Assembly: GCA_963703985.1 (NCBI GenBank) | Contig: CAVPGH010000001.1 | Location: forward strand, 1,122,746-1,186,745 | DNA from: an uncultured Acidobacteriota bacterium | Lineage (GTDB): Bacteria > Acidobacteriota > Vicinamibacteria > Fen-336 | Direction: 5' to 3' | DNA length: 64,000 nucleotides | In this document: piece after piece, positions 1-64,000 of the stretch | Layout: every line of letters begins with the position of its first letter | Numbering within the stretch: the stretch's first letter is position 1 | Made by a program: the position numbers and the translations under genes | The notes under the pieces: generated by a model | Seen by the model: only the letters and a program-made list of their open reading frames with translations | Databases searched by the model: none | What the model was told of the DNA's origin: nothing

Positions 1-1073
1 GGCGAGCCGGCGCGCGGTCTCGAACTCCTTCTCTGCCTCGCCCATCCGCGCCTTCATCGCAAGGAGCACCCCGCGCTGCACGTAGAGCTTCCACGAGTCC
101 GGGAGCTGGCCGAGGCCGATGTCCACGATCTCGAGGCCGAGGTCGAAGTTGTCGTGCTCGACGCAGATGGACGCGAGGTCGATGTAGTTCTCGACCGCCT
201 TGGGCTCGAGGCGCGTGGCCTGGCGCAGCGCGTCGTAGGCTTCCTGGATCCGCCCGGCGTTCACGTACGCGCGCGAGGCGAGGTTCCAGAGCTCGGCGGG
301 CGCCTTGCCCTCCGCGATCAGCTCCCGCGACACCTGGATGGCGGCCTCGGCGTCGCCCGCTTCCACGAGCATCAGCGTCTGGTTGTAGCCCGCCGTATAG
401 GGGTCGGGAAAGCGGCGGCGCGCCGCTCCGAAGAGCCGGGCCGCCTCCGCGTACGCCTTCGCCCGCCCGAGCCACACCCCCGCCTCGAACAGGCTCTCCC
501 CCGCGCCCACCGGGATCCTCTCGAAGACGGCGACGGCCGCCTTCGTCCGTCCCGCTTCGAGCAGACAGCGCCCGTAGTGCAGTGTCCAGAGCGGGTCCTG
601 TGCGTACCGGTTGCCGCTCTTCTCGTAGCGGGGGAGGGCCGCCCGCAGCCGCTTCGCGCCGTAGTCGATCTCGCCGAGGTAGAGGTTCGCGATCTCGTCG
701 GCGGGGACGATCTCCAGCACACCCTCGAAGTGGGCGCGAGCGGCGTCCGGGCGCCCGGAGTCGTACTCGTTGATCGCGAGGTTCTTGAGCGCGGGATAGA
801 AGCGGGGATCGATCGCGAGGGCGGCCTTGAAGCGCTCGTTGGCCGCGTCCCTTCTCCCCGCCCCGGTGAGCACGATGCCCATGAGGTTCAGGGCCTTCAG
901 GTCCCGGGGCGAGCTCGTGAGCTGCTGATCGAGGTAGCGGATGGCCTCCGCGAAGTCGCGGCGGTCCAGGTGGAAGAGCGCGCAGTCGTAGGCGGTCGAC
1001 CCGCAGTCGGCGGCGTGGGCGAGAGGAGCTTGGAGAAGTAGGGCGAGAGCGGGTCCGCGGAGGAAGGAAATGG
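1..1073 (-). CDS. TPR-repeat protein with N-terminal signal peptide (3' end runs off window start)
   Basis: Minus-strand translation from GTG at 1073 gives VSISISFLRGPALALLLQAPLAHAA, followed by repeated TPR-like helix pairs (A..Y..LG...A...ALEIDP motifs). It is absent from the ORF track only because there is no stop inside the window. The + strand ORF 154-1041 is its antisense artefact. Confidence 0.55.
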
Positions 1074-1190
1074 AGATCGACACTACGAACGGATTCTACG
1101 GCCAGGCTCTGAGGGGTTGGAAAGATGGGACGGGCGAACGAAATAGGACCGGAGCGACCCCCGTGGCAGAAGGGGTCGCTCCGGACCTTG

Positions 1191-4100
1191 TCAAAACTGG
1201 AACCGCGCTCCGAACTGCACGATGCGACCCGGCAACGCGCTCGTCGACTTGCCGAAGTTCGGGTTGCTGAGGTCGCCGATCGGGTTGAGGAGGTTCACGG
1301 TGTTGAAGAGGTTGAAGGCCTCGATGCGGAGCTGCAGGTTGCTGCTCCGGCCGAGCGCGGGGATGTTGATGGACTTCACGAGGGCCATGTCCACGTTGAA
1401 GTAGCGCGGCCCGCGGTAGGTGTTCCGTCCTAGAGTGCCGTCCGTGCCCGGCGCCGGCTTGGGGAAGTCCGAGGCCTTGAAGATGCCGGCCAGGTAGTCG
1501 TCGTTGGACCCGCTCTTCGAGTCCCCGAATGCCGGGACATTCGGCCGGTCGAATTGGGTGCCGTCCGCGTTGTAGTCGCAGCCCGCGGTGAAGCTGCTGC
1601 CGCAGAAGACGGTGAAGGGGGTGCCGGTCTGCGCGAGCATGACTCCCGCGAGCTGCCACCCTCCGAGGATCGCCTTGGCCGCGCCCTCGGAGGGGCCGGG
1701 GAGCCTCCAGTTGAGCGAGAGCGCCAGCTTGTGCCGGACGTCGAAGTCGGTCGGACCCCTGTCCTGGTCGTTGGGGCCGTAGGCGTTCGGGCGCTGGGTC
1801 CCCGAGAACGAGCTCGAGTTGTCGGTCCCCTTCCCTAGCGTGTAGGCGGCGCCGAGGTTCAGGTCGGTCTTCTGGACCCGGACCGAGAAGTTGAACCCGT
1901 TGTAGTGGCCGTTGTCGATCCCCTGGGTGTAATTGACGGCGGCGAAGCCGGGCATGATGCGGTTCAGGGTGCCGTCCAGGAGGTCACCGTCGAAACGGTT
2001 GATGTTGAGTTGGTAGTACATCTGGCCGCCTTGCGACCCGACGTAGTTCCCCTCCACCACGACGGATTTCCCGAGCGCCCGCTGCACGCCCACGAACCAG
2101 TTCTGGGCATGCTCCACCGGCATGTCGGAGTCACCCACGACCACGGAGGCGGTGCCGTTGAGGAGGCCGCCGTTCGGCCGGACGCCGGCGGTGAGGCCCG
2201 CCGGGAACGGGAACCCGTAGGGGAGTATGGCCGAGGTGCCCAGGGCGAAGAGCGGCTTCACCGGCTGGAGGACGTTGACGGCGGCGTTGGCGTACCCGGG
2301 GAGGTTCTGGTGCTCGGAGTCCCAGATCTGGTTGGACATTCGGTCGTAGAAGCGCCCGTAACCGCCGCGAACCGACATCGCGCCCTTCTTCGTGGGATCC
2401 CAGGCGAAGCTCACCCGTGGGGCCAGGCTGTTCTGCGGGCCGAACACCCCCCCGTTGAGCCAATACTGCCGCGCCACCATCTGGGCGTAGGCGAGGTCGC
2501 TCTGGAGGTTGCCGGTGTCCACGGGAAACTCGATGTTGGTCACGATGTCGTCCGAGGCGTCCGTGATGTTCATGAACCACTCAAAGCGCAGGCCCGCGCT
2601 CAGCGTGAAGTTGGGCCTCACCTTCCACTCGTCCTGCACGAAGGTGTTCAGGGACTGGGTCCGGTGGAGCCGCTCGATCGAATCGGGCACCTGGCCGGTG
2701 CGGGGATCGAGAGGGATCTGGCTCTCGGAGAACGGGGCGTCGTTGGCGAAGTCGAACACGTTGTTGAAGGTGAACGTCGGCCGGGTGATGGCGCGGGCGG
2801 AGTCGTTGTCCGCGTGCTCCTTGGTGTAGCCGGCGCCGATCTTCATGCTGTGGGCGCCGCGCGTCCAGGTCACCACGTCCGACCAGAGGAAGCTGTTCTG
2901 GACGAAGATGTTGGGTCCCCATCCCACCTGGTACGTGTTGATCCCGGTGACGCTGATCCCCGGGATGTCGGCGTGGGGGTTCTCGAGCTCGCCCCAGGGC
3001 CGGACCCACGAGAACTGGAACTCGTTCACCACGTTGGAGGACCAGACCCTCGTCCAGTTCGTGTTGAGCTGGAGGCTGCTCGTGGGCGAGGCCGCGGTGA
3101 AGGCGGGATAGACCTCGGGGACGCCGAAGCCCACCTTGTCCGTGGTCGTCCGGTTGAAGGACGCGTACACGCGATCCTTGCTGCTGAAGTGGTGGTCGAT
3201 GCGCACCGTCCACTGGAAGCCGTTGCGGGGCGAGGTCTCGTTCCAGATCCCGTTCCCCGTCGCCTGGAAGTCGCAAGGCACCGGGCCGATCGGGGTGTCG
3301 ATCGGGGTCGAGCCGGTGCAGCTCGAGCCGAGGATCTGCCCCGCGGTCCGGAAGTTCCGATCGGGGGTGAAGGAGGCGGGGTAGTCCCGGGCGATGCGGG
3401 TGGCGATGCCGTTCGGCCGCCTCTGCTGCATGAGCTGGATGAACTGCGGGGTGAGGATGGGGACGACACCGCTCACCGCCACGTCGGAGCGCAGCACGTC
3501 GCCGGAGACGAAGAAGAAGGTCTTGTCCTTGATGATGGGGCCGCCCACGCCCCACGAGACCTCCGTGCGCCCGAAGGCGGGGATGTTGAAGTTCGCGGTC
3601 TGCTCCTGGAAGTAGTTCTTCGACTGCAGGCCGTCGTTGGTGTAGAAGCCGGCGAGGCTGCCGTGGAAGGCGTTGGCCCCGCTCTTCGTGACCACGTTCA
3701 CGAGCACCGAGCTGTTGCGGCCGTACTCGGCGTTGAAGTTGTTCACGAGGACCCGGACTTCCTCGACCTGCTCCGCGTTCGGGTTGACGTTCACGACGCC
3801 GCTGCGCTGGCTGGAGCTGACGGTGGCGGAATCGACCATGAAGTTGTTCGACTCCGTGCGCCCCCCGTTGCCGTTCATGTTGACGCCGTACTCGTTGTTG
3901 TAGATGTCCGCGTTCGCCTGGGCGTAGGCCTGGCCCCCGCCGGTGGCGCGACCGGTGACGCCGGGAGTGAGCACGACGAGATTGAAGAAGTTCCGGCCGA
4001 TGAGCGGCAGGTCCTTGACCTGGTTCTCCTGGATGAGGCCGGAGACGCGGGCCTGCGAGGTCTCGACGAGCGGGGAGTCCGCGGTGACCGTCACCTCTTC

Positions 4101-4457
4101 GGAGCCCGCGGCCCCCATCTCGAGCGCGACGTTGATGGCCCGGGTCTGCGTCGACTCGAGGCGGACGTGCTCGCGGTTCCAGGTCTTGAACCCCTGCAGC
4201 GACACCTTCATGGTAAAGAGGCCGCCGGGCAGGGCCGGGAATCGGAAGTAGCCGGCCTTGGTCGTCTGCCCTGTCTGCGTGACCCCGGTGGCTTCGTTGG
4301 TTATGGTCACGGTCGCGGCGGGCACGACCGCGCCGCTCGGATCGGTCACTATGCCCTCGAGTGTGCTCGCAAACTGAGCCCACGCGACGGGAGCCGCGGC
4401 CACGACGAGCGTGGCGAGCAGCACGCCCCGTACAACGATCCCCTTGCCTATCGACAT
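1191..4457 (-). CDS. TonB-dependent-receptor-like outer membrane protein with carboxypeptidase-regulatory-like N-domain
   Basis: Real start is ATG at 4457 (MSIGKGIVVRGVLLATLVVAAAPVAWAQ signal peptide, GGAGG RBS upstream), not the ORF-track start 4607. N-terminal Ig-like CarbopepD_reg segment (GIVTDPSGAVVPAATVTITNEATGVTQTGQTTKAGYFRF), plug-like region, long beta-barrel, and an aromatic C-terminus (GARFQF) typical of OM barrels. Confidence 0.8.
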   Translation of the reverse strand: MSIGKGIVVRGVLLATLVVAAAPVAWAQFASTLEGIVTDPSGAVVPAATVTITNEATGVTQTGQTTKAGYFRFPALPGGLFTMKVSLQGFKTWNREHVRLESTQTRAINVALEMGAAGSEEVTVTADSPLVETSQARVSGLIQENQVKDLPLIGRNFFNLVVLTPGVTGRATGGGQAYAQANADIYNNEYGVNMNGNGGRTESNNFMVDSATVSSSQRSGVVNVNPNAEQVEEVRVLVNNFNAEYGRNSSVLVNVVTKSGANAFHGSLAGFYTNDGLQSKNYFQEQTANFNIPAFGRTEVSWGVGGPIIKDKTFFFVSGDVLRSDVAVSGVVPILTPQFIQLMQQRRPNGIATRIARDYPASFTPDRNFRTAGQILGSSCTGSTPIDTPIGPVPCDFQATGNGIWNETSPRNGFQWTVRIDHHFSSKDRVYASFNRTTTDKVGFGVPEVYPAFTAASPTSSLQLNTNWTRVWSSNVVNEFQFSWVRPWGELENPHADIPGISVTGINTYQVGWGPNIFVQNSFLWSDVVTWTRGAHSMKIGAGYTKEHADNDSARAITRPTFTFNNVFDFANDAPFSESQIPLDPRTGQVPDSIERLHRTQSLNTFVQDEWKVRPNFTLSAGLRFEWFMNITDASDDIVTNIEFPVDTGNLQSDLAYAQMVARQYWLNGGVFGPQNSLAPRVSFAWDPTKKGAMSVRGGYGRFYDRMSNQIWDSEHQNLPGYANAAVNVLQPVKPLFALGTSAILPYGFPFPAGLTAGVRPNGGLLNGTASVVVGDSDMPVEHAQNWFVGVQRALGKSVVVEGNYVGSQGGQMYYQLNINRFDGDLLDGTLNRIMPGFAAVNYTQGIDNGHYNGFNFSVRVQKTDLNLGAAYTLGKGTDNSSSFSGTQRPNAYGPNDQDRGPTDFDVRHKLALSLNWRLPGPSEGAAKAILGGWQLAGVMLAQTGTPFTVFCGSSFTAGCDYNADGTQFDRPNVPAFGDSKSGSNDDYLAGIFKASDFPKPAPGTDGTLGRNTYRGPRYFNVDMALVKSINIPALGRSSNLQLRIEAFNLFNTVNLLNPIGDLSNPNFGKSTSALPGRIVQFGARFQF

Positions 4458-4596
4458 GAGGTCCCTCCGGGTTTTTGTACCAGGATCGAACAAACGAGTC
4501 GCGTGGACACTATCTGTCATATCAAATATATCTGTGTCAAGAGGATTTTTTGTGCAGGGCATGAATTCTAGGCATAAGGCTACGCAGATTGACGTT

Positions 4597-5109
4597 TCAG
4601 CGCCCACAGCGACGCTTCACCTGCTGGGTGATCGCCAGGCTGGACGGAGGGTTTTCGTCGAGCCCGAGGGCATGGAGCATCTCGTGGATCACGTAGATCT
4701 CGGCTAGGTCGCGCTCCTGTTGGACGGTCTGCAGGAACGACTTGCAGACGAAAACTCTGGCCACCCCTCTCGTGGTGAGGAGCTGCGACTGGTTCGCCTG
4801 ACAGAGCGGGCGGCTCCGGCCGTCCAGGAACGGAATGACGGCGAGGAACTGGTCGGGCTCCATCGCGAACGGCCGCAGGTTCTCGAGAGGAGTGCGTCCC
4901 TGGGGGTCCTTGAAGTCGCTGAGCACCTGCCGGCACTCGGCCGACTGCAGACGGCGCATGGCCCCCTCGCGCGCGAACTCGACGACGCGGGCTTCGTAGG
5001 GCGCCAGGGGACGAATGCCCGCCTGGGCCGCAGCCGGCTCGGGGAGGGCGAAGAGGGCGGAGGCGAGCGCGAGGGACGAGGCGATTGGGGAACGGCGGGG
5101 CTGGCGCAT
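4597..5109 (-). CDS. small secreted hypothetical protein with HExxH motif
   Basis: Signal peptide MRQPRRSPIASSLALASALFALPEPAAAQA; HEMLH zinc-binding-like motif (IYVIHEMLHALGLDE); 170 aa; no family recognised. Confidence 0.45.
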   Translation of the reverse strand: MRQPRRSPIASSLALASALFALPEPAAAQAGIRPLAPYEARVVEFAREGAMRRLQSAECRQVLSDFKDPQGRTPLENLRPFAMEPDQFLAVIPFLDGRSRPLCQANQSQLLTTRGVARVFVCKSFLQTVQQERDLAEIYVIHEMLHALGLDENPPSSLAITQQVKRRCGR

Positions 5110-5304
5110 CGGCGGCTCCCTTCCCGGGGGAGCCGCCGGTTCCGGCGCCTCCCCCGTTGCACCAACCAGTGACGGGAGAGAGCCTTACGGAATTGCGAAG
5201 CGAGCCTGAAGAATCCCTGAAGGAGGCCTGAAGCGAGCCTCGCGCGACGTCAGTGGAGGGTCGGGTGGCTAGGAGGGGTGCTGAAAAAGCGAAATTGACT
5301 GTCG

Positions 5305-5727
5305 CTAGGGAGCGGTGGCGAAGCCCTCGCTGCGGGCCGCAGCGAGGAGTCGCTCGTCGAAGGCGACGAACAGGACGGGGAGCCCCAGGTGCTGGCGCAG
5401 CTCGAGGCCGGCCGCGAGCTGGAGCGCATCGGCCGCACGGAGCGGGTGCCGACAGAGGAGGGAGACCGCCTTCGCTACGACGCCGGCCGTGGTCTCGACC
5501 AGGGAGAGGGTCCGAAAGTCTTCGCGCAGCCGGGTGATCGCGCGATCACGCTCGCCCGGCGGGAAGGCCCCCTCGCGGCACCGCCGCGCGAGCGCCGAGG
5601 CGATCTCGGCTTCGGAGAAACGGGCGGTGGAGGGCGTTCCTTCGTCGAGCAGGGTCCGAACGGCCTCGCTCCCCGTCTCCTCGACGTAGCGCTTCACGAG
5701 CGCGCTGGCGTCGAAGTAGCCGATCAG
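5305..5727 (-). CDS. vapC: PIN-domain toxin VapC (type II TA)
   Basis: IGYFDASALVKRYVEETGSE...RAADALQLAAGLEL...VLFVAFDERLLAAARSEGF is a classic VapC/PIN pattern with conserved acidic residues. The ORF track starts at internal GTG 5697. The PIN N-terminus (IGYFDAS) lies upstream, so the start is probably the non-canonical CTG near 5727, overlapping the antitoxin stop by 4 nt. Start is uncertain. Confidence 0.6.
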   Translation of the reverse strand: MIGYFDASALVKRYVEETGSEAVRTLLDEGTPSTARFSEAEIASALARRCREGAFPPGERDRAITRLREDFRTLSLVETTAGVVAKAVSLLCRHPLRAADALQLAAGLELRQHLGLPVLFVAFDERLLAAARSEGFATAP

Positions 5728-6020
5728 AACCGGTCCTCCCGGTCTTCCCGGATGGCGTCGCTCAGGGGGCCTCCCTGGCTCACCGGAATCGCGGCGAAGG
5801 GAGGGAGAGGACCGCTCTTCTCACGCGCGAGGATCCCCAGGGCGGCCAGCTCGTGCATGCGCCTCTCGACGTCCCCTTCTGCGGTGGGAATCGGGCGCAG
5901 CTCCGCCACCGGCTCGCCGCGCTCGGTGACGACCAGGGTCGCCCCTCGGCGGACCTGGCGAAGGTAGGTTCCGAGCCGCGTCTTGAGCTCGCGGGCCCCC
6001 ACCTGCTTCCGACGTGCCAT
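5724..6020 (-). CDS. Phd/YefM-family antitoxin
   Basis: 98 aa; ELKTRLGTYLRQVRRGATLVVTERGEPVAEL matches the Phd/YefM antitoxin fold; lies immediately upstream of and overlapping the PIN toxin. Confidence 0.6.
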   Translation of the reverse strand: MARRKQVGARELKTRLGTYLRQVRRGATLVVTERGEPVAELRPIPTAEGDVERRMHELAALGILAREKSGPLPPFAAIPVSQGGPLSDAIREDREDRF

Positions 6021-6095
6021 GTGGTCATTGTAGTCACAAGCAGGACGATGTCAAGCGACCGCGTTTCCCTGGGCCTCGAGAAGCCCGAGCGGCGG

Positions 6096-7082
6096 CTACC
6101 AGCTCGCGTGGACGAGGGCGCGGACGCGCTCGTCGTAGAGGGAGCGGACGGACGCCATGGTTCCTTCGCTCAGGGGAGGAAGGTCCGCGGCCGCCGCGTT
6201 GTCGCGGGCCTGGGTCTCCGTCTTCGCGCCCGGGATCGCACAGCTCACCGCGTCGAACATGAGGATCCAGCGCAGGGCGAGCTGGGGAAGGGTCGCCCCC
6301 GCCGGCACGAGCGGACGGAGCGCCTCCACCGCCTCCAGCCCGACTTCGTAGGGCACACCGGAAAACGTCTCACCCTTGTCGAAAGCCTGCCCCTCGCGAT
6401 TGAAGCGGCGGTGGTCGTTCTCCGCGAACGTGGAATCACGCCGGAGCTTGCCGGTGAGCAGGCCGCTGGCCAGGGGAACACGGGCGAGGATGCCCACCCG
6501 CCGTGCCTTCGCCTCGGGGAAGAAAGCCTCGGCCGGCTTGAGGCGGAACATGTTGAATATGATCTGGACGGTCTGGACGTGGGGGTGGCGCAGGGCACGC
6601 ATCGCCTCCTCCACCGTCTCCACGCTCACCCCGTAGTAGCGCACCTTGCCTGCGGCCACCAGCTCGTCGAGGATCCCGAAGACCTCGGGGAGCTCGTAGA
6701 CCTTCGGGTGCGGGCAGTGGAGCTGCAGGAGATCCACCGCGTCCATCTCCAGGTTCTTCAGGCTGCGGTCGACCCACGCGCTCAGGTTCTCGCGGGTGTA
6801 GCCCTCCGGCGTCTGCTTCGGCAGCCGCCGGCCGGCCTTGGTGGCCACCCAGATCGTGCTCCCCGGCCGCTCGCGGCGGAGGCGCGCCACCAGCCGCTCG
6901 CTGCGGCCGTCGCCGTAGACGTCGGCGGTGTCGATGAAGTTCACGCCTGCGTCCACCGCCGCGTGCAGGGCGCGCAGCGAGTCGGCGTCTTCCACCGGGC
7001 CCCACGTCCCCCCGATGGCCCAGGCCCCGAAGCTGACGGCCGAGACCTTCATGTCCGTGCGTCCGAGCGGGCGGTATTCCAT
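6096..7082 (-). CDS. aldo/keto reductase
   Basis: MEYRPLGRTDMKVSAVSFGAWAIGG...IDTADVYGDGRSE...LLQLHCPHP: canonical AKR motifs. Confidence 0.85.
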   Translation of the reverse strand: MEYRPLGRTDMKVSAVSFGAWAIGGTWGPVEDADSLRALHAAVDAGVNFIDTADVYGDGRSERLVARLRRERPGSTIWVATKAGRRLPKQTPEGYTRENLSAWVDRSLKNLEMDAVDLLQLHCPHPKVYELPEVFGILDELVAAGKVRYYGVSVETVEEAMRALRHPHVQTVQIIFNMFRLKPAEAFFPEAKARRVGILARVPLASGLLTGKLRRDSTFAENDHRRFNREGQAFDKGETFSGVPYEVGLEAVEALRPLVPAGATLPQLALRWILMFDAVSCAIPGAKTETQARDNAAAADLPPLSEGTMASVRSLYDERVRALVHASW

Positions 7083-7091
7083 GGCGGCTCC

Positions 7092-8114
7092 TTATTGCGC
7101 CTTCGTCGCGTAGGTCTGCCGATGCCCGGTGGAGGGCACCCAGACCGTGTACGACCGCCCCCGGGGATCGACGGACAGCCTGATGAAGTGGCCGGCGCAT
7201 TCCTCCTCCTCGTTGGCAATCCGGTCCGCGCTCGTGTTGCGGTCCGGCGCCAGCAGGCTGCGGTGCATCTGGTAGACCCCGCGGATGCTCCCGGCCGTGC
7301 CGAGGGCCGTCAGCGTTCCCGCCTCCCCGCCCTTGCGGGGGCCGTTGTTCACGATCACCACCGCCGGCTCCAGCGTGCGCAGCAGCACCGGGTTGTTGCT
7401 GTCGTCGAGTCCGTGGTGGTCGATCTGGAACACGTCCATCGGCCCCCCCACGCGGTCCCGGGGGCAGACGAGGTCGGCCTCGGCGGCCCAGGTCAGGTCG
7501 CCTCCGTCGAAGAAGCGGAAGGGCCCGAAGGTGAGGAGCGACACCACGCTGTTCTTGTTGTCGCTCGGGTCCGGGTCCTTCGGGGTCTGCCCTCGACACG
7601 CGGCATTGTCGGCCTTCCGGGGCGCGACGAACTGGGCGTTCGCGCCCAGGATGTCCAGCCTCAGCGGCGCCGTCCCCGGGGCCTCCTTCAACGTCAAGCG
7701 GTCACCCGCCTTCACCAGGGACCGACGTTCCACGGCCACCGTCTTGTACGGCTCGAGCTCCGGCTGGGTGCGCTCCCCCTCGGGGGCGGAGGCGAGATAG
7801 CGCTCGTGGAGCGTCGTCACCGGCATCAGGCGGACGAGATCCGCGAGGCCTCCGAAATGGTCGCGGTGGAAGTGAGTCACGATCACATGGTCGATTCGCG
7901 CGAGGCCCGCCGCCTGCGTGGCCACCCGGTGGATGCGGCGGGCGTCGCGGTCGCCGGGAAAGCCCGTGTCGATCAGCACGGACTCCCGCGCCGGAGTGAC
8001 GATCAGGGTCGCCCCTCCGCCCTCCACGTCGATCCAGTAGATCTCGAGTCCGCGCTCCGCCGAAGCGGCCGTTGCCGCCGCGAGGACCACCGCCCAGGCG
8101 ACGATCGTTCTCAT
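7092..8114 (-). CDS. MBL-fold metallo-hydrolase, secreted
   Basis: True start MRTIVAWAVVLAAATAASA at 8114 (signal peptide); HxHxDH motif (VIVTHFHRDHFGG). The upstream part of the 580-aa track ORF is non-coding. Confidence 0.7.
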   Translation of the reverse strand: MRTIVAWAVVLAAATAASAERGLEIYWIDVEGGGATLIVTPARESVLIDTGFPGDRDARRIHRVATQAAGLARIDHVIVTHFHRDHFGGLADLVRLMPVTTLHERYLASAPEGERTQPELEPYKTVAVERRSLVKAGDRLTLKEAPGTAPLRLDILGANAQFVAPRKADNAACRGQTPKDPDPSDNKNSVVSLLTFGPFRFFDGGDLTWAAEADLVCPRDRVGGPMDVFQIDHHGLDDSNNPVLLRTLEPAVVIVNNGPRKGGEAGTLTALGTAGSIRGVYQMHRSLLAPDRNTSADRIANEEEECAGHFIRLSVDPRGRSYTVWVPSTGHRQTYATKAQ

Positions 8115-8214
8115 CGCTTCCCCTCGCCGCCGGAGTGTTATACGCGACCTTCGGGTCGGGCGCGATCCGGGGGTCGGGCCAGGGTAATATGCCGGCCCGC
8201 GGGAGGACTGCGCA

Positions 8215-9227
8215 TGGCCCTGGCGAAGCGGCCGCTCGGCAAGAGCGGCCTCGAGATCACCACCGTAGGGTTCGGGGCCTGGGCCGCCGGGGGCGGGGGC
8301 TGGGCCTTCGGATGGGGGCCGCAGGACGACGAGGCCTCGGTGTCGGCCATCCACCACGCCGTGGGGATGGGCATCAACTGGATCGATACCGCCGCGGTGT
8401 ACGGCCTGGGCCACTCCGAGGAGGTGGTGGGCCGGGCGGTGCGGGAGCTGCCGTCCTCGGACCGGCCTCTCGTCTTCACGAAATGCGGGTTGCAGTGGGA
8501 CGAGAAGAACCCGATGGTCCAGGCCAAGCGCTCGCTGCGGCCCGATCTCATCCGGCTCGAATGCGAGGCCTCGCTCCGCCGGCTGGGCCTCGAACGCATC
8601 GACCTCTTCCAGTTTCACTGGCCGGACGAGAGCGGGGTCGCGGTCGAGGATTCCTGGGCGGCCATGGTGAAGCTCGTGGAGCAGGGGAAGATCCGGGCCG
8701 CCGGCCTCTCCAACTTCGACACCGCGCTCCTCGAGCGATGCCAGGCCGTACGGCAGGTGGACTCGCTGCAGCCGCCGTTCTCCCTGATCCGCCGCGGGGT
8801 CGCGGCGGCCGAGATCCCCTGGTGCGCGGCCCACGACGCGGGCGTGATCGTCTACAGCCCGATGCAGTCCGGCCTGCTCACCGACACCTTCACCGAAGAC
8901 CGTGTGGCCAGGCTCCCCGCCGACGACTGGCGTCGGAAGGCACCGCAGTTCCAGCCCCCGAACCTCCAGAAGAACCTCGCCCTGCGCGATGCCCTCCGAC
9001 CGATGGCCGCCCGCCGCGGCGTCTCCGTGGGCGCGTTTGCCGTGGCCTGGACGCTCGCCTGGCCAGGTGTCACCGGCGCCATCGTGGGGGCCCGGTCGCC
9101 CGAGCAGGTGGACGGCTGGATCGCGGCCTCCGGCCTCGAGCTCGAGGCGGCCGAGCTGGGCGAGGTCGCGGCCGCGATCGAGCGGACGTCCGCGGGCAGC
9201 GGGTCTTCTCGCCCTCCCCGGCGCTGA
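8215..9227 (+). CDS. aldo/keto reductase
   Basis: MALAKRPLGKSGLEITTVGFGAWAAGG...IDTAAVYGLGHSEEVVG; the real gene is the 3' third of the spurious 1124-aa track ORF 5853-9227. Confidence 0.85.
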
Positions 9228-9230
9228 GGG

Positions 9231-10505
9231 TCAGACCCCCGTCTTCATGTAGCGCTGGATCGCGCCCAGCGCGCGCTCCACCTCCGAGTGGAGGTTGTAG
9301 AAGTGCGGGGAGAAGCGGAGACCACCGCGGTCCGCGTAGGGGCGGGGCGCCCCCGCGATGCGGTCCTGCTCGTAGAGCGCAGCCGACAGCCTGGGAATGT
9401 CGAGGCTCCCCGGCTGGAATGAGACCACCGCCACCGACCGGCCGGCTTCCGGGTGGGTCCAGACCTTCACCCCGTCGATCTTTCGCAGGCCGGCGAGGAG
9501 CGCCTCGCTCAGCTCCCGCGCCCGCGCCTGGATGGCGGGTCTCCCCAAACGCGTCTGGAACCGCAAGGCCTCCCCGAATGCGATGAGGGCGGGCTCGTCG
9601 CGCTGGCCGAAGCTCTCGAACGTCCGGGAGAGGCCGATCGCCCCCGGATAGGCGCTCACGATGCTGGGCCATATCCGGGACTGGATGCTCTTGTTGACGT
9701 AGAGGACTCCGACCTCCTTGGGACCGCACGGCCACTTGTGCCCGCTGCCCGAATAGAAGTCGGGCTGCATGTCGGCGAGGTCCACGTCCAGGAGGCCCAC
9801 CGATTGCGCGCCGTCCACGAGAGTCAGGACGCCCCGATCGCGCGCGCGGCGGCAGAGCTCCTTCGCGGGCAGGAGGTCGCCCACCGTGCTCGTGAGGTGC
9901 GTGAAGCCCAGCACCTTCGTACGGTCCGACATCTGGCGGGTGAACGCGTCCAGGTAGTACTCGTCGCCGGGATGCGGATTCACCTGGTCGACGATCTTGA
10001 CGGTGTAGCCGAACCGCCGGGCCTTGACCTTCCAGGCTTCGAGGTTGCTCGGATGGTTGTCCGAGAAGAGGAGCACCTCGTCGCCCGGCTTCAGGTCGAG
10101 CCCGTTCGAGACCAGGTTGTTCGCCTCGCTCGTGTTGCGGGCGAGGATGATCTCCTCCGGGGTGACGCGCAGGAACTCGGCCAGGAGCCGGCGCGTGGCT
10201 TCCTTGCCTTCGCCCATCTTCACGCGATTGGGGAAGGAGGGGTCGCGGTCCATGTCCCGGGTCGCGGCCACCAGGGCCTCCACTACCGAGGCGGGGGCGG
10301 GGCAGAGGTTGGCCGCGTTCATCACCCCGAGGTCCGCGGGCATGAGGAACTGCTCCCGCACCGAGAGCCAGAAGGTCTCCTTCGCACCGGCGGGAGCGGA
10401 GGGAAGCTCCCGAGGCGGCACGCCGCCCTGGCTCCGGCGTGCGAGGAGAGCGGCCATTCCCGTGGCCCCCAGCCGACCCGCAAACTCCCGTCGGTTCAAG
10501 CTCAT
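9231..10505 (-). CDS. class V aminotransferase (cysteine-desulfurase / isopenicillin-N-epimerase-like), Tat-exported
   Basis: Twin-arginine signal MSLNRREFAGRLGATGMAALLA; PLP-fold motifs including SGSGHKW (PLP lysine). Confidence 0.75.
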   Translation of the reverse strand: MSLNRREFAGRLGATGMAALLARRSQGGVPPRELPSAPAGAKETFWLSVREQFLMPADLGVMNAANLCPAPASVVEALVAATRDMDRDPSFPNRVKMGEGKEATRRLLAEFLRVTPEEIILARNTSEANNLVSNGLDLKPGDEVLLFSDNHPSNLEAWKVKARRFGYTVKIVDQVNPHPGDEYYLDAFTRQMSDRTKVLGFTHLTSTVGDLLPAKELCRRARDRGVLTLVDGAQSVGLLDVDLADMQPDFYSGSGHKWPCGPKEVGVLYVNKSIQSRIWPSIVSAYPGAIGLSRTFESFGQRDEPALIAFGEALRFQTRLGRPAIQARARELSEALLAGLRKIDGVKVWTHPEAGRSVAVVSFQPGSLDIPRLSAALYEQDRIAGAPRPYADRGGLRFSPHFYNLHSEVERALGAIQRYMKTGV

Positions 10506-10562
10506 CGCATTCGACCCCCGGACGCGATTCTACCCACGCCGTCCCCTGCGCGCAGCCCTCGA

Positions 10563-11153
10563 CTAGCCCGCGAACAGCGGGATGGGATCGACGGCGGCGC
10601 CGCTCCAGCAGCCGCCTCCGGCGCGAAGGTGCACCGCGAAATGCAGGTGCGGAGCGTCGGTTGGAGCGTTGCCGGAGGTGCCCACGTAACCGAGCACCTG
10701 GCCGCGGGTCACGACGGCCGCGTCGGCCAGGCCGGGCGCATACCTCTCGAGGTGCGCATAGACGAGACAGTAGCGACCGGAAGCCTCGTCCTGCTCGACG
10801 GTGAGACCCGCCCCCGCGTGGTTCGCCAGACGCACCGGACCGTCCGCGGCTGCGCGCACGGGGGTGCCCCGGGGGGCCGTGATGTCCACGGCCTCATGTC
10901 GTCGGAGGCCTCGCGCGGCCAGGAAACCCTGGCCGACCGCGTCGGGCGCGAGGCCGACGACAGGAAAAAGAAATGCCGGCCTCGGAACCGAATGCGACAC
11001 ACCTTCATCAAGGCCTACCCGCTCCGGCTCGCGGTGCTTCTCCATGACCAGTGCGAGCACCATCAGGCCCAGCCCCCACAGAGCACCCGCGGCCATGCCG
11101 GTGCGCACGATGCCGGGCACCGTGTGCAGGTCGAACGCCCCCCGTCTTCCCAC
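10563..11153 (-). CDS. M23 family metallopeptidase, membrane-anchored
   Basis: TM segment MAAGALWGLGLMVLALVM; M23 motifs HEAVDI...G.VL..G..G..G.HLHF (HLHFAVHL). Confidence 0.65.
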   Translation of the reverse strand: MGRRGAFDLHTVPGIVRTGMAAGALWGLGLMVLALVMEKHREPERVGLDEGVSHSVPRPAFLFPVVGLAPDAVGQGFLAARGLRRHEAVDITAPRGTPVRAAADGPVRLANHAGAGLTVEQDEASGRYCLVYAHLERYAPGLADAAVVTRGQVLGYVGTSGNAPTDAPHLHFAVHLRAGGGCWSGAAVDPIPLFAG

Positions 11154-11194
11154 TCCGAAGAGGATAGCCGGAATAGAATGCGGACCTTCCTTCC

Positions 11195-12568
11195 ATGAGC
11201 GCCCAGGATCCCCGCGCCCTTTCCCTCAACGCGCTCGGTGCCGGCCTGCGCCGGGGCTCGCTGTCGAGCGAGGCGGTGACGCGTGCCTTTCTCGACCGAA
11301 TCGACGCGGTCAACCCGAAGCTGAACGCGGTCGTCCAGCTCCGCCGCGAGGGGGCACTCGAGGAAGCGCGCGCAGCCGACCGGGTGCCGCCGGGAGATCG
11401 TGGGCCGCTCCACGGCCTGCCCGTGACGATCAAGGACTCGCTCGACACCGCGGGCATCGTGACGACCGGCGGCACGAAAGGGCGGACCGCGTTCGTGCCG
11501 CGCGGGGACGCCACCGTGGTCGCGCGCCTGCGGGCCGCGGGCGCGATCGTCATGGGCAAGACCAACACCCCCGACCTGACCCTCGGGTACGAGACGGACA
11601 ACCTCGTCTACGGCCGGACGAACAACCCGTTCGACCCGGAACGAACCTCCGGGGGATCGAGCGGAGGGGCGGCCGCGATCGTGGCGGCCGGGGGTTCGCC
11701 GCTCGACATCGGGAGCGACACCGGGGGCAGCATCCGCCTGCCCGCGCACTTCTGCGGCATCGCCGGGCTCAAGCCGACCGCGGGCCGCGTCCCGCGCACG
11801 GGGCACATCATCGACTACCACGGCGCGTCCCAGTTCCTCACCCACATCGGCCCGCTCGCGCGGAGCGTCGAGGATCTCGCCCTGGTGCTGGGCGTGATCG
11901 CCGGGCCCGACGGGGTGGACCCCCACGTCGCGCCCGTACCCCTCCGCGACCCCGCGGCGGTGGCGGTGGCCGGGCTCCGCGTCGCCCACTTCACGAAGCT
12001 GGCGCCCCTCGCGCCGACGGAGGAGACGGCCAGCGCGGTCGCGAACGCGGTCGCCATCCTGGATCGCGGGGGCTGCCGGACGCGCGCCCTCGAGGCGATC
12101 CCGGACTCCGAGCGGATCTACGAGAAGTACATGGCCGTGCTCTACGGCGACGGGGGAGCCGCGGTTTCCCGCCTGCTCGACCGATGGGGGAGCGCCGAGT
12201 CGCCGCTGCGGGAACGACTCGCCCGGGCAACCAGGCTGCCGAGCGCCGAGCTGACGGCGCTCTACGAATGGATCGACGAATGGCGAACGCAGATGCTCAC
12301 ACTCGTCGCCGATCACGACGCGATCGTGTGCCCGGTCAACGCCGGCCCTGCCCCGCCGCACGGGACCTTCGACCGCGCGTCCGCAGCCTACACGCAGCTC
12401 TTCAACGTCACCGGGTGGCCGAGCACGGTGATTCGCGCCGGGACCTCGAAGGAAGGGCTACCCCTCGGCGTGCAGGTGGTGGCGCATCCCTGGCGCGAGG
12501 ACGTGTCGCTCGCGCTCGCCCGCCACCTCGAGCAGGCCCTGGGCCCGCTCCCCGGGCCTCCCCTCTAG
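11195..12568 (+). CDS. amidase (amidase-signature family)
   Basis: GGSSGGAAAIVAAGGSPLDIGSDTGGSIRLPA amidase signature; 457 aa. Confidence 0.85.
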   Translation: MSAQDPRALSLNALGAGLRRGSLSSEAVTRAFLDRIDAVNPKLNAVVQLRREGALEEARAADRVPPGDRGPLHGLPVTIKDSLDTAGIVTTGGTKGRTAFVPRGDATVVARLRAAGAIVMGKTNTPDLTLGYETDNLVYGRTNNPFDPERTSGGSSGGAAAIVAAGGSPLDIGSDTGGSIRLPAHFCGIAGLKPTAGRVPRTGHIIDYHGASQFLTHIGPLARSVEDLALVLGVIAGPDGVDPHVAPVPLRDPAAVAVAGLRVAHFTKLAPLAPTEETASAVANAVAILDRGGCRTRALEAIPDSERIYEKYMAVLYGDGGAAVSRLLDRWGSAESPLRERLARATRLPSAELTALYEWIDEWRTQMLTLVADHDAIVCPVNAGPAPPHGTFDRASAAYTQLFNVTGWPSTVIRAGTSKEGLPLGVQVVAHPWREDVSLALARHLEQALGPLPGPPL

Positions 12569-12594
12569 CGGATCGCCCAGAGCGAGCTTCGGGC

Positions 12595-13842
12595 TCACGG
12601 CTCGGAGAGCGCCGCGTCGATCGGAAAGGTCTCTCCCGACCAGGCGCGCTTTGCGGTCCAGGGCTCGGGCGGCGCGGACCAGAACGGATCGGCGGCGGGG
12701 AGGCCGAGCGGCAGGAGGCCCACCGCGCAGAGGTAGAGGCTGCCCGTGGAGATGTAGCGCTCGCCGATGCCGGGCTGGTGTCCGCAGAAGCCGATGCGGA
12801 GCCAGCCCTGGGCGTCGAACGTGCCGGGAGCCTCGATCGACCGCCGGATCATCGCGGTGAGCGCGCCGCGCACCTGCGACGGCGCCACCCCCGCGGGCAG
12901 GTCGCGCCGGAGCGCCATCTGGGCGAGAAGCTGGAAGGCCCCGAAGCGATAGGCGATCGAGCGGCCGATCGCGGGGAACGTCCCCTCGGGCGAGACGAGC
13001 CGCTCCTGCAGGGCCGCGTGGCGGCGGGCCCGCGCCACCGCGGGGGCCTTCATGGCCTGCCACGCGGGGGACCGGGGGCCGCACACCTCGAGCACATCGA
13101 GCAGCATCGGCTGGATCACGAAGCTGTTGTAGTAGTCCCAGTGGAACTCCGGCCCGTCCCCGTACACGCCGTCGCCCTTGTACCACTGCGCGTGCTGGCG
13201 CAGCGCGTAGTCGACCCGTGTCGTGTCCCACCCCGCGTCCAGGCGCGCGAGCCCCGCTTCCACCATGGCCGTGAAGAGCAGCCAGTTGCTGAAAGCGGGC
13301 TGGATGACCCGCGTCGACTCCAGGGCCCGGACGAGGTCGCTCTTCGTCCGGGGAGGGAGGGACTCGAGGAGCACCTGGGGGGCGCGCAGCAAGCCGTGGG
13401 CGAGGAAGGCCGCGTCCACGAGGGGCTGGCGCTCGCGCGTGAAGTTCAGGAAGTCGGGAGAGCCGGGATCGACCGCGCTCCCGATCGCGCGCCGGGCCAG
13501 GTCCGCGTACTTCGCGCGCAGCGCGCCCTCGGGGCTCCCGTCGTCGCCGAGCTCCAGCCAGGGCGCGATGCCCGCGACCAGCCGGCCGAGCGCCTCGAGA
13601 TGCGTGACCGAAGCCCGGCCCGCGCCCGCCGCTTCTTCAACCGGCATTCGGGCCTTGAGCGTTCCGTTCGCGAGGTTCGTCAGGACCGGATCGGCGAGAC
13701 GCCGGGCCACTCCCACCCAGTACCCGCGGTCGGCGGCGCCGGTCGGGCTGGTCTCGGCGCGCGCCGGTGCGCCGCCGGCCGCGCCCAGGACGACACGCGC
13801 GGCCGTCCCCAGGAAATCCCGCCGGCCCGACGGCCCGCTCAT
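12595..13842 (-). CDS. DUF2264-family protein, Tat signal
   Basis: MSGPSGRRDFLGTAARVVLGAAGGAPARA Tat motif; DUF2264-like central region (HWDYYNSFVIQPML); 4-nt overlap (ATGA) with the downstream isomerase gene. Confidence 0.55.
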   Translation of the reverse strand: MSGPSGRRDFLGTAARVVLGAAGGAPARAETSPTGAADRGYWVGVARRLADPVLTNLANGTLKARMPVEEAAGAGRASVTHLEALGRLVAGIAPWLELGDDGSPEGALRAKYADLARRAIGSAVDPGSPDFLNFTRERQPLVDAAFLAHGLLRAPQVLLESLPPRTKSDLVRALESTRVIQPAFSNWLLFTAMVEAGLARLDAGWDTTRVDYALRQHAQWYKGDGVYGDGPEFHWDYYNSFVIQPMLLDVLEVCGPRSPAWQAMKAPAVARARRHAALQERLVSPEGTFPAIGRSIAYRFGAFQLLAQMALRRDLPAGVAPSQVRGALTAMIRRSIEAPGTFDAQGWLRIGFCGHQPGIGERYISTGSLYLCAVGLLPLGLPAADPFWSAPPEPWTAKRAWSGETFPIDAALSEP

Positions 13843-14684
13843 CGCCCGAAGGCTCCCCTGAGGAACGCGATCGTCCGCGGGGCTTCCAGCGCAAAGTCGG
13901 CCGACCGCGCCTCGACGCTCATCCGCCCCTTGTAGCCGATCTTGCGGAGGCTGTCGAAGAAGCCCGCGTAGTCGAACTCCTCCCCGCGCAGCGGGAAGAC
14001 CCGTCCCGTGGGGTTGGCCATGTGCACGTGCCGCACGTGCGGTCCCGCCTTCACCACGACCCTCGGGTCTTCCTTCACCTCGGCCAGGTGGTAGAAGTCG
14101 ACGGTGAGCTGGATGGCGGGATCGTCGACCGTGCGCACGAGGTCGAGACCCCCCGCCACCGAGTTGACGATGTTGCTCTCCTCCGGGCGCTGGGGCTCGA
14201 TGGCGATCGTGATCCCGCGGCTCTTCGCCTCCGGGGCGAGCCGCCGGCAGAAGCCGACGAACTGGTCGAGCCCCTTCTCCTTCGAGAATCCCTCGGGGAC
14301 GCGGCGGGCGGTGCCGCTGCCCAGGACCACGGTCTGGGCCCCCAGTCGGGCGACCCGCGTGAGGGCCTTCTTCACGTAGGCCATCTGCGCGGCCTCGTCG
14401 ACGGCGGGGCCCGTGAGCTTGAGGTCGGGAGGGATGAACAGGAACGTCACGGGGACCGGCGGCCCGTCGCGCTTCAGACCTTCCGCCAGCATCTCGAAAT
14501 CGGCGTCAGAGAGCGCGGCCACTTCCGACGTGCGCAGCTCGACGTAGTCGAAGCCGGCGGCCCGCACCGCATCGATCTCCTTGAGGGTGGAGCAGTAGCC
14601 GATGGGAATGGTCTCCCTCTCGCCCCCTCGTCCCGCGGCCGCAAGCAGGAGCAGGGGCCAGAGAGAGAGCCACGGGCGCTTCAT
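13839..14684 (-). CDS. sugar phosphate isomerase/epimerase (xylose-isomerase-like TIM barrel), secreted
   Basis: True start MKRPWLSLWPLLLLAAAGRG at 14684 (the ORF-track start 15032 is too far upstream); TIM-barrel motifs GFDYVEL...ITIAIEP...HVHMANP. Confidence 0.65.
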   Translation of the reverse strand: MKRPWLSLWPLLLLAAAGRGGERETIPIGYCSTLKEIDAVRAAGFDYVELRTSEVAALSDADFEMLAEGLKRDGPPVPVTFLFIPPDLKLTGPAVDEAAQMAYVKKALTRVARLGAQTVVLGSGTARRVPEGFSKEKGLDQFVGFCRRLAPEAKSRGITIAIEPQRPEESNIVNSVAGGLDLVRTVDDPAIQLTVDFYHLAEVKEDPRVVVKAGPHVRHVHMANPTGRVFPLRGEEFDYAGFFDSLRKIGYKGRMSVEARSADFALEAPRTIAFLRGAFGR

Positions 14685-14841
14685 GGATGGGCGCACGCTA
14701 GTTCGGTTGGGGGCGGCGGTCAAGACCTCGGGCGCTTGTATGCTTCGCCGGGCCCGTCGCCTGGCGTCACGGCCGAATCGCGGGCCGAAGTTGCCTTGAA
14801 TCGCCCTCTCTGCCAAGCTCTCCGCCGCCAAGGAGGGCTCG

Positions 14842-16263
14842 ATGGCGGCACGGCGCGAGTTCATCAAGACGACGGTCCTGGGAGCGGCGGCGGTGGGCCT
14901 GGGGACGACCGCGCGCGGGCAGACCCGCGTCCTGGGCGCGAACGACCGGGTGGTCCTCGCCTCGATCGGCATCCGCGGGCAGGGCAACGCGCTGAAGCGC
15001 GGGTTCGCCCGCCTCAAGGGGGTCGAGATCAAGACGCTGTGCGACGTCGACGAGAACCTGTTCGCGGAGCGCGCGAACGACCCGAAGCTCGCCGACGTCC
15101 CGACCTTCCGGCCCCGCTACGAGAAGGACCTGCGCCGGGTCTTCGACGACAAGGACGTGGACGCGGTGATGATCGCCACCCCCAACCACTGGCACGCGCT
15201 CGCCTCGATCTGGGCGATGCAGGCGGGCAAGCACGTGTTCGTGGAGAAGCCAGCCTCCCACACGGTCTGGGAAGGCCGCCAGATGACGGACGCGGCGCGG
15301 AAGTACAAGAAGATCGTCCAGGTGGGGACGATGAACCGCAGCCGGCCCGCGGTGCAGACCGCGATCAAGTTCATGCACGACGGAGGGCTCGGCAAGCTCT
15401 ACATGGCCCGCGGCCTGTGCTTCAAGGTGCGACCCTCGATCGGGAAGTACCCCGACGGGCCGCTCGCCCCCGGGGAGAAGTACCGGCTGAACGTCGAGGC
15501 CAAGGACTACGAGCCCACGTGGGACGCGGCCTACCTGGCCAAGGTCGACTACGACCTCTGGCAGGGCCCCGCGCCCGCCCGCCCGTTCAACCGGAACCGC
15601 TTCCACTACAACTGGCACTGGCACTGGGACACCGGCAACGGCGACACCGGCAACCAGGGCCCGCACCAGTTCGACATCGCGCGCTGGGGCCTCGGGATCG
15701 GCGTGCACCCCGTGCGGATCAGCTCCACCGGCGGCCTCTACGAGACCGGGGAGAGCTCGCAGGAGACCCCCAACGTCCACACCTCGCTCTTCGAGTACGA
15801 GGACGGCCGCGTGATCGAGTTCGCCACCCGCGGCACGATCACGAACGCGGAGGGCGGGCAGCGCATCGGCAACCTCTTCTACGGGACCGGGGGCTGGCTC
15901 TTCATCGACGGCGACGGCCGCGAGTGGCAGAGCTACCTGGGACGGAAGGAGGAGAAGGGCCCCGGCTCCGGCCCCGCGCCCGCCCAGGGTGGGGGCGACC
16001 CCAACGTCCTCACCAGCATCGAGTACCCGCACTACCAGAACTTCGTCGACGCTCTACGGGCGGGAGACCCCAAGAAGCTCAACTGCGAGATCGAGGAGGG
16101 GCATCTCTCGTCGACCCTGCCCCACCTCGCCAACATCGCCTACCGCCTGAAGCGCACCGTGCGCTTCGACCCCAAGACGGAGACGATCCCGGGCGACGCG
16201 GAGGCGAACCGGCTGCTCACCCGGGAGTACCGCGACCCGTACCGGGTGCCCGAAAGGCTCTGA
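14842..16263 (+). CDS. Gfo/Idh/MocA family oxidoreductase, Tat-exported
   Basis: MAARREFIKTTVLGAAAVGLGTTARGQ Tat signal; Rossmann VLASIGIRGQGN; AAGGAG RBS. Confidence 0.85.
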   Translation: MAARREFIKTTVLGAAAVGLGTTARGQTRVLGANDRVVLASIGIRGQGNALKRGFARLKGVEIKTLCDVDENLFAERANDPKLADVPTFRPRYEKDLRRVFDDKDVDAVMIATPNHWHALASIWAMQAGKHVFVEKPASHTVWEGRQMTDAARKYKKIVQVGTMNRSRPAVQTAIKFMHDGGLGKLYMARGLCFKVRPSIGKYPDGPLAPGEKYRLNVEAKDYEPTWDAAYLAKVDYDLWQGPAPARPFNRNRFHYNWHWHWDTGNGDTGNQGPHQFDIARWGLGIGVHPVRISSTGGLYETGESSQETPNVHTSLFEYEDGRVIEFATRGTITNAEGGQRIGNLFYGTGGWLFIDGDGREWQSYLGRKEEKGPGSGPAPAQGGGDPNVLTSIEYPHYQNFVDALRAGDPKKLNCEIEEGHLSSTLPHLANIAYRLKRTVRFDPKTETIPGDAEANRLLTREYRDPYRVPERL

Positions 16264-16264
16264 G

Positions 16265-17305
16265 GTGACCCGGCCGGGATGGGGTGTGCTCGCCACGCTC
16301 CTCGTCGCGCTCCCGGGCGCGGGCGGAGAACCGGCGATACAGGTCGTCGGCCGGGAGCGCGACCGGCGTGTCGACGTCCTCGTGGACGGGCAGCCCTTCA
16401 CGTCCTACATCTGGCCGGAGTCGCTGACCAAGCCCGTGCTCTATCCCCTCCGCACCGCGAAGGGGACGCTCGTCACGCGCGGCTTTCCCCTCGACCCGCG
16501 CCCCGGCGAGCGGACGGACCATCCCCACCACGTCGGGCTGTGGTTCAGCTACGGGGACGTGAACGGCGTCGACTTCTGGAACAACTCCTCGGCCCTGCCT
16601 CCCGAGCGCCAGGGGAAGATGGGCCGCGGCCGTCAGGTGCGCGTCGTCTCCGCGCAGAGCGGCGACCAGGAGGGCCGCCTGCGCGTCCTCGTCGAGTGGG
16701 TGATGCCGGACGGGACGGTGGCCCTGGAGGAAGACGCGACCTTCGTCTTCCGGAAGACGCCGGGCGGTCTCCTCGTGGACCGGATCACGACCCTCACCGC
16801 CCGCGAGAAGGCGGTGGAGTTCGCCGACAACAAGGAAGGAGTGCTCGGCCTGCGCGTGGCCCGCGCCCTCGAGCAGCCCTCGAACGAGCCGGCCACGTTC
16901 ACCGACGCCGCCGGCCAGCCCACGACCGTGGCCAAGCTCGACAACACCGGCGTGACCGGCCTCTACCACAGCAGCGAGGGCAAGGAAGGCGACGCGGTGT
17001 GGGGGACCCGGGGGCGGTGGTGCGCGCTGTCCGGCCGTCTCGGCACCGAGGACGTGACGCTCGCCATCCTCGATCATCCGGAGAATCCCGGGGCCCCCAC
17101 GTATTGGCACGCCCGGGGCTACGGGCTCTTCGCCGCGAATCCCCTCGGCCAGAAGGCGTTCTCGGACGGCAAGGAGACGCTCGACTTCACGCTCGCTCCG
17201 AAGGCCTCGGCCACGTTCCGCTATCGCCTGGCCATCCTGTCCCGTCCCTTCGTGGCGTCCGAGGTCGACGCGCTGGCCCGGAGCTTCGCGACCAAGACGC
17301 GCTGA
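16265..17305 (+). CDS. PmoA-family (DUF6807) protein
   Basis: GTG start 2 nt after the Gfo stop; conserved YIWPESLTKPVLYPLRTAKGTLVTRGFPLDP..DHPHH.GLWFSYGDVNG pattern of the PmoA-like family that commonly partners Gfo/Idh/MocA oxidoreductases. Confidence 0.55.
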   Translation: MTRPGWGVLATLLVALPGAGGEPAIQVVGRERDRRVDVLVDGQPFTSYIWPESLTKPVLYPLRTAKGTLVTRGFPLDPRPGERTDHPHHVGLWFSYGDVNGVDFWNNSSALPPERQGKMGRGRQVRVVSAQSGDQEGRLRVLVEWVMPDGTVALEEDATFVFRKTPGGLLVDRITTLTAREKAVEFADNKEGVLGLRVARALEQPSNEPATFTDAAGQPTTVAKLDNTGVTGLYHSSEGKEGDAVWGTRGRWCALSGRLGTEDVTLAILDHPENPGAPTYWHARGYGLFAANPLGQKAFSDGKETLDFTLAPKASATFRYRLAILSRPFVASEVDALARSFATKTR

Positions 17306-17309
17306 GCTC

Positions 17310-17341
17310 GGGCCGGCGCCGGGTGTATCCTGACGCCGGCC
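17310..17341 (+). terminator. GC-rich hairpin after the PmoA-family gene (possible terminator/attenuator)
   Basis: GGCCGGCG (17311-17318) pairs with CGCCGGCC (17334-17341); large 15-nt loop; no clear U-tract; the next gene starts at 17342. Confidence 0.25.
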
Positions 17342-18493
17342 TTGACCCTTCATCTCTCCGTTCTCGCGCTCCTGGTCGCCGGTCTCGCCCCGCCGTCTTC
17401 CCTCTCCGCAGCGACGCGCGACGGCCCGATCTTCCGGACCGCGTCCGTGAACGGCGCGCGATCGGAGGAAGTCTTCCGCCGCACCCGCCGCATGCTCCAC
17501 GCCTGGCTGGCCTACGCGGACGCGCGGACGCTCCTGCTCCCCGACGTCCTCCCCGGCTTCAAGCGCGGACCGCAGGGCCTGGGCATCTACCGGCCCCACA
17601 ACTCCGGCGCCGACAACTATCCCTACCTCGTCGCGACATCCTTCTTCACGGACCGCGCGCTCTTCGAGGGCCGGATGCGCGAGATGCTGCGCAACGAGAT
17701 CCTCTACACGAACGCGCTCGACCAGATCCCGGCCGACCTCGACCTGCCCCGCGCGAAGCTCGGCCCCCCCAGCCTCTTCGGGGCCGCGGAGTACGCGAAA
17801 GACGGGCTCCTCGCCGTCACCGAGCTGCTCGGCCGGAGCCCCTGGTTCTATCGCATGGCGGACATGACGGCCTCGCTCATGGAGCACGCGCCGGTCAAGA
17901 GCGCCTTCGGAAACCTGCCCGACCCGGGAGCGGAGCTGAACGGCGACGTGCTGCAAACCCTGGTGCGCCTCGCCCCCATGACCGGGGACCGCCGGTTCCT
18001 GGAATGGGCGGAGCGGGTCGGCGATGCCTATGTTCAGGAAGTCCTGCCCCGCAACCACGGCCTTCCCGGGTACACCTGGGACTTCGAGAAGCACGAAGGA
18101 CCCGACCGCATGCGCCTGCGCGACCACGGCAACGAGATCGTGGTGGGCCTGGTGCTCCTGCACGCGCTGGAGACCGACCGCGGGGGAGCGCGCGCGACCT
18201 CCTACACCGAGCCGCTCGCCCGCATGCTGGACCGCATCCTCGCTTCCGCCAACCCCGACGGCCTTCTCTTCGACGACATCCGGGCCTCCGACCTCGTGCC
18301 CCGGGAGACGAGCCTCTCCGACAACTGGGGCTACGTCTACGGTGCGATCTACACGTTCCACATGGTCACCGGCGATCCCCGTTACCGCGAGGCGGTCCTG
18401 AAGGTGCTGCGTAACCTGCCCCGCTATCGTGGGTACGACTGGGAAAGGGGGAGCCAGGATGGCTACGCCGACTCCATCGAGAGCGCGCTCTAA
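17342..18493 (+). CDS. hypothetical secreted protein (N-terminal part of a gene apparently split by an in-frame TAA)
   Basis: TTG/ATG start with signal peptide MTLHLSVLALLVAGLAPPSSLSAAT; ends TAA at 18491-18493; the next ORF is in the same frame 3 nt later. Confidence 0.45.
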   Translation: MTLHLSVLALLVAGLAPPSSLSAATRDGPIFRTASVNGARSEEVFRRTRRMLHAWLAYADARTLLLPDVLPGFKRGPQGLGIYRPHNSGADNYPYLVATSFFTDRALFEGRMREMLRNEILYTNALDQIPADLDLPRAKLGPPSLFGAAEYAKDGLLAVTELLGRSPWFYRMADMTASLMEHAPVKSAFGNLPDPGAELNGDVLQTLVRLAPMTGDRRFLEWAERVGDAYVQEVLPRNHGLPGYTWDFEKHEGPDRMRLRDHGNEIVVGLVLLHALETDRGGARATSYTEPLARMLDRILASANPDGLLFDDIRASDLVPRETSLSDNWGYVYGAIYTFHMVTGDPRYREAVLKVLRNLPRYRGYDWERGSQDGYADSIESAL

Positions 18494-18496
18494 CTC

Positions 18497-18979
18497 GTGG
18501 CCCGCGAGCCGGTCCCGGAAGCGCTCGACTGGATCGAGAGCGAGGTGAAGACGCTCATCGCCTTCCAGCAGCCGGACGGGACGATCGAGCGCTGGTACGG
18601 GGACGGAAACTGGGCGCGGACGCTGCTGCTCTACGCGATGATGAAGACGCAGGGCTGCTACCTAGAGAACTGGCAGGAAGGCGTGAAGCTCGGGGCCGTC
18701 CGCGACGGCGAGCGGCTCCTCGTCTCCCTGGAAGGGCCGCCCGGGTTCAAGGGGAAGCTCCACTTCGACTACGCCCGCCACCGACGCTCCTTGAACTTCG
18801 CCCGCAACTACGTCCGCCTCAACGAGTGGCCGGAGTGGTTCGCAGTCGACGAGACGACGCTCTACCGCGTGGTGGACGGCCGTGGGCGCGAGGAGATCCG
18901 GCTCGGGTCCGAGCTCGTGGAGGGGATCTCCGTCTCCGCCCCCGCCCGTCTCGTGGTCGACAAAGCCGACCTCAAGTAG
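18497..18979 (+). CDS. in-frame continuation ORF (QxxDGxW-like repeat; alpha/alpha-toroid-like?)
   Basis: Starts GTG 3 nt after the TAA, same reading frame as 17342-18493; IAFQQPDGTIERWYGDGNWARTLLLYAMM; probably the C-terminal part of the same protein. Confidence 0.35.
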   Translation: MAREPVPEALDWIESEVKTLIAFQQPDGTIERWYGDGNWARTLLLYAMMKTQGCYLENWQEGVKLGAVRDGERLLVSLEGPPGFKGKLHFDYARHRRSLNFARNYVRLNEWPEWFAVDETTLYRVVDGRGREEIRLGSELVEGISVSAPARLVVDKADLK

Positions 18980-19044
18980 TCTCTCAAGCGACTCCGTCCG
19001 GACGGAGTCGGGTGGTAGCATCCGCGCCACGAACCGGAGGGAGC

Positions 19045-20271
19045 ATGCCCAGGGAACTGCTCGTCCTCATGACGCTCGCCGCCGCCCCCGCCGTCGCTGC
19101 TCCGCCCGAGCCGCTGGCCCTGACGAACGCGAACGTCGTGGACGTCCGGGACGGCAAGGTTCGGACGGGCGTCACCCTCGTCCTGCGCGACGGGAGGATC
19201 GAATCGATCGGTGCGGGAGCCGCTCCCGCCGGCGTGCGCGCGGTCAACCTGCGCGGGCGGTACGTGGTCCCCGGCCTCGTCGACGCCCACACCCACCTCG
19301 CCAGTTTCGCCGCGGCGCGGCTGGCCCTGGAGTCTGGAGTCACGACGGTGCGCAGCTCCGGCGTGTCCTACTACTTCGACGTGGGCTTCCGCGAGCTCGT
19401 CAAGAGGGGGGCCTTCGCCGGGCCCGACATGGTGGCGTCCGGCTACCACGTCCGGCCGCGGCTGGCGGAGGAGGCCTTCGTCAGCCACCCCTCGCTCTTC
19501 GAGCTGATGTCCGGCATCGACACCGCGGACGAGATCCGCCAGATGGTGAGGGCCAACCTCGCGGAGGGCGTCGACTGGATCAAGATCCTCGCCACCGAGC
19601 GCGCGGGCACCGCGGACACGGATCCCCGCAAGCAGGTCTACACGGAGGCGGAGCTCCGGGCGGCGGTGGACGAGGCGGCGGCGAAGGGTGTGCCCGTGCA
19701 GGCTCACGCCCACGGCGCGGAGGGCGCCCTCGCCGCGGTGCGGGCGGGGGTGCGCAGCATCGAGCACGGGACGTATCTCACCGACGAGACGCTGCGGCTC
19801 ATGAAGGAGAAGGGGACGTACTACGTCCCCACCTACACGACCGTGGTCGACCTCACGGAGCCGGGGGGCGACTACGACGTCCCCGCGCTGCGCCTCCGCG
19901 GGGAGCACATGCTGCCGCGGCTGCGCCAGTCCGTCCAGCACGCGCACCGGATCGGGGTCAAGATCGTGACCGGCGCCGACACCGGCTATGGTCCGGGCAG
20001 CTTGACGCGCATCTCCGTCGAGGTGACGAACCTCGTGGACATCGGCCTCACCCCGCTGGAAGCCCTTCGTAGCGCAACCTCCGTCGCCGCGGAGATGCTG
20101 GGGAAGGAGCGCTCGATCGGTGCCTTGGAGCCCGGGCTCGAGGCCGACCTCGTCGCGGTCGAGGGCGACCCGCTCCAGGATCCCCGGTCGCTTCAGGATC
20201 CGCTCCTGGTGGTGAGCAACGGCCGGGTGGCGCTCGATCGGCTGGAGTTCGGCAAGGGGACAACCTTCTAG
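19045..20271 (+). CDS. amidohydrolase-family metal-dependent hydrolase, secreted
   Basis: True start MPRELLVLMTLAAAPAVAAPPEP at 19045 (GGAGGG RBS); HTH metal motif GLVDAHTHL; amidohydrolase fold. Confidence 0.75.
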   Translation: MPRELLVLMTLAAAPAVAAPPEPLALTNANVVDVRDGKVRTGVTLVLRDGRIESIGAGAAPAGVRAVNLRGRYVVPGLVDAHTHLASFAAARLALESGVTTVRSSGVSYYFDVGFRELVKRGAFAGPDMVASGYHVRPRLAEEAFVSHPSLFELMSGIDTADEIRQMVRANLAEGVDWIKILATERAGTADTDPRKQVYTEAELRAAVDEAAAKGVPVQAHAHGAEGALAAVRAGVRSIEHGTYLTDETLRLMKEKGTYYVPTYTTVVDLTEPGGDYDVPALRLRGEHMLPRLRQSVQHAHRIGVKIVTGADTGYGPGSLTRISVEVTNLVDIGLTPLEALRSATSVAAEMLGKERSIGALEPGLEADLVAVEGDPLQDPRSLQDPLLVVSNGRVALDRLEFGKGTTF

Positions 20272-20343
20272 GTTGACGCCCCTCCGGAGGCCGGGCTATC
20301 GTCGGCCGGCCGCAGGGAACCTGCCGTCTTCGGGAGATGCGCG

Positions 20344-21585
20344 ATGCCCGTGAAGCCCTTCCAGCCGCAATACATGAAGATAGGCGTGCTCACCGCCGCC
20401 CTCCAGGAGCTGACCCCGCGCGCCGTCCGCGATCCCGATCCCGACCGGGCGATCGAGGACTGGGCGGCCTTCGCCCGCAAGGTGGGTGCCGACTACATGC
20501 AGCTCTCCGCCGCCCTGCACCCGAGCGAGAGCGACGTGCCCGCGGAGGCGATGCTGGATCCCGTGGCCAACACGCTGGACCTGCGCAAGCCCTTCGACAG
20601 GGAGCGGGCGAAGAGAGTGCGCGCCGCTCTCGAGATGAACCGCCTCGGCCTCTCGGACCTCGGCTACTTCGACAACATGCTCCACGACGAGCCGGCGGTC
20701 CGCAGGAAGAAGCACGACTTCATGAAGCGGGTGATGGACGCGGCTGTCCTCCTCGGGGTGGACGCGGTCTGCGGCTTCGTCGGACGCAACCAGAAGCTCT
20801 CGATGGACCAGAACCTCGTGGACTTCGCCGAGGTGTTCGTGCCGCTCCTCCAGTACGCCAGGGAGCGGGGCCTCGTCTATCGGGTGGAGCAGTGCCCGAT
20901 GCCGGGCTGGACCACGGGCGACAACTGGCACAACAACATCGCCTACGTGCCGGGGACGTGGATCGCCCTGCACCGCATCTGCGAGAAGCACGGTGTGGGC
21001 GACCGGTTCCGGATCCACTACGACCCCTCCCACGCGATCCTGATGGGCCAGGACACGCGCTCGCTCTTCCAGTACCTGAAGGACGAGGGCTACGACTTCC
21101 TGATCGGCGGCTTCCACGTGAAGGGCCAGGTGGTGGACGCCAAGGGCGTGTCCGGGTGGGGCTACGGGGGCCAGACCGTGGAGCGGGGCGACTGGAAGAA
21201 CGGGAAACCCTCGGAGAGTCCGGCGGACCAGGTCAACGCGTGGAAGAAGCAGACCGTGCTCTGCGAGCACGAGCTGCCGGGAACCGCGAAGCACGATCCC
21301 CTCGCCTACCTCCAGAACCGCACCGTGGACTGGCTCGACCACCAGCTCGCCGCCCGCGAGCTGCTGAAGCTGGACGTGGCCAACACCCACCTGGTGGTCG
21401 AGCACGAGTACCCGAAGGCGCGCATCCAGGACGCGGAGCGGCTCGCGCCCATCCTCGCGGGGTCGATCGCCTTCACCCGGAAGATCGACGAGGCGGCTGC
21501 GTGCATGTACGCGCTGCAGCACGAGGTCCTGGCCGCCCAGGGCATTCCCGCCCAGGGCCGTGGCCGCGAGGCCTACCGGAGCTGA
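20344..21585 (+). CDS. sugar phosphate isomerase/epimerase (xylose-isomerase-like TIM barrel)
   Basis: TIM-barrel metal-site motifs ([18 protein letters not shown]); 413 aa; directly upstream of the GMC gene. Confidence 0.7.
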
Positions 21586-21594
21586 ACGGACCCC

Positions 21595-23288
21595 ATGCAG
21601 ATCGTGGCCAAGGCGAAGACGTACGACGTGTGCATCGTCGGCTCCGGCGCCGGAGGCGGCATGGCGGCCAAGGTCCTGGCCGAGGCGGGCGCCGATTGCG
21701 TGCTCCTCGAGGCGGGGCCGATGTGGGCGGCGAACAAGGACGGCGCGATGTTCAAGTGGAACTACGAGTCGCCGCGCCGCGGCGGCGGCTCGCGCCTCCG
21801 GCCCTTCGGCGAGTACGACGGCTGCATCGGGGGCTGGGACATCGAGGGCGAGCCCTACACCGTGGCCGAGGGCGATCGCTTCCTCTGGTTCCGCGGGCGG
21901 ATGCTCGGCGGGCGCACGAACCACTGGGGGCGGATCTCGCTGCGGGCGGGACCCTGGGACTTCAAGGGGAGGAGCCGCGACGGCCTCGGCGACGACTGGC
22001 CCATCGGCTACGATGACCTCAAGCCCTACTACGACCGGCTCGACGAGCTGGTCGGCCTCTACGGGTCGAACGAGGGGATCGAGAACGAGCCGGACGGGAT
22101 CTTCCAGCCGCCGCCCCCGCCACGGGCCTACGAGGGGCTCATCAAGAAGGCTTCCGACCAGCTCGGCGTTACCTGCATCCCGGCCCGGCGCTCCGTCCTC
22201 ACGAAGCCCCTGAACGGCCGGGCCCCCTGCCACTACTGCGGGCAGTGCCACCGCGGGTGCTCCACCGGCTCCAACTTCTCGACCCCGTCCGTGCTCCTTC
22301 CCCCCGCGCTCGCGACGGGACGCCTGACCCTCGTGACCGGGGCCATGGTCCGGGAGGTGCTGACGAACGAGGAGGGCCTGGCCACCGGCGTGTCGTACGT
22401 GGACACCGCCACCGGGCGCGAGCAGCAGGTGCGCGCCAAGATCGTGGTCCTTGCCGCCAGCGCCTGCGAGACCGCGCGTCTGCTCTTCAACTCGAAGTCG
22501 CCGCGGCATCCCGCCGGCCTCGCCAACTCCAGCGGCGCCGTCGGCCGCTACCTGACCGACACCACCGGCTCTCACCTGAGCGGCCACGTCCCCGCGCTCG
22601 AGGCCCTGCCTCCCTACAACGAAGACGGCACCGGAGGCATGCACGTCTACATGCCCTGGTGGCTGGACAACCGCACGCTCGACTTCCCGCGGGGCTACCA
22701 CATCGAGCCCTGGGGCGGCCGCTCGATGCCCGGGATCGGATTCATGGGCGGCATCCACCGCCTGCAGGGCGGCGGTTACGGGAAGAAGCTCAAGGACGAC
22801 TATCGCCGGCTCTACGGCTCGTTCGTCGGCTTCGCCGGCCGCGGCGAGATGATCCCCAACAAGGACTCGCTACTGCGAGATCGACCCGCGCGTGGTGGAC
22901 AAGTGGGGGATCCCCGTCCTGCGCTTCCACTGGAAGTGGTCGGACTACGAGCTCCTCCAGGCCCGGCACATGCAAGAGACGTTCGTCCGCATCATCGAGG
23001 CCATGGGGGGCAAGGTGATGGGCGACGTGCCCGGCCGGGCCGAGGAGTACGGCCTGAAGGTCGGGGGCGAGATCATCCACGAGGCGGGCACCACGCGCAT
23101 GGGCACGAGCCCGCTGCACCTCGGTCCTGAACGAGTGGTGCCAGGCCCACGACTGCAAGAACGTGTTCGTGGCGGACAGCGGGCCCTTCGTCAGCAACGC
23201 CCACAAGAACATGACCTGGACGATCCTCGCCCTCTCCATGCGGACGAGCGAGCACATCGTCGAGGAGCGACGGAAGGGGAACCTCTGA
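21595..23288 (+). CDS. GMC-family FAD oxidoreductase (glycoside 3-dehydrogenase-like catalytic subunit); two apparent +1 frameshifts
   Basis: N-terminal FAD motif [23 protein letters not shown]. Homology continues in a second frame from about 22866 ([19 protein letters not shown]...) and a third frame from about 23120 ([56 protein letters not shown]), matching the intact paralog at 58014-59708. Stop TGA overlaps the next gene's ATG. Confidence 0.7.
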
Positions 23289-23943
23289 TGAGCGAGATCG
23301 CACGACGTTCGGCCCTGCGCCTGATCGGGGGCGCGCCCCTCGCCGCGGGCTTCGGTCTGGGCGGGGGCGGGGGCGGCGCGGCGCCGGGGAGCAGGCGGCG
23401 AAGGCGGTGGCCGCCTCCCGCCAGGGCGTCGTCTACAAGCCGAGGTTCTTCACCGCCCACGAGTGGGAGACGGTGCGCGTGCTCGTGGACCTGATCCTCC
23501 CGCGCGACGAGCGGTCGGGCAGCGCCACCGACGCGGGCGTGCCCGAGTTCATGGACTTCTTCCTGACCGATCCCTACGAGGACGATCGCTCCCGCGAGAG
23601 CCGCCAGACCGCGATGCGGGGAGGCCTCGCCTGGATCGACGCGGAGTGCCGGCGCCGCTTCGGGGGCAAGGACTTCACGGAGTGCGCGGCACGCCGAGCA
23701 AGCCGCGCTCCTCGACGACATCGCCTACTGGAAGGGCGACGAGGAGGACGACCGGGCGATGCGCGACCGGGGCCCGCACGTCCTCCTGCGCCACGGCCCC
23801 AACTTCTTCAATTCCTTCCGGGACCTCACGGCCTCGGGCTTCTGGAGCAGCAAGATGGGCGTCGAAGATCTCGGCTACAAAGGCAACACGTTCGTCGTGG
23901 AGTTCCAGCCCCCGCCCGCGGAGGTCCTGCGCAAGCTCGGGCT
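23288..23943 (+). CDS. gluconate-2-dehydrogenase subunit-3-family small subunit (Tat signal), frameshifted
   Basis: [25 protein letters not shown] twin-arginine signal, then a frame change to ...AKAVAASRQGVVYKPRFFTAHEWETVRVLVDLILP..., and another to ...EQAALLDDIAYWKGDEEDDRAMRDRGPHVLLRHGPNFFNSFRDLTASGFWSSKMGVEDLGYKGNTFVVEF. No stop before the downstream DUF1080 ORF. Confidence 0.55.
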
Positions 23944-24694
23944 CGTGGTCGCGCTCGTCGCCTTCCTGGGGCCGGCGGCGGTTCGCGCCGCCGACGTCGG
24001 CAACTGGCCCATCCACGACCGCACCCGTCCCGCCCCGAAGGCGGTCGATCCGGGCACCGCCAGCACGCAGGAGCAGCCAGGCAAGCCGCCCTCGGACGCG
24101 ACCGTGCTCTTCGGCGGGAAGGACCTCTCGCTCTGGAAGTCCAAGAAGGACGGCGGCCCCGCCAAGTGGAAGGTGGAGAACGGCTACATGGAAGTCGTGA
24201 AGGGAACGGGCTACATCGAAACGGCCCAGGGCTTCGGCGACTGCCAGCTCCACGTGGAGTGGATGGCCCCTTCGCCGCCGGTGGGCCAGGACCAGGACCG
24301 CGGCAACAGCGGCGTCTTCCTGATGGGCCAGTACGAGGTGCAGGTGGTCGACTCCTATGAGAGCGCGACCTATCCCGACGGCCAGGCCGCGGCCCTCTAC
24401 GGTCAGTACCCGCCCCTCGTCAACGCCTCGCGTCCGCCCGGCCAGTGGCAGACCTACGACATCGTCTTCCACGCGCCGCGCTTCGACGCCGAGGGGAAGG
24501 TGACGCGGCCGGCGCGGGTGACCGTCCTGCACAACGGGGTGCTCGTGCAGGACGACGCGGAGCTCACCGGCCCTACGGCGCACAAGGCGCGCCCGCCCTA
24601 CACGGCCCACCCCGCGAAGCTGCCCCTCGCCCTGCAGGACCACGACCACCCGGTCCGCTATCGGAACATCTGGGTCCGGGAGCTGGCGGAGTAG
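23944..24694 (+). CDS. DUF1080 (3-keto-disaccharide-hydrolase-like, laminin-G jellyroll) protein
   Basis: Putative GTG start giving signal peptide VVALVAFLGPAAVRAADV; WKVENGYMEVVKGTGYIETAQGFGDCQLHVEW...NSGVFLMGQYEVQV...LPLALQDHDHPVRYRNIWVRELAE is characteristic of DUF1080. It is in frame with the upstream small-subunit ORF without an intervening stop. Confidence 0.65.
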
Positions 24695-24741
24695 GAGCCG
24701 CAGATACCGTCACGCGGGAGGGCTCGGCCGGAGATCGAGCG

Positions 24742-25964
24742 CTAGCGCGGGGTCCGCGCCGCCGGCCGCGCCTGCGCGGACCGCTTCTCGATCAGGAACG
24801 CCGCGAGGTCGGCCATGTCGCCGGGCCCGAAGCGTGGCCAGAGCACGCCCAACTTGCGCGATTCCTCTTCCATTTTCGGCGCGTGGTTCCACATCGCCGC
24901 GATGATGGCGATGGGGTCGTCGAGCTGGGGCACCTCGGCCAGGTTCGGCCCCAAGGCCGCGGCGGTGTGGCACCGCGAGCAGCGTTCCTCGAAGAGGCGG
25001 GCGCCGCGAGAGGGCGTGCCGCGAACGTCGGCGTAGTTCACGAAGTAGAGGTAGGCGATGATGTCCGCCATCTGCTCGCCCGAGAACTTGGTGTGGCTGA
25101 TCCCGCGGCGGGCGAACTCCGCGACCATCCCCTGGCCGTGGTTCCACATGACGCCGGCGATGGCCGATACCGAACCGATCAGCTCCCGGCGTCGCGTCCC
25201 GAGCTCGGGGCCGCCCCGGCCGCCCGTCCCGCCAACCGAGTGGCAGGCGTCGCAGCGCTTCGCGGCGAACAGGTCACGACCGCGCCGCGGGCTGCCGGGC
25301 TCGAAATACACGGGCTCGGCGCGACCCCACGTTGCCTGCCTGCAGGTAGCCGAGCAGGTCGCCCATCTCCCGACCCGCGAACCTGGGCCAGGGGATGCTC
25401 TGTCCCCGCATCAGCTTGGCCATCTCGGGCCCATGGTTCCACATCGCCTGGGCCAGGAAGATGGGCGAGAAGCGCCCCCGGTAGCGGTCCAGGCTCGGCC
25501 CGGGCTTGTCCCAGGAGTCGCCGCCTCCGTGACAGCTGCACGCATCCCTTGGAGACGAAGACGGCATGGCCCGCCGCGGGATTCGCCGGCTCCCCGACTT
25601 CGGTCAGGTAGTAGCGGTAGGCCGTGAGGAAGGCGACGAGGTCGGCCATCTCGCGGCTCGTCATCGTCGGCGCGGGGATCTTGAGGTCCTGCATCTTCTC
25701 CCGCATCACCGGAGAGTGGTTCCAGAAGGCGCCGGCGATGTCGAGCACCGTCCCCGTCAGGTGAATGCGTCCGAGGTCGGGCCCGACGCGCGCCTCCTCC
25801 CCGCCCAGCGAGTGGCAACGGACGCAGGCCTTCGTCACGAAGAGCCGCGCGCCGGCCGTCGGGTTGTTCGGCAGCTCGACCGAAAGGCGCACCGAGGGCT
25901 CCTCGGCCGCCGAGACGACACTCAGGCCGAGCAGGGCCACCGAGCCCAGGAGCCGGGCGCGCAT
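24742..25964 (-). CDS. c-type cytochrome of four tandem homologous monoheme domains (frameshifted)
   Basis: Signal peptide MRARLLGSVALLGLSVVSAAEE. Four repeats each carrying G.RLF...C..CH (CVRCH, C.SCH, CDACH, CSRCH), (A/V)xWNHxPxM, and MADLxAFL. Reading-frame changes at about 25570 and about 25320; the ATG overlaps the NrfD stop (TGATG). Confidence 0.6.
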
Positions 25965-27274
25965 CAGGCACCCACCTCGGCCATCTCTGCACCGGGGTGG
26001 TCGGCCCGCGTCCTGCGGCGCCGCCTCCTCCAGCTCCCAGATCGAGATGATCGGAAACAGCTTCGTGAACCCCATGTACAGCAGCGCGAAAGCCGCAAAG
26101 CAGCCCGCCATCAGCGACCACTCGACCCAGCTCGGCGCGTATCCGAAGCCGTGGATCGGCGCCCGCGGGTTCGAGAGCGACGGCACCACGATCGTGAAGC
26201 GCTCGAGCCACATCCCGATGTTGACCGAGATCGACGCCACCACGGTCCCCGCCACCGTGCGCGTCTTGTTGTTGGCCAGGATCACGAACGGGATCACGAA
26301 GCAGAAGACGAACATCGCCCAGAAGTAGGGGGCGAAGTGGCCCGAGAACTTGGCGTCGAAGACCGCGATCTCGTTGGGCTCGTGCGCGTACCAGGTCGTC
26401 AGGTACTCCGCGAAGGTGAAGTACAGCCACAGGCACGCCATCACGCAGCAGCAGCAGCCCGAGGTTGTTGAAGTGGATCGGCTTGCAGGTAGGCCTCGAG
26501 CCGGTACACCTTCCGGACGATCACCATCGCCGTGATGATGGCCGCGATCCCGGAGAAGATCGCCCCGACCACGAAGTACGGCCCGAAGATCGTGGAGTGC
26601 CACATCGGCTGGATCGTCATGGCGAACACCCACGACACCACGGTGTGCACGGAGACGGCGATCGGAATCACCAGGATCGCCATCACGCCGATGGCTCGCT
26701 CGAGGCGGTGCCATTGCTGCGGCGTGCCCGTCCAACCGAGCGACAGCCGTCGCGTAGAACCGGTGGCGCCAGCCTCGCCGTCCGATCGCGCAGCAGCGCG
26801 ATGTCCGGGATCAGCGGGCAGGTACAGGTAGAGGCTGCTGGCGGTGAGATAGACGCTGATGCTGGCCACGTCCCACAGCAGCGGCGAGCGGAAGTGCGGG
26901 TGCAGGATGACGTTCAGGGCGCGATCCGGCCGCCCCAGGTCCAGCAGCACGTTGCCGACGCCGAAGAAGAGCACCAGGACGGTGATCACCTCGGCCATCC
27001 GCGTGATCGGCCGGCGCCACTCGGCCTGAACGATGCGCAGGATCGCCGAGATCAGCGTCCCGGCGTGAGAGACGCCGATGAAGAAGACGAAGTTGGTGAT
27101 GTAGAGCCCCCAGTACACCGGCCGGCCGAGCCCGGTGGCTCCGAGGCCATGGATGAGCTGCCACGACCAGGCCATGACCGCCCAGGCGACCACGGCCGCC
27201 AGGCCGAGGGCCCATCGCCTGAAGGAAGGCCCCGTCGTCAGGACCGGCTCGAGGATGGCCGTGCTCTCCCTGCA
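25964..27274 (-). CDS. NrfD/PsrC-family integral membrane quinone-interacting subunit (frameshifted)
   Basis: Pieces in three frames: PSFRRWALGLAAVVAWAVMAWSWQLIHGLGATGLGRPVYWGLYITNFVFFIGVSHAGTLISAILR... and ...LWLYFTFAEYLTTWYAHEPNEIAVFDAKF...GMWLERFTIVVPSL...: polytopic NrfD-like. ATG at 27274 is 2 nt after the FeS-gene stop. Confidence 0.65.
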
Positions 27275-27276
27275 TG

Positions 27277-27956
27277 GCTACTCGCCCTCGCGCAGGTAGA
27301 CCACCTTGGGTCGCGTGCCCAGCTCCTCCATGAAGCGGAAGGCGCGTGCGCTCTCCACCAGCGGGGCGACGGGGTCGTGCGGATCGTCGAGATCGCCGAA
27401 GACCAGGGCCTCGGCGGGACAGGTCTGGACGCAGGCCGGCACGTAGTCGTCCGGCGCCAGCTCGCGCCCCGCCGCGCGCGGCGCGCTCGCGTGCCAGCAT
27501 CAAGCGGTGATGACAGAACGTGCACTTCTCGACGACGCCCTTGGGCCGCACCGACACGTCCGGGTTCATCATCGAAGCCATCGACTCGGGCCACTCCGGC
27601 GTGGTCCAGGTGAAGACCTTGACGGCGTAGGGACAGGCGTTGGTGCAGTAACGGCAACCGATGCAGCGCGGATAGACCTGCGCGACGATGCCTTCGGGGT
27701 TCAGGTAGGTGGCGCTCGTCGGACAGACGTCCACGCACGGCGGCCGATCGCAGTGCTGGCACATCAGCGGAAGCACGGCGGCCCCGGCGCGGCCCGGCAC
27801 CTCGGCCGGCACGAGCTGCAGCCAGGTCATGAGGCGGCCCTCGGCCGCGACCTCCGGCATCGAGAACGGCACGTTGTTCTCGTGCTTGCAGGCGACCACG
27901 CACGCCTGACAGCCGGTGCAACGGTCCAGATCGACGACCAGGCCCCAGCGCGACAC
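27277..27956 (-). CDS. 4Fe-4S ferredoxin-type subunit (PsrB/NrfC/ActB2-like), one frameshift
   Basis: GTG start with AGGAGG RBS; four Cys clusters (CTGCQACVVACK, CQHCDRPPCVDVCP, CIGCRYCTNACP, CTFCHH); after about 27460 the C-terminus continues in another frame (ELAPDDYVPACVQTCPAEALVFGDLDDPHDPVAPLVE...VVYLREGE*). Confidence 0.75.
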
Positions 27957-27966
27957 GAGATGCCTC

Positions 27967-30181
27967 CTAGGCGCGCGTGACGCGCACCATCAAATCCCCG
28001 CCGACGGGCGACGTCGTCCGCGAGCAGGCGCAGGTCCGAAGCGATTTTGCGCGCCCAGCGACCGCTCCCCGGGACGGCCGGCACGAAGGCGAGCGCGACC
28101 GAGTCGGCGGGCATCTTCTCGACCAGGACCGCCACCGCCTCCACCGCGCCCCGCGGCGAGACGATCCGGATGCGGGCGCCCGCCCCGACCGCCAGCGCGC
28201 GCGCGGTCTCGGGGCTCAGCTCGGCCCAGGCCTGCCACGGCGCGCCGTCCGGCTGGCCGAGCAGCTCGAAGAGCGCGGGCTGGTTGGGGCTGCCCCGGTC
28301 GGTGACGAGGGCCGGCTTGAACGGAACGAGGCGCAGGGGATACTCGGCGGCCCCGACCCGCGCCGACGAGCGCCCGGCGGCCGCTTTCGCCAAGGCCACG
28401 GCCGGCGATGAAAGGCGCAGGCCCGCGCGGGCGCGCAGCGATTCACGGACCCGCCCCGGGGTGACGTACGGGTCGGCCCAGCCGCCGGCCTCCACCACCG
28501 CCGCGGCGAACGCTTCGCGGGATGGCGCCGGGGCGACCCACCAGCCGCCCTTTTCGAGCTGCCGCACCCATTCGGTTTCGTAGAGGTCCGAATAGGGAGC
28601 GCCGCGCCTCAGGCCACAGAGCCGCTCCAGCTCGTCGTGAACGACGTCGTCCGAGGCCGTCCATGGGCACGCGCCGGCGAGCGGCTCGCCCGCGCCGACC
28701 GCGACGTCCTTGAGCAGAGAGGCCGCGTCCTTCGTGGACAGCAGCGGCTTGACGGCCGGCTTGGCGATGGCCACCGCTTCGAGGGCAGCGGCCTGAGCCG
28801 GCAGCGTGGCGTGCCAGCTCTCGAGAGCCGTGTGCGTTGGCATCAGCAGGTCGGCGATCGCCGCGGCTTCGTCGAGGAAGGGGGAGAAGCTCACGACGAG
28901 GTCCGTCGGCCGCAGCGCCGCCCCCAGGTTGCGCGGCGATGCCAGCGCGCGCAGCGCCGAGGCGTCCCGGAAGGCCAGGATCGCGGGACGGATCCGGCCC
29001 TCGGCGACCTCCCGCAGCGTCGTCGTCGCGTCTTCCACCTCGGCGGCCGGGCGCCGGGGCGCGCAGGTCACGCCGCCCGCCCGGTCGAACGCGCCGATGA
29101 GCGCATTGAGGGCGAAGACCGCCTCGACCAGGGAACGGTCGGCATCCGCCGCCACCACCGCCAGCGGTCTGGCGCTGCTGGCCAGCTCGCGGGCCAGCCG
29201 GAGCACCGTCACCACCGGCACACCGGTCACCGAAGCGACGTCGTCGGGCGTGTAGTTGGCGGCCACCTCGCGCTCGAAAGCGGCGAGGTCGCCCCCCAGG
29301 TCGTCGAGGAACGCGCGGTTGACGCGGTTCTCGCGCAGCAGGACGTAGGCGATGCCGTAGGCGAGCACGGCCTGCCTTTCGGAATGGACCGCGAGCCACT
29401 CGTCGGCCTTGCGCGCCGTCATCGAGCGGCGGGGCTCGATCTGGACCAGCCTTCCCCGCGCGCCGGATCCGCGCCGGAAGCGGCCGTAGCTGCGCTGGGT
29501 CCAGACTCCCGACAGCCAGTCCTCGGCGACCGGCGCGCCGAACGACAGCACGTAGCTGGCGTGCTCCAGGTCGAAGAGCGGATCCGCGGAGACGCCGGTC
29601 AAGGCCCGGAAGGCAGGGCCGAGCCGGGCCGCGCTAGCGGCCCGCGTCCACACGACCCGGGCGCCCGCCGCCGTCCAGAAGCGCGTCCAGGCGTCGGCCA
29701 AAGGCCCCTCTTCTTCGGAAGCGAGGGCAAGCACGCCTTGGCGCCCACCGCCGGCATCCCGCAGTCGCGATGCCAGGAGGGCGATCGCGGCGTCCCACGT
29801 GATCGGCTCCCACTGCCCTTCGCCTCTCTTCCCCACGCGTCGAGCGGGGCCCACCAGACGGTCGGGGTCGAAGTAGGACTCGAGCGATGCCTGGCCCTTC
29901 GCGCACAGCCGCCCGCGCGAGACGGGGCAGAGCGGGTTGCCCTCCAGCTTGACCGGCGCGCCGTCCATCAGCCGTACGCGGATCCCGCAGGCCGCCGGGC
30001 ACTCGCGACAGACGCTCGTGGCCCAGCTCTCGACGCCTCGTCCCCGCCAGCCGGCGGCGCGCTCGTCGGCGCGCGCGAGCTGTCGACGGCCCAGCTCCCC
30101 GAGCGTGATGCCGGCGAGGGTCGCGCCCCCGTAGACCAGGAAGTCCCGGCGGCTCAGCGATTGGTCGCTCATCGATGGCAC
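27967..30181 (-). CDS. molybdopterin-oxidoreductase-family catalytic-like subunit (PsrA/ActB1-like), Tat-exported
   Basis: MSDQSLSRRDFLVYGGATLAGI Tat signal; N-terminal FeS motif CRECPAACGIRVRL...CPVSRGRLCAKGQA; about 735 aa. The ORF-track frame runs on to 27827, but the likely true end is ...GDLMVRVTRA* in another frame (stop at about 27967) just before the FeS-gene RBS. Confidence 0.75.
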
Positions 30182-30651
30182 GCCGCGCAGTCCTGGCTGG
30201 CGCCCTCACGCTTGTGGCAGTCGAGACAGGCGTTCATATCCAAGCGCATCGGTGGGCGCCCGGGCGGCACGGCGCTCGTCCCCACGTCCGCGTGGCACGA
30301 CGCACACTCGAGCCGGGCGAGGCCGACGTGGCGCCGGTGAGAGAACATGACGTGCTCCGGGAGATGGGAAACGCGCAGCCAGGCGATCGGCTGGGCGCGC
30401 CCGGCCTCGTCCCATTTCACCCCCGCCGCGGCCCTCGGAGCCGTGGCGTGGCACTTCAGGCACACCGCCGCCTCGGGGATGCCGGCACGGGCTTGCTCAA
30501 AGGCGCCGCGGTGGCAGACGCCGCAGCCCATCCCTGCATGCCGGGCATGGTTGAAGGCGACAGGCTGGGCGAGGGGCGCCCGCGGCAGCAGCAGCATCCA
30601 TGCGCCGGCCACGGCCAGCGTCAGCGCGGCGAATCGAAGCAATCGGCCCAT
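30169..30651 (-). CDS. pentaheme c-type cytochrome (NrfB/ActA-like)
   Basis: Signal peptide plus five CxxCH motifs (CGVCH, CLKCH, CASCH, CLDCH, CAACH) in 160 aa; overlaps the Mo-subunit start by 13 nt. Confidence 0.75.
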   Translation of the reverse strand: MGRLLRFAALTLAVAGAWMLLLPRAPLAQPVAFNHARHAGMGCGVCHRGAFEQARAGIPEAAVCLKCHATAPRAAAGVKWDEAGRAQPIAWLRVSHLPEHVMFSHRRHVGLARLECASCHADVGTSAVPPGRPPMRLDMNACLDCHKREGASQDCAACHR

Positions 30652-30663
30652 GAGGGAAGCGGC

Positions 30664-31077
30664 CTAAAGGCCGGGTTTCGCCGCCGCCTCTTTGAGCTTC
30701 TTGTCGTAGAGCTCCTTCTTGCGGATCTTCGAGTCGTACACGACGAACTCGAAGATCTGCTTGCCCTCGTCCGGGCTGATGAAAGTGCCCGCCTTGCGCA
30801 TCATCCTCTTGATGTAGCGCTCCCACTCGTCGTCGAGGACGAATTCGCAGTTGATCGCGCGGGCCGGCGTGTGGCACTTGCTGCACTTCGTCAAGAAGAC
30901 CTTGTAGCGGGCCTTCATGTCTTCGGGGTACTTGGAGACGTCGATCTTGGCCGGACCCTTGTCATACGCGAGGATCCGCGGATCGACCGGCTCCTCCTTG
31001 TCCTGGGCCACGATCTTCAGGGCGAGCGCCGCGAAGGCCAGCAAGACAAGCGCGGTGACCGTAACGGTACGTGTCAT
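30664..31077 (-). CDS. monoheme c-type cytochrome, secreted (lysine-rich, lower GC)
   Basis: Signal peptide MTRTVTVTALVLLAFAALALK; single CSKCH; GC visibly lower (about 60%) than the flanks. Confidence 0.6.
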   Translation of the reverse strand: MTRTVTVTALVLLAFAALALKIVAQDKEEPVDPRILAYDKGPAKIDVSKYPEDMKARYKVFLTKCSKCHTPARAINCEFVLDDEWERYIKRMMRKAGTFISPDEGKQIFEFVVYDSKIRKKELYDKKLKEAAAKPGL

Positions 31078-31093
31078 GTCGGAAGCTCCTCCT

Positions 31094-33793
31094 CTAGAAG
31101 TTCAGGATGTAGGACACACCGAAGATGCTCACCCCGTAATTGAACGGCTGCTCGTTGGTCGGCAGCACGCCGCTCAGCGACCCGAGCTGCATGCCCTCGT
31201 AGGCCGGGTCGTTGGATCGCATGCGCAAGTACGAGTAGTCCAGGCGCACCGACTGGCGCTTGTCGATCGCGAATCGGCCGCTCAGGCGCAGCTCGCCCGT
31301 GTTGGTGGTGATCGTCGGCATCGGGGCGCCCGCGATGAAGAACGCCGCGATGGTCGTCGGAGGCCCGCCCGGGCCGTTGAGGATGTTGTTGGCCCAGTTT
31401 CCGCCCGCCGCTGCGCTGGTGTCCGACCGCGCGCGGGACAGGATCAAGTTGCCCAGAAGGTCGAAGCTGCCGGCCCGCTTCCGCAACCCGACGCCCACCG
31501 TGTGCACCTTGTCGAGCATGTTCGTGGACCAGTCCAGGCACGGGTCCAGCTTGTTGTTGTTGTTCCGCTGTTGCAGCGTGGTGTAGCCGTCGCAGCTGTT
31601 GCCCGAGAGGCCGACCGCCCCTGGCTGACCGTTGTTCAAGGCGGCCACGTTGCTGTTGGCCGTATAGCTGTTGCCCGCGCGTCATGGGAACTGAAGTTCT
31701 CGTACGTGTAGCAGACGTTCACGCTCGTGGCGTCGCCCAGCGCGTAGGTCCCGTCGACGTTCACGGCCCAGTTCTTTGCGTCCTGAACGCCGTAGGTCGA
31801 GCCGGGGTAGCGGTCCTTGTTGAGATCCAGGCCGCCCTGGAACGACAGCTGCTCGGTTGCCTGCCAGCTGAGCAACGCGCGCAGCTTGTCTCGATTGCGA
31901 TCCGCCACGTAGTAGCGGCGCATCCCCGGAAGCTCGCTGATCCGGTTGTTGTTGGCGTACATCGCGTTGGCCAGGGCGTTGTTGCTCGGGAAGAACAGGT
32001 TCATGTTGCCGGTGGTGACGGCGAAGCCGGCCGCAGGTCCCCATCCGTTCCAACCGTTCGCCTGCATGAACGAAAGAGCGGTCGCGCCCCCGGTCGCCGC
32101 GGCCGGGCTGACGTTGGCGTACGGGACCAGCGCCAGGAAGGCGTTCTCGTTGTAGTCCGGCGCTCTGCGCGCGGAATACGCATAGCCGACCCGGGCGGTG
32201 ACCTTCTCACCCAGCGTGCGCCCGCCATTCGGCCCGCAGCGTGTGCTCGTTGGTCGTCGCCGCATCCGCGCAGCTGATCCAGGACGCGAAGCAGGCGCGG
32301 TCGATCTTCTCGAACTCGTAGCCGACCTTGATCCACTGGCCCTTCACGAAGCCGTAGTCGGCCTCGGCGGTGACCTGATTGAGCTTCCTGCTGTACGGAC
32401 GATTGGCGTTTGCGTTCTGTGCGACAACGGCGCCGAGAGGATTGTTGGGGCCGGCGGGGAAATTGGCGTTCGCCGCGGGCGCTTCGCCGGCGTCCGCGTA
32501 CTGGTAGATGTTGACGGCGGTGCGGTTGTCGCGGTCGTCGTACCTGTACGCCGCGGTCAGGGTCAGCTTCTTTGCCGGCCGGGTCGTGAATCGGCGTTGA
32601 ACGTCGTGGTCACGACGAGGCCGTCCAGCGAGCTGACCGGCACCACCGGCGTCGTCGCATCGGTCAGGAACGCGTCGTTCTGCGTGTTGCGTCGCGTACG
32701 ATCCGGTCGCGACCAGCTTGGTGGTCGAGCGAGAAGTTCATGCCGCCGGTCGCGTTCCACTGGTTGAAGGTGTTGCCCGGCGTGCTGCTCATGGTGTTGA
32801 CCGACCCTCGTGGGGGTCGCCCAGTTCTGCCACGACATGAACGGCACGTTGTTCTTGAAGAACGAGCCGTAGTACCCGGCCTGCGCGAAGCTCTTCGGGC
32901 CCGTGAAATTCAGACTCATGGCGACCTGGTTGTGATCGGTGTCGATCACATCGGGAATGATGGTCGAGATGTCGGCGCCGGTGTTTCGAGAGACCGTCCC
33001 CATCGGCTTCACACCGTCCTTGTGCTCGGGCCGGAAAGTCACGTCGACTCCCCAGCGCTGGTCGAAGTTGTAGTTGAGGCCGACGTCGAACCTCGTGCGC
33101 TTCGTGAACAGGTTGAAGTTGTGGAACAGCGGCACGTCGGCGGCCGCGGCGGCGTCGACGAGCGCCGTCTGGGCCGCGTTCGGCGTTCGCAACGCGCCCA
33201 TCGCCGGCGAGTTCGTCGCGACGTCGATGTAAGGCGCGTCGCCGATCGCCGGGATGAGGCCTCGCGCGCTGACGATGTTCGTCGTGTTGTTGGTGCCGCT
33301 GCTTCCGGCCACCGTCGGTACGATGCCAGGATCGCGGCAACGTGAGGACGTTCGTCCCCGTGCCGTTGAACGGCGTCTGATACGTGTCCGATCGGTTCCG
33401 GCGCAGCTCGTCGTAGCCGAACGTCAGCCGGAACTTGCCCTGCTGGCCGATCTGGGCGGATGCATTCGCGATCTCGAGGCCGAGATCGGTGCCCTTGATG
33501 CGCCACCGCAGCGTGCTGTCGCTGTTGTAGCCGGCGGCGCCGCCGCGCCAGTCGAGGTTGCCGATGCCGAACGCGCCCTTGTTCTCGAGGCCGTTGTATT
33601 CGCCGGCCTTGTAGGACCCGTCGCCGACGGTGCCCGCGCCGACTTCGACCGTGCTCGTCGGCTTGGTTTGGGCTTCCGCATGGGCAGCGTACGCGCGCCA
33701 GCGCCGCCGCGAGCGCGACTCGAGCGACGGCCACGCGAGCCCGGGTAGGCGAATTCGCTGTGCGTTTGTCATGACATCGCTCCCTGATCGCAT
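31094..33793 (-). CDS. MtrB/PioB-family outer-membrane porin (decaheme-associated beta-barrel), multiply frameshifted
   Basis: About 900 codons spread over at least three frames (ORFs 32789-33793, 32563-33312, 31636-32265, 31094-31648). Recurring beta-strand, Gly/Asn/Tyr-rich composition and the motif GYDELRRNRSDTYQTPF; terminal YILNF aromatic C-terminus; lies immediately downstream of the decaheme cytochrome. Confidence 0.55.
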
Positions 33794-33797
33794 CGGG

Positions 33798-34824
33798 TTA
33801 GCGCTGGAACTTCGCGCCGGCCGGGTGATTCGAGCCGTGAATCAGCACATGACAGTTCAGACACGCGCGCGCGCCCGCCTGGGCGCGCGGCGCCGCCGCG
33901 CCGGGCTGCTGAAGCCCGTTGATGGTGGTCACGTCGCCGACCGCCAGGTTCGCACCGCTGTTGACCTGTGCGCCGTGGTCGCCGCTGTGGCACTCCTGGC
34001 ACAGCCACGGCGCGCGCGCCTTGAGCAGCGGTGCGTTGCTCGAGCCGTGCGGCGTGTGGCAGTTGGTGCAGTCGTCCGAGACCGGCGCGTGCTCCCAGAG
34101 GAACGGGCCGCGCTTCTCGGGATGGCAGGTGAAGCAGGTCTCGTTGACCGAGTTCTTGACGAGCATCTTCGGACCGGTCGACCCGTGCGGGTTGTGGCAG
34201 TCCGAGCAGGCCATCTTGGCGGCGCTGGCCAGGCTGGTCACCGCCAGCGGATGGGTCGAGATGCGCCGCGTCTGCGCGCGCTGCGCCTTGTGGCAGGTGA
34301 AGCAGACGTCGGCCTGGGTCGCCTTGCTCAGCACCTTCTGTTCGGGAGCGTGGATGTTGTGGCAGTCGGTGCAGGCGACGCCACGACCCTCGTGCTGGCT
34401 GGCCGGTCCAGTAGGAGCGCAGGCCGGCCTCGTGGCACGACAGGCACTTGGCATTGCGTTCGGCGACGGGCGAGGCTTTCCGCCCCTTGTACACGATGCC
34501 CACCGGATTGCTCGTGACGGCAATGTGGTCGGGACTCGCCCCGTGACACGTTTCGCACAGGTGCTGGGCGAACGGCGTGCGCTGATCGCCCTTGACGGCG
34601 TGCGGCGTCTGGAGGATCAACGTGGTCGGCTCTTGGTTGTGGCACTCGCGCAGGCAGGTCTGCACGGGATTCGGCGCGTACTCCGGCGGTCCGGGCGCGG
34701 GCGCAGAGGTCGGCTCCTGGTCGGCGCGCGCCGGCGCGGTCGCGACGGTGAGCGCGGCGAGGACCAGCGCGCCGATGTGGGCAGCGTGTCTTTGGCGTTG
34801 CACGGAACGGGCGCGGATTGACAT
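33798..34824 (-). CDS. decaheme c-type cytochrome (MtrA/MtoA/PioA-like), one frameshift
   Basis: ATG at 34824 with AAGGAG RBS; signal peptide MSIRARSVQRQRHAAHIGALVLAALTVATAPARA. Hemes 1-3 (CLRECH, CETCH, CLSCH) are in one frame. Hemes 4-10 (CTDCH, CFTCH, CSDCH, CFTCH, CTNCH, CQECH, CLNCH) are in the frame of ORF 33798-34523. Total ten CxxCH in about 340 aa. Confidence 0.7.
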
Positions 34825-34859
34825 GGGTTCTGCGCTCCTTCGACAGAGAGCCGTCGGCT

Positions 34860-35312
34860 TCACCGCCACTTCTCCGCGGCCCCGGACTTCGGAAGGAGGC
34901 TCATGAGGTGCTCGACCAGGTCGGTCAGCTCCGCGTCGGACATCTGAGCGCCCCAGCCGGGCATCCTGTACGGCGGCCGCGGACCTTTCGCGTCCTCGCG
35001 GCCGATCGTCGCCAGGCCATCGAGGATCTTCTTCTTCAGCTCGGCGCGCGTGAACCCCTCCGCCACGAACGTCAAGCCGGGCACTTTGCCGTCTGTCTCC
35101 GCGTTCCGGTTGGCGAACCCGCCCTTGGCGTCGGCGCCGTGGCACAGCCCGCACCCGTAGCGCTCGTAGACGCGGCGGCCGCGTTCCGGAGCGGCCTCCC
35201 GGCCCGCGTCACGGGGCACGGCGCGAACGATACGGGGCAGCGGCGTCCGCGTCTGGGCCCAGGCGGCCATGCCCAGCAGGACCAGCAGCGCGAACGGGAG
35301 CAGCCGCCTCAC
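34860..35312 (-). CDS. monoheme class-I c-type cytochrome, secreted
   Basis: Signal peptide MRRLLPFALLVLLGMAAWAQ; CGLCH; 150 aa. Confidence 0.65.
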   Translation of the reverse strand: MRRLLPFALLVLLGMAAWAQTRTPLPRIVRAVPRDAGREAAPERGRRVYERYGCGLCHGADAKGGFANRNAETDGKVPGLTFVAEGFTRAELKKKILDGLATIGREDAKGPRPPYRMPGWGAQMSDAELTDLVEHLMSLLPKSGAAEKWR

Positions 35313-35369
35313 GCCCCCAACGATGGGCCCCGAGAATTAAGGAACGATGAAACGCCGGTGAGGGACGCC

Positions 35370-36851
35370 TTAATCCAGCGAGGACGCCGGGTCGGCTTGG
35401 GGGGCCGGCTGGGAAGGGGGCGATCCGGCCCCCTCGGGCGCACTTGGCAGGTAGACCGCGAAAGTGGACCCCCGGCCGGGGACGCTGGTGAGCTTGATGG
35501 TGCCCCGGTGCAGCCGCACGATCTGCTCGACGATGGCGAGACCGAGGCCGGAACCGCCCGTGTCGCGAGCACGCGCCGGATCCGATCGGTAGAACGGCTC
35601 GAAGATGTGGGGCAGATCCTGTGGCTCGATCCCACAGCCGTGATCCACGACCATCACCATCGCGTGGCCGTGGGGCCGCCCAACGGTCACGACGACGTTG
35701 GACGCGGCCGGAGAATAGCGGATCGCGTTCTGGAGCAGGTTGAGCACGACCCGCCGCAGGTGGAGCGGGCTGCCGAGCACCAGGGGGCGGCCCTGGATGG
35801 ACGTCTCCACCACCACCTGTTTCTCCTCCGCCATGGCGCTCGCGATCTCGCAGCACTCCAACACGAGCTCGGCCAGGTCCACGCCCTCGGCCACCTCCAG
35901 CATCTGACCTCGATCGGCCAGGGCCAGCAAGCGCAGATCACGGATCAGCGTCGACAGGCGCTCGGTCTCCTCGAGCAGGCCGGCGGCGAGCGCGCGGTAG
36001 TCGGTCGGAGTCCGATCCGCGCGCAAGCACAACTCGACGGCACCGCGCATCGCGGCCAGCGGCGTCTGCAGCTCGTGCGACGCGTCGGCCGCGAAGCGGC
36101 GGGCGCTGCGGAGCGATCCCTCGATCCGGTCGAGCATCTCGTTGAGGGTCGTGGCCAAGCCGTCGATCTCGTCGCTGCCGGTACGCGCCTCGAGCCGCTC
36201 GTTGATGTGGGCCGATTGGATCAGCTGGACCCGGCGCACGATCTCGTCCACCGGGGCCAGCGCCCGGCGCGCGGTGAAGGCGCTGCCGTAGCTCGCGAGC
36301 ACCAGCACCACCACGATGGACAGCACCATCCCGAGGGCCAGGCGGACCTGGTCGCGGCGCACCGGCTCCACCGAGGCCGCCAACTGCACGATCAGGCTCT
36401 CCGCTCCCGGTCGTGGGACCACGGCCGTCGCGACCCGTAGCGGGGCTCCCGAGATGTCCGCCACGGTGATGAGCGGCGTGCGCTCGCGGACCGCCGCCGC
36501 GGCCGCGCGCTCGCTCGCCCAGTCCAGCCGCGGGAACCCCCGCGAGCGGAAGAGCACCGGTCCGGACGCCTGGCGCACGAGCACCGGCGCCTCCGCCGCC
36601 ACCTCGCTCGCGAGAACGCTTGCCACGTCGAGGGTCAGCAGAGCCGCGCGGCGATCCGCCACGAACCCGAGCAGGCGCACTTGCAGCTCGCGATCGAGCT
36701 CGTGGTAGGAGGTCCGCGCCTGGCTGACCAGGACGAACACGGCCAGGGTTCCGAGCGCGCCGCTGAGGGTGAGCAGGTACCAGAGCGTCAGGCGGGTGCG
36801 AAGGCTCCTAGGGCGAAGTCGAGCCAGGATCCCCAAGGACATACCCCACAC
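35370..36851 (-). CDS. sensor histidine kinase (CusS/CzcS heavy-metal-sensor-like)
   Basis: Two TM helices with periplasmic loop, HAMP, H-box ASHELQTPLAAMRGAVE, and HATPase G-boxes (DHGCGI, GGSGLGLAIV). Confidence 0.8.
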   Translation of the reverse strand: MWGMSLGILARLRPRSLRTRLTLWYLLTLSGALGTLAVFVLVSQARTSYHELDRELQVRLLGFVADRRAALLTLDVASVLASEVAAEAPVLVRQASGPVLFRSRGFPRLDWASERAAAAAVRERTPLITVADISGAPLRVATAVVPRPGAESLIVQLAASVEPVRRDQVRLALGMVLSIVVVLVLASYGSAFTARRALAPVDEIVRRVQLIQSAHINERLEARTGSDEIDGLATTLNEMLDRIEGSLRSARRFAADASHELQTPLAAMRGAVELCLRADRTPTDYRALAAGLLEETERLSTLIRDLRLLALADRGQMLEVAEGVDLAELVLECCEIASAMAEEKQVVVETSIQGRPLVLGSPLHLRRVVLNLLQNAIRYSPAASNVVVTVGRPHGHAMVMVVDHGCGIEPQDLPHIFEPFYRSDPARARDTGGSGLGLAIVEQIVRLHRGTIKLTSVPGRGSTFAVYLPSAPEGAGSPPSQPAPQADPASSLD

Positions 36852-37494
36852 CGCGGACGGCCACTATCAGGCTGGGCCGCCCGGGAACGTCGAGCTTCTC
36901 GCGCAAGTGCTTGACGTGAACGTCGACCACGTTGCTCCCGGGATCGAAAGTGCAGTCCCACACGTGCTCGGCGATCATGGCCCGAGTCAGCACGACACCG
37001 GACCGCCGCATGAGGTACTCCAAGAGCGCGTACTCCCTCGGGGTGAGGGCGATCAGCCGGCCGGATCGCTTGACGGTGTGCGTCGCGGGATCGAGATCCA
37101 GGTCCCCGGCGGTGAGGACCGGCGCTTCCGTGACGCGGTGGCGCCGGCTCAGGGCGCGCAGGCGCGCCGCCAGTTCCTCCAGCGCGAACGGCTTGACCAG
37201 GTAGTCGTCGGCTCCCGCATCCAGCCCACGGACGCGGTCCTCGACCATGTCCCGCGCCGAGATGATGAGGATCCGGGTCTTGTTGCCCGCCGCGCGAAGG
37301 CGCTTGCAGACGGTCAGGCCGTCGATGCCGGGCAGCATCAGGTCCAGCACGATCGCGTCGTAGTCGTAGGTGGCGGCCAGCTCCAGAGCGCTCGGGCCGT
37401 CGTGTGCGACGTCGACGGCAAACGACTCCTCGGCGAGCGCCCGACAGATGTAGTGCGCCATGCGCCGCTCGTCCTCGACGACCAGGAGCCTCAA
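36808..37494 (-). CDS. OmpR-family response regulator (CusR-like)
   Basis: Receiver MRLLVVEDERR...DLMLPGIDG...wHTH VRGVGYVL; the likely TTG start at 37494 restores the receiver N-terminus (the ORF-track start 37581 is too far upstream). Confidence 0.75.
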   Translation of the reverse strand: MRLLVVEDERRMAHYICRALAEESFAVDVAHDGPSALELAATYDYDAIVLDLMLPGIDGLTVCKRLRAAGNKTRILIISARDMVEDRVRGLDAGADDYLVKPFALEELAARLRALSRRHRVTEAPVLTAGDLDLDPATHTVKRSGRLIALTPREYALLEYLMRRSGVVLTRAMIAEHVWDCTFDPGSNVVDVHVKHLREKLDVPGRPSLIVAVRGVGYVLGDPGSTSP

Positions 37495-37756
37495 CTGGTT
37501 GCCCGGCGCGGCTCGGCCCGCGCTACTCGACCCGGTGCCCCAGGTCGTGCGGCAGGCCGAGGTCCTTGATCTGCCCGACACCCTTGTCGAGCAAGCCCGC
37601 TGACCGGCAAGGTCGGGTCATCGGGGCGAAGGTGGACGTTCTGCGGCATGGCTCGCGGTATCGCGAGCGACAACTATGCCGCGGGCGCGGGCTGCGCGCA
37701 AACGCCGAGTAGTCAAAGCGCCTCGAAGGTCCCGAAAAAGCCAGGTCCTATCCCTC

Positions 37757-40546
37757 TCACCGAACCAGTGACGGCCAGTTGATGATGACGTGTATCCGCC
37801 TGCCGGCGTCCTTCTCGACGGGGACCTTCATGAGAAAGCGCTGGCCGTCGGCGGTCACCGCGTAGTCGTAGTAGTCGGGTGCGAATCGGCCCGCCTCGAA
37901 CAGGGCCGTGGGGAGTCCCACCTCGATGCGTGCCTCTCCCGGCCGGACGTCCACTGCCATCAGCCGCCCGTCGGTCGACAGATAGAAGAGCTCCTTCCCG
38001 TCGCCTCGCCACTTCGGCTGACCGCCCCCCTCGGGGGAGACGCGCAGTTTCTCCCCGGCCCGACGGAAGGGCTGGACGTAGACCTCCCAGCGCCCCGACT
38101 CCTCCGAGATGTAGGCCAGCCATCGACCGTCTGGAGAGACCTGGGGCTGGTCGATCCGGAAGCCGGTGTTCAGGAGGGGCTCCGGCTTACCGCCCCCCTT
38201 CAGGGGCAGCGCCCAGGTGGCCTCTTTCCCCGCATCGTTGGTGACGTAGACGAGGAACCTCCCGTCCCCCGACCAGCTTTTCACGTACACATCGACGGGA
38301 GATTCCAGGAGGAGCGACTCGGTCTCGTTGGCCGACAGGCTCTTTCGGACGATGTCCCTCCGGCCGTTGCGGTCCCGCGCGAAGACCAGCTCGCGCCCGT
38401 CCGGAGACCACACGGGGTCCATTTCGCTAGCGGGATCGAACGTCAGGCGGCTCGCCACCGCCCGCGCCAACTCGATCAGCCAGATGTCGTTGTTCCCCTC
38501 CGCGTCCGGGATCTCCACTGCGACGCGTCGCTCGTCGGGAGAGAGGACGATCTGACCGTACGCTGCGGGCTTTCCGACGTTGCCGAGCCTCCCTCCCTTC
38601 CGGTCGAGCCACGCGAGCTGGTGGTTGCTTTCGCCCCGCGCCATGTAGGCCAAGACACCACCCGCCGACGCCGAGAACCAGCCCCAGCTAGGGACGTAAG
38701 CGAAGGAATCCACGGACTGAGCGACGGGGACCGCCTCACCCTTCGCCTCCAGGCGCTTCCAATCGAAAGACTGGGCCAGGAGCGTGTTCTCGCGGACAAA
38801 AAGCAGCCGCCCAGGCGGGGCGTACTCGAAGCGCCCACCCTGGGCCAGGATGCGCCGCCGCTCCCCCGGTGAATCGAGGGAGGCGGCGTGGAGGCCGCCG
38901 CTCTCCGGTCGCGGGCTGCCGACCATGAAGAGGAACCGGCGCCCGTCGGGAAGGAACCAAGGCATCGTATGGCCGGTCTCTCCCCGCGACTGGTCCAGGG
39001 TCGTCAGGGGCTTCGCCTCTCCCCCGTTCGCCGCCACCGCGAAGAGCCGCGACGCACTGCTACCGCCGGACGCGAACACGATGGTCCCCGACGGACTCCA
39101 GGTGCCGCCAGCGATCCCGGTCAGGGGGAGCGGACACACCTTCTGCGCGGCCCCGCCGGAGAGGATGATCCGCTTCAGCTCCGGACCGGCGAAGAACGCG
39201 ACGGACCCGCTGTCGGGAGACCAGAAGGGCGATTCGGCTCCCTCAGTTCCGGGCACAGGCCGGGCCGCGGGCGACTCCAGGGGCCGGATCCATAGGAGGC
39301 TCTGGTTGCCGTTCGGAGGTCTAGCCGTGAACGCGAGAAAGCGTCCATCCGGCGAGATCGCCAACGGGTCGAAGCCCGAGAAGGACACTCCATCGGGCAT
39401 CTCGATGACGAAGTGGGCGGCCGGCCGGACCGCGGGGACCTGGGCAAAGTGCAGTAACGCGAGGAGAGCCGCGAGCCCGCTGCTCACCAGCGCGACCGCG
39501 GCCCAGGCCCACCTCTCGCGGATCCGACGGCGCTCCGCCGCTCGCGGCACAGCCGTGCCCGGTGTGGCCGACTCCAGGTCCTCCGGAACCCCAGCGAGAA
39601 CGTCGGACAGCTCGAGCCGGGCATCTCCGATATCCTGGAGCCTCTCCCGGGGCCGCTTGCGGAGGCAGCGCCGGAGGAGCTTGGCGATCGCGGGCGGGCA
39701 GTCGGCGGGCAGGCGCTCCCACGACGGCTCCTCCTTGATCACAGAGGCGAGGATCTCGGAGACGGTCTCACCGGTGAAGAGCGCCCGGCCCGTGAGCATC
39801 TCGAAGAGGACGACCCCGAATGCCCAGATGTCCGCCCGTTTGTCGACGGTCTTGCCGCTCGCCTGCTCCGGGGGCATGTAGGCGGCGGTGCCCAGGATGA
39901 CCCCGGCCAGGGTCCCGGAGCGCGCGAGCGTCGGCGACTGCGAGAGATCGGCCGAGGACGCTCCGGTCCCCGTGTCGCCTGCGTACGCCTTGGCCAGGCC
40001 GAAGTCCAGCACCTTCACCTTGCCGTCCGACGTCAGCTTCACGTTGGCCGGCTTCAAGTCCCGGTGCACGATGCCCTTGGCGTGGGCATCCTCCAGTGCC
40101 TCCGCGATCTGCTTCGCGATCTCGAGCGCCTCGTCGACGGGAATCGGCCCTCGCTTCAGCCGCACCGCGAGGTCCTCGCCCTCGACCAGCTCCAGCACGA
40201 GGAACGGTTGCGCGCCCTCCTCCTCGAGACCGTGGATGGCGGCGATGTTCGGATGGTTCAGCGCGGCGAGCAGGTGCGCCTCGCGTCCGAAGCGGGCAAG
40301 GCGCTCGGGGTCCTGCGCGACCTCGACCGTCAGCACCTTGATCGCCACGTCGCGGCCGAGCTTCGTGTCCCTCGCGCGGTAGACCTCGCCCATCCCTCCC
40401 GCCCCGAGAGGCGAGAGGAGCTCATACGGCCCGAGACGTTGACCCGCCGACAGCCTCACGCCGCTTCCTTTTGATGATTGCGAGTTATCGGATTGTAGCC
40501 GAACGGCCAAGGCAGGACCTGCCCTATCCAGGCCCCGACCTCCCAC
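37757..40546 (-). CDS. Ser/Thr protein kinase with C-terminal TolB-like beta-propeller
   Basis: Hanks kinase motifs (GAGGMGEVYRA, HRDLKPANV, DFGLA); TM segment; repeated WSPDG propeller blades. Confidence 0.8.
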   Translation of the reverse strand: MGGRGLDRAGPALAVRLQSDNSQSSKGSGVRLSAGQRLGPYELLSPLGAGGMGEVYRARDTKLGRDVAIKVLTVEVAQDPERLARFGREAHLLAALNHPNIAAIHGLEEEGAQPFLVLELVEGEDLAVRLKRGPIPVDEALEIAKQIAEALEDAHAKGIVHRDLKPANVKLTSDGKVKVLDFGLAKAYAGDTGTGASSADLSQSPTLARSGTLAGVILGTAAYMPPEQASGKTVDKRADIWAFGVVLFEMLTGRALFTGETVSEILASVIKEEPSWERLPADCPPAIAKLLRRCLRKRPRERLQDIGDARLELSDVLAGVPEDLESATPGTAVPRAAERRRIRERWAWAAVALVSSGLAALLALLHFAQVPAVRPAAHFVIEMPDGVSFSGFDPLAISPDGRFLAFTARPPNGNQSLLWIRPLESPAARPVPGTEGAESPFWSPDSGSVAFFAGPELKRIILSGGAAQKVCPLPLTGIAGGTWSPSGTIVFASGGSSASRLFAVAANGGEAKPLTTLDQSRGETGHTMPWFLPDGRRFLFMVGSPRPESGGLHAASLDSPGERRRILAQGGRFEYAPPGRLLFVRENTLLAQSFDWKRLEAKGEAVPVAQSVDSFAYVPSWGWFSASAGGVLAYMARGESNHQLAWLDRKGGRLGNVGKPAAYGQIVLSPDERRVAVEIPDAEGNNDIWLIELARAVASRLTFDPASEMDPVWSPDGRELVFARDRNGRRDIVRKSLSANETESLLLESPVDVYVKSWSGDGRFLVYVTNDAGKEATWALPLKGGGKPEPLLNTGFRIDQPQVSPDGRWLAYISEESGRWEVYVQPFRRAGEKLRVSPEGGGQPKWRGDGKELFYLSTDGRLMAVDVRPGEARIEVGLPTALFEAGRFAPDYYDYAVTADGQRFLMKVPVEKDAGRRIHVIINWPSLVR

Positions 40547-40656
40547 CCGGGATGCGCGGAGCGCCGGTTGCCACCCTGGCGCCGCTCGACCTATGATGCG
40601 GCCTTCCCAGTTGACAAGACGTTTCGCGCGCCGCTTCCGCGGCGAAAGGAGTATGC

Positions 40657-41418
40657 ATGCGAAGGACGATCTGGCTCCTCACGGGAGCCATCGCGTTGCC
40701 CCTGTCGGTCCAGGCCGCGGAGCCCGCCGGCGCCGCGGCCCGCGTGTTCGCCAGCCAGGCCAAACCGGGGATGAACGCCCAGCTCGAGGCGGGTCGCAAG
40801 CGCCACATGGAGTGGCACCGCAAGCAGAACGACACCTGGGCGTGGCTGACCTGGGAGGTCGAGACGGGCGACCGCACCGGGACCTACCTCACGGGGACAT
40901 TCGCGCACCAGTGGAAGGACTTCGACGAGTGGGAAGCCAAGCTCGGCAAGGGCGACACCGCGGACGGGGCCCTCAACCTCGTGCCCTTCGTGGGATCCCA
41001 GACCAACGGGTTCTACATGATGCTCCCCGATGCGAGCCGCCCGAGCGCAAGCGCGGAGCCCTCGCCCATGAGCGAGCTGAACCATTACCTGCTCAAGATG
41101 GGCACGGAGGAGGAATTCCTCAGCACGATGAAGAAGATCCACGAGGCGATCGGGAAGAGCACCTGGCAGGTCAACTACACCTGGTACCAGCTCGTCGACG
41201 GCGGCGAGCACCCGTCCTTCGTGCTGGCCTTTCCGATGAAGGGGTTCGCGGACATGGCTCCCCCCGACCCTCCGTTCCCCGCGATGCTCGAGAAGGCCGT
41301 CGGCCGGCACGACGCCGAGGAGCTGATGAAGTCCGTCGATCGCTGCGTGAAGTCCGTGCGGACCGAGATCGTGCGCTACCGGCCCGACCTGTCGTACCTG
41401 CCGACGCCCGCGAAGTAG
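40657..41418 (+). CDS. hypothetical secreted protein (two internal ~100-aa repeats)
   Basis: Signal peptide MRRTIWLLTGAIALPLSVQAA; no family recognised. Confidence 0.5.
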   Translation: MRRTIWLLTGAIALPLSVQAAEPAGAAARVFASQAKPGMNAQLEAGRKRHMEWHRKQNDTWAWLTWEVETGDRTGTYLTGTFAHQWKDFDEWEAKLGKGDTADGALNLVPFVGSQTNGFYMMLPDASRPSASAEPSPMSELNHYLLKMGTEEEFLSTMKKIHEAIGKSTWQVNYTWYQLVDGGEHPSFVLAFPMKGFADMAPPDPPFPAMLEKAVGRHDAEELMKSVDRCVKSVRTEIVRYRPDLSYLPTPAK

Positions 41419-41483
41419 GCCCGCTTCGGCCGACGGGCGGGACCGAGCCGTCCCGCCCGTCGTGGTTTGCCCCCTCGCTACCG

Positions 41484-41580
41484 CTCGCCCTCCAGGACCA
41501 CGACCACCCGGTCCGCTATCGGAACATCCGGGTCCGGGAGATGGCGGGTGGGAGCGGCAGGTACCGTAACGCGGGAGGGC
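41484..41580 (+). repeat. orphan copy of the 3' end (+ ~30 nt downstream) of the DUF1080 gene at 24627-24723
   Basis: About 97 nt at roughly 87% identity to 24627-24723, including the coding tail LALQDHDHPVRYRNI(W/R)VRE and the downstream non-coding sequence; stop codon lost (GAGTAG to GAGATG); no upstream DUF1080 body. Confidence 0.55.
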
Positions 41581-41598
41581 CAGGGCCCGGCCTCCGTC

Positions 41599-42252
41599 TC
41601 AGGCCGGGACGAGGCGATCGAACGTGTCGAGAGGCAGGTCGGCCAGGCTCTCGACTACCACATCGGCTTCGAGAACTCCGAAGTGCGCCGACCGCACGCC
41701 GATCGTCCGCATACCGCCGCGTCGGCCCGCGAGGAGGCCCGCCGGCGCGTCCTCGACCACGACCGCGCGCTCGGGGTGGACCCCGACCCGCCGTGCGGCG
41801 GTGAGGAAGATCGCCGGATCCGGCTTGCCGGCGCTCACGTCCTCGGCCCCGAGCACCGCGTCGAAGAACGCGCTGAGGCCCACGACGGGCAGCACGGCCT
41901 CGGGATTCGCGCGCGGGGCCGACGTGGCCACGGCCTGCCGCCAGCCCGCCCGCTTGAGCCGCGGCAACCACTCCGCCGCGCCGGGCAGGAGCTCGAGCCC
42001 CTGCTCCCGCACCAGCTGCCGGTAGAGCTCTTCCTTCTCGTCGCCGATCCGCAGGATCTTGGCCTCGCTCACGCTCTCGCCCAGCAGCCCGCGGATGATG
42101 GTGTCGTTGCGCTTGCCGAACGACTCGGTGAAACGCTGCCGATTCATCGGGTGACCGAGCTTCTCGGCGGTCAAGCTCCAGGCTTGGAAGTGCTGCTCGC
42201 CCGAGTCCACGAGCGTCCCGTCGAGATCCCACAGAACCGCGCGAAGGGCCAT
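41599..42252 (-). CDS. HAD-superfamily hydrolase (beta-phosphoglucomutase-like)
   Basis: True start MALRAVLWDLDGTLVDS at 42252 (DxDGT motif I); motif III/IV KPDP...VVEDA.AG. Confidence 0.75.
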   Translation of the reverse strand: MALRAVLWDLDGTLVDSGEQHFQAWSLTAEKLGHPMNRQRFTESFGKRNDTIIRGLLGESVSEAKILRIGDEKEELYRQLVREQGLELLPGAAEWLPRLKRAGWRQAVATSAPRANPEAVLPVVGLSAFFDAVLGAEDVSAGKPDPAIFLTAARRVGVHPERAVVVEDAPAGLLAGRRGGMRTIGVRSAHFGVLEADVVVESLADLPLDTFDRLVPA

Positions 42253-42342
42253 GTCGCATCTATGGTATGTCCTCCACCGACCCTTCCGCGGTCGAGTGAC
42301 TGAAGCGGCCGCGGCGGGGGCCCGTGGCCGGCCGAGAGACCC

Positions 42343-42813
42343 ATGACCCAGGGCGTGCCGAGTCGCTACGAATGGGCGGGCGGAATGCCCGCGCTGGAGC
42401 GCCTGACCACCCGGTTTTACGAGCGCGTCGCGAGCGACGCGCTCCTGGGGCCGGTCTTCGCGGAGATGGATCGTCACCACCCCCGCTTCGTGGCGCAATT
42501 TCTCGCGGAGGTGCTCGGCGGGCCAAAGGCGTACTCGGCGGAGCGCGGCGGCCATCCTCACATGGCGGGGCGCCACCTGCATCGTCACCTCACGCAGGAG
42601 CAGCGCTCCCACTGGGTACGGCTGCTCCTCGACACCGCCGACGAGGTAGGCCTCCCCGACGATCCCGAGTTCCGGTCCGCCTTCGTGTCCTACCTCGAGT
42701 GGGGATCGCGGCTCGCCGTCATCAACTCGCAGCCGGGAGCAGCCGTAGATCCCGAGGCGCCGATGCCGCACTGGGGCTGGGGGGAGGTCGGCGGGCCCTA
42801 CGTGAAGAAGTGA
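42343..42813 (+). CDS. truncated-hemoglobin-family globin
   Basis: 156 aa; trHb-like helices (RFYERVASDALLGPVFAEMDRHHPRFVAQFLAEVLGGPKAYS...HPHMAGRHLHRHLT). Confidence 0.6.
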   Translation: MTQGVPSRYEWAGGMPALERLTTRFYERVASDALLGPVFAEMDRHHPRFVAQFLAEVLGGPKAYSAERGGHPHMAGRHLHRHLTQEQRSHWVRLLLDTADEVGLPDDPEFRSAFVSYLEWGSRLAVINSQPGAAVDPEAPMPHWGWGEVGGPYVKK

Positions 42814-42895
42814 AGCGCCCCTAAGCTGGCGGCGCACCGAGTCCGGGCGCGTTCCCGCGTCAATCCCCTTCCACCTCACCGGTGACTTCCCCGGA

Positions 42896-44203
42896 CTACA
42901 GATAGCTGAGCCAACAGCGAGAGGCCTGGTGGCTTGTCTTGTAGGCGGCGAACCACCGGCAGCAGGGATACAAGGCGAGCACAACCCCGAGCCACACGAG
43001 GTACACCGTCGACAGGCTGAGACCGTAGCCCTTGAGCGCAGCCGCGTCGTTGACGCCGCCCGCGAGGATCATGTCACTCACACGGTAGCCGGTCGCGCTC
43101 GCCGCGATGGTGGCCACGACGTGAATCAGGAGGATGTGAGCCATGTAGAAGAACAGGGGGACCTTTCCGAAGGTCACCATCCAGCGGGTCAGGCGGCCCA
43201 AGGGCTTTTCCGCGAGGGCCAGACCGACGAGTGCCGGTCCCAGCGTCATCAACGTGTACAGGAGCGATGGCGGATACTTGGTCACGTTGAGGAACGCGAG
43301 GAGGCTGAAGAGATCCGACTCCTGTGGCGACCACGGCGCGGGATCCCCGTAAAGATTTCCCGCCCGGACCAGGACGAACAGTCCCGTCGCGAGGAGGCCG
43401 GCCAGCAGCAAGCCCCGTCTTCTCGTCTCGGGTCGGCACTGCCCGCCGTACCATGGCCCGCAGCAATAGCCAAGGGCCATGATCCCGATCCAAGGCAGCA
43501 GCGGATAGTGCACGCAAACCACGGTCCAGCCCAGCTCGAAGCGTCCCATCTCGTGTAGGACGGCCCAAAGGAACGCGGACACGCCGCCGCCCGGAACGTG
43601 CACTCGATCGAGGAGGTTGTGACCGGCGACCAGCGCGACGGCGACGAGGAGCAGGAGTTGCCTGTCGAGGTGAATCAGCGCGGACATCACGATCATCCCG
43701 ACGCCGATCGCCCAGATCACCTGCAGGTTGAAGTATGGGTAGGCCGGGTTGAATGTCCTGCACAGCGACACCGCAAACAGCTCGAGGCATGCGAGCCAGG
43801 CGCCCCGGGTGGCCAGAAAGAGGGAGAGCTCCTTCCGGCTCTTCCGTGAGCCGTGCAAGTAGGCGGCCAGACCGGCGAGAAAGACGAATACCGGCGCACA
43901 GTAGTGCGTGATCCACCGGGTAAGGAAGAGAGCGGCCGTCGTGCGCGCCAAGTCAGTGGGGTCGTATAAGAAGGCATCGGCGTGGAAGTAGTCGCGGACG
44001 TGATCCAGGGTCATGAGGACTATGACCGCGCCCCGCAGCAGGTCGATGGAGTCGATGCGCACCCTCCTCGTGAGCGCGTCGCCGTGACTCGGTGCGATGC
44101 GTTCATGTGTCGATGCCAAGGCCGCAACAACATCGCCTTCGAGATGGGCGGGGGTGGAGATCAGTGCCAGGCGCCGGCGGTGGTCATCCTGCTCGCGAAG
44201 CAT
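42896..44203 (-). CDS. DUF1624/acyltransferase-3-like polytopic membrane protein
   Basis: RIDSIDLLRGAVIVLMTLDHVRDYF N-terminal motif of HGSNAT-like DUF1624 proteins; about 10 TM helices. Start taken as ATG 44203 (MLREQ...), which leaves the AT-rich LysR-box intergenic region free; the track start 44719 is not credible. Confidence 0.6.
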   Translation of the reverse strand: MLREQDDHRRRLALISTPAHLEGDVVAALASTHERIAPSHGDALTRRVRIDSIDLLRGAVIVLMTLDHVRDYFHADAFLYDPTDLARTTAALFLTRWITHYCAPVFVFLAGLAAYLHGSRKSRKELSLFLATRGAWLACLELFAVSLCRTFNPAYPYFNLQVIWAIGVGMIVMSALIHLDRQLLLLVAVALVAGHNLLDRVHVPGGGVSAFLWAVLHEMGRFELGWTVVCVHYPLLPWIGIMALGYCCGPWYGGQCRPETRRRGLLLAGLLATGLFVLVRAGNLYGDPAPWSPQESDLFSLLAFLNVTKYPPSLLYTLMTLGPALVGLALAEKPLGRLTRWMVTFGKVPLFFYMAHILLIHVVATIAASATGYRVSDMILAGGVNDAAALKGYGLSLSTVYLVWLGVVLALYPCCRWFAAYKTSHQASRCWLSYL

Positions 44204-44249
44204 GCCCCATGGTGAGGTCCCGCCCAACGATAAGTCAAACAGCTTGTTG

Positions 44250-44264
44250 TTATCAATATGATAA
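44250..44264. promoter_or_regulatory. LysR-type operator palindrome in divergent intergenic region
   Basis: TTATCAATATGATAA is a perfect inverted repeat fitting T-N11-A, lying 13 nt upstream of the LysR ATG and between divergently transcribed genes; locally AT-rich. Confidence 0.45.
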
Positions 44265-44276
44265 GCTGTGGTGATC

Positions 44277-45206
44277 ATGGAACTACGCCATCTGAAGGGG
44301 TTCCTCGCCGTGGCTCGGCACGGCCACTTCACGCGGGCCGCCGGACAGCTGGGCCTGGCCCAGCCGGCGCTCTCGCAGCAGATTGCCCAGCTCGAGGAGG
44401 AGCTGGGGGTGGCGGTCTTCGAGCGCTCCCGGCGCGGGGCGCGGCTGACCGCGGCCGGCCAGTCGCTCGTCCGGCGGGCGGAGCGGATCTTCCTGGAGGT
44501 CGACGAGGCCCGCCGCGAGGCAGGGCGATATGCGAGCCTCGACCACGGACGCGTGGTGATCGGAACGATCTCGTCGATCGCGGTCCTGCGTCTGCCCGCG
44601 CTGTTGGCCCGGTTCCGGGCCCGCCACCCGGGCGTCGAAGTCGAGGTCCGCGAGGGCCACGTTGCGCGACTTCTGGAGCTGCTCGGATCGGGGGCGCTCG
44701 ATCTGGCGGTGGTCCACACGGGCTCTCTGAGAACGGGGCGGGTCGCACCGCCACCCGGGCGGGGGGGAGCGCAGATCTCGTGGGAGACGGCCTATTCCGA
44801 GGAGCTGGTGCTGATCGTGGGCCGCCGCCATCGACTGGCGCATGCGCGTGAGGTTCGATGGGTCGACCTGAGCGATGAAGCGTTCGTCATGTTCCATGAG
44901 GGCTCGATGCTGCGAGGCATCGTCGGGGCCGCCGCGGCGGTCGCGGGCTTCAGCGCGCGCATCGCGCTCGAGGTGGACGAGACCGCGACCGTGCGCTCGT
45001 TCGTCGCGGCCGGCCTCGGCGTGTCGGTGCTGCCGCGCTCCATGGCGGCGTCACCCGGTCCGCCGGTCGACCTCGTGCGCCTGGCCGTCCCCCGGCTCTT
45101 TCGGACCGTTCGCCTGGGCTGGCGGCGACAGGCAGACGCCAACCCCGCGGCGGTCGCCCTGGTCGACCTCCTCCGTTCGCAATTGGTCCGGCTTGGTCAA
45201 CCGTGA
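44277..45206 (+). CDS. LysR-family transcriptional regulator
   Basis: MELRHLKGFLAVARHGHFTRAAGQLGLAQPALSQQIAQLEEELGV HTH; LysR substrate-binding domain. Confidence 0.8.
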   Translation: MELRHLKGFLAVARHGHFTRAAGQLGLAQPALSQQIAQLEEELGVAVFERSRRGARLTAAGQSLVRRAERIFLEVDEARREAGRYASLDHGRVVIGTISSIAVLRLPALLARFRARHPGVEVEVREGHVARLLELLGSGALDLAVVHTGSLRTGRVAPPPGRGGAQISWETAYSEELVLIVGRRHRLAHAREVRWVDLSDEAFVMFHEGSMLRGIVGAAAAVAGFSARIALEVDETATVRSFVAAGLGVSVLPRSMAASPGPPVDLVRLAVPRLFRTVRLGWRRQADANPAAVALVDLLRSQLVRLGQP

Positions 45207-45264
45207 CTGGCGCAGCGGTCGACCCGCCCGACGGCGGCGGGAAGTCATTGAAGGGCCTGGTAGG

Positions 45265-45479
45265 GGTTGGCTCCTCAGGTAGGATTCGAACCGAGAATCA
45301 GCCTCCGACGCCAGCCGACTCGGACCCACGCGATCCTGACCCGGATGGCACTTAGCTCACTTCGCCTTCGGTCAGGCTTGACCCGATTCTCACCGAGAAG
45401 AGGGACAGTTGAGGGACAGTCAGGCCCGCGGCATTTCCCGAACGCTCAAGACTTCGTGCTCCGTCGCCTGCGCGAAGCC
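45265..45479. repeat. direct repeat copy 1 (about 215 bp; first 154 bp near-identical to copy 2) with tRNA-like T-loop/CCA motif on the minus strand
   Basis: 45265-45418 differs from 50015-50159 at 2 positions; minus strand reads ...GGTTCGAATCCTACCTGAGGAGCCA; the tail 45419-45479 is more diverged. Confidence 0.6.
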
Positions 45480-45551
45480 CCTCCTCGGGCGCGTCCTGCG
45501 TCAGAACCACGCGCCGGTACATTCGATGGGGACTCGCACCAGGGGCCTCTC

Positions 45552-48446
45552 TCAGCGACCTGGCCAGACGACTCCCGCCAGCAGCACCACGTCCGCCTCG
45601 CCCTCGCCCAGTGCGGCAAAGATGGATCGGCCGTCGGACGACCACGACAGGCGCCGCGCGATGAAAGTCGCCCGCCGGCCAAAATCGGTGAGCGGGCGAA
45701 ACGTGCCGTCGGCGGTCGACACGGCCCAGATGTTGGACGTTCCGTGGTCGACGAGCGACAGCGCGAGCCACTTGCCATCCGGTGAGATCACAGGCTGCAT
45801 CATCAGCCAGATCGGGACGCGGCTGGCGGGAATGTGGGCTAGCGTCCGGGGGGAGCCGTCTTCGGGACTCGCCGTGCGAATCTCGTAGTCGGCGAGGCCA
45901 GATCCTGCGAGCAACTCGACCAACCAGTACAAGGCCGATCCGTCGCGGCTGATCGCCGGGCGGGTCGCCGTGTCCGTCCGCACGACAACCGGCTGTCCGC
46001 CGTCGATCGCCACCTTCGAAACGGCCGCCCGACGTGGGTCCTCGGAGTAATACACCCAGCGACTGTCGGGGGACCAATCCGCCCAACCGGCAAGGAGCCT
46101 GAGATTGCGCAGGCCACTGCCATCCGGGCTCACCAGCCAGTAGCCGTTCTGGCCTTTCGGCGCCTCACGGCTGGAGGCGAAGGCGATGTGCTGCCCGTCA
46201 GGCGACCAGACGGGAACGCCCACGGAGATTTCCGGATCCCGCTCGTAGGTGATCTGGCGGCTCTCCCCCGTTTCGAGCTTCGTCACCCAGATGTTCGCGT
46301 GACCGCCGCTGTCGGACACGTACGCGACTTCCTTGTCCCCCGGGCCCACCGTCGGTGTGCGCACCTGTCCCGTTTGCCGCGTGACACGCTCGCCACGACG
46401 GACGTTCTCGACGCCGCCGAAGTCCACTGGATACCGCCAGATGTCCGACCGCAACTGAAGCCGCGTCGCCACCAACGTTCCCGTCCGATCGACGTCTGGA
46501 TAGAGATACGAGACTTCCCCAAACGTAACCTGGCGCCAAGCGCCGCCTCTTGACGGGACCGTCCACAGATTGAACGAGGGCAGGTAGTAGAGCGTGCTTC
46601 CCCGCGACGAGCTCATGACGATCCCCGATCCGTCGGGCAACCAAGCGAAGCCGCTCATCCGATTGTTGGCTTGCGTGATCCCCCGGGGCTCGCCGCCGCT
46701 CGCCGGCACGACGAACACATCATCGTCCAGGCTCATCCGGTTTCTTTGGTACGCGATCAACGTATCGTCCGGCGACCATCGAGGTGACACGTAGGAATAG
46801 CCAGCTGCGAGATGGACGATGACCTGGGCATTGGTGCCGTCACGATCGGCCGTCACCAGCTCGAGTCGTCCGTCGGCCGATCGAACAAAGGCGAGCCGCC
46901 TGCCGTCGTGGCTGACATCACCATCGGCGAGGCTGTCCACGATGCGGTGTGGAGCGCCGCCAAGGGCTGAGATCTCCCAGAGCGTCCCCGTGAGCCCGCC
47001 ACCGGCCGGCGGCGAAAAGTAGATGAGCGAGCTCGAATCGGGAAGCCAGCGCGGACGCAGATGCTCGCTCGCATCGCGCGTGAGCTGCAGCGGCGCGCCG
47101 CCCGTGATCAGCTTCATCCAGATCTGACGCAGCCCGCCCTCGCCCGCGGTAAACGCCACGGACCTCCCATCGGGAGAGATCGCGGGGTACTCCTCGAGGC
47201 CCGGGAAGTCGGTCAGCCGATCGATACGAACGGCGGTTGCCGGCGCGGACGCGGTGCGGGCACCCACGAAGTAACCCGCGGCCGCCATCGTGCCAAGCGC
47301 GACGATCATCAGGGCGGGAATCATCCGCCGTCTGCCTGGCTGCGGAACGGTCGGCCGCGCGTCGTCTGCGTCGGCATCCGATTCGGCGAGCCACTGCAGC
47401 TCGCGCAGGAGATCGCGTGCGGTCTGCCAGCGATCGTCGGGATCCTTGGCTAGACAGGTTTGAACGATGCGCTGGAGCGCAGGCGTTGCCAGTGGTTGGA
47501 ACTGCGAGAGCGGTGGAGGCTCGCTCCTCAGGATCGCCGCGATGAGCCCGGCCCGGCTGGGCGCCTCGAAGGCCTTGCGGCCCGTCACCATCTCGTAGGC
47601 CACCAGCCCGAAGGCGAAGATGTCGGTCCTCGCGTCGACGGGCCTGCCTTCGAGCTGCTCCGGGGCCATGTACTGCGGTGTCCCGACGATGAACCCCTCG
47701 CCGGTGAGCGACGCGGCAGCGGCGGTGGGCGCTCCTTCCGAGAACGCACCGGCAAGGAGCTTGGCGATCCCGAAATCGAGCAGCTTCGCGCCCTTTTTCG
47801 TCAGCATGACGTTGCCCGGCTTCAGATCGCGGTGCACGATTCCGGCCAGGTGTGCGTCCGCGAGGGCGTCCGCAATCTGACTCGCGTAGCGCAGGGCCTC
47901 GTCCAGAGGTAGTGGGCCCCGAGTCAGCCGATCGGCCACGTTCTCGCCCTCCAGATACTCCATGACCAGGAAGGTGAGGTCGTCCTGCTCGCCCACGTCA
48001 TAGAGCGGGCAGATGTGGGGATGGCTCAGCTTCGAGATGGCGCGAGCCTCCCGCTCGAAACGCTTGCGCTGCGTCGGGTCTCCGGATACAGCCGGCGGCA
48101 GGACTTTGATCGCGACGATCCGATCGAGCCGCGTGTCGCGGGCCTTGTAGATCTCGCCCATGCCGCCCCCGCCGACGGGAGCCAGGATCTGGTACGGGCC
48201 GAGCAAACGGCTAGGCGAGAGCGCCGGGGGGGGCGGCTCGGCTTCGTCTATACGGGCCGGCTCGGATAGGAAGTCGCCGGCCTCACGCCCGGCGGCGAGG
48301 AGTGCCTCGACCTCACGGCGGAGGACGTCGTCGTCGCCGCAGGCCTTCTGCAGATAGGCCTCGCGTGCCTCGGCCGGCCGCTCGAGTGTGTCCTGGAAGA
48401 GCTCCGTTATGCGTTGCCAACGCTCGGGCGTCATGGGTGGGACCAA
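45552..48446 (-). CDS. Ser/Thr protein kinase with N-terminal sigma-factor-associated domain and C-terminal TolB-like beta-propeller
   Basis: N-terminus MTPERWQRITELFQDTLERPAEAREAYL; kinase motifs HRDLKPGNVML, DFGIAK; TM; repeated PDG propeller blades; 4 nt downstream of the ECF sigma gene. Confidence 0.8.
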   Translation of the reverse strand: MVPPMTPERWQRITELFQDTLERPAEAREAYLQKACGDDDVLRREVEALLAAGREAGDFLSEPARIDEAEPPPPALSPSRLLGPYQILAPVGGGGMGEIYKARDTRLDRIVAIKVLPPAVSGDPTQRKRFEREARAISKLSHPHICPLYDVGEQDDLTFLVMEYLEGENVADRLTRGPLPLDEALRYASQIADALADAHLAGIVHRDLKPGNVMLTKKGAKLLDFGIAKLLAGAFSEGAPTAAAASLTGEGFIVGTPQYMAPEQLEGRPVDARTDIFAFGLVAYEMVTGRKAFEAPSRAGLIAAILRSEPPPLSQFQPLATPALQRIVQTCLAKDPDDRWQTARDLLRELQWLAESDADADDARPTVPQPGRRRMIPALMIVALGTMAAAGYFVGARTASAPATAVRIDRLTDFPGLEEYPAISPDGRSVAFTAGEGGLRQIWMKLITGGAPLQLTRDASEHLRPRWLPDSSSLIYFSPPAGGGLTGTLWEISALGGAPHRIVDSLADGDVSHDGRRLAFVRSADGRLELVTADRDGTNAQVIVHLAAGYSYVSPRWSPDDTLIAYQRNRMSLDDDVFVVPASGGEPRGITQANNRMSGFAWLPDGSGIVMSSSRGSTLYYLPSFNLWTVPSRGGAWRQVTFGEVSYLYPDVDRTGTLVATRLQLRSDIWRYPVDFGGVENVRRGERVTRQTGQVRTPTVGPGDKEVAYVSDSGGHANIWVTKLETGESRQITYERDPEISVGVPVWSPDGQHIAFASSREAPKGQNGYWLVSPDGSGLRNLRLLAGWADWSPDSRWVYYSEDPRRAAVSKVAIDGGQPVVVRTDTATRPAISRDGSALYWLVELLAGSGLADYEIRTASPEDGSPRTLAHIPASRVPIWLMMQPVISPDGKWLALSLVDHGTSNIWAVSTADGTFRPLTDFGRRATFIARRLSWSSDGRSIFAALGEGEADVVLLAGVVWPGR

Positions 48447-48450
48447 TGGG

Positions 48451-49038
48451 TCAATTCTGCCTCAGACGGTCGAATAGCCAGGCTCGGGCCACCGTCCAGT
48501 CGCGCTTCACGGTGGGGACCGACACTCCCACCACCTCGGCCACCTCCTCCAGCTTCAGGCCGCCGAAATATCGCAGTTCGACGACTCGACCCTGCCGGGC
48601 GTTGAGGGCGGACAGCTCGCAGAGTGCCTCGTCGAGCAGGACGAGATCGACCTCGGGCTCCGCGACCGATTGGACGGCCTCGTTCAATGTCACGTGAATG
48701 GCGTCGCGCTTGGCCGCACGCCGCCGCCGAGCGTGATCGACGAGGATCCGGCGCATCAGGTTGGAGGCCACGCCGAAGAAGTGGGACCTGCTGCGCCAGT
48801 GGCCCCGGAGGCCGACGAGCCTCAAATAGGCCTCGTGGACCAGCGCCGTGGGTTGAAGGGTATGCCCGGGTCGCTCTCTGCGAAGGTAGGCTCCGGCGCG
48901 GCGGCGCAACTCATCGTAAACCAGGGGGATCAGCCGGCGTCCGGCCTCTTCGTCCCCCGCATTCCAGGCCTGGAGCAGGGCGGTTACCGACTCCGGCGGC
49001 TGAAACTTCACCGTGGGCTCGGCCCCATTGTGAGCCAT
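48451..49038 (-). CDS. ECF sigma factor (STK-associated ECF subgroup)
   Basis: Sigma-70 regions 2 and 4 (LVHEAYLRL; LEEVAEVVGVSVPTVKRDW); N-terminal extension TALLQAWNAGDEEAGRRLIPLVYDELRR typical of ECFs paired with protein kinases. Confidence 0.8.
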   Translation of the reverse strand: MAHNGAEPTVKFQPPESVTALLQAWNAGDEEAGRRLIPLVYDELRRRAGAYLRRERPGHTLQPTALVHEAYLRLVGLRGHWRSRSHFFGVASNLMRRILVDHARRRRAAKRDAIHVTLNEAVQSVAEPEVDLVLLDEALCELSALNARQGRVVELRYFGGLKLEEVAEVVGVSVPTVKRDWTVARAWLFDRLRQN

Positions 49039-49102
49039 TTCGCCTCCTCATTGCGCTTCCGGGATGGCGGACCTTCAAAAGGGCCGTCTTGGGAGGTGTC
49101 TC

Positions 49103-50023
49103 ATGGGACGCAATAAGCGCGTGACGCTGGCGGCGGCCGGTCTGGTTGCTCTCGGCCTCACGGCCGGGGCGCACGAGGGGTTACTACGGTTCTCGCCGAT
49201 CGACTTCCCGGGCGCCGCCGCTACGACCGCCTTCGGCATCAACGAACGCGGCGAGGTGGTGGGCAGTTATCGCGATTCGTCGAACCGGACCCATGGATTC
49301 GTGCGGGTCGGGGAGCTGCTCCGCTCGATCGATTACCCCGGCGCAGCTTTCACCGATGCGCGGGGCATCAGCCCGGCGGGCGAAGTGGTCGGAGCGTACC
49401 GACTGCCCGGAGAGCCCCCGGTGAACTTCCATGGGTATCTGTTGACGAGGGGCGGAGAGTTCCGCCGCATCGATTTCCCCGATCACACCAACACCATCCC
49501 GCAGCGGATCGGCCGCGACGGAACCATTCTCGGTTGCTATCACGACGCTGACACCATGGACACCATGCACGGGATCGTCATCGCAGACGACGTGTTCACT
49601 GGTTTCGAGATGCCGGCGAGCATGCACAACGGGGCTACCCCCAACGGGAAGACCATCGTCGGGCTTTACACCGAAATGGGCACGGGGCGAGGGCGCGCGT
49701 ATCTGCTCGATCGTGGCGACTTCGTCCCCTTCGATTTCCCGGGCAGCGTCTTCACGGCTGGGTGGGACATCAACCCTGCGCGACGTGCGGTCGGCGTCTA
49801 CCAGGACGCGGGCGGGCGGTTCCATGGCTTCGTCGTGGACCGACACTGGAACTTCGATACCATCGATTATCCAAGCGCGACCGGCACTCGCGTGTTCGGG
49901 ATCAACTCCCGCGGCGAGTTGGTGGGCAATTACGTCGACGCGGCCAACAAGACGCACGGCTTCCTGGCCCGCCGGCAGGACGAGGGCGAAAACGACGAGG
50001 AGGAGGGTTGGCTCCTCAGGTAG
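49103..50023 (+). CDS. secreted HAF-family extracellular repeat protein
   Basis: GGGAGG RBS; signal peptide MGRNKRVTLAAAGLVALGLTAGAHE; five repeats of the form GIN.RGEVVG.Y......HGF (the HAF pattern). The last codons and the stop lie inside repeat copy 2. Confidence 0.6.
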   Translation: MGRNKRVTLAAAGLVALGLTAGAHEGLLRFSPIDFPGAAATTAFGINERGEVVGSYRDSSNRTHGFVRVGELLRSIDYPGAAFTDARGISPAGEVVGAYRLPGEPPVNFHGYLLTRGGEFRRIDFPDHTNTIPQRIGRDGTILGCYHDADTMDTMHGIVIADDVFTGFEMPASMHNGATPNGKTIVGLYTEMGTGRGRAYLLDRGDFVPFDFPGSVFTAGWDINPARRAVGVYQDAGGRFHGFVVDRHWNFDTIDYPSATGTRVFGINSRGELVGNYVDAANKTHGFLARRQDEGENDEEEGWLLR

Positions 50024-50219
50024 GATTCGAACCGAGAATCAGCCTCCGACGCCAGCCGACTCAAACCCACGCGATCCTGACCCGGATGGCACTTAGCTCA
50101 CTTCGCCTTCGGTCAGGCTTGACCCGATTCTCACCGAGAAGAGGGACAGTTGAGGGACACTCGTCAGGCGCGTGCCATCTCCCTGACGCTCAGAACCTCG
50201 TGCTCCGTCGCTTCGCGGA
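50015..50219. repeat. direct repeat copy 2
   Basis: See copy 1; 50015-50159 is near-identical to 45265-45418, with a 3-nt insertion then a diverged tail. Confidence 0.6.
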
Positions 50220-50283
50220 CGGCTCCGGCGAAGGCTTCTCGGCGCACCTCCCCAGGCCCTTCCGGAATGAATCGCCCGACTCG

Positions 50284-50322
50284 TCACGCATTTCTTGCTA
50301 CACGCATTTCTTGCTATTGACG
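50284..50322 (+). promoter_or_regulatory. tandem 16-bp direct repeat abutting a -35-like TTGACG
   Basis: CACGCATTTCTTGCTA occurs twice (50285-50316), followed by TTGACG, N17, TAGCCT. A second palindrome TGCAATCGATGCATTGCA lies at 50540-50557, just upstream of the AAGGAG RBS of the 50577 gene. Confidence 0.3.
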
Positions 50323-50576
50323 TGGGCCGCGGCGCGGCGTAGCCTGCGCGCACCTACCCTGAGAACCATGATGGCAGCCGCCTTTCCTCGTCCCCTCGGC
50401 CGCCACGGGCGTCCTCGGTCCGCCACCGAGCCGGGGGCGACTCCGGAGGTGTTCGTGCACCTGGATAGCCGCGGACGAGCGCGTTGGGCCGAGCACGCGG
50501 GCCGTCGGTGTGGTTGTGTGGTCTCTCGGCGTCGAACCATGCAATCGATGCATTGCAGCGGAAAAGGAGATGGTCC

Positions 50577-53500
50577 ATGGGCACATCTGATTCTTTCTTC
50601 CGAGCCCTACTAATCGGCAACTTACTGCTCACGATGCCCTTATCACAAGGGCAAGCCCGACCCGCGCAGGCGGGCACGACGTCCATGCCGGTCCCCCGCT
50701 TGGGAGCCCTGCCGCACACCCTGTCTCTGCCCGCGGAAGAGGTTTCCATCCAATACCCGGACGAGTGGTCGCTAGCTCACCCGACAGCCAATTCCTGGGT
50801 GGTTCTGAACGTCCCTGCCGACCAGCTGGATAAGGTCGGACCCACGGTCCGAGTGCAAATCGGCTACCTGGAAAGAAGCGACCACGCCGGCGCCGTCCGA
50901 GAGCTCGCCGAGATCGCGAATGAATATGCAACGCGATCGAGGTTCCTGACCATCGGGGGCTGGCCCGCCCTCGAGCGGGTACAACTCCTCGATAGACCCC
51001 AGCCGAGCGAGGCGCCCCGCTACGCTGACCCGCGGATGGTTCAGATCACGACGGCGGTGGCGGCGGGCAGCCTGCTGATTCGCCTCGAGGGCAGACTTCC
51101 CTCCGATGCCGACCGGCCGCTCCGACGCCTCGTGCTCGACATTGGGCGCAGCCTCACATTCAAATCCGAGGGCGATGCGGCAGACGTCGAGCAGGAGGTC
51201 AAACGGCTCCAGCGCTTGCTGAGGGGCGCCGAACCTCCGCCAGACGGTGTTTCCATCCAAGATCGGGCGACCCCGCTCTCCGCCGCTGACACGTTCTTCG
51301 CCGACGCCGGCGCCAACCCGATCCTGACATTGACGCAGGTCCCATTTGGAACCAACGGTGAACTCGAGATCGCCGCCTCCAATGACGGCGCCGACATCGT
51401 CATGGTCAAGCAAAGCTCCTGGCTCACCTCGAATGATGGCGGGCAGACGTTTCCGTTCAGCGGAAGCCTTCCCGTTGGGGATGGCGACAGCGCGATCGCC
51501 TTCGGAGCCAGTGGGAGCTTCTATCACGCGGCCCTCGGCTGCTTCGGGACGAGCTGTGCTGCTGTCTGTCCGGCCAGCAGCAACTGCGCGGAAATCGCCG
51601 CGTCCGCGACCAACGGTCGGACGTTCGGCGCGCTGGTCAACGCCGCGGTGTGTCCGAACTCGGGGGGCGGAGCTTGCAGCATCGACCAGGAACACATTGC
51701 CTCCGACCGTTTCAACACCACGGCAGGCGGCCAGGACCGTGTCTATATGGCCTTTCGACAGTGCCTGGGTGGGTGCGGATCGGATTCCCGTATCACCTGC
51801 TCCCTGGACAGCGGCGCCACCTGGGCGCCGCAGTTCTCGCTGGAGGTTGGTGCCGACTTCCCCCGCGTCGCGGTGGGGAGTGACGGGTCTTTCTATGTAG
51901 TGTATCGGCTCGGTGGCGACTTCCGGATCGACAAGTACAACGCCTGCAGCACCAATGCGGCGGTGATGACGAGGGCCGCCGGCGGATTCCCGAAGACGGT
52001 GAGCGCATTCACCACCGTTGCCGGCTGCGAGGTGGCCAATGGGTTTCCCGGTCTCGACCGGTGCAATGACGGGAACCTCCTCTCGAGTCCAACCGTGGCC
52101 GTGGACGACACGAACGCGAACCATGTCTATGTGGCGTGGGCGACCAACACGGCCACGGGCCCCAACCCGGGACTGGGCAACGAAAACGTCATGGTCGCGG
52201 ATTCCACCGATGGTGGCGTGACCTGGGGGGCCGCCGGGCACACCCCCGTCGTCGTCAACAGCACGGGTACCAACGGGCGCCGCATCATGCCGTGGGTCTG
52301 CACTTCCGCTGGAAAGGCCTTCGTCACCTGGTACGACCGCCGAAGCGCCACCGCGGCGAACAACGACTTGCAGGACTACTTCGCGGCCAGCGCCGGGCTG
52401 TCCGGTGGCAACCTCGTCGCCAGCAATGACGAGTTCAGGATTTCGACGGCCACGGATGCAACGTGCACGACCTGGCCGAGAGGACCTCGCAGCACCTTCG
52501 ACTCGGAGAATTGCTCGGTTCAGCCACAAGACGCAGGCAACTGCAGCGTGACGACGGCCACACGCTGCGATTTTAGCGGCGACGGTACGCTATGCCCAAG
52601 GGACAGAGACCTGCCAAACGGGAAATGGCGCCGTCAAGTATGGCGACTATAACGGCAACTATTGCGTCCTCGGACGTCTCTATACGGTGTTCGCATCAAG
52701 CGCTGGTCAGCTCACGACGGGCGCACCCCGGAACTTCTACCAGTCTTTCGTGGTGACCTCGACGACGACAACGGCTGTATACAGTGGCGCGACTACCGGC
52801 GACTATCATGACGACGTCACTCTTTCCGGCAAGCTCACCCTCAGTGGCACACCCATAGGGATCGCCGGCCAGACCCTCAGCTTTACCATCGGCAGCCCAG
52901 AGCTGCAGCGACACCACCGTCGCCTCCGGCGTGGCGTCGTGCACCCTCAACCTCAATCAGGTGCCCGGTCCCTACACGGTGACCGCCAGCTTTGCCGGCA
53001 GCGGCCTCTACGAAGCCAGCAGCAGTGCGGCGACGCCGTTCATCATCACGAAAGAGGAGACCACGCTGAGCTACACGGGCCCCACCGTCATCGCCAATGG
53101 CCTCCCCCTGACCGTGACCGGCGTCTTGCTGGAGGATGGCGTGGTCCCCATCGCCGGCCGGACCGTGTCGTTTACGCTGGGCACGGGCGGCAGCGCGCAG
53201 ACTTGCAGTGGCGTGACGGACGCGACGGGCAACGCCTCCTGCACGATCCCGGTGGTCAACCAGCCTCTCGGCGCGAACACCGTCGGCGTCAGTTTCCTTG
53301 GCGACGCCTTCTACTTGCCGTCCTCCGCGAGCGCCAACGTCATCTCGTTCGCGTTCCCCGCCCGGGGTGATTTCGTGGTCGGGGACCAGACGGCGACCGG
53401 CGCCGTGGAGTTCTGGGGCGCCGATTGGGCCAATGTGAACCTGCTGAGCGGCGGTGCCGCTCCCGATGCCTTCAAGGGTTTCGCCGCTAGCATCAGCACG

Positions 53501-53731
53501 CCGCCCGCCTGCGGCACCACTTGGGCCTCCAGGCCGGGCAACAGCTCGAACCCGCCGAACCCGCCGCTGCCGAGCTACATGGGCGTGATCGTTTCCACCG
53601 CCGTCAACAAGTCGGGCTCGACGATCTCGGGGGATGTGTTCAAGATCGTCGTGGTCACAACGAACCCGGGCTACGACGGCAATCCAGGCCATCACGGCAC
53701 GGGCACCGTGGTCGCAACCTACTGCCCATAG
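50577..53731 (+). CDS. large secreted BNR/sialidase-fold protein with C-terminal bacterial Ig-like repeats; at least two frameshifts
   Basis: Signal peptide MGTSDSFFRALLIGNLLLTMPLSQGQA; Cys-rich beta-propeller-like N-region with S.DGG.TW motifs (about 50578-52600); continues in a second frame (AVYSGATTGDYHDDVTLSGKLTLSG...) and a third (PYTVTASFAGSGLYEASSSAATPFIITKEETTLSYTG...) with Ig-like repeats to 53731. Confidence 0.55.
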
Positions 53732-53760
53732 CGGGTCGTCCAGCGGCTCAAGACCGGGGC

Positions 53761-54537
53761 TCAGTGGCTGTGCTGGACGACGTAATTCATCGCCTCGCTA
53801 TAAGGCGCCGTCCAGATGCTGCCGCGATGCGCCGCCAGATAGTCGAGCAATTGCTGATGCGCCTCGGCCGTGACCGAAAGATAATCGCCGCCGACACCGT
53901 GAAATACCACGATGCCGAGGGCGCCGGCGCTCTCCACCTGTTTCACCCAGGCAATCATGTCGGCGCCGCTCGTACCCACGAAGCCATTGCCCATGATTGT
54001 CGGGCCATGAGGGAAAGCAGGCATCACGGATGAGTTGCGAATGAAAGTGACCAGAGCCGATGCTCTGAGCGGTGCCATGTAATCCTGCCCGCCGACGGTG
54101 GTGTGCTCGCAAGGTGTGGCGAAAGCGTGCTCGGGTTTGCCGTCGAGCGCCGTGAGCAGCGTATTCATCACGCCGATCTCGGTGAGCAGGATTTCCACGC
54201 TGTAGCTTTCGGAATGGTATTGCACCGGCATGTCGTAGGTGCCGCGCCGGCAAGGATGGTTGACGGTGTGATTGCCGAGCTCATGGCCGGAGGCGGCCAA
54301 GGCTCGCCAACGCGGCACGTCTTCGGCGCGCATTGCCTTGCCCATGAGGAAGAACGTGCCCTTGAGCTCGGCGCGATCCAGTTGCGGCGCCGCCACCTCC
54401 AAGTCCGAGGCGAGGATCGCATCGTCATAGGTGAGCAGGATTGCCGCCTGTCGGCCATCCGGCCAGGCGAACTTCGGTTCGGGGAGAGCTTGAGTCGCGC
54501 TTAGCGCCAACAGGCCCAGGGCCAACAGGCTCTTCAT
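53761..54537 (-). CDS. polysaccharide deacetylase (NodB/CE4), secreted
   Basis: Signal peptide MKSLLALGLLALSATQA; NodB motifs TYDD, HELGNHTVNHP. Confidence 0.8.
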   Translation of the reverse strand: MKSLLALGLLALSATQALPEPKFAWPDGRQAAILLTYDDAILASDLEVAAPQLDRAELKGTFFLMGKAMRAEDVPRWRALAASGHELGNHTVNHPCRRGTYDMPVQYHSESYSVEILLTEIGVMNTLLTALDGKPEHAFATPCEHTTVGGQDYMAPLRASALVTFIRNSSVMPAFPHGPTIMGNGFVGTSGADMIAWVKQVESAGALGIVVFHGVGGDYLSVTAEAHQQLLDYLAAHRGSIWTAPYSEAMNYVVQHSH

Positions 54538-54552
54538 CGGATGCTCTCCATC

Positions 54553-55650
54553 TCACTTCTGGAACAGCAACAGGACGACGTCCAGGACGAACAGGGCCAC
54601 GATGATCGTCTCCAGGACGAGCATGCGATGGGACTCGATCTCGGAGTGGACCATCGAGTAGAGGTGGTCCAGCTCTCCCAGCTTGCGGTCGATGCTGGCC
54701 TGCCAGTGGGAGAGGTGGAAGCTCTCCTTGCAGGCCAGGTACACGCGCGCCAGGTACCAGTCCCCCACGAACTTCGTGATGTTGGCGGATTCGTCGGCCA
54801 CCTTGGTGATGTCCACGCGTATCGTGCGCAGCGCCCCCAGGATGCCGTGGGGCATCCGGAAGTAGCGGCGCGACGCGTAGTAGCGCTCCAGGTCGTCGTA
54901 GGCCTGGAGGGCGAAGGCGTCCATACGGTCGTCCAGCGTGCGGAACTCTTCGAGCTGGAGGTTGGCCAGCTCCATGACGTAAACCACGTCGTCGAAGAAC
55001 CCGCTGCTGTCCGCGATGAGGGCGGCGTCCCAATCGACGATCGTGAGGTCGTCGTTGCTGTAGGAGAGCGAATGGCCCAGCGTATCCGCCACCTGGGCAG
55101 GCGAGAGGCGTCCGGCCGGCTCCTCCAGAAGCAGGGCCGCCACCTCCTCCCGCTTGCCCTGCGCCCAGGCCGAGAGCTCGCCCGGCCCCACGCCGTCGAT
55201 CGACTCGATGCAGAAGACGGTGTAGGCCTCCGCCGGGGTCCGTTCGCGGTTGGGCTTCACCAGGTAGGGGCGGATGCTCTCCGTCACCTGGTCGCAGAGC
55301 TCGTTTGCCACCGCCGCCAGATCGCGCCCCCCCACCTGCAGCCGGTGGTAGGGGACGAGGTCGGCCAGGCCCGCCACCTCGAACGGCACCTGGTAGGTGA
55401 CCGAAAGCGCCCCCACGTCGAACAGCTTCACCGTGCAGCGCACGCGGGGACGGCCGCTGAGGCCTTCGGCCTCCTGGTCTCCCGCGCTGATCAGGAGCGG
55501 GCGGTAGATGCGCACGTCCTTGGGGATGGCGGTCCCCGCGCGGACCAGGAACGGCGCGGGCCGGGCGGCCAGCACCTCGCGCACGTTGGCGGTCTCGATC
55601 TCGTTGGCCACGTCGAAGGCGTACAGATAGACGACCGTACCGCGCAGCAC
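54553..55650 (-). CDS. hypothetical protein with single C-terminal TM anchor (RMD1/DUF155-like?)
   Basis: 365 aa soluble domain and a terminal helix MLVLETIIVALFVLDVVLLLFQK; family assignment is tentative. Confidence 0.4.
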   Translation of the reverse strand: MLRGTVVYLYAFDVANEIETANVREVLAARPAPFLVRAGTAIPKDVRIYRPLLISAGDQEAEGLSGRPRVRCTVKLFDVGALSVTYQVPFEVAGLADLVPYHRLQVGGRDLAAVANELCDQVTESIRPYLVKPNRERTPAEAYTVFCIESIDGVGPGELSAWAQGKREEVAALLLEEPAGRLSPAQVADTLGHSLSYSNDDLTIVDWDAALIADSSGFFDDVVYVMELANLQLEEFRTLDDRMDAFALQAYDDLERYYASRRYFRMPHGILGALRTIRVDITKVADESANITKFVGDWYLARVYLACKESFHLSHWQASIDRKLGELDHLYSMVHSEIESHRMLVLETIIVALFVLDVVLLLFQK

Positions 55651-55774
55651 CGCTGGCTCCCTTCGTCCCCCGACGCTACCCCTTCCCGGGCCCGGGAATC
55701 AACGCGCCCGGATCGTCGGGCGAGCCGGATCGCATCCGACCTGTGAGGGCGCTCACCGACGCCGCGTCCGGCCC

Positions 55775-56824
55775 ATGGCAGTCTCCACCCAGATCCGGAT
55801 GAAGCAGGACTCCGTCGTCATCCGCCTGAAACCCGGCCTGTCGCGGGACGACGCCGACAACCCGGGCACGATCTGCCTCCACTGGCCCGGGCCCCGGCGG
55901 GCCTTCCGCGACGTCTTCATCGAGAACTACGAGAACCTCCGCTCTTCCCGCGAGGCCCTTTCCGGCCCGGGGGTCACGGTGACCGCGATCGGGCCTTCGG
56001 GATTCGAGGGCTCCGCCGTGATCTCCGCCCAGCGCGACGAGATCAACGTCCTGACCATCGGACGGCACAGCCATGCCGACCTCTTCCTGTCCGGCGAGAT
56101 GCTCCTCTCCCTTCGCCAGGGCGCGGTGATCGTGTACCCGCTCGTCGCGGGCGAGAACGTCCGGTTCAGGGTCCTGGACCTGCGCGCGGCCAGCCCCTTC
56201 GAGGACGAGCGGGGGAGCCCGTTCGGGGCGCTCGAGGCCGACGGGCCGGTCTTCCTCAATGCCGGCAACTACTCGATCTTCGTCTTCCCGATGAGGCCCG
56301 ACTCGCCGCGATGGTCGGGGTCACCCGAGCAGGTCTGGGAGGGAATACCAGAACGCGTCTACATCGAAGAGCTCGCCGTGGAGCGCGCGGAGGAGCGCTT
56401 CCGGGCTCGATCCGCGAGCGGGTGGCGGCACGGGGACACGCTGGCCCTGTCGCTCCCCGGCCCCACCCTCGAGGACGAGAGGCTGCTCGAAGAGGGGGAG
56501 CCGGCGCGAGGCCAGCTCGTGGTCCGCTCGGACGCGGGCGAGATGACGCTGGTCCTGGGGCGGGCCGCCGCCTCGAGAGGGGTGCTGCTCGGCCGGTACG
56601 AGCGCTGCGACGGCAGCCGTCTCGGGGTGCTGAACGACCCCGCCATCTCGAGGGTGCACGCGCTCGTGATCGAGATCGCGGGAAAGCTTTACGCGGTAGA
56701 CGCGGGCAGCAAGAACGGCCTGTGGGTGGGAGGAAAGCGCGTTCCCCTGGCCGGGCTCCGCGCCGGAATGCCGGTGGTGCTCGCCGGCCACGTGGCCCGG
56801 CTCGAGTGGGCCTTCCGGCACTGA
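55775..56824 (+). CDS. FHA-domain protein (two FHA-like modules)
   Basis: C-terminal FHA: LVLGRAAASRGVLLGRYERCDGSRLGVLNDPAISRVHALVIEIAGKLYAVDAGSKNGLWVGGKRV; N-terminal FHA-like LTIGRHSHADLFLSGEMLLSLRQGAVIV. Confidence 0.7.
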   Translation: MAVSTQIRMKQDSVVIRLKPGLSRDDADNPGTICLHWPGPRRAFRDVFIENYENLRSSREALSGPGVTVTAIGPSGFEGSAVISAQRDEINVLTIGRHSHADLFLSGEMLLSLRQGAVIVYPLVAGENVRFRVLDLRAASPFEDERGSPFGALEADGPVFLNAGNYSIFVFPMRPDSPRWSGSPEQVWEGIPERVYIEELAVERAEERFRARSASGWRHGDTLALSLPGPTLEDERLLEEGEPARGQLVVRSDAGEMTLVLGRAAASRGVLLGRYERCDGSRLGVLNDPAISRVHALVIEIAGKLYAVDAGSKNGLWVGGKRVPLAGLRAGMPVVLAGHVARLEWAFRH

Positions 56825-56857
56825 CGAGCCCCCGTTCGCGGCCCCCCGCCCGCCGGG

Positions 56858-57985
56858 CTAGACTTTTTCCCAGCGTCGCCGTCGCGCGGAACGGGTCCAG
56901 GCGGCCAGCACCTTCTGGTTGCGCACACCGTCCTCGAAAGTAGGCCGCGGCGACCGGCCGTCCGCGATGCCCTCGAGCAGATCGTAGAAAGTGTGGATGA
57001 AGGTGTGCTCGTATCCGATGATGTGGCCGGGTGGCCACCAGGCCTTGACGTACGGATGGTGGGCGGGCTCGGTGACGAGGATGGTGCGGAAGCCGAGCCG
57101 GCCGGGAGGGTCGTCGACCCGGTACACCTCGAGCTCGTTCATGCGCTCGAGGTCGAAGGCCAGGCTCCCCTTGCTGCCGTTGATCTCGAACCGGTTGTAG
57201 TTCTTCCGCCCGGGGGCGAGGCGCGTGCCCTCGATCGTGCCCGTGGCCCCGTTCGCGAAGCGGACGAGGGCGGCGGACGCGTCGTCGACCGTGACCTTGC
57301 CCTTCTTCGCGGGGTTCTCGGGGAGGGGCCGCTCCTTGATGAAGGTCTTCAGGTCGCCGGAAACCGCGGTGATCTCCCCGACGAGGAAGCGGGCGAGGTC
57401 GACGGAGTGGCAGGCGATGTCGCCGAGCGCGCCCGATCCCGCCTTCTCCTTCTGGAAGCGCCAGAGGAGGGGCAGCTTCGGATCGACGATCCAGTCCTGG
57501 AGGTAGGTCCCGCGGTAGTGGTAGATCTCGCCGAGCTCGCCCGCCTCGACCATCTGCTTCGCGAGCCAGACCGCGGGCGCGCGGCGGTAGTTGTGGCAGA
57601 CCATGTGGACGACCCCGGCCTTCTTGACCGCGGCGAGCATCTTCTCGGCGTCGCGCACGGTGTTCGCGAGGGGCTTCTCGCACAGCACCGCCTTGCCCGC
57701 GCGGGCCGCCGCGATCGCGATCTCGGCGTGGCTGTCGCCGGGGGTGCTCACGTCCACGAGGTCGATGTCCTTGCGCCGCACCACCTCGCGCCAGTCGGTG
57801 GCCGTCTCCTCCCAGCCCAGCCGGCCCGCCGCCTCCTTCACCGCCACCGGGTCGCGGCCGCACAGGACCTTCATGCGGGGACGGAGGCGGGGGGACATCG
57901 ACGGCCCCACCTGGCGGTAGGCGTTGCTGTGGGCGCGGCCCATGAAGGCGTACCCGATGAGGGCCACCCCGATCTCGCCGGTCAT
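56858..57985 (-). CDS. Gfo/Idh/MocA family oxidoreductase
   Basis: [16 protein letters not shown] Rossmann; EKPLA motif. Confidence 0.85.
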
Positions 57986-58013
57986 CTTCTTCCCTCGCCT
58001 CCGTGCCGGCGGT

Positions 58014-59708
58014 CTAGAGGTTCCCGCGCTTCATCTCCCCGAGCAGGTAGTCGGTGGAGCGCACGGCGAGGGCCATGATGGTCAGGGTCGGGTTCTGGCA
58101 GGCGCCGGAGGTGAAGCCCGCGCCGTCCATCACGAACAGGTTCGAGACGTCGTGGGCCTGCTGGTACTGGTTGAGCACCGACGTCTTGGGGTTCTTGCCC
58201 ATCCGGGCCACCCCGATCTCGTGGATGCCGAAGCCGGGGACGCGGTCGAGGTGCATGAAGGGCTTGATGTTCTTCGCCCCGCTCGCCTCCAGGATCTCCG
58301 CCGCCGATTCCATCATGTCCGGGATCATCTTCTTCTCGTTGTCGCCCCAGGACATGTTGATCCGGAGCACGGGGATGCCGAACACGTCGCACACGTTCCT
58401 GTCGATCTCGACGTAGTTCTCGTAGTAGGGCAGGCACTCTCCGAAGCCGTCCAGCTTGTAGCGGATCACGGGATCGAGTACGGCGCTCTTGAAGGCGGCG
58501 CCGAAGCCGGGGGCCTGCCAGTTGAAGCTCGTGCTCCCCCCGCCCTGGAAGCCGTACCCTCGGAGGAAGTTCTTGTCCCGCGGCCCGTTCTTCGTGTTGC
58601 GGAAGCGGATCACGTACATGCCGTCGGGGCGCTGGGGAGCGCTCGCGCTCGGCTTGTCGTACTTCGCGAGGTCGGGGAACTCGCCGGCGGCGCCCCCCGC
58701 CACCCAGAGGTGGTCCATCAGGTAGTGGCCGAGCACCCCCGACGAGTTGGCGAGGCCGCTCGGGTCCTGCTCGCTCGACGAGTTCAGCATGATGCGCGCC
58801 GACTCCAGGGCCTGGGCGGCGAGCACCACCGTCCGGGCGTGGACCTCCTTGGCCTCCCGCGTCACCCGGTCGATATAGAGCACGCCTCGCGCCCGGTGGG
58901 TGGCGGGGTCCATGAGGACCTTGTAGACCATCGCGTTGGGCACGAGCGTGCAGTGACCGGTGGCGAGGGCGTCGGCGACGGTGGTGAATGCGGAGTTGAA
59001 GTAGGACTTGGTCACGCAGCCGCGGTCGCAGGGCCCGCAGTAGTGGCAGGGCTGGCGGCCGTTGATGGGCTTGGTGATGTTCGCGGAGCGCCCGAGGGTG
59101 ATCGTCCAGCCGAGCTTCTTCTTGGTCTGGGCGGACACGTACCGCTCCACGCAGCGCATCCCCATGGGGGGGTGGAAGTGGCCGTCGGGCAGCTCGTAGA
59201 CCCCTTCCGCGATTCCCGTGATCCCGACGTAGTCCTCCACGAGGTCGTAGTAGGGGGCGAGGTCCTCGTAGCCGAGCGGCCAGTCCTCGCCGAAGCCGTC
59301 GAAGGAGGCGGACTTGAAGTCGAGGTCGGACAGCCGGTAGCTCTGGCGGCCCCACACGTTGGTGCGGCCGCCCACCACCTGCATGCGCCCCTGCCAGGAG
59401 AAGGGCTTGCCTTCGGGCGTGGTGTAGGGCTCCTCGAGGTCGTTCCGGAACCAGTCGTAGTTCCACTCGCTGCAGGAGCCGAGCTGGGTCTGCACCGGCC
59501 GGGTGCGGCGGATCATGTCCCGCCCCTGATTGCGGTACTTCAGGTCGAAGGCGGGGACGTGCTCCTTGTATTCCTCCGGCTTGAGCACACGCCCGGCGTC
59601 GAGGAGGGCCACGTTCACCCCCGCCTCGGCGAGGCGCTTGGCCGCCCATCCCCCCGACGCCCCCGAGCCGACGACGATCACGTCGAAAGAGGCTGCTGCT
59701 TTCTGCAT
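58014..59708 (-). CDS. GMC-family FAD oxidoreductase (intact paralog)
   Basis: [23 protein letters not shown]; C-terminal HEIGVARMG...[44 protein letters not shown]; 564 aa, uninterrupted. Confidence 0.85.
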
Positions 59709-59771
59709 GGGCTTCTCCTACGCTGACTTCGCCACGACGACGCGAACGATAGCACTTTTCACCGGCCCGCC

Positions 59772-62555
59772 TCAGACCCGCGGCGCGTCCGCGAGCCGCG
59801 CCTGCGCCTGGCGCACGGTCTCGCGCAGGAGCGGGTCGGGGTCGTCGCGCCACGCGTCCAGGTGCGGCGCGAGCGAGACGAGCCCGAGCGAGCCGATCGC
59901 GTAGGCGGCGCACGAGCGCAGCCACGGATCGCCCGTGCTGGCGAGGGCCTCGATCCCCTGCTCGGGGCTCTCGACCGGTGCGCCGACGAGTCGGTGCGCG
60001 AGGCGTACCCGCTGCGCCTCCGGGACCTCGGGGTCGACGAGCGGCACGAGCAGCGCCTTCGTCTCCGGCCGCAGCAGGCTCTCGAGCAGATCGAGCGCCT
60101 GGTCGTGGATCACCGCGTTGCCGGACTGCAGCGCCACCCACGCGGCGCGGAAATCACGGCGGGGATGGAGCAGGTCGAGCAGCCGGAAGATCCGCTCCAG
60201 CTCCTGCCTCATCGCCGTCCGCAAGCCGCGCTCGATCGGCTCCGGCCCCCCCGGCCCCCTGTGCGGCGGACCCGGCGGGGGAACCGGGCCAGCGATGATG
60301 CCCAGGATCTGGTAGGAGCGGTAGTGGCCGAGCACCTCGGCGGTGAGCCCGGACTCGAGCAGGCGTGTGTCGATCGGCAGCGCGGGCTGGTCGTCCCGCA
60401 TCGTGCCGAGGGCCACGAGGATCCGCATGCGCAGGGCCGCGTCGCCGTCCAGGAGGTGCTCGGCCAGCAGCTCCGTGGCCGCCTCGCCCCCGACGCGCTC
60501 GAGTACCGCGGGGACCGCGCGTCGCGCGGCGGGCGGGACGCGCCGATCCCCGAGCAGGGCGGCGAGCGGTGCGAGCGCCTCCTCGCCCACGGCGAGCAGC
60601 GCCTCCTGCACCTCGGTCGCGAGCGCGGGCTCGCCGAGGCGCGCGACCAGCTCCTCGACGAACGGCCGGGCGTCGTGGCGCGCCACCGCCCGGATCGCCG
60701 TACGCGCGACCTCGGGGTCCTCGTCACGGAGCAGCCGCCGCAGGGCGTTCTCGAAGGGCAGGGGCTGGCGCTCCGCGAGCCGCGCGGCCTCGAGACGGGT
60801 CCGCTGCCCGGCGGCGCCGGCCTCGGCGACCATCGCCTCGAACAGCGGCTCCGCCGCCTCGAGCCGCCCGTCTCCGAGCCGCGCCAGCACCGCGACCACG
60901 GCCGCCCGCACCGAGAAGTCCGGGAAGTCCGCGAGGTCCTTGATCCGGGACAGCGGGTCCACGTGGGCGTGGCGCGACAGGTAGAGCAGGGCCTCGGTGC
61001 GGACCTCGAGCTGGGGGTCGTGCAGCAGGGCCTCGGCGCGATTGGCGATGGAGAGGTCTCCCGCCTCGCTCAAAATCGCGAGCGCCCGCCGGCGCACGTC
61101 GGCGTCCGCGTGGTCGAGCAAGCCGCGCAGCGCCGGGTGGGCCGCCGCGGCGTGGCGGTCGGCCCCCAGCAGGTCGAGCGCGTAGAGGATCTCCTTCGGA
61201 TCCACCGCTCCGAGCCGCGACGCCAGCACCGCGGTCGTCTCGCGGTCGAACACCGTCGCGGAGGCCCGCTCGGTATCGAGCCGGTGCTGCTGCAGGCCCT
61301 CCTCGAGCGTCGCCACGTAGCGGTGGTGGACGCGCGACGCGAGCAGAAGCCACACGCCGATCGCGGGCAGGGTCACGAGGCTGAGGCGTGAGGCCCCCGC
61401 GCCGCCGAGCGTCGCGAGGATGAGCACGACGAGCCCGGCGAGGCCGTCGCCCGCCCGCCACGCCACGGTGTCGATGAACGATTTCGCGGGCAGCTTGATC
61501 GCGGTCGGCACCGGCAGGTAGAGCAGCTCCATCGCCGGCCGGTCGATCGAGTAGCGCAGCACCTTGTCCGTCCCCTTCAGCAGGATCGCGGCGCCGAGCG
61601 TCGAGAACGCGAGCAGTCCGGCCGACCCGAAGATGAGACCGAGGGGCAAGAGGAAGAGCACCGGCCCCAGGCCCAGCCGCCGCAGGACTCTCGCCGTCAG
61701 CAGCACCTGGGTCGCCACGCACAGCAGGCCCACCCAGGCGTTGAAGGACCCGAAGAACGCGGCCATGGCGTCCTTGCTCACGAGCGTCTGCTGGGCGATC
61801 GCCTTGAACTGCCAGCTCGCGACCGCGGTCACGAAGGAGGAGAGCACCACCACCACGGTGATCGCCCGCAGGTGGGCGGATCGCATCACCAGGCGCAGGC
61901 TGGAGCGCAGGCCGCCGCGGTCGGTCGATGCCGGCCCCGTCACATGGCGCAGCGCGGCCGGGCGGCGACGCCAGAGAGCGGAGACGAGCACGGTCGCGAG
62001 CAGCAGCAGCCCCGACATCAGCACGAGCAGGCTCTCGGCGCCAAAGCGGCGGGCGAGGGCGCTCGAGACGAAGCCGCCGGCCGTCGCCCCCAGAGTGGCG
62101 CCCGCTCCCACGAAGCCGAACATACGGCGAGCCTCGCGAGGGGTCAGGACGTAGTTGGCGAGCGTCCAGACCTGGGCGGGGGCGAGCACGCCGAAGACAC
62201 CGACCAGGATGTAGACGGCAGGGAAGAGCCAGGCGGGCGGCGACCCGCGGGCGAGGACCGCGAACACGAGGCTCACCGCCCCGAAGACGACCAGGCTCCC
62301 CGAGATCAGGCGGTCGAGGGAAAGCCACCGGCCCGCGCGCACGTAGAGCGCGACCACCGCGCCCACGGTGAGGAACAACGACATGTCGGCGAAGGGCAGC
62401 CGCGACGCGCTGAAGCGGCCGAGGAAGAGCGCGTCGCGCGCCACCTGGCCGACCAGGTAGGCGCAGATGACGAGGAAGAGATGCGTGAAGAGCAGCAGCC
62501 CGCGGGCAAGGTCCCCCCGTTGCAGTTGGAGAAGCCGCTCGAGGGTCCGCCGCAT
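59772..62555 (-). CDS. fusion protein: N-terminal 12-TM transporter (TLC / MFS-like) plus C-terminal HEAT-repeat domain
   Basis: About 420-aa polytopic membrane region, then about 500 aa of HEAT-like helical repeats (repeated RRRALAILSEAGD / VRTEALLYLSRHA / VARTAIRAVARHD units). Confidence 0.65.
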   Translation of the reverse strand: MRRTLERLLQLQRGDLARGLLLFTHLFLVICAYLVGQVARDALFLGRFSASRLPFADMSLFLTVGAVVALYVRAGRWLSLDRLISGSLVVFGAVSLVFAVLARGSPPAWLFPAVYILVGVFGVLAPAQVWTLANYVLTPREARRMFGFVGAGATLGATAGGFVSSALARRFGAESLLVLMSGLLLLATVLVSALWRRRPAALRHVTGPASTDRGGLRSSLRLVMRSAHLRAITVVVVLSSFVTAVASWQFKAIAQQTLVSKDAMAAFFGSFNAWVGLLCVATQVLLTARVLRRLGLGPVLFLLPLGLIFGSAGLLAFSTLGAAILLKGTDKVLRYSIDRPAMELLYLPVPTAIKLPAKSFIDTVAWRAGDGLAGLVVLILATLGGAGASRLSLVTLPAIGVWLLLASRVHHRYVATLEEGLQQHRLDTERASATVFDRETTAVLASRLGAVDPKEILYALDLLGADRHAAAAHPALRGLLDHADADVRRRALAILSEAGDLSIANRAEALLHDPQLEVRTEALLYLSRHAHVDPLSRIKDLADFPDFSVRAAVVAVLARLGDGRLEAAEPLFEAMVAEAGAAGQRTRLEAARLAERQPLPFENALRRLLRDEDPEVARTAIRAVARHDARPFVEELVARLGEPALATEVQEALLAVGEEALAPLAALLGDRRVPPAARRAVPAVLERVGGEAATELLAEHLLDGDAALRMRILVALGTMRDDQPALPIDTRLLESGLTAEVLGHYRSYQILGIIAGPVPPPGPPHRGPGGPEPIERGLRTAMRQELERIFRLLDLLHPRRDFRAAWVALQSGNAVIHDQALDLLESLLRPETKALLVPLVDPEVPEAQRVRLAHRLVGAPVESPEQGIEALASTGDPWLRSCAAYAIGSLGLVSLAPHLDAWRDDPDPLLRETVRQAQARLADAPRV

Positions 62556-62598
62556 CGGGAGTTGCGCGCCTCAGTGCAGAGGCGCCCGCCGGCGCATC

Positions 62599-63855
62599 CT
62601 ACGCAGCCTTCGCGATTGCTGCTTCCGGAGAGCCCTTTTCCTCCCGGAAGAGGAGGGCGAAGATCACGATCACGACGAAGGCCATGGCCGCGGGCACGAT
62701 CCAGATCGAGCGCCAGTGGTGCCCGAGGATCTCCGTCCCCCGCATCACCTGGTAGGCCTCGACCACGCGACCCGAGACGAGGCTGCCGATGAGCATGCCC
62801 ACGCCGTAGGTGATGAGGGTGATGAAGCCCTGGGCGCTGGCCTGGATCGACTTGGGCGCGGTGTTGTCCACGTAGATCTGCCCGGTCACGAAGAAGAAGT
62901 CGTAGCACACGCCGTGGAGCAGGATGCCCAGGTAATAGAAGAGGACGAGCTCCGACGCGTTGCCGAAGGCGAAGAGGAGGTAGCGGGCCGCCCACGCCAG
63001 CATGCCCACGATCAGCATCTTCTTCACGCCCAGGCGCACGAAGAAGAAGGGCATCACGAGCATGAAGAGGACCTCGGACATCTGGCCCATCGTCATCTTG
63101 CCCGCGGCCCCCGCCACTCCCTGCTCGTTCAGGAAGAGGTTCGTGAAGTTGTAGTAGAAGGCGAGGGGGATGCAGATGAGGAGCGAGCCGAGCACGAACA
63201 CGGCGAAGGAGCGCTCCTTCATGAGCCCGAGCGCGTCGAGCCCGAGCACGTCGCGCACCGTCACCTTGTGCCCTAGCGATTTGGGTGGGGTGTGGGGAAG
63301 CGCGAAGGCGAAGAGGCCCAGGAGGAGGGAGCAGGCCGCCGCGATCTGCAGGGGCCGCGACGTGGCCTCCACCTTGAGGAGGCTGACGATCAGGCCCGCC
63401 ACGATCCAGCCGAGGGTGCCGAAGACGCGGACCGCCGGGAACTGCTTCTCCGGGCTCGCCATCTGGTTGAACGCGATCGCGTTCACCAGGGCCAGGGTGG
63501 GGTTGTAGCACATCGCATAGGCGAGAAGGATCCAGAACACCTCGCTCGGGGTGTGCGCGCGGGCGGCCACGTAGAGCAGGCCCGCGCCCAGAGTGTGCAT
63601 CAAGCCCAGCACCTTCTCCGCCGCGAAGAACCGGTCCGCGATCATCCCCACCAGGAAGGGGGCCACGATCGCGCCCCAGGGCATCGTGCTGTAGGCGGCG
63701 CCGATGTCGGTCCCCGCGAAGCCCTTGCCGAGGCCGAGGTAGGTGGAGAGGGTCACGAACCACGCCCCCCAGACGAAGAATTGCAGGAACATCATCGCGG
63801 ACAATCGCGCGCGCACCGACGGGGAAAGGGTGAGGTCCTGGCTCATGAAGTCCAC
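62599..63855 (-). CDS. MFS transporter (nucleoside:H+ symporter-like)
   Basis: 12 predicted TM helices; NupG/XapB-like N-terminus MFLQFFVWGAWFVTLSTYL. Confidence 0.75.
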   Translation of the reverse strand: MDFMSQDLTLSPSVRARLSAMMFLQFFVWGAWFVTLSTYLGLGKGFAGTDIGAAYSTMPWGAIVAPFLVGMIADRFFAAEKVLGLMHTLGAGLLYVAARAHTPSEVFWILLAYAMCYNPTLALVNAIAFNQMASPEKQFPAVRVFGTLGWIVAGLIVSLLKVEATSRPLQIAAACSLLLGLFAFALPHTPPKSLGHKVTVRDVLGLDALGLMKERSFAVFVLGSLLICIPLAFYYNFTNLFLNEQGVAGAAGKMTMGQMSEVLFMLVMPFFFVRLGVKKMLIVGMLAWAARYLLFAFGNASELVLFYYLGILLHGVCYDFFFVTGQIYVDNTAPKSIQASAQGFITLITYGVGMLIGSLVSGRVVEAYQVMRGTEILGHHWRSIWIVPAAMAFVVIVIFALLFREEKGSPEAAIAKAA

Positions 63856-64000
63856 CCCCGAATCCGCCAGAGAGTACAGGCGGACGATCGGCGGGTCAAA
63901 GCCGGGAATCGGTCAGAGGTACAGGTTGCAGCTGGGCCAGGAACGTCCTGGTCGGATTGTCGCTGGGCGGTCGCTGGTGTTAACCTCCACCGGCAAAGCG

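Follow-up and report, generated by a model that had tools for sequence, protein, structure and literature searches.

The window, as we call the whole stretch of DNA analysed (64,000 nucleotides, one strand, from an uncultured Acidobacteriota bacterium), contains at positions 20344-24694 an operon of three genes; the host is a Vicinamibacteria-like acidobacterium. The genes encode, in this order, a xylose-isomerase-like TIM-barrel protein (TIM413), a GMC flavoprotein, and a protein in which a twin-arginine (Tat) small subunit is fused to a DUF1080 domain. The features of the locus and of its nearest neighbour are the following:

20273-20302, plus strand: TTGACG-18-TATCGT, resembling a sigma-70 promoter, within the 72 nt that precede the TIM413 gene (consensus match only)
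20344-21585, plus strand: TIM413, 413 aa, intact; Pfam AP_endonuc_2 (PF01261), 67.9 bits
21595-23288, plus strand: GMC flavoprotein, 563 aa when frame-corrected; Pfam GMC_oxred_N/C
23288-24694, plus strand: Tat small subunit-DUF1080 fusion, one gene, 467 aa when frame-corrected; no stop codon between the domains
23303-23390, plus strand: twin-arginine signal RRSALRL, then hydrophobic IGGAPLAAGFGLGG, then an A-x-A-like site (read from the sequence)
23458-23885, plus strand: Gluconate_2-dh3 domain (PF13618), hitch-hiker small subunit; 104.9 bits, E = 5.7e-30
23936-23989, plus strand: internal hydrophobic linker LGLVVALVAFLGPAAVRA; Kyte-Doolittle mean 2.0-2.4
24005-24691, plus strand: DUF1080 / 3keto-disac_hyd domain (PF06439); Pfam match 24098-24679, 157 bits
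24742-25964, minus strand: four-domain c-type cytochrome, frameshifted, outside the locus and convergent with the fusion gene

The promoter-like match is a single site, against 0.1 expected in shuffles. Between the TIM413 and GMC genes there are 9 nt; the spacing of the GMC and fusion genes is -1 nt, since the stop codon TGA (23286-23288) and the start codon ATG (23288-23290) overlap as TGATG, as had been noticed in the sequence-only reading; this 9-nt gap and 1-nt overlap indicate co-expression of the three genes. The orthologous operon is intact in the closest relative, L001, in the form TIM(413)-GMC(564)-fusion(465). The sequence-only reading had named four protein families at this place and proposed profile searches as a check; GMC_oxred_N/C, Gluconate_2-dh3, DUF1080 and AP_endonuc_2 were all matched with Pfam, those of the GMC and fusion genes after frame correction. 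Its count of four contiguous genes has to be reduced to three, as the small subunit and DUF1080 form one chain of 465-468 aa in relatives with intact sequences (L001 and the protein clusters P0121-P0130).

The cytochrome gene described earlier as tetra-heme and converging on the locus does exist, with three intact CxxCH motifs and a second motif (GCVQ followed by CH) broken by a frameshift. It is, however, the last gene of another operon, which runs on the minus strand from 30651 down to 24742 and encodes a cytochrome c7-like protein, a molybdopterin oxidoreductase, a 4Fe-4S protein, NrfD and this cytochrome c. Its adjacency to the locus is not conserved: in L001 the cytochrome is absent from this position, and the fusion gene is followed by an FHA-domain gene, which in the window is located 31 kb away. 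A role of this protein as a dehydrogenase subunit is therefore not supported, and no dedicated cytochrome c gene was found in the three-gene operon.

Origin of the frameshifts

In the raw sequence neither the GMC gene nor the fusion gene has an intact reading frame. Comparison with orthologs located extra bases near 22869 and 23114 in the former, and near 23363, 23382 and 23690 in the latter. These five single-base insertions are specific to the window and absent from five orthologs. Taken at face value, they would be real mutations in a decaying pseudogene cluster, and the pathway would be inactive in this organism. The composition of the protein collection also agrees with decay: it contains TIM413 and no exact match to the GMC or fusion protein, which is consistent with the depositors or the annotation pipeline having called pseudogenes. 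We nevertheless judge decay to be distinctly unlikely. All five events are +1 insertions, and they belong to a cluster of frame changes at about 22.9-34.8 kb, which extends through unrelated genes on both strands (NrfD, for example, falls into two pieces that match Pfam positions 5-200 and 225-309) and in which nearly all resolved changes are +1; none were seen in the 6-22.8 kb and 35-64 kb regions. The shifts aside, neither premature stops nor deletions occur, dN/dS of the fusion gene relative to L001 is 0.16-0.40 in every segment, and values downstream of the frameshifts are 0.15-0.4. Moreover, similarly split GMC genes occur in sister long-read MAGs. Because the five frameshifts lie in a block rich in frame changes, nearly all of which (where resolved) are +1, they are most likely assembly errors and not signs of gene decay.

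Properties of the encoded proteins

The frame-corrected GMC protein matches GMC_oxred_N (58.1 bits) and GMC_oxred_C (68.4 bits), both above the curated cut-offs, and shares 88% identity with its L001 ortholog, which is intact (564 aa). The protein lacks a signal peptide. Its FAD motif GSGAGGG occupies positions 21640-21660 (residues 16-22), and a Cys cluster encoded at 22228-22260 aligns with CCGNNNCMPIC of the fructose dehydrogenase (FDH) subunit FdhL and with C-x5-C-x3-C of GlycDH. The cysteine-rich FDH segment holds the 3Fe-4S site of that enzyme, and the flavoprotein, besides FAD, probably carries a 3Fe-4S cluster too. In phmmer comparisons with a small reference set, comprising one glycoside 3-dehydrogenase (GlycDH) plus the content of PDB, the protein scored 219 bits with GlycDH (31% identity over the full length), 147 with FdhL, 144 with the alpha subunit of FAD-dependent glucose dehydrogenase (FAD-GDH), 59 with CarA and 29 with choline oxidase. 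Judged by these scores, it is nearer to the characterised Rhizobium enzyme GlycDH, the single reference of its kind, than to the other GMC classes compared, and the grouping with choline or alcohol dehydrogenases that would have spoken against a glycoside oxidase is not what we found. Sequence similarity thus supports the assignment of the GMC protein and the Tat small subunit to the hitch-hiker type family of FAD dehydrogenases.

The twin-arginine motif of the small subunit is located upstream of all frame problems, so that it survives frame correction, and it is kept in 10 of 10 clusters of fusion proteins. No stop codon separates the small-subunit part from the DUF1080 part, either in the window or in L001. 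The fusion is genuine, because about 10 clusters from close relatives carry it intact (P0121-P0130, 77-85% identity). Stand-alone orthologs of the small subunit (217-218 aa) end in ...RKLGLEP or ...RKLGLDT. In the fusion the hydrophobic linker is present in all ten clusters, with a variable sequence, and a small-x-small (A-x-A-like) site is also retained in most of them. Comparison with the signal peptides of stand-alone DUF1080 proteins suggests that the linker is the leftover hydrophobic region and A-x-A site of a DUF1080 signal peptide, attached straight to the small-subunit C-terminus RKLGL. It is not obvious how such a segment could be reconciled with the export, by the Tat route, of a two-domain protein that is already folded.

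The DUF1080 domain itself is recognised far above the curated cut-off (157 versus 26.8 bits). It matches PDB 4qhz with E = 6e-57, and in profile comparison this structure reaches 256 bits, while the DUF1080 structures 8tda/8tde and 8rr2 reach only about 26-27 bits. The domain therefore belongs to the uncharacterised 4qhz subfamily, distant from the characterised 3-keto-glucoside lyase-hydratases of the BT2157 / AL2 type. Judging from their deposit series, 8tda/8tde are presumably the DUF1080 proteins of the BT2156-2160-type pathway of Bacteroides and Alistipes, from which the window's domain differs in this respect (26 bits). Orthologs of the domain remain near pairs of GMC and small-subunit genes in other arrangements (loci L002, L030, L084 and L086). 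The ortholog at L002 forms part of a fusion with GH16, encoded downstream of a GH10 gene.

TIM413 has no signal peptide and is for this reason considered cytoplasmic. Its AlphaFold2 model is a TIM barrel (pLDDT 92), and E182, D227, H258 and E353/E355, invariant in the family, may be the ligands of the usual Glu-Asp-His-Glu metal site, whose pattern they fit. Among the best 50 Foldseek matches there are only generic xylose-isomerase-like barrels with 10-17% identity; the 3-keto-glucal hydratase AtHYD (8ro4) ranks 4th-5th among them, at 15-16% identity. The same protein was the sole match in the sequence search, at a non-significant E = 0.35, and was not recovered by the TIM413 family profile; neither sequence nor profile searches related TIM413 significantly to AtOGE, AtHYD or any solved enzyme. 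GTDB species genomes contain 540 relatives, the best 80 of which share at least 79% identity. TIM413 belongs to a distinct, uncharacterised and highly conserved acidobacterial family. Its genes repeatedly adjoin those of sugar 3-oxidation (ThuA, Gfo/Idh/MocA and GMC). The commonest neighbour across Acidobacteriota, among the partners tested, is a ThuA homolog and not a GMC gene: of 80 acidobacterial loci, only about 11 have an orthologous GMC gene (at least 62% identity) within 10 kb, and in only four does it immediately follow the TIM413 gene.

Relation to known sugar-oxidising systems

The cluster is otherwise ordinary for a known kind of bacterial sugar-oxidising system, and its sole oddity is the fusion of the small export subunit to DUF1080. 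The operon of A. tumefaciens, for which GlycDH, a TAT protein, AtOGE, AtHYD and a Gfo reductase, and no cytochrome, are listed (PMC10628242), likewise encodes a signal-less GMC catalytic subunit and a twin-arginine small protein together with xylose-isomerase-like TIM-barrel genes. The positions of the three-Cys cluster and the C-terminus ...KGNL are common to GlycDH and the window's GMC protein. The operon of the window differs in the fused small subunit, in having one TIM-barrel gene instead of two (and of a different, longer family, 413 aa), in the absence of a Gfo reductase gene, and in its acidobacterial host.

FdhSCL (7w2j) and the FAD-glucose dehydrogenase gamma-alpha-beta complex (6a2u) have the same hitch-hiker small subunit architecture and an alignable 3Fe-4S Cys region. 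They oxidise free sugars, however, score below GlycDH against the window's GMC protein, and possess a multi-haem cytochrome c subunit, which the operon lacks. A difference of the same sort separates it from LacABC of Caulobacter crescentus, whose third subunit, LacC, is a cytochrome c. LacABC is described as a membrane-bound, three-component lactose 3-dehydrogenase acting in the periplasm, and by genetic evidence growth on the same substrates depends on DUF1080 genes near those of LacABC (PLoS Genet 2022, PMC9007349). The likeness to the window lies in a periplasmic dehydrogenase encoded near DUF1080 genes, and the difference in the DUF1080 protein, which is separate and secreted in Caulobacter and fused in the window.

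A further parallel is provided by the alternative glycosidase pathway of the BT2156-2160 type from Bacteroides and Alistipes, where oxidation at C3 is followed by elimination and hydration, DUF1080 proteins being 3-keto-alpha-glucoside lyases and glucal hydratases, and sugar-phosphate-isomerase-like proteins 3-keto-beta-glucoside lyases (bioRxiv 10.1101/2024.03.25.586180). There, the dehydrogenases are NAD-dependent Gfo/Idh/MocA enzymes, in contrast to the GMC flavoprotein of the window. A Gfo-type module of the BT2156-2160 kind is also present in the window, 5 kb upstream of the operon (14842-16263).

A putative oxidative glycoside-processing module

In combining GMC, Tat protein, xylose-isomerase-like TIM barrel and DUF1080, the locus matches the oxidation-elimination-hydration pathways described in these sources (PMC10628242, PMC9007349, bioRxiv 10.1101/2024.03.25.586180). 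Taking the above into account, we favour, as a reasonably probable interpretation, that the genes at 20344-24694 make up a module of the GlycDH/LacAB type for oxidative (3-keto) processing of glycosides, with both the C3 regiochemistry and the glycosidic substrate being presumed. The oxidative part of the sequence-only reading is thus supported by the closeness of the GMC protein to GlycDH and by the match with published pathways. Its extension to C-glycoside cleavage is not supported, nor is export of the whole pathway, since the GMC partner bears a Tat motif but TIM413 is a signal-less, cytoplasmic protein.

The locus could also encode a periplasmic dehydrogenase of sugars, polyols or sugar acids, of the gluconate 2-dehydrogenase, fructose dehydrogenase or FAD-glucose dehydrogenase type, which feeds the respiratory chain without any 3-keto chemistry; DUF1080 would then be merely a lectin-like binding or glycan-hydrolysing domain and TIM413 unrelated. 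The catalytic subunits of FDH and FAD-GDH are indeed full-length homologs of the GMC protein (E about 1e-41), the Pfam family of the small subunit takes its name from gluconate 2-dehydrogenase, and the linkage of TIM413 with GMC genes is not general. The DUF1080 fold is concanavalin-like, one member is reported to be an endo-xanthanase/lichenase (PMC9007349), and the GH16-fused ortholog of L002 points in the same direction. We still consider this reading unlikely, given the score of 219 bits with GlycDH against about 145, the published genetics and biochemistry that tie DUF1080 and xylose-isomerase-like barrels to 3-keto-glycosides, and the gene spacing indicative of co-expression. We regard it as very improbable that the locus is a counterpart of the C-glycoside-deglycosylating systems CarA/CarBC or DgpA/DgpBC, even though puerarin, nothofagin and other C-glycosides are also among the substrates of GlycDH (PMC10628242) and TIM413 shares its superfamily fold with the alpha subunits of C-glycoside eliminases. 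The match of CarA (7dve) is confined to the C-terminal part of the GMC protein (59 bits), and between the genes (gaps of 9 and -1 nt) there is neither an ORF nor room for a beta subunit of the CarC/DgpC type. No C-glycoside eliminase appeared among the sequence matches or the best 50 fold matches of TIM413, which, moreover, is cytoplasmic, whereas the dehydrogenase is expected in the periplasm.

In the favoured glycoside-processing module, the GMC flavoprotein would fold in the cytoplasm and bind the fusion protein at its Gluconate_2-dh3 domain; the twin-arginine signal of this partner would then carry the flavoprotein across the membrane by hitch-hiking. In the periplasm the flavoprotein would oxidise a hydroxyl group, most likely the one at C3, on a sugar of a glycoside or oligosaccharide, and its electrons may pass to a soluble c-type cytochrome or a quinone, either of them encoded outside the operon. 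Attached covalently to the dehydrogenase by way of the fusion, the DUF1080 domain may then process the keto-glycoside in an elimination and/or hydration reaction, by analogy with the DUF1080 proteins of Bacteroides and Alistipes. Finally, TIM413, a candidate hydratase, isomerase or epimerase, could convert the imported keto-sugar product in the cytoplasm.

It is tempting to join the two unusual proteins in one scenario, tentative as it is and with the odds clearly against it: a Tat hitch-hiker carrier would have captured DUF1080 along with its Sec-type signal, the linker would either tether the complex at the outer face of the membrane or be cleaved after export, and TIM413 would be a new, near-universal acidobacterial enzyme of cytoplasmic keto-sugar salvage. 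If this is true, the fusion would be more than an accident of gene boundaries, namely a physically coupled "oxidative glycosidase" assembly, and TIM413 would salvage keto-sugars from both GMC-type and ThuA/Gfo-type oxidation systems.

Genes, reading frames and frameshifts

The plus-strand locus, in a window with a G+C content of about 70%, consists of three genes:

20344-21585, +, TIM413 gene, an intact ORF for a 413-aa xylose-isomerase-like TIM barrel
21595 (start) to TGA at 23286-23288, +, GMC gene, 563 aa after frame correction
ATG at 23288-23290 to 24694, +, fusion gene, 467 aa after frame correction

The sequence-only reading had described four contiguous genes beside a cytochrome c gene. 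Its protein families and their coordinates stood: once the frames were pieced together, Pfam detected AP_endonuc_2 in TIM413 (67.9 bits), GMC_oxred_N and GMC_oxred_C (58.1 and 68.4 bits), Gluconate_2-dh3 (104.9 bits) and 3keto-disac_hyd/DUF1080 (157 bits). The TGATG overlap, formed by the GMC stop and the following ATG, was also confirmed, and 9 bases separate the TIM413 and GMC genes. The gene count had to be lowered to three, since the small subunit and DUF1080 form a single protein: no stop codon interrupts the fusion gene through the DUF1080-like sequence up to 24694. The cytochrome gene was found to belong to a separate operon.

When read in one frame from 21595, the GMC ORF has an implausible C-terminal part. 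Three-frame translation revealed shifts of +1 near 22870 and +1 near 23115, and the fusion gene shows shifts of +2 in the region of 23360-23385 and of +1 at 23690. The closest relative locus (L001) lies on a contig of 4.7 Mb in an acidobacterial MAG. Its gene order matches that of the window and all three genes are intact; they encode a TIM barrel of 413 aa (94% identical to that of the window), a GMC protein of 564 aa and one 465-aa protein with both Gluconate_2-dh3 and DUF1080. Removal of five single bases from the window restored a 563-aa GMC protein and a 467-aa fusion protein, respectively 88% and 82% identical to those of L001. Three of these bases (22869, 23114 and 23690) are missing in the orthologs aligned there (at least three of five); the other two (+2 net, 23363-23382) lie in a variable signal-peptide stretch, where their exact position is ambiguous.

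Such shifts might reflect either decay of the genes or errors of assembly or polishing. The dN/dS ratio relative to L001 is 0.09 for TIM413 and 0.15-0.40 in all segments of the GMC and fusion genes, also downstream of the shifts. A codon-position HMM applied to the whole window placed nearly all same-strand frame changes within approx. 22.9-34.8 kb, and none in 6-22.8 kb or 35-64 kb. Beyond the five bases of the locus, around eight more shifts were counted by eye in the convergent minus-strand operon, whose NrfD gene is split (according to Pfam, one ORF matches profile positions 5-200 and another 225-309); of the 13 or so shifts counted between 22.87 and 28.0 kb, nearly all are +1. Split GMC genes also occur in sister long-read MAGs (510+62 aa and 533+32 aa). 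As the shifts are directional, regional and spread across unrelated genes of both strands, they are very probably an assembly or polishing artefact and not a sign of gene decay. Gene calls within these approx. 12 kb of frameshift-rich assembly are therefore not trustworthy. The block of frame changes at 22870-34800 probably represents poor assembly or polishing, and the remaining window reads cleanly.

The dehydrogenase and the small subunit-DUF1080 fusion

The GMC protein, which has no signal peptide and carries its FAD-binding motif right at the N-terminus, was compared with characterised enzymes.

Matches of reference proteins to the GMC protein (GlycDH, a Rhizobium glycoside 3-dehydrogenase, was taken from Supplementary Table 6 of PMC10628242, machine-read from the PDF with few gaps)
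GlycDH, Rhizobium sp. GIN611: 219 bits, 31% identity, full length
Fructose dehydrogenase (FDH) large subunit, 7w2j: 147 bits, full length
Burkholderia FAD-glucose dehydrogenase (FAD-GDH) alpha subunit, 6a2u: 144 bits
CarA, 7dve: 59 bits, C-terminal part only
Choline oxidase: 29 bits

Judged by these comparisons, the protein is a hitch-hiker-type dehydrogenase, with GlycDH, the sole glycoside 3-dehydrogenase reference compared, as its closest match. Grouping with choline/alcohol oxidases, which would speak against a glycoside-3-dehydrogenase-like enzyme, was not seen (29 bits for choline oxidase vs 219 for GlycDH). The window protein and GlycDH both end in ...KGNL, and the Cys cluster of the former aligns both with C-x5-C-x3-C in GlycDH and with CCGNNNCMPIC in FDH, a cysteine-rich segment that we take to be the 3Fe-4S cluster site in the FDH and FAD-GDH structures. 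NCBIfam contains no specific family for TIM413, the GMC protein or the fusion protein.

A second, intact GMC oxidoreductase is encoded at 58014-59708 (-); it shares 41% identity and the Cys cluster with the first and ends in ...RGNL. The gene after it (56858-57985, -) encodes a cytoplasmic Gfo/Idh/MocA protein, and no small subunit gene is nearby. At locus L084 (10551-12780), near a stand-alone DUF1080 ortholog, a gene for a 137-aa Cytochrome_CBB3-type cytochrome c lies between a Gfo/Idh/MocA gene and a divergently oriented GMC gene; it could be a dedicated electron acceptor of GMC dehydrogenases in some Acidobacteriota.

Searched against a database, the fusion protein retrieved ten clusters with the two-domain architecture (77-85% identity); more distant matches are stand-alone DUF1080 proteins of approx. 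260 aa, bar a few other architectures that include two GH16-DUF1080 proteins of approx. 510 aa. In other relatives the separate small subunits terminate with ...RKLGLEP* or ...RKLGLDT*, and the stand-alone DUF1080 orthologs have an ordinary signal peptide at their N-terminus and, after it, ...WAIHDRNRP. At the fusion junction, RKLGL runs straight into a hydrophobic A-x-A stretch, LGLVVALVAFLGPAAVRA, followed by AD. The hydrophobic segment is kept in all ten fusion clusters despite sequence variation, and a small-x-small (A-x-A-like) site in most of them. From the ten clusters and the comparison of the junction with separate orthologs, the fusion is real, recent and confined to one small lineage, with a signal-peptide-like linker retained. 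The junction lacks a canonical start, with a charged N-region, from which DUF1080 might be translated internally. An AlphaFold2 model of the fusion (cluster P0121 plus 23 sequences) reached a pLDDT of only 49 and was unusable, so it provides nothing on linker structure.

The small subunit carries what is, by its motif, a good twin-arginine signal, conserved in all fusion proteins; it sits upstream of every frame problem and survives frame correction. The nearest solved structure to the DUF1080 domain is the uncharacterised 4qhz (E = 6e-57). Given that the family profile scores 256 bits against 4qhz vs approx. 26-27 bits against 8tda/8tde and 8rr2, the window domain represents a subfamily other than that of the biochemically characterised members. 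We presume, from the accession series, that 8tda/8tde stem from the Bacteroides/Alistipes pathway work. By analogy, we infer that the activity of characterised DUF1080 members may extend to the window domain.

In two relatives' loci without the fusion (L002, 13660-17242; L003, 13636-17242) we observed, in this order, a GMC gene, a separate small subunit gene, a GH10 xylanase-like gene and a gene for a 511-aa protein, in which the orthologous DUF1080 domain is joined to a GH16 domain. This arrangement hints at plant or fungal beta-glycan oligosaccharides as substrates.

The link between GMC proteins and DUF1080 was previously based on gene neighbourhood and fitness data. A natural fusion adds evidence of the "Rosetta-stone" type that DUF1080 proteins cooperate physically with glycoside dehydrogenases of the GMC type, and a conserved signal-like linker within a Tat substrate is a point worth pursuing.

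The TIM413 family and the genomic surroundings

TIM413 has no signal peptide. The proposed export of all enzymes to the periplasm thus does not hold for this protein, which is cytoplasmic. Its family has 540 relatives in GTDB species genomes, the best 80 of which, from several acidobacterial classes, show at least 79% identity; among 1.8 billion proteins, 789 representatives (50%-identity level) were found at E <= 1e-3. By these measures the family is compact and very conserved. Its invariant residues (E182, D227/H230, H258 and E353/E355) agree with the usual metal site. In a search against solved proteins, the hydratase AtHYD (8ro4) gave a non-significant match (E = 0.35), and the family profile retrieved nothing significant from PDB sequences. 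The predicted structure (pLDDT 92) matched only generic xylose-isomerase-like barrels with 10-17% identity (SCO6571, ketose 3-epimerases, AtHYD).

Among the 80 loci, about 11 have an orthologous GMC gene no more than 10 kb from TIM413, and in four it is directly downstream (L001 and L004, on one contig, L005 and L052). A ThuA homolog directly downstream is commoner (approx. 25 of the 80 acidobacterial loci), frequently accompanied by a Gfo/Idh/MocA gene; in the nearest relatives without the fusion, an MFS transporter gene stands between TIM413 and ThuA. In rhizobia, proteins of the ThuA/ThuB type are linked to the formation of 3-keto-disaccharides. TIM413 thus adjoins two unrelated types of sugar-3-oxidising system, which suggests that it handles keto-sugar products of both in the cytoplasm, with no specific reaction implied. 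This very conserved, uncharacterised acidobacterial enzyme family, tied to sugar-3-oxidation genes, is worth pursuing.

The genes converging on the locus are as follows:

24742-25964, -, four-domain c-type cytochrome, last gene of its operon
24742-30651, -, whole operon: cytochrome c7-like protein, Tat-signal molybdopterin oxidoreductase, 4Fe-4S protein, NrfD, cytochrome c

The cytochrome has three intact CxxCH motifs, and the second motif (GCVQ|CH) is broken by a frameshift. The operon resembles a respiratory complex of the NrfD/alternative-complex-III kind; it also resembles a polysulfide-reductase-type complex and contains several frameshifts. In L001 an FHA-domain gene immediately follows the fusion gene. 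The window ortholog of this gene lies at 55808-56825 (FHA-domain gene, 55775-56824), separated from the fusion gene by approx. 31 kb (24700-55800) that include the cytochrome operon and do not stand between the two genes in L001. This points to a breakpoint, from an insertion or a rearrangement, right where the locus ends on its 3' side. As the adjacency is not conserved, we take it to be coincidental, and the cytochrome, the last gene of a convergent NrfD-type operon, was rejected as a third dehydrogenase subunit. A search for an intrinsic terminator between the convergent fusion and cytochrome genes found none, and no RNA families were found in the window with Rfam.

A second sugar-oxidation module (12595-17305) is situated 3-8 kb upstream of the locus:

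12595-13842, -, DUF2264
13839-14723, -, secreted 290-aa xylose-isomerase-like barrel
14842-16263, Tat-signal Gfo/Idh/MocA dehydrogenase (best PDB matches 8tdf/8tdh, then DgpA and 6a3f)
16265-17305, DUF6807

The 8tdf/8tdh entries share their deposit series with a glucuronide-3-dehydrogenase, and we take 6a3f to be levoglucosan dehydrogenase.

Relation to oxidise-then-eliminate pathways

Oxidation of glycosides to their 3-keto forms is a widespread alternative to classical glycosidases that has only recently been recognised. An A. tumefaciens operon encodes GlycDH, the beta-eliminase AtOGE, the hydratase AtHYD (both sugar-phosphate-isomerase-like proteins) and a Gfo reductase, acting in the order oxidation, elimination, hydration and reduction, and the GlycDH of Rhizobium sp. 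GIN611 was co-expressed with a TAT-pathway signal protein (Bitter et al., PMC10628242). Genetic evidence for cooperation of LacABC-type dehydrogenases and DUF1080 proteins in lactose use is given by Price et al. (PMC9007349). In Bacteroides/Alistipes, DUF1080 proteins act as lyases of 3-keto-alpha-glucosides and as glucal hydratases; isomerase-like proteins act as lyases of 3-keto-beta-glucosides (bioRxiv 10.1101/2024.03.25.586180). Our own literature searches on glucoside 3-dehydrogenase hitch-hiker/GMC proteins and on DUF1080 with GMC yielded nothing useful.

The window operon represents a system of this kind. It departs from the known pathways in that its small subunit is fused to DUF1080, its DUF1080 is of a divergent subfamily, its TIM barrel forms a distinct cytoplasmic family, and it contains neither a cytochrome gene nor a reductase gene. 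Cleavage of C-glycosides by a CarBC/DgpBC-type system, also proposed earlier, was rejected for want of specific support: the locus has no beta-subunit gene, CarA is distant, and no C-glycoside eliminase appeared among the sequence matches or the 50 best fold matches of TIM413.

What stands of the sequence-only interpretation is a GMC/Tat dehydrogenase of the glycoside 3-dehydrogenase-like kind; the cytochrome subunit, C-glycoside cleavage and export of the whole pathway do not. On balance, we favour a Tat-exported periplasmic GMC glycoside (probably 3-) dehydrogenase, tethered to a DUF1080 keto-glycoside domain and co-transcribed with a cytoplasmic TIM barrel that converts keto-sugars. This kind of pathway is itself already known. 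The locus suggests that soil Acidobacteriota, too, possess the GMC/Tat version of the 3-keto pathway.

Follow-up and report, generated by a model that had tools for sequence, protein, structure and literature searches.

Clustered single-base insertions in sugar-oxidation and electron-transfer genes of a Vicinamibacteria-like bacterium are most probably long-read consensus errors

GC3 frame analysis has a classic use in spotting sequencing frameshifts in actinomycete sequences, and the historical frame-plot cases were gel compressions in Sanger reads. In such high-G+C DNA the GC3 signal changes frame in mid-gene although no stop or start codon intervenes. Multiple frameshifts in several adjacent genes are also found in pseudogene decay, that is reductive evolution under relaxed selection, and a deletion bias is generally described for bacterial pseudogenes. 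Conserved genes are likewise split by single-base indels in long-read (Nanopore or PacBio) assemblies, where the errors are seen by comparison with relatives and are absent from short-read assemblies; the classical profile is one of indels tied to homopolymers, most of them deletions (PMC12007338). For the Nanopore-only MAGs of Microflora Danica, the gene-splitting indel issue has been acknowledged (PMC12313526).

The locus reported here lies in a window (the whole stretch of DNA that was analysed) of 64,000 nucleotides. GC3 frame segmentation gave recurring same-strand frame switches solely at ~22.8-35.3 kb, and in this sequence of ~70% G+C the signal changes frame mid-gene as it does in the frame-plot cases. 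Nucleotide alignments to relatives resolved 24 single-base insertions in conserved coding sequence between 22868 and 34406 (Table 1). With two further inferred insertions and two intergenic ones, the total is ~28 extra single bases in a 12.5-kb stretch in which sugar-oxidation and electron-transfer genes are broken; one 1-nt and one 2-nt deletion accompany them. These extra bases are specific to the window and, the two deletions apart, are the sole lesions of the region. A preliminary description had reported at least 12 frame changes beyond which homology continues in another frame, in a run starting at 21595. Every place that it listed holds an event and the frame changes are real, far beyond chance, but the tally was too low; three compensating triplets had been hidden, and the first event is at 22868.

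Table 1. Genes and spacers of the frameshift cluster, with the events found in each (+1, one extra base) and the Pfam matches of the translations
Feature	Position	Strand	Events	Product and Pfam matches
GMC-family FAD oxidoreductase	21595..23288	+	+1 at 22868 (C), 23115 (T)	563 aa when repaired; GMC_oxred_N, GMC_oxred_C
Gluconate_2-dh3 small subunit fused to 3-keto-disaccharide hydrolase (DUF1080)	23288..24694	+	+1 at ~23363 (G, in G run), 23382 (C), 23690 (C); DUF1080 part clean	both domains found
Cytochrome c, four mono-haem domains	24742..25964	-	+1 at 25539; 2-nt deficit at 25323	Cytochrom_C
NrfD-family membrane subunit	25964..27275	-	resolved +1 at 26446, 26485, 26750, 26775, 26818	NrfD, covering 5-309 of 313 when repaired
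4Fe-4S ferredoxin-type subunit	27278..27992	-	+1 at 27481	Fer4 families
Molybdopterin-oxidoreductase-like subunit	27967..30187	-	single +1 at 28005, otherwise clean	Molybdopterin, Molybdop_Fe4S4, Molydop_binding
Cytochrome c7-like multihaem gene	30169-30651	-	intact	Cytochrome_C7
CxxCH protein	30664-31077	-	intact	137 aa
MtrB/PioB-family outer-membrane porin	31094..33772	-	ten +1, at 31680, 31685, 32219, 32694, 32729, 32803, 33325, 33696, 33750, 33764; single 1-nt deletion at 32595 (CCC to CC)	889 aa when repaired; PF11854 in its homologues
MtoA-porin spacer	33784		extra base (alignment with L001)	
Decahaem MtoA/MtrA-like cytochrome	33801..34827	-	+1 at 34406	ten CxxCH when repaired; Paired_CXXCH_1
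Spacer just upstream of intact cytochrome c gene 34863-35312	35322		extra base (alignment with L001)	

The cluster is sharply bounded. Event density is ~2.4 per kb inside it and zero in the ~45 kb of flanks, which are spanned by ORFs with end-to-end Pfam matches; at the inside rate the probability of no event outside is ~1e-47. In the ~11 kb outside the cluster for which relatives of 82-90% identity gave alignments, no unpaired coding indel was found; the GMC paralogue at 58014-59708 is uninterrupted. The cluster is also patchy. Events occupy ~22.9-28.0 kb and ~31.7-35.3 kb, and 23691-25322 and 28006-31679 are free of them (p=3e-5 for the latter gap). Three unrelated operons, both strands and the spacers are all affected. 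Within the cluster region we found no nonsense codons, large deletions, insertion sequences or mobile elements, and scans of the sequence for rRNA, tRNA and Rfam families gave no matches.

Comparison with orthologous loci, as the preliminary description had proposed, gave genes uninterrupted at every site in close relatives (L001 at 90% and L103 at 87% nucleotide identity, and several short-read MAGs). When tblastn was run with the relatives, the frame switched 1 to 2 to 3 along the GMC gene, -3 to -1 to -2 along the four-domain cytochrome c gene, -3 to -1 along the FeS subunit (against seven relatives) and -2 to -3 at 34403 in the MtoA-like gene. The extra bases of the GMC gene are missing in 6/6 relatives and in L103 and L104. 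That of the four-domain cytochrome breaks a CxxCH motif, which reads CVSCH once the base is removed. In the molybdopterin subunit the extra base stands 12 codons ahead of the stop, so that the ORF as read extends to 27827; the repaired tail (...DLMVRVTRA, then the stop) is identical to that of L001. Two more insertions probably lie at the ends of the NrfD gene, near 25990, where the stop codon in the TGATG junction (TGA) is displaced by one from the frame, and near 27260, since the start codon at 27275 (ATG) shows the same displacement. The pair at 30169..31077, inside the longer clean gap, has full-length translations and no 1-nt gaps against L001.

With the extra bases removed, every affected gene translates end to end without internal stops, the repaired ORFs terminate at the stop codons of L001, and Pfam matches are full length. 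The porin is an intact 888-aa ORF in L001. Its homologues number 551 at E<=1e-30, and the best 120 of the 551 are mostly 870-910 aa long and all carry PF11854; the closest homologues, PF11854 proteins that JGI names MtrB/PioB, share 88% identity with the repaired porin. Next to it lies the gene for the decahaem cytochrome (10 x CxxCH), so that the two form a putative pair of MtrB/PioB beta-barrel porin and periplasmic decahaem cytochrome. An absent stop codon at ~23945 was considered as a deletion lesion between the small subunit and DUF1080 and was rejected as such: ten homologues of 465-468 aa, the closest 84% identical, have the same Gluconate_2-dh3 and DUF1080 two-domain layout, and the fusion is natural.

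The consistent +1 direction is the one observation that speaks for programmed recoding, in which ribosomal +1 frameshifting or transcriptional slippage would let the genes be expressed across these sites. Such recoding is effectively refuted because the sites are not conserved, the ORFs being uninterrupted in all relatives and in hundreds of homologues listed. The sites share no slippery or stimulatory motif, few are homopolymers, up to eleven of them would be needed in one gene, and spacers are hit too; we regard the chance of recoding as negligible.

The repaired genes evolve at an ordinary pace. Against L001, dN/dS is 0.17 for MtoA and 0.35 for the porin, and intact neighbours range over 0.23-0.33. 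Outgroup polarisation assigns 19 porin changes to the window branch and 46 to that of L001, the window branch being the shorter; for MtoA the figures are 9 and 10, respectively. The window lineage thus has no excess of amino-acid change and no sign of relaxed selection, and there is little doubt that in the organism these genes are whole and functional. This bears on genuine and very recent pseudogenisation, in which a real burst of +1 events (left, for example, by local error-prone repair synthesis or by end-joining) would have inactivated three adjacent redox modules before substitutions could accumulate. The clustering in loci of related function is conspicuous and would suit such an event, as would a gene-breaking change other than an indel, the nonsense codon that a different gene has at 18491 (TAA, where L104 has TAC). 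Decay in the usual sense resembles the locus in its multiple frameshifts across adjacent genes; it differs in its nonsense codons, larger deletions and mobile elements, which are missing from the region, in dN/dS and branch lengths, which show no relaxation here, and in indel direction.

Resolved single-base insertions outnumber deletions 24:1 (sign test p=1.5e-6), opposite to the deletion bias usual in bacterial pseudogenes, and the inserted bases are mostly non-templated relative to their neighbours. Pseudogenisation would moreover have to place ~28 indels without detectable substitution excess, to repeat events in already dead genes while keeping them tightly clustered, and to spare the largest gene of the operon, the 2.2 kb molybdopterin subunit. 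Among the repeat events are three bursts, each of three +1 within 70-110 nt and net +3, which restore the frame (26750/26775/26818, 32694/32729/32803 and 33696/33750/33764). We consider pseudogenisation improbable. Somewhat less probable still is the proposition that the extra bases are real and record a localised, insertion-only mutational burst in two patches of the chromosome, which might come from non-templated nucleotide addition in repeated break repair or from error-prone gap filling. Were it true, it would amount to a very recent knockout of a porin-cytochrome pair for extracellular electron transfer, an NrfD complex that oxidises quinol and a sugar dehydrogenase.

At the 22 typed sites, the inserted bases on the + strand are C (9), G (9) and T (4), and on the coding strand C makes up 11/22; the earlier impression of frequently an extra C thus holds loosely for the coding strand and fails for the + strand. 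Several of the base-level reconstructions offered with it are wrong or doubtful; ctgacc becoming ctgCacc does not describe the event at 23115, which is an extra T. Only 4/24 insertions extend a homopolymer (3/22 in the initial set), which rules out homopolymer slippage as the cause, and the sites are not of low complexity either. Neither a shared k-mer nor a methylation-type motif was found across the 22 site contexts, so the methylated or low-complexity context that had been suggested finds no support. No long repeats or close paralogues were found at the patch borders; cross-mapping from repeats or paralogues was rejected, the second GMC gene sharing only an 80-nt arm at 78%. The patches correlate neither with divergence from L001 nor with G+C, and the clean stretch of the molybdopterin subunit is the most G+C-rich part.

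The identity of the inserted bases brings in strain mixture, a sub-mechanism of assembly error in which a polisher retains the two alleles of a polymorphic site next to each other and SNPs between co-assembled strains become single-base insertions. In 19/22 cases the base inserted is unlike its neighbours, and 17/18 inserted G or C adjoin a complementary strong base (p=8e-4). Such a pattern is expected of merged G/C alleles; GT[G]C at 25539, for instance, could stand for GTG/GTC. Allele merging nevertheless predicts enrichment at third positions, where nearly all polymorphism lies at ~94% GC3, whereas the codon-junction classes are 8/7/7, with no codon-position bias, and 14/22 touch a third position against a chance expectation of 67%. 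Several of the implied alleles would also be radical replacements (W/C, C/R), and we hold merging of this kind to be very unlikely.

Two relatives in the same clade as the window, L008 and L009, are Nanopore-only Microflora Danica MAGs assembled with Flye and Medaka (PMC12313526), and both have insertion-dominated clusters at positions other than those of the window. Compared with the short-read MAG L007, their unpaired single-base differences are all extra bases in L008 or L009. On contig CAVRVJ010000002.1 of L009, the porin gene carries 12 lineage-specific insertions and 3 deletions, again at positions unlike the window's. The GC3 of L008 and L009 is too low for their errors to be mapped with the GC3 HMM. 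The short-read MAGs L003-L007 have no such lesions in the FeS-NrfD-cytochrome region, nor have L001, L004 and L006 in the conserved MtoA-porin sequence. That similar clusters occur in Nanopore-only MAGs of other species and in no short-read MAG is a further point against pseudogenisation. If the insertions were nonetheless a real burst, the L009 cluster would indicate a process recurring on this outer-membrane gene.

The frameshifts are most probably localised long-read consensus errors in functional genes. The preliminary description had left the choice between consensus error and decaying pseudogenes open. Error is now strongly favoured, as relaxed selection and a mixed lesion spectrum, the marks of decay, are both missing. 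The grounds are that a single kind of lesion occurs, almost always a +1 insertion; that repair yields complete genes, which are under purifying selection and do not evolve fast; that like lesions are seen in Nanopore-only MAGs and none in short-read relatives; that events ignore codon position, strand, operon and gene/spacer boundaries; that three bursts of three +1 events occur; and that the sole apparent non-indel lesion, at ~23945, is a natural fusion. The extra bases would then have arisen in base-calling or consensus and not in the cell, most likely in a long-read (Nanopore-type) metagenome assembly without short-read polishing, and would be restricted to the two poorly resolved patches. 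Low local coverage or strain microdiversity are our guesses for what confined them there. In the organism, the GMC oxidoreductase and its small subunit (the DUF1080 fusion), the NrfD/FeS/molybdopterin/cytochrome c module and the MtoA-MtrB/PioB pair would all be whole.

The errors would be atypical of their kind. The share of sites in runs and the excess of insertions are unlike the classical deletion-majority homopolymer profile (PMC12007338), and two patches are affected rather than the whole contig. The jump from ~45 kb of clean sequence to the density of the cluster, the clean gaps within it, the lack of repeats or close paralogues at the patch borders and the TAA at 18491 outside it likewise count against consensus error.

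An annotation that took the sequence at face value would be expected to report ~25 fragments or pseudogenes, and a metabolic reconstruction would infer the loss of MtoA/MtrB-type extracellular electron transfer, of the NrfD/FeS/molybdopterin quinol module and of the GMC sugar dehydrogenase. The affected genes of this Vicinamibacteria-like soil bacterium are under normal purifying selection and, with their frames corrected, should be treated as intact in annotation. The case is a warning that consensus errors in long-read MAGs from soil bacteria of high G+C can be dense, local, insertion-dominated and outside homopolymers; such errors would escape genome-wide quality metrics and homopolymer-focused polishers; the same gene family, the porin, is affected in the public Nanopore-only MAG L009.

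Two observations concern places outside the cluster. A frameshifted DUF1080 paralogue at 40.6-41.6 kb was considered and rejected, as ORF 40657-41418 is complete and unrelated and only a 71-nt remnant lies downstream of it. The in-frame TAA at 18491 represents at least one further lesion.

G+C content of the window is ~69% and reaches 90-100% at codon third positions, so that frame-aware segmentation reads out the reading frame directly. Same-strand frame switches were repeated within 22.8-35.3 kb and were found elsewhere only at gene boundaries. The genes concerned (Table) are all frequent in Acidobacteriota metagenomes, their full-length homologues numbering in the hundreds, and the module at 30651-24742 appears to resemble alternative complex III. 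The window was assigned to Acidobacteriota, class Vicinamibacteria, via related loci, and searches of it found no rRNA, tRNA or Rfam families.

The resolved extra bases are single bases of the window that are missing in all aligned relatives. The relatives were L001, a short-read Vicinamibacteria MAG (90.4% DNA identity over 27493-37533); the related loci L103 (86.7%) and L104 (85.7%), covering 20.3-24.7 kb and several control stretches; L023-L027 and L090 for the GMC locus (78-82% identity); and L003-L009 for 24.7-31 kb (67-83%). Every gene has an intact ORF in L001, including an 888-aa porin, and L103 and L104 carry an intact GMC gene (564 aa) and a small-subunit fusion of 465-466 aa. An event lies at each location where the preliminary description had named a frame change; that list had overlooked three compensating triplets of events, one of which scrambles the porin signal peptide, its flanking 20 nt being 100% identical to L001 DNA. 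The only deficits were the two tabulated.

Table. Coordinates in the window of genes, frame-changing events and control features (feature, position, strand or remark)
GMC FAD oxidoreductase; Tat-signal Gluconate_2-dh3 small subunit fused to 3-keto-disaccharide hydrolase domain	21595-24694	+
Cytochrome c7-like, molybdopterin-oxidoreductase-like, 4Fe-4S, NrfD membrane subunit, four-domain cytochrome c	30651-24742	-
Cytochrome c, decahaem MtoA/MtrA-like cytochrome, MtrB/PioB-family porin, small CxxCH protein	35312-30664	-
Two-component system	35370-37581	upstream of cytochrome c/MtoA/porin genes
Resolved extra bases, GMC and small-subunit fusion	22868, 23115, ~23363, 23382, 23690	alignment to relatives
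Resolved extra bases	25539, 26446, 26485, 26750, 26775, 26818, 27481, 28005	alignment to relatives
Resolved extra bases	31680, 31685, 32219, 32694, 32729, 32803, 33325, 33696, 33750, 33764, 34406	alignment to relatives
Inferred +1 event, NrfD start		ATG at 27275 one base out of frame with gene body
Inferred +1 event, NrfD/cytochrome TGATG junction	25964-25966	TGA one base out of frame with NrfD tail
Extra bases in spacers	33784, 35322	
1-nt loss	32595	CCC run
2-nt deficit	25323	variable loop
Control, OMP_b-brl_4		Pfam match 1-838/838
Control, Amidase		Pfam match 2-442/445
Control, DUF2264		Pfam match 1-353/353
GMC oxidoreductase, second sugar-oxidation cluster	58014-59708	also control Pfam match
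GFO/IDH/MocA oxidoreductase, same cluster	56858-57985	
TLC/MFS-HEAT fusion, same cluster	59772-62555	
Nucleoside:H+ symporter, same cluster	62599-63855	

The described run of frameshifts is confirmed, and its clustering is statistically extreme. ORFs outside it, spanning ~45 kb, gave Pfam matches end to end, and in ~11 kb of control DNA with relatives alignable at 82-90% all gaps were paired or lay in spacers; if events were as frequent there as inside (2.4 per kb), the probability of finding none would be ~1e-47. Within the cluster, 28006-31679 (p=3e-5) and likewise 23691-25322 were free of events.

The most economical reading, which we hold with high confidence from sequence comparison, is a localised consensus error of long-read assembly, in which errors would arise locally and the underlying genes would stay intact. 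Each repaired gene gives a stop-free translation end to end and the same terminating codon as in L001; repair turns the haem motif at 25539 into CVSCH and gives the MtoA-like protein back its ten CxxCH motifs. The dN/dS values against L001 were 0.17 (MtoA-like) and 0.35 (porin), compared with 0.23-0.33 for the intact kinase, regulator, cytochromes and Mo subunit, and outgroup-polarised derived residues numbered 19 on the window branch and 46 on that of L001 for the porin (9 and 10 for MtoA). Had the lineage drifted long enough to gain ~14 neutral indels within 3.7 kb, a large excess of substitutions would be expected; none was seen. Real, very recent mutation is improbable; it would require an insertion-only, largely non-templated process that struck genes already dead again and again, as many as eleven times, with no accompanying substitutions. 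Programmed recoding is excluded because the sites are not conserved.

Single-base insertions outnumbered single-base deletions by 24 to 1 (p=1.5e-6). The extra C described earlier as frequent follows no strand-consistent rule: at 22 sites the inserted base was C 9, G 9 and T 4 on the + strand and C 11, G 7, A 3 and T 1 on the coding strand, roughly tracking base composition. Run-extending insertions made up 3/22 (4/24 when two further sites are included) against ~49% expected (p=6e-4), and a complementary strong base adjoins 17/18 G/C insertions (p=8e-4); no longer motif common to the insertion contexts was found, including the shared k-mer that had been suggested as a check. Merging of alleles between strains would account for the non-homopolymer contexts but fails its codon-position prediction, the junction classes being 8/7/7, which indicates that insertion sites are blind to coding.

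Similar lesions occur in L008 and L009, public Microflora Danica MAGs for which Flye and a single round of Medaka were applied to Nanopore reads, without short-read polishing (PMC12313526). Wherever an unpaired single base separates L008 or L009 from short-read L007 (88-90% identical), it is L007 that lacks the base. The MtoA-porin region of L009 (4650-8480, CAVRVJ010000002.1) shows 12 insertions specific to its lineage, plus 3 deletions, at positions other than those of the window, with six frame changes in its MtrB/PioB porin; that of L008 is intact. In L008 (10586-15450, CAVRYD010000011.1) the Mo-subunit, NrfD and cytochrome genes together carry three extra bases, all of them single. No such lesion was found in conserved sequence of the short-read loci, either in the FeS-NrfD-cytochrome region (L003-L007) or in the MtoA-porin region (L001, L004, L006). 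Against consensus error speak the following observations: the textbook long-read profile of homopolymer-associated indels and deletions (PMC12007338) is unlike the signature seen here, and the patch boundaries are sharp, with no flanking repeats or close paralogues found and no tracking of G+C or divergence. In biological terms the cluster is most probably no real feature, and it is of use chiefly as a warning for annotation and quality control.

At 23288-24694 the Gluconate_2-dh3 small subunit continues stop-free into the 3-keto-disaccharide hydrolase (DUF1080) domain, with no stop in any frame at 23850-24120. The absent stop codon was rejected as a further lesion type, since both domains recur in one protein, with an adjoining GMC oxidoreductase, in ten homologues of 465-468 aa (76-84% identical), making the fusion natural in the clade. 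A 71-nt copy at 41477-41547, 93% identical to the 3' end of this DUF1080 gene (24619-24689) and encoding ...LPLALQDHDHPVRYRNIRVREMA, lies downstream of a complete unrelated ORF (40657-41418) and appears to be left over from a second DUF1080 gene.

An in-frame TAA (18491-18493) divides a conserved ~545-aa ORF (17342-18976) into 17342-18493 and 18494-18976. L104 (82.7% nt) has TAC (Tyr) there in an undivided 538-aa gene, and conservation and GC3 carry on beyond the stop. This nonsense substitution, which lies outside the cluster and may be real or an error of base-calling, is the sole such case among same-frame coding segments.

A ~207-nt direct repeat (45264-45467 and 50005-50211; 98% identity over 158 nt and 82% over the following 49 nt) encloses 4.7 kb encoding a Ser/Thr kinase with PD40 repeats, an ECF sigma factor and an unknown ORF. 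Its minus strand carries a tRNA-3'-end-like motif (GGTTCGAATCC...GAGCCA); ARAGORN and Rfam found no tRNA or tmRNA in it, and its folding is not better than that of shuffled sequences. The repeat could represent a duplicated attachment-site-like sequence.

The second sugar-oxidation cluster (54552-63901) is intact, with parts 82-87% identical to L103, where the counterparts lie <10 kb from the GMC-fusion pair; gene order thus differs between the window and L103.

Follow-up and report, generated by a model that had tools for sequence, protein, structure and literature searches.

An ACIII/Qrc-like quinone module that probably serves an MtrAB-type extracellular electron transfer operon in Vicinamibacteria

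In an uncultured soil bacterium of the Acidobacteriota (class Vicinamibacteria), four adjacent genes encode a pentaheme cytochrome, a molybdopterin-like protein (B1), an iron-sulfur protein (B2), and an NrfD-family membrane protein. Do they form a molybdenum enzyme, or a complex that only passes electrons along, and with what would it exchange them? An earlier note had called this set a hybrid of Psr and ACIII and had offered two roles for B1, genuine molybdoenzyme or cofactor-less scaffold. We think it fairly likely that these genes specify the inner-membrane portion of an operon for extracellular electron transfer, as a minimal four-subunit relative of ACIII and Qrc.

Among the open reading frames of the 64-kb stretch of DNA that we analyzed (the window), all four genes are on the minus strand, where the earlier note had placed them. 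Across their products, the matches to the Pfam families Molybdop_Fe4S4, Molybdopterin, Fer4_11, and NrfD are far beyond chance. The four genes belong to a nine-gene operon, whose other products include MtrA- and MtrB-type proteins, cytochromes with a single heme, and a member of a new monoheme family. All nine genes are on the minus strand. In order, they encode cytc150, a monoheme class-I cytochrome c of 150 aa with a CGLCH motif and a signal peptide (34860..35312); a decaheme cytochrome of the MtrA/PioA/DmsE family (341 aa, with nine CxxCH and one CxxxCH; 33798..34824); an outer-membrane beta-barrel of the MtrB/PioB family (about 889 aa; 31094..33772); hyp137, a conserved monoheme protein of 137 aa that is secreted or anchored and has a CSKCH motif (30664..31077); the pentaheme cytochrome (160 aa; 30169..30651); B1 (734 aa; 27967..30172); B2 (225 aa; 27278..27956); the NrfD-family subunit (434 aa; 25964..27275); and a periplasmic four-domain cytochrome c (tandem class-I, about 407 aa, four CxxCH; 24742..25964), after which the operon terminates. 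The genes are closely packed: some overlap, in ATGA or TGATG, and there are gaps of 3-10 nt. The pentaheme gene does overlap the start of the molybdopterin-like gene, as had been noted: the start codon of B1 and the stop codon of the pentaheme gene share an ATGA. Similarly, the start of the four-domain cytochrome gene overlaps the stop of the NrfD gene. Also on the minus strand are a HAMP/HisKA sensor histidine kinase (35370..36851; an intact ORF) and an OmpR-type response regulator (36808..37494), whose position upstream of the cluster is conserved and whose orthologues match Response_reg and Trans_reg_C from Pfam. By tblastn, the regulator is free of frameshifts and 90-91% identical to its orthologues in the related loci L001 and L002. 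The MtrAB porin-cytochrome pair and the c-type cytochromes in the module's operon go beyond what the earlier note described, as do frameshifts in the raw ORFs.

Once corrected, MtrA scores 279.8 bits against TIGR03508 (cut-off 192.2). Raw fragments of MtrB match TIGR03509, and its L001 orthologue (88% identical) scores 361.9 bits against that model (cut-off 240). The operon encodes no extracellular cytochrome of the MtrC/OmcA type. As for hyp137, it has no matches in Pfam or NCBIfam. Almost all of its 868 homologues are unnamed or "hypothetical" (a few are tagged "cytochrome c5" by JGI), and the CxxCH of the family is invariant. Its AF2 model is all-alpha, with no match in a fold search of the PDB. 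Hyp137 is an undescribed family of monoheme proteins.

Many of these genes are broken in the assembled sequence, which is a point against our main reading. Nine 1-nt insertions interrupt the module: one in B1 (near 28005, which is why the raw ORF extends to 27827), one in B2 (near 27479), and seven in the NrfD gene. The gene models are valid only once the inserted bases are removed; the three products then have 734, 225, and 434 aa, which are the lengths of the intact orthologues. The MtrA gene has one 1-nt insertion (near 34406), the MtrB gene has about 12 insertions of one base, plus a few further small indels, and the gene for the four-domain cytochrome has two frame-shifting indels. Altogether, about 27 single-base indels that break a reading frame cluster at 22.85-34.4 kb, and the genes on either side are intact. 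If these were real, then the cluster would be a decaying array of pseudogenes and the system would not function in this organism. We consider this exceedingly improbable. Nearly all of the events are 1-nt insertions, mostly outside homopolymer runs, and they extend over unrelated neighbors (a GMC oxidoreductase and its partner). The corrected reading frames have zero internal stops in 3,290 codons, and dN/dS relative to L001 is 0.13-0.33, with no difference between frameshifted and intact genes. Because the genes are intact in relatives and dN/dS is normal, the frameshifts look like a local assembly artefact, and their pattern fits an unpolished long-read stretch of the assembly.

We then examined the molybdopterin-like subunit. 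B1 has a Tat motif (SRRDFL), and Cys55, Cys58, Cys62, and Cys90 form an intact CX2CX3CX27C motif for a [4Fe-4S] cluster (FS0). The twin arginines are kept in 119 of 119 B1 homologues and the four cysteines in 118-119 of the 119, which bears out the Tat signal and the N-terminal iron-sulfur motif that had been reported. The earlier note had also singled out the molybdenum ligand, and here the evidence favors a scaffold. In a profile alignment, the "SVC" of ArrA (the loop with the Mo-ligand cysteine) appears as an insertion relative to the B1 family, and Arg165, His189, and Ser190 of ArrA are not conserved. A Psr-like relative that does have the cysteine (L030, "HSNLCDTARKA") gives a similar picture: its "LC" falls in a 2-residue gap in the BLASTP alignment with B1, and its domain-IV motif (of the type "STHTHTRTQNN") is not conserved in the B1 family. 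Across the 119 homologues, loop residues 176-182 are variable, with Thr180 in 91. So, by profile alignment, BLASTP, and the 119 homologues, the loop after the GSPN anchor has no conserved Cys, Sec, Ser, or Asp as a ligand in the B1 family. The 140 closest cluster representatives mostly retain FS0 yet lack any cysteine in the ligand-loop segment, as is the case for 99 of the 142 sequences aligned. Because the ligand loop is missing and the active-site residues of Arr are lost, B1 looks like a scaffold that has kept FS0 and not like a catalyst. Judging by sequence, the molybdenum site has probably been lost.

B2 begins as the earlier note described: the TAG stop of B1 overlaps an AGGAGG, which is followed by 7 nt and a GTG start. 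The separation of B1 and B2 by a stop codon is common to 22 of 22 related Vicinamibacteria loci, with gaps of mostly 6-24 nt (at most 270 nt). The best match of B2 in the PDB is to residues 796-1023 of ActB (8e-57). At the position of the CIGTRYC of ACIII, B2 has CIGCRYCTNACP. The corresponding motif, CIGCRYC(T/A)NACP, does not vary among the 22 related loci and brings B2 to 16 cysteines, while ActB proteins of ACIII have CIGTRYC or CVGTKYC; CIGCRYC is also kept in four more distant Psr-like loci. B2 thus has four cysteines at the site of the [3Fe-4S] cluster of ACIII and is predicted to hold four clusters of the [4Fe-4S] type. The pentaheme cytochrome has five CxxCH motifs and an N-terminal hydrophobic anchor or signal, and its top matches in the PDB are the four ActA chains of ACIII (1e-14 to 3e-18). 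The NrfD-family subunit is similar to ActC (6f0k_C; 244 bits, 3.7e-71, with residues 25-419 aligned to 56-457). Of the quinol-site residues of ActC, Asp169 is conserved, Asp253 is replaced by valine, and the region of His139 is divergent; the latter two are also points against our main reading.

How does this complex compare to known systems? In the reference structures of ACIII (from Rhodothermus marinus, 6F0K; Flavobacterium johnsoniae, 6BTM; Roseiflexus, 6LOD; and Chloroflexus, 8K9E), as here, a pentaheme cytochrome with a hydrophobic N-terminus, a B2-like C-terminal domain of ActB, and a 10-helix ActC are combined with a Tat-exported B1 that has the Mo fold and no Mo ligand; the other subunits are periplasmic, and NrfD provides the quinone site. 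But in ACIII, B1 and B2 are fused into one ActB polypeptide, B1 has no prosthetic group (PMC5928083), and CIGTRYC binds a [3Fe-4S] cluster (FeS1) near the quinol site, in addition to three [4Fe-4S] clusters. Also, ActD, ActE, and ActF are absent from our operon (there is neither a second NrfD nor a two-helix ActD-like gene), tblastn found no NrfD paralogue within the 64-kb window, and the neighboring genes encode MtrAB, not an oxidase. Qrc, the menaquinone reductase of sulfate reducers, matches in gene order (cytochrome, Mo-like, FeS, NrfD), in its Tat-exported B subunit, and in encoding its four subunits separately (PMC6303296). (The properties of Qrc are from PMC13059093, PMC6303296, and PMC8076601.) QrcB and QrcC are the top NCBIfam models for B1 and B2. 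Nevertheless, all four subunits miss the equivalog cut-offs (69 of 180 bits for QrcA, 243 of 440 for QrcB, 270 of 400 for QrcC, and 52 of 570 for QrcD). Unlike Qrc, the complex has five hemes instead of the six of QrcA, FS0 in B1 (QrcB has no redox cofactor), four [4Fe-4S]-type cysteine motifs in B2 (QrcC has a [3Fe-4S] cluster), and a membrane subunit of the ActC type rather than the QrcD type, and it is from another phylum and is not associated with a hydrogenase or TpIc3.

Another close system is actAB1B2CDEF of neutrophilic iron oxidizers (Gallionellaceae and Zetaproteobacteria), in which ActB is split and B1 has the identical CX2CX3CX27C spacing (Kato et al. 2015, PMC4643136). That complex was proposed to link the Cyc2, Cyc1, or Mto cytochromes to the quinone pool (PMC4643136). 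Our operon lacks the actD, actE, and actF that follow actC there; it has a four-domain cytochrome c instead, plus the new monoheme protein, and it includes the outer-membrane conduit and is from Acidobacteriota. PsrABC, PhsABC, and ArrABC likewise have their A, B, and C subunits encoded separately, with a Tat signal and FS0 in the A subunit and four full cysteine motifs in the B subunit, but their Mo-ligand loop and substrate residues are gone here, their membrane subunit differs (PsrC has 8 helices, not 10), and they have no additional pentaheme subunit. Mto and Pio (MtoAB-MtoD-CymA/ImoA; PioABC) also combine, in one cluster, an MtrA/MtrB-family decaheme cytochrome and porin without MtrC, small carriers of the class-I cytochrome c type, and a quinone-reactive component of the inner membrane. 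In our operon, an FeS-NrfD complex akin to ACIII and Qrc replaces the NapC/NirT-type tetraheme quinol dehydrogenase or the HiPIP route to the reaction center. The complex is a variant of known systems and not a new enzyme class. The description of it as a Psr/ACIII hybrid holds in part: ActA, B2, and ActC are ACIII-like, while FS0 and the extra cysteine are traits of Psr and Arr, but this architecture has precedents in Qrc and in actAB1B2CDEF. We found no grouping with a characterized Psr or Ttr operon of identical gene content.

The core of the operon (hyp137, ActA, B1, B2, ActC, and the cytochrome c) is kept in about 22 species of Vicinamibacteria or other Acidobacteriota, and most of these have MtrA, MtrB, and cytc150 adjoining. 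We identified Cyc2-type fused cytochrome-porins by their defining motif, AxPxFAR[Q/K][T/Y]...CxxCH...PxL (PMC8406198). Cyc2 takes the place of MtrAB at three loci (L005, L007, and L008) and accompanies MtrAB at two others (L013 and L016). The window itself does not encode Cyc2, and the link to Cyc2 is by gene neighborhood in relatives. The nearest out-groups of B1 (34-42% identity) are in MAGs of Deltaproteobacteria, Aminicenantes, and Dadabacteria. Two distant relatives of the module (B1 identity 34-37%) also have such neighbors: a Cyc2 near the A-B1-B2-C cluster of L035 (34% identical), and a porin and an MtrC-like multihaem cytochrome at L034.

Since the molybdenum site is probably lost, the most likely function of the complex is to connect redox reactions of extracellular iron with the quinone pool of the membrane. 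B1 would act as a scaffold or electron relay, and B2, which has no signal peptide, would be exported by riding on the Tat signal of B1. The ActC-like subunit would bind menaquinone near the periplasmic face. The electron path would then run between the MtrA/MtrB-type conduit, the periplasmic carriers (cytc150, hyp137, and the four-domain cytochrome), the pentaheme cytochrome, the FeS wire, and the quinone site. We favor an inward direction, with moderate confidence: Fe(II) or reduced minerals would be oxidized outside the cell, and their electrons would enter the menaquinone pool, perhaps at a cost in proton-motive force through ActC. Most likely, the complex ties electron exchange outside the cell to menaquinone, with Fe(II) oxidation as the probable reaction.

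Could B1 instead be a genuine Mo- or W-bisPGD enzyme (a reductase like Psr, Phs, Arr, or Ttr, or a new oxidase) with a non-canonical ligand or none, and with the cytochromes and MtrAB feeding or draining its active site? FS0, the Tat signal, and the 16 cysteines of B2 in four complete [4Fe-4S] motifs would suit a molybdoenzyme, as would the frequent Thr180 and the Psr/Arr-like motifs that persist in the B1 family (FGAP..E, NALxGxxDRxGG, and ADLLLP). Also, among solved structures, B1 is closer in sequence to ArrA and PsrA (6e-42 and 4e-35) than to the B1 domains of ACIII (5e-20 to 1e-7), and a Foldseek search with its AF2 model (pLDDT 66) recovered the generic Mo-bisPGD fold, though nothing more specific. 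FS0, the 16 cysteines, the Psr/Arr-like motifs, and the closeness to ArrA and PsrA also count against our main reading. We still consider a molybdoenzyme unlikely, given the state of the ligand loop and of the substrate and domain-IV residues. The top family HMM for B1 (for 12 of 12 members tested, at about 243 bits) is QrcB, which was shown experimentally to lack the cofactor (PMC6303296, PMC13059093), and the scores for PhsA (189 bits, cut-off 694), ArrA (127, cut-off 1600), and TtrA (63, cut-off 1750) are 4- to 25-fold under the cut-offs. The operon has no dedicated chaperone gene, and the partners of B1 are of the ActA and ActC types. To our knowledge, such partners occur solely with cofactor-less B1 or QrcB. 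A narrower version of this idea draws on arsenite oxidase, whose Mo-bisPGD is bound without a protein ligand. By analogy, B1 could hold a Mo- or W-bis-pterin and represent a new catalytic class of CISM, which we find slightly more doubtful still. If true, this active site would exchange electrons both with the quinone pool and, via c-type cytochromes, with MtrAB or Cyc2, B1 would be a possible periplasmic oxidoreductase for metals or metalloids, and the class would span Vicinamibacteria and relatives from several further phyla (30-40% identity).

MtrAB conduits are reversible, and the wiring by itself would allow outward flow too. The complex would then be a menaquinol dehydrogenase (the role of CymA) that sends electrons through the cytochromes and MtrAB to extracellular Fe(III), Mn(IV), or humics. 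Metal reducers use homologues of MtrAB, and the described isolates of Vicinamibacteria are, as far as is known, aerobic heterotrophs. Furthermore, ACIII is a quinol:cytochrome c oxidoreductase (PMC5928083), and Acidobacteriota MAGs with porin-cytochrome complexes have been proposed to be metal reducers (PMC13264449). Several observations make outward flow the less probable direction: the lack of an MtrC/OmcA-type cytochrome is reminiscent of PioAB and MtoAB; the carriers in the periplasm resemble MtoD and Cyc1 in being class-I monoheme cytochromes; Cyc2, for which Fe(II) oxidation is the sole validated function (PMC8406198), swaps with or supplements MtrAB in the cluster; and iron oxidizers characteristically have a split ActB with FS0 (PMC4643136). 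Very unlikely, in our view, is a plain aerobic ACIII that feeds a terminal oxidase and is next to MtrAB incidentally. The similarities of ActA, B2, and ActC would fit this, the four class-I domains encoded downstream are reminiscent of the coupling of ActE to caa3, and 86% of surveyed Acidobacteria species have ActC/ActF genes (PMC8076601). But no oxidase genes are adjacent, ActD, ActE, and ActF are missing from the operon and a second NrfD from the window, B1 and B2 differ from those of ACIII in their split, in FS0, and in the four cysteines at the [3Fe-4S] site, and the linkage to MtrAB or Cyc2 is seen in more than 20 species and is echoed at L035 (Cyc2) and L034 (the porin with the MtrC-like cytochrome).

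A role for ACIII-like complexes in neutrophilic iron oxidation had been termed "highly speculative" because the act genes are unlinked to the outer-membrane oxidases in model iron oxidizers (PMC4643136). Here, an ACIII/Qrc-like quinone module is beside an MtrAB-type conduit, both in the window and in about 20 related species, and a Cyc2 homologue is in or adjoining the cluster at six loci, five of them related and one distant. This linkage is comparative-genomic support for such an inner-membrane partner, and it defines a compact set of genes that can be tested. With its retained FS0, the predicted all-[4Fe-4S] B2, and the new monoheme subunit, the complex is also a useful natural variant for probing the FeS wire of ACIII-type complexes. 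Finally, our results suggest that the redox cycling of iron and manganese involves the Vicinamibacteria, an abundant class in soils and the subsurface.

The four subunit genes lie on the minus strand of the window, which is about 69% G+C, as shown by mechanical ORF calls and Pfam/NCBIfam scans. The pentaheme cytochrome (30651-30169; 160 aa) has five CxxCH motifs. The raw ORF for the molybdopterin-like subunit, B1 (30181-27827; 784 aa), contains Molybdop_Fe4S4, Molybdopterin, and Molydop_binding domains. The iron-sulfur subunit, B2, starts at 27956, begins MSRWGLVVDLDRCTGCQAC, and has 4Fe-4S dicluster domains. Downstream of it, the raw sequence has fragments of the NrfD gene in several frames. 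B1 ends with "...DLMVRVTRA" and a TAG stop (27969-27967), and this tail is in a different frame from the main part of the ORF. The stop overlaps an AGGAGG, and the GTG start of B2 follows 7 nt later. An earlier note had described the four genes and the AGGAGG/GTG start of the iron-sulfur gene, and our ORFs, domain scans, and reading of the junction agree with it. It had also placed the product of the Mo-like gene at 27967-30181. The gene is there, but this span crosses a frameshift that the note did not remark on.

To define the true genes, we found close relatives with a protein search, fetched their contigs, and compared the window to a Vicinamibacteria MAG from NCBI (L001; 87% amino-acid identity) and a metagenome contig from JGI (L002; 91%). 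In both of these, the genes are intact (734, 225, 434, and 409-412 aa). If their proteins are compared to the window with tblastn, the alignments switch frame, and in nucleotide alignments the window has extra single bases that neither relative has: seven fall in NrfD, one each in B1, B2, and MtrA, one or two in the cytochrome gene downstream, and about 12 in MtrB. Removing the insertions gives full-length proteins with zero internal stops. Also, dN/dS relative to L001 is 0.13-0.33 and is alike in frameshifted and unbroken genes. Relative to intact relatives or paralogues, about 27 single-base insertions fall in one contiguous block of about 11.6 kb (22850-34410) and break at least eight genes. 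Among these are an unrelated GMC oxidoreductase (21595 to about 23290) and its Tat-signal partner (about 23290-24000). Outside the block, the large genes are intact and match Pfam models from end to end. (We judged the flanks by full-length Pfam matches and the ORF list, as a GC3-phase HMM alone was too noisy.) Almost all of the changes are insertions, none is a nonsense mutation, the genes are under normal constraint, and the changes lie in one contiguous block. For these reasons, we rejected pseudogenisation and consider an assembly artefact the likely cause, probably a long-read stretch left unpolished or a gap-filled segment. We took the corrected gene models, with the insertions removed, as the genes. 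The earlier note's observation as a whole stands, albeit on raw sequence that bears assembly-type frameshifts. We also rejected the idea that the B1/B2 split only reflects a frameshift within a single, fused actB gene, because relatives with intact genes keep the stop, ribosome-binding site, and start. In each of the 22 related loci, a stop codon and a gap of mostly 6-24 nt (at most 270 nt) separate B1 from B2.

The four genes are central in a compact nine-gene operon with ATGA/TGATG overlaps or gaps of 3-10 nt. The first gene encodes a monoheme cytochrome c (150 aa), followed by a decaheme of the MtrA/PioA family (TIGR03508, 280 bits versus a cut-off of 192), a porin of the MtrB/PioB family (its orthologue scores 362 versus a cut-off of 240), and a 137-aa conserved monoheme protein from no known family (hyp137). 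Next are the pentaheme, B1, B2, and the NrfD protein, which is the ActC-like subunit, and the ninth gene encodes four class-I cytochrome c domains in one protein. This MtrAB and cytochrome context changes the interpretation of the four genes. A two-component system lies upstream. A scan of the operon for sigma-70 promoters and terminators found nothing above shuffled expectation. Beside the operon, on the opposite strand (20344-24694, plus strand), is a sugar-dehydrogenase-like set: a xylose-isomerase-like TIM-barrel protein (by eye), the GMC oxidoreductase, its Tat-signal small subunit, and a DUF1080-like protein (by eye). A second, intact GMC paralogue (46% identity) is at 58014-59708 on the minus strand. 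The window also encodes two paralogous large Ser/Thr protein kinases with PD40/beta-propeller repeats (37757-40546 and 45552-48446, minus strand; 929 and 964 aa).

The core of the operon, from hyp137 to the four-domain cytochrome c, is found in 22 Vicinamibacteria/Acidobacteriota MAGs when each species is represented by one genome, and in most of these it adjoins MtrA and MtrB from either of two lineages, inverted in some. hyp137 (30664-31077, minus strand) carries an invariant CxxCH and either a signal sequence or an anchor, and in each of the 22 related loci examined its gene directly precedes that of the pentaheme. Its 868 homologues are about 135 aa long, and almost none has a name other than "hypothetical" (JGI calls a few "cytochrome c5"); identity is 66-92% among the best 120 of the 868. 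Its predicted fold (AF2) is all-alpha, with no Foldseek match in the PDB at E below 1, and hyp137 is an undescribed family. Neither the operon nor the related loci encode an MtrC-type extracellular cytochrome, and PioAB and MtoAB are alike in this. Across four relatives (L001 and L004 versus L002 and L003), the core genes are about 90% identical, and MtrA and MtrB are from two very different lineages (identity to the window of 91% versus 38% for MtrA and 88% versus 24% for MtrB). Given this disparity, the outer-membrane module seems to have been swapped independently of the inner-membrane core.

What kind of complex do the four subunits form? The NrfD protein aligns nearly end to end with all four solved ActC chains, among them that of the alternative complex III (ACIII) from Rhodothermus marinus (3.7e-71); its similarity to ActF is much weaker, and it scores just 52 bits against the QrcD model. 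It retains Asp169 of ActC, and the position of Asp253 is a valine. B2 is most similar to the B2 domains of ActB (8e-57 to 4e-45), with ArrB and PsrB ranking behind, and its top NCBIfam model is QrcC (270 bits, below the cut-off of 400). The pentaheme matches four ActA chains. B1, as a single sequence or as a 12-sequence profile, is more similar to ArrA (6e-42) and PsrA (4e-35) than to the B1 domains of ACIII (5e-20 to 1e-7). QrcB is the top family model for all 12 members tested (about 243 bits, cut-off 440), and PhsA (181-189 bits), ArrA (127 bits), and TtrA (about 63 bits) are also far under their cut-offs. On these membership tests we rejected Psr, Phs, Arr, and Ttr for the four-subunit complex, as well as canonical Qrc and canonical ACIII.

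We then asked if B1 is a molybdoenzyme. Its twin arginines are invariant among 119 full-length homologues. Because Cys55, Cys58, Cys62, and Cys90 (CX2CX3CX27C) are conserved in 118-119 of these, B1 almost certainly retains the N-terminal [4Fe-4S] cluster (FS0). The ligand to molybdenum is another matter. In a profile alignment, the "SVC" of ArrA (Cys193) is in an insertion with no counterpart in the family. As an internal comparator, we used distant relatives from Planctomycetota and Myxococcales MAGs (L026-L030; 26-28% identity; gene order FeS(Tat)-NrfD-Mo), which look like true Psr-like enzymes. The one that we read, L030 (7642-12319; from the genome scan), has a Mo subunit with a cysteine ligand ("HSNLCDTARKA") and pterin-type motifs. 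Aligned to it by BLASTP, the B1 family has a two-residue gap precisely at "LC", and positions 176-182 of the family are small, variable residues. The family has conserved neither the PIRPxTD and "STHTHTRTQNN" segments of L030 nor the arsenate-binding residues of ArrA (Arg165, His189, and Ser190).

In a homology search over 1.84 billion cluster representatives, the whole Vicinamibacteria B1 family is one 50% cluster, after which the score drops from 861 to 438 bits; the names of the relatives beyond this gap are uninformative. Nearly all of the next 140 or so representatives keep the four FS0 cysteines, and the ligand-loop segment has no cysteine at all in 99 of 142 aligned sequences, so B1 belongs to a large radiation in which the homologues bear FS0 but mostly lack the ligand cysteine. 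An AlphaFold2 model of B1 (12-sequence alignment, pLDDT 66) matched just the generic Mo-bisPGD fold when compared to the PDB with Foldseek. Nap, Arr, and Psr were at TM of about 0.47 and ACIII ActB ranked below them, which does not discriminate between families. A minor alternative is that B1 is a catalytic molybdoenzyme. Arsenite oxidase has a Mo site without a protein ligand, so the ligand is dispensable, and the B1 family retains several Psr/Arr-like motifs; these two points temper what sequence alone can say about the absence of the cofactor. On the other side, ActA and ActC are otherwise known only with cofactor-less B1 or QrcB (PMC6303296, PMC5928083). Within the model that we favor, B1 probably has no Mo cofactor.

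The complex differs from ACIII in that its operon lacks ActD, ActE, and ActF, and the 64-kb window has no paralogues of the cluster's proteins elsewhere. Also, the third cysteine motif of B2 is CIGCRYC(T/A)NACP in all 22 related loci, whereas ACIII has CIGTRYC or CVGTKYC, which holds the [3Fe-4S] cluster FeS1 (+140 mV) beside the quinol site. With four cysteines, the site would be expected to hold [4Fe-4S], which would lower the potential of the wire. Qrc likewise has separate genes (A/B/C/D), with no cofactor in QrcB, six hemes in QrcA, and [3Fe-4S] in QrcC (PMC13059093, PMC8076601); in contrast, the complex studied here keeps FS0 and has a pentaheme and the four-cysteine motif. Calisto and Pereira list QrcD as limited to Deltaproteobacteria (PMC8076601). 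The nearest published description is the actAB1B2CDEF cluster of neutrophilic iron oxidisers, whose B1 has exactly the same CX2CX3CX27C motif (PMC4643136). The earlier note's label, a Psr/ACIII hybrid, is a fair description, but Qrc and the split-ActB clusters of iron oxidisers are precedents for the architecture. The novelty lies in the combination, in Acidobacteriota, of a retained FS0, four cysteines at the FeS1 site, a new monoheme subunit, the lack of ActDEF, and operon linkage to MtrAB or Cyc2.

The link to Cyc2 comes from the relatives. Three loci (L005, L007, and L008) have a Cyc2-type protein of 415-430 aa in place of MtrAB, with a signal peptide, the sequence "A(M/V)P(V/A)FARQ(F/Y)GVKCSTCH(S/T)PVPPRL", and an aromatic C-terminal residue. 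Two others (L013 and L016) have a Cyc2-type gene alongside MtrAB; the window has none. Since neither Cyc2 nor hyp137 has a model in Pfam or NCBIfam, we assigned the Cyc2-type genes by the published signature of the fused cytochrome-porin iron oxidase, AxPxFAR[Q/K][T/Y]...CxxCH...PxL (PMC8406198). Genes of about 395-435 aa are at 7791-9077 in L005, 3058-4305 in L007, and 3701-5008 in L035, and the motif is at about 799 in L008, 7647 in L013, and 15629 in L016. L035 has a 34%-identical B1 in a hypothetical-pentaheme-B1-B2-NrfD cluster, with a small cytochrome c and the canonical Cyc2 a few kilobases away. A Deltaproteobacteria MAG (L034, 6903-18340) has a 37%-identical B1 and shares the core of cytochrome c, pentaheme, B1, B2, NrfD, and cytochrome c. 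Next come genes for a haem-free OprO/P-like porin, a PSCyt1 protein, and a large multiheme protein (over 1000 aa) that has collagen and MtrC/MtrF-like domains; this set may be a different kind of outer-membrane conduit. With L034 and L035, the link between module and conduit extends past the Vicinamibacteria family. Our full-text literature search found no description, for Vicinamibacteria, of an ACIII/Qrc-like module combined with an MtrAB or Cyc2 cluster, and Baker et al. noted that acidobacterial MtrCAB clusters have no quinone oxidoreductase nearby (PMC8805035).

The sequences show directly which parts are present, their motifs, how the operon is built, and that the linkage is conserved; from these we propose a mechanism. 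As B2 has no signal peptide, B1 and B2 would be exported together via Tat, and would dock onto the ActC-like subunit. The N-terminally anchored pentaheme would touch B2, as ActA does in ACIII, and monoheme carriers would link to the MtrA decaheme within the MtrB barrel. Electrons could move through this chain in either direction. If they move outward, the complex would be a CymA-like menaquinol dehydrogenase, and we consider this a serious rival. We lean towards inward flow because Cyc2 and MtrAB are interchangeable, MtrC is absent, the carriers are class-I cytochromes, and iron oxidisers provide a precedent. Also, a low-potential wire made entirely of [4Fe-4S] clusters would fit the reduction of menaquinone better than the high-potential [3Fe-4S] cluster of ACIII would. 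It is somewhat likely, then, that these bacteria use the complex to pass electrons from Fe(II) or reduced minerals to menaquinone.

Follow-up and report, generated by a model that had tools for sequence, protein, structure and literature searches.

A predicted tetrahaem class I cytochrome c at the end of an ACIII/Qrc-like operon of an uncultured Acidobacteriota bacterium

The minus strand of the window (the whole stretch of 64,000 nt that was analysed) carries cyt4x, which by its sequence is one gene for a Sec-exported c-type cytochrome (Table 1). We estimate a probability of about 0.75 that cyt4x is a single tetrahaem gene, that its frame breaks are erroneous and that it is the final gene of an operon for an ACIII/Qrc-like quinone complex, all three jointly. 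The name cyt4x was coined in this analysis for an unnamed family of four-domain "WNHxxxM" cytochromes, widespread but unstudied and uncharacterised in detail: a literature search for a description of the family found only a one-line remark on MBNT15, and in databases its members are labelled "c-type cytochrome" or "cytochrome c2" and sometimes mislabelled NorC.

The respiratory chains of Acidobacteriota, Gemmatimonadota and Rokubacteria, which rank among the most abundant bacteria in soil and groundwater, have been described almost solely through annotation. Members of the cyt4x family share a constant layout of four domains and are associated with quinol oxidases of two kinds. The family is a candidate for the cytochrome c outlet that is missing from ACIII-like complexes without ActE and from bc complexes without c1, and in this genome also a candidate link to porin-cytochrome conduits.

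Table 1. Features of cyt4x and of the surrounding operon in the window
Feature	Position	Strand	Basis or remark
cyt4x, whole gene, four-domain (tetrahaem) class I cytochrome c	24742..25964	-	translation, PF00034, homologues
Predicted Sec signal peptide MRARLLGSVALLGLSVVSA	25908..25964	-	read from sequence
Domain 1	25590..25871	-	CVRCH 25812-25826; WNHSPVM 25704-25724
Domain 2	25300..25589	-	CVRCH 25529-25544 including extra A; WNHGPEM 25421-25441
Domain 3	25024..25299	-	CDACH 25240-25254; WNHGQGM 25126-25146
Domain 4	24745..25023	-	CSRCH 24967-24981; WNHAPKM 24871-24891
Frameshift 1, extra A in Arg codon of second CxxCH (TGC GTG C[A]GC TGT CAC)	25537	-	comparison with L001, L005
Frameshift 2, junction of 2-nt deletion	25318..25319	-	comparison with relatives
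ActC-like NrfD membrane subunit, upstream of cyt4x	25964..27275, start approximate	-	alignment with relatives
Four-cluster FeS subunit (ActB C-terminal / QrcC-like)	27278..27956	-	at least one frameshift
Mo-bisPGD-like subunit	27827..30181	-	Tat signal, FS0 Cys motif
ActA/QrcA-like pentahaem cytochrome	30169..30651	-	five CxxCH
137-aa monohaem (CSKCH) protein	30664..31077	-	same position in ~10 loci
Porin-cytochrome genes, upstream	31094..35312	-	three genes
MtrB/PioB-like barrel	31094-33793	-	at least four frame pieces
PioA/MtoA-like multihaem cytochrome	33798 to ~35000	-	at least nine CxxCH
150-aa class I cytochrome c	34860-35312	-	

Domain structure and the cyt4x family

In three-frame translation of the minus strand, the cyt4x repeats were scattered over three frames from 25964 to 24742. 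With both indels corrected and the three frames joined, the gene runs from an ATG (25964-25962) to a TAG (24744-24742) and encodes a product of 407 aa, with CxxCH motifs at aa 47, 141, 238 and 329. The predicted signal peptide would probably be cleaved after VSA, as read from the sequence, and it has no lipobox Cys. In the AF2 model of a close homologue (P0001), residues 2-17 in the signal-peptide region formed a helix.

A preliminary description of this DNA had proposed four tandem copies of a monohaem domain of about 95 aa, and this was borne out. The domains are 92-97 aa long with mutual identity of 33-43%; pairwise BLASTP between repeats gave E values of 1e-12 to 1e-22, Smith-Waterman z-scores against shuffles were 19-34, and Pfam PF00034 matched four stretches of the protein with 99.5 bits (cut-off 21.3). 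The motifs given in that description needed some revision. CVRCH (first), CDACH and CSRCH were found as described, but the second motif, given as C.SCH, is really CVRCH, the false S having been read across the inserted base. WNHxPxM, claimed for every repeat, occurs in domains 1, 2 and 4, and the third lacks the Pro. G.RLF and MADL hold as a consensus, from which domain 2 (GHAVF, MGDL) and domain 3 (GRDLF, MADI) depart.

Among 60 domains of 15 proteins, both Cys, the His of CxxCH and the Trp were invariant, and the His of WNH and the Met were 93% and 90% conserved. This Met of WNHxxxM lies 36 residues past the proximal His, with I, V, A or D at the position in some distant domains; the predicted haem ligands are probably His/Met. 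A single-domain AF2 model (domain 1) had a pLDDT of 86 and three helices. Foldseek searches of the PDB with the full and single-domain models gave class I cytochromes as the best-scoring matches, but these were weak (E at least 0.04, TM 0.4-0.6), and a sequence search of the PDB with the full protein returned nothing at E <= 0.01. With a profile of the domain, the nearest solved multi-domain relatives were the dihaem QcrC of actinobacterial bc complexes, matched over the full length at E ~1e-8; ActE chains were absent among the 60 PDB matches listed for this profile. Two further models scored below their cut-offs, TIGR02603 (putative haem-binding domain) with 59.1 bits (cut-off 68.15) and the NCBIfam QcrC model NF050122 with 40.8 bits (cut-off 200).

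Judged from their sequences, the four domains go back to an ancient quadruplication. For 46 of 60 domains, the closest counterpart in another protein carried the same domain index, which indicates that the quadruplication is older than the spread of the family.

Homologues with four intact domains are plentiful among Acidobacteriota, Gemmatimonadota, Methylomirabilota/Rokubacteria, Zixibacteria and others. They have 404-426 aa and up to 92% identity to cyt4x; the closest, P0001 and the gene of locus L005, share 92% protein identity with it and each form one unbroken ORF (410 and 409 aa). Nearly all of 61 loci from at least seven phyla showed four CxxCH per ORF at a spacing of 90-97 aa. The window copy has the same family features, that is about 400 aa, a signal peptide and four spaced CxxCH each with W-N-H-x-x-x-M. 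The preliminary description had suggested a search with one repeat for tetrameric fusions elsewhere and for a source family. In a single-domain HMMER search, four-copy proteins turned out to be the norm (124 of the best 150 of 1280 matches), a few 2x, 5x and 8x forms were also recovered, and no free monohaem family that could be the source appeared in the best 150 of the 1280 matches. One protein (P0313) is an apparent NrfD-cyt4x read-through, which we do not trust as a fusion.

Operon context and comparison with known complexes

The stop codon TGA of the NrfD gene (25966-25964) overlaps the cyt4x ATG as TGATG, and this stop/start overlap was found in the window and in loci L001 and L002. As read from the sequence, cyt4x is translationally coupled to the NrfD gene and is the last gene of the operon. 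The orthologues at L002, where NrfD is intact, matched ACIII ActC (6f0k_C, E = 3e-75) for NrfD and 6lod_B (6e-55) for the FeS subunit, and the pentahaem cytochrome matched 6btm_A (3e-18) and 6f0k_A (9e-14). The ORF of the Mo-like subunit runs into the FeS gene, its true end probably being near 27970. The Mo-ligand Cys of PsrA (in SLCTAPR) aligns to Pro in L002 and, by eye, to Ala in the window, and the subunit is probably without cofactor, as read from the sequence. The 137-aa monohaem protein had no known-family match. In this genome the ACIII/Qrc-like operon lies directly downstream of the PioAB/MtoAB-like porin-cytochrome genes, and no Rieske or cytochrome b gene was found anywhere in the 64,000-nt window.

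The operon resembles alternative complex III (ACIII, ActABCDEF) and QrcABCD, the menaquinone reductase of sulfate reducers, in different respects. The best solved relatives of the neighbouring proteins are ACIII subunits (ActC, the C-terminal half of ActB, and ActA); the ActA-like protein is pentahaem, an ActC-type NrfD is present, and a class I cytochrome c gene ends the operon, just as in ACIII the membrane subunits are followed by ActE. Unlike ACIII, the operon has no ActD, ActE or ActF genes, there is a single NrfD-type gene with no small membrane protein between it and the cytochrome (window and L002), and in intact relatives separate genes encode the Mo-like and FeS parts. Cyt4x itself has four class I domains and no lipobox, whereas ActE is monohaem; the equivalence of the two would be a functional analogy only.

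The gene order (multihaem c, Mo-like, FeS, NrfD), found in the window and about 36 loci, is identical to that of QrcABCD. Among NCBIfam models, QrcA, QrcB and QrcC fitted the first three subunits best, and the Mo-like subunit resembles QrcB, which is without cofactor (PMC6303296), in apparently lacking the Mo ligand. However, all scores were below the equivalog cut-offs: QrcA 77.8 bits against 180 and QrcC 268.7 against 400 (both for the L002 orthologues), QrcB 211.7 against 440 and QrcD 47.3 against 570. The membrane subunit stands much nearer to ActC, and Qrc itself has no class I tetrahaem partner gene. In addition, most hosts of cyt4x belong to soil and groundwater lineages other than sulfate reducers, with one Thermodesulfobacteriota locus, whereas QrcD was found only in Deltaproteobacteria in a survey of isolate genomes (PMC8076601).

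By description alone, the operon is also like a published ACIII-like cluster of MBNT15, whose terminal c-type cytochrome has four haems and was proposed as electron donor to periplasmic or extracellular acceptors; that cluster differs in also having ActD. Tandem class I domains are shared with the actinobacterial bc1 subunit QcrC, with c4 and with CcoP, but the W-N-H-x-x-x-M helix signature is specific to the cyt4x family. QcrC provides a quinol:cytochrome c oxidoreductase with its c-type outlet, and 19 cyt4x paralogues and a 2x variant are likewise encoded beside Rieske/cytochrome b genes. Cyt4x differs from QcrC in having four domains instead of two and no C-terminal membrane anchor, and the window copy is not beside Rieske/b genes.

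Possible role in electron transfer

The ActA-like/Mo-like/FeS/NrfD set adjoins 45 of 79 cyt4x copies, the window copy included, and Rieske/cytochrome b genes, some as (multihaem)-Rieske-cytochrome b, adjoin 19 of the 79, while a further three copies adjoin both. Among the 74 copies with adequate flanks, 67 had either neighbour type and seven had neither within 10 kb; the link to quinol-oxidase genes is thus strong but not obligatory. At locus L017 a two-domain version of the cyt4x domain comes after cytochrome b.

Cyt4x is most likely a periplasmic high-potential haem module of quinol:acceptor oxidoreductases, of an ordinary kind. By analogy, it would be the periplasmic high-potential outlet (or inlet) of the ACIII/Qrc-like complex. 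Menaquinol may be oxidised at the ActC-like subunit, and electrons would travel via the FeS clusters and the pentahaem cytochrome to reach the four haems of cyt4x. Such an outlet would be comparable to ActE in ACIII and to cytochrome c1 or the dihaem QcrC in bc complexes, and cyt4x could hand electrons to periplasmic or outer-membrane partners, either as a bound subunit or as a dissociable carrier. The protein had previously been called a periplasmic shuttle. The periplasmic location is retained as a prediction from the Sec-type signal peptide; the "shuttle" is not established. The coupling to NrfD and the conserved synteny with both kinds of quinol oxidase fit either a bound subunit or a dedicated dissociable partner.

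A wider proposal, which we put forward tentatively and consider rather doubtful, is that cyt4x is a dedicated and interchangeable tetrahaem "exit wire" recruited independently by two unrelated quinol-oxidising machines, namely a minimal ACIII/Qrc-like complex without ActD/E/F and Rieske/cytochrome b complexes without cytochrome c1. If true, this would define a respiratory module, so far without a name, in Acidobacteriota, Gemmatimonadota, Methylomirabilota and their allies, and in Vicinamibacteria the module would join the quinone pool to PioAB/MtoAB-type conduits of the outer membrane, used for extracellular metal redox chemistry.

The current might also run the other way. Cyt4x could be an electron entry point, receiving electrons from the outer-membrane PioA/MtoA-like cytochrome in Fe(II) (or Mn/humic) oxidation and passing them to a terminal oxidase, or uphill via the ACIII-like complex to the quinone pool. 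PioAB/MtoAB-like genes are immediately upstream in the window and at loci L002, L007 and L015; at L014 they lie on the opposite strand. In the literature, ACIII ("Mob"/ActB) was proposed for electron transport of Fe(II) oxidisers, with PioA/PioB homologues reported in Acidobacteria and Rokubacteria (PMC10654088), and a similar Mtr-type cluster of Zixibacteria RBG-1 was interpreted as Fe(II) oxidation (PMC3903129). However, porin-cytochrome genes occur at a minority of the loci, all of them in Acidobacteriota, whereas the ActA-like/Mo-like/FeS/NrfD/cyt4x core, like the Rieske/b association, has a far wider distribution, and the sequence does not fix the direction of electron flow. We regard an entry point as unlikely, though worth keeping in view.

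Origin of the frame breaks

Both frame-breaking indels of cyt4x sit in domain 2. The insertion of frameshift 1 is absent from L001 and L005. At frameshift 2 the window reads TCGCGC--CGAG and the relatives TCGCGCTCCGAG, which gives ...GSRSEPVYF...; an earlier repair, dropping a G from a GGGG run, was superseded by this homologue-guided 2-nt gap at 25318/19. Two relatives with about 93% DNA identity carry cyt4x intact. The adjacent NrfD gene contains six further 1-nt insertions found only in the window (26815, 26777, 26750, 26485, 26445 and 26015). In 2.2 kb, all eight frame-breaking indels are unique to the window in comparison with L001 and L005, and seven of them are 1-nt insertions outside homopolymers, several being clustered (three in 65 nt, some 27-40 nt apart).

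Apart from the indels the NrfD gene is conserved. With them removed it had no stop codon, and its lineage-specific substitutions numbered 19 in the window against 36 and 42 in the two relatives, with a synonymous to nonsynonymous ratio of 10:7 in the window. In cyt4x the ratio was 16:14, with third-position enrichment (9/8/16 over the codon positions). Because the indels are unique to the window, the relatives intact and NrfD otherwise conserved, this sequence comparison points away from gene decay, and both cyt4x frame breaks are almost certainly sequence or assembly errors.

We considered whether cyt4x and the surrounding operon form a genuine, recently inactivated pseudogene cluster with real frameshifts. 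The breaks are bunched at about 22.8-35.2 kb (GC3 phase plot; multi-frame MtrB, MtrA, FeS and NrfD), whereas long ORFs elsewhere in the window, including genes of 2.8-3.4 kb, are intact, and a uniform error process does not account for such a block; indels are also numerous relative to lineage-specific substitutions. Bacterial mutation spectra are deletion-biased and repeat-associated, and seven of the eight indels, as single-nucleotide insertions outside repeats, are the reverse of this. Moreover, nonsense codons are absent, and fewer substitutions are unique to the window lineage than to either relative; these are enriched for third-position and synonymous changes like those of intact relatives. 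Recent inactivation is thus improbable, and an old pseudogene was rejected because of how the substitutions are distributed and because stop codons are lacking.

That the region encodes one quadruplicated gene, as the preliminary description had argued, was confirmed by the single ORFs of the relatives, four CxxCH per ORF being the rule in the 61 loci. The ORF track does contain ORFs of 97 and 189 aa that start inside the region, as four small monohaem genes in tandem with true stops between the repeats might produce; however, the repeats run on seamlessly over the frame changes, no repeat boundary falls at a stop/start pair, and all relatives are one ORF, mostly with four copies per protein. 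The internal ATG starts had been read as artefacts of frameshifts, and this agrees with the two breaks being specific to the window in comparison with two independent relatives. Programmed ribosomal frameshifting, suggested by two +1-type frame changes in one gene, is contradicted by sites that are not conserved, one of them within an essential CxxCH motif and neither with a visible slippery heptamer, and both this mechanism and the four separate genes are ruled out, to a negligible residual chance, by intact orthologues (about 93% DNA-identical) without either indel. On the preferred reading, the frame breaks in cyt4x and its neighbours are sequence errors that would need correcting ahead of annotation. 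Domain 4 also contains an in-frame 9-nt deletion at about 24955, specific to the window copy.

One gene encoding four class I cytochrome c domains with an export signal

Through three-frame translation of 26020-24700, we found that cyt4x, the four-domain class I cytochrome c gene, encodes a single continuous protein on the minus strand with two frame changes, near 25537 and then near 25320; the product after joining the frames is 407 aa. A Sec-type signal peptide (MRARLLGSVALLGLSVVSA) was predicted from sequence only. It is followed by four units of 92-97 aa, each containing one CxxCH and a W-N-H-x-x-x-M motif 30 residues beyond the haem-binding His. The units share 33-43% pairwise identity (BLASTP E = 1e-12 to 1e-22 between units; Smith-Waterman z = 19-34 against shuffles), and Pfam Cytochrom_C matched four stretches with 99.5 bits (cut-off 21.3). 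On these repeat statistics and the four Cytochrom_C stretches, the four-repeat monohaem cytochrome noticed in the preliminary description is real and correctly placed. cyt4x is a single gene whose product combines an export signal with four class I domains of ancient origin. The second haem motif, read there as C.SCH, was wrong; the extra A at 25537 interrupts it in the window, and without this base it is CVRCH.

In the AF2 models, both confident (full-length homologue P0001, pLDDT 85, pTM 0.81; window domain 1, pLDDT 86), each domain has three main helices, with WNHxxxM on the long middle one. The top-scoring Foldseek matches were only class I cytochromes, including mitochondrial c, c2, NorC and the caa3 c-domain, and were weak (E >= 0.04). 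For a 39-domain profile the best solved natural matches were Aquifex c555 and the actinobacterial bc1 dihaem subunit QcrC, the latter along the entire domain (E about 1e-8).

Searching with the corrected protein revealed 2575 proteins at E <= 1e-3. Among the best 120, nearly all were 404-426 aa, named only "c-type cytochrome", "cytochrome c2" or "mono/diheme cytochrome c family protein". Matches to a query from Gemmatimonadota looked alike. cyt4x is a further member of a large family, catalogued but uncharacterised. Scanning a single genome from each species, we found 61 loci with cyt4x, every one from a MAG, in Acidobacteriota (Vicinamibacteria, Thermoanaerobaculia, Bryobacterales), Zixibacteria RBG-1, Methylomirabilota/Rokubacteria, Gemmatimonadota, Binatia, Myxococcota and Thermodesulfobacteriota. 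Virtually all carried exactly four CxxCH per cyt4x, spaced 90-97 aa. For 46 of 60 domains from 15 diverse proteins, the closest domain of any other protein held the equivalent position in the repeat series; the quadruplication is therefore old and was passed on as a unit.

The preliminary description had proposed searching with one repeat for the source family and for fusions elsewhere. Of 1.84 billion cluster representatives searched by phmmer with domain 1, 1280 matched, 195 of them below 1e-30. Four-copy fusions exist widely (four matched stretches in 124 of the best 150), and no free monohaem source family was among these 150. Three stretches were matched in 19, most of them shorter than 350 aa and probably truncated; two (n=3), one (n=1), five (n=2) and eight (n=1) stretches were rarer. 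A genuine two-domain form is encoded at 19982-20611 of the Methylomirabilia MAG locus L017. Roughly eightfold forms, P0121 (768 aa), P0008 (690 aa, N-terminally truncated) and L042 9914-12508, are eight-domain cytochromes or in-frame tandem pairs. In P0313 (597 aa) the NrfD C-terminus runs directly into cyt4x, by fusion or frame error.

Origin of the frame breaks

The window was aligned with L001 (a 4.3-kb metagenomic contig) and L005 (a Vicinamibacteria MAG contig), both about 93% identical in DNA across the cyt4x region and both with an unbroken cyt4x ORF (410 and 409 aa). All frame-breaking indels were found in the window only, in cyt4x and in the upstream NrfD gene, so the two cyt4x frameshifts are window-specific, agreeing with their earlier reading as artefacts. 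None of the indels lies in a homopolymer, and several are just tens of bases apart. With its insertions removed, the window NrfD has no stop codon, 19 lineage-specific substitutions against 36 and 42 in the relatives, and a synonymous:nonsynonymous ratio of 10:7. In cyt4x the window-specific substitutions are 9/8/16 by codon position and 16:14 synonymous:nonsynonymous, a pattern like that of the intact relatives and far from the neutral expectation of about 1:3. Such clustered, non-repeat, insertion-type indels in otherwise well-conserved genes therefore indicate consensus error rather than decay.

The breaks cluster at about 22.8-35.2 kb, and outside this block the window has unbroken ORFs as long as 2.8-3.4 kb. 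This concentration might also be expected of a genuine, very recent pseudogene cluster, which we consider improbable given the clustered non-repeat insertions and an NrfD gene without stops and with the fewest lineage-specific substitutions. Programmed frameshifting, and four small genes instead of cyt4x, are excluded because the orthologues are intact. Under consensus error, the 22800-35200 block may be a locally low-quality assembly stretch. Its frame-breaking indels hit GMC-oxidoreductase-like ORFs, NrfD, FeS, MtrB-like and MtrA-like genes and cyt4x; the 2.3-kb Mo-like gene is unbroken although inside it.

Features of the window around cyt4x
Feature	Position	Strand	Remark
cyt4x start	25964	-	ATG; translation
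cyt4x stop	24744-24742	-	TAG; translation
Extra A in second CxxCH of cyt4x	25537	-	three-way alignment
2-nt deletion in cyt4x	25318/19	-	three-way alignment
Six 1-nt insertions, upstream NrfD gene	26815, 26777, 26750, 26485, 26445, 26015	-	three-way alignment
Mo-bisPGD-like subunit	27827-30181	-	L002 counterpart 5782-8004
137-aa exported monohaem (CSKCH) protein	30664-31077	-	
PioAB/MtoAB-like porin-cytochrome pair and 150-aa class I cytochrome c	31094-35312	-	block also intact in L002
CusRS-like two-component system	35370-37581		upstream of porin-cytochrome block; family by eye only
GMC-oxidoreductase-like ORF, small Tat-signal protein, DUF1080-like protein	21595-24694	+	by eye
Pair of large Ser/Thr protein kinases with fused PD40 beta-propeller repeats	37757-40546, 45552-48446	-	intact long ORFs outside break block
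CarboxypepD_reg-type outer-membrane barrel	1191-4607		intact long ORF outside break block
Further intact long ORF outside break block	59772-62555		

Linkage to two kinds of quinone-interacting complex

The minus-strand order in the window is response regulator and histidine kinase, 150-aa cytochrome c, PioA/MtoA-like multihaem cytochrome, MtrB/PioB-like barrel, 137-aa monohaem protein, pentahaem cytochrome, Mo-bisPGD-like protein, four-cluster FeS protein, NrfD and cyt4x; the whole arrangement is intact in L002, a 4.2-Mb acidobacterial contig. The NrfD stop overlaps the cyt4x start (TGATG in the window and L001; 4 nt in L002).

Among all 79 cyt4x copies in the loci (duplicates removed), 45 adjoin an ActA-like/Mo-like/FeS/NrfD set, mostly right after NrfD and some right before the ActA-like gene, with frequent tandem pairs. 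Rieske protein and cytochrome b adjoin 19; three copies have both neighbour types, seven have neither, and flanks were too short for a call in five. cyt4x is thus in tight, recurrent linkage with quinone-interacting complexes of two kinds. The 64-kb window contains no Rieske or cytochrome b gene. L017 15854-20611 encodes a cyt4x paralogue, a membrane-anchored 9-haem cytochrome between it and Rieske/cytochrome b, and, after cytochrome b, the two-domain WNHxxxM form noted above (209 aa); further cyt4x copies occur in L017, one immediately after an NrfD gene.

The core complex and a proposed role

The best NCBIfam models for the intact L002 subunits were those of menaquinone reductase, QrcA, QrcB and QrcC; for the membrane subunit they were DsrP and QrcD. 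Every score was under its curated cut-off. The nearest solved relatives of the L002 subunits belong to alternative complex III (ACIII): ActC for NrfD (6f0k_C, 3e-75), the ActB C-terminal half for the FeS subunit (6e-55) and ActA for the pentahaem cytochrome (1e-14 to 3e-18). The set is thus a core of ACIII/Qrc type that lacks ActD, ActE and ActF.

The Mo-like subunit retains the FS0 Cys motif as well as a Tat signal. Mo-bisPGD models match its N-terminal half only; there is no PF01568 match, and no Mo-enzyme model matches the C-terminal half. The Cys of PsrA "SLCTAPR", the Mo ligand there, is replaced by Pro in L002 and by Ala in the window (by eye). Like QrcB and ActB (PMC6303296), the subunit is probably a scaffold that lacks the cofactor. 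In L003 (9230-11251) and L004 (GCA_040960765.1 / GCA_040960095.1), a Mo-like N-terminal fragment of about 60 aa abuts about 150 aa from the C-terminus of NrfD, with an intact cyt4x downstream; this looks like a deletion remnant of an ACIII-like operon with the cytochrome spared.

The Met of WNHxxxM would be the distal haem ligand, and the hemes would therefore be of relatively high potential. For both kinds of complex, cyt4x probably acts as a periplasmic outlet (or inlet) of c-type, paralleling ActE in ACIII or cytochrome c1/QcrC in bc complexes. Since PioAB/MtoAB-like genes adjoin in Vicinamibacteria, a connection of the operon to an outer-membrane conduit is suggested there. Electrons could run outwards for metal reduction, or Fe(II) oxidation could drive reverse flow, as proposed for ACIII in Zetaproteobacteria (PMC10654088); Fe(II) oxidation was also proposed for Mtr-type clusters in RBG-1 (PMC3903129).

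Multi-domain class I cytochromes attached to a quinol oxidoreductase are already known as a kind. Our literature search found no publication describing the cyt4x family; the closest precedent, likened to cyt4x by description only, is the four-haem terminal c-type cytochrome of an ACIII-like gene cluster. The NrfD-complex survey of Calisto and Pereira placed Qrc in Deltaproteobacteria only and does not include the ActA-like/Mo-like/FeS/NrfD/cyt4x arrangement (PMC8076601).

The 137-aa CSKCH protein had no Pfam, NCBIfam or PDB match and is kept between the porin-cytochrome and ActA-like genes in about 10 loci from Acidobacteriota and Zixibacteria. The plus-strand genes beyond the cyt4x stop are convergent with it, and the GMC-oxidoreductase-like and Tat-signal ORFs appear frameshifted. 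The PD40-fused kinases and the CarboxypepD_reg-type barrel are usual Acidobacteriota gene content.
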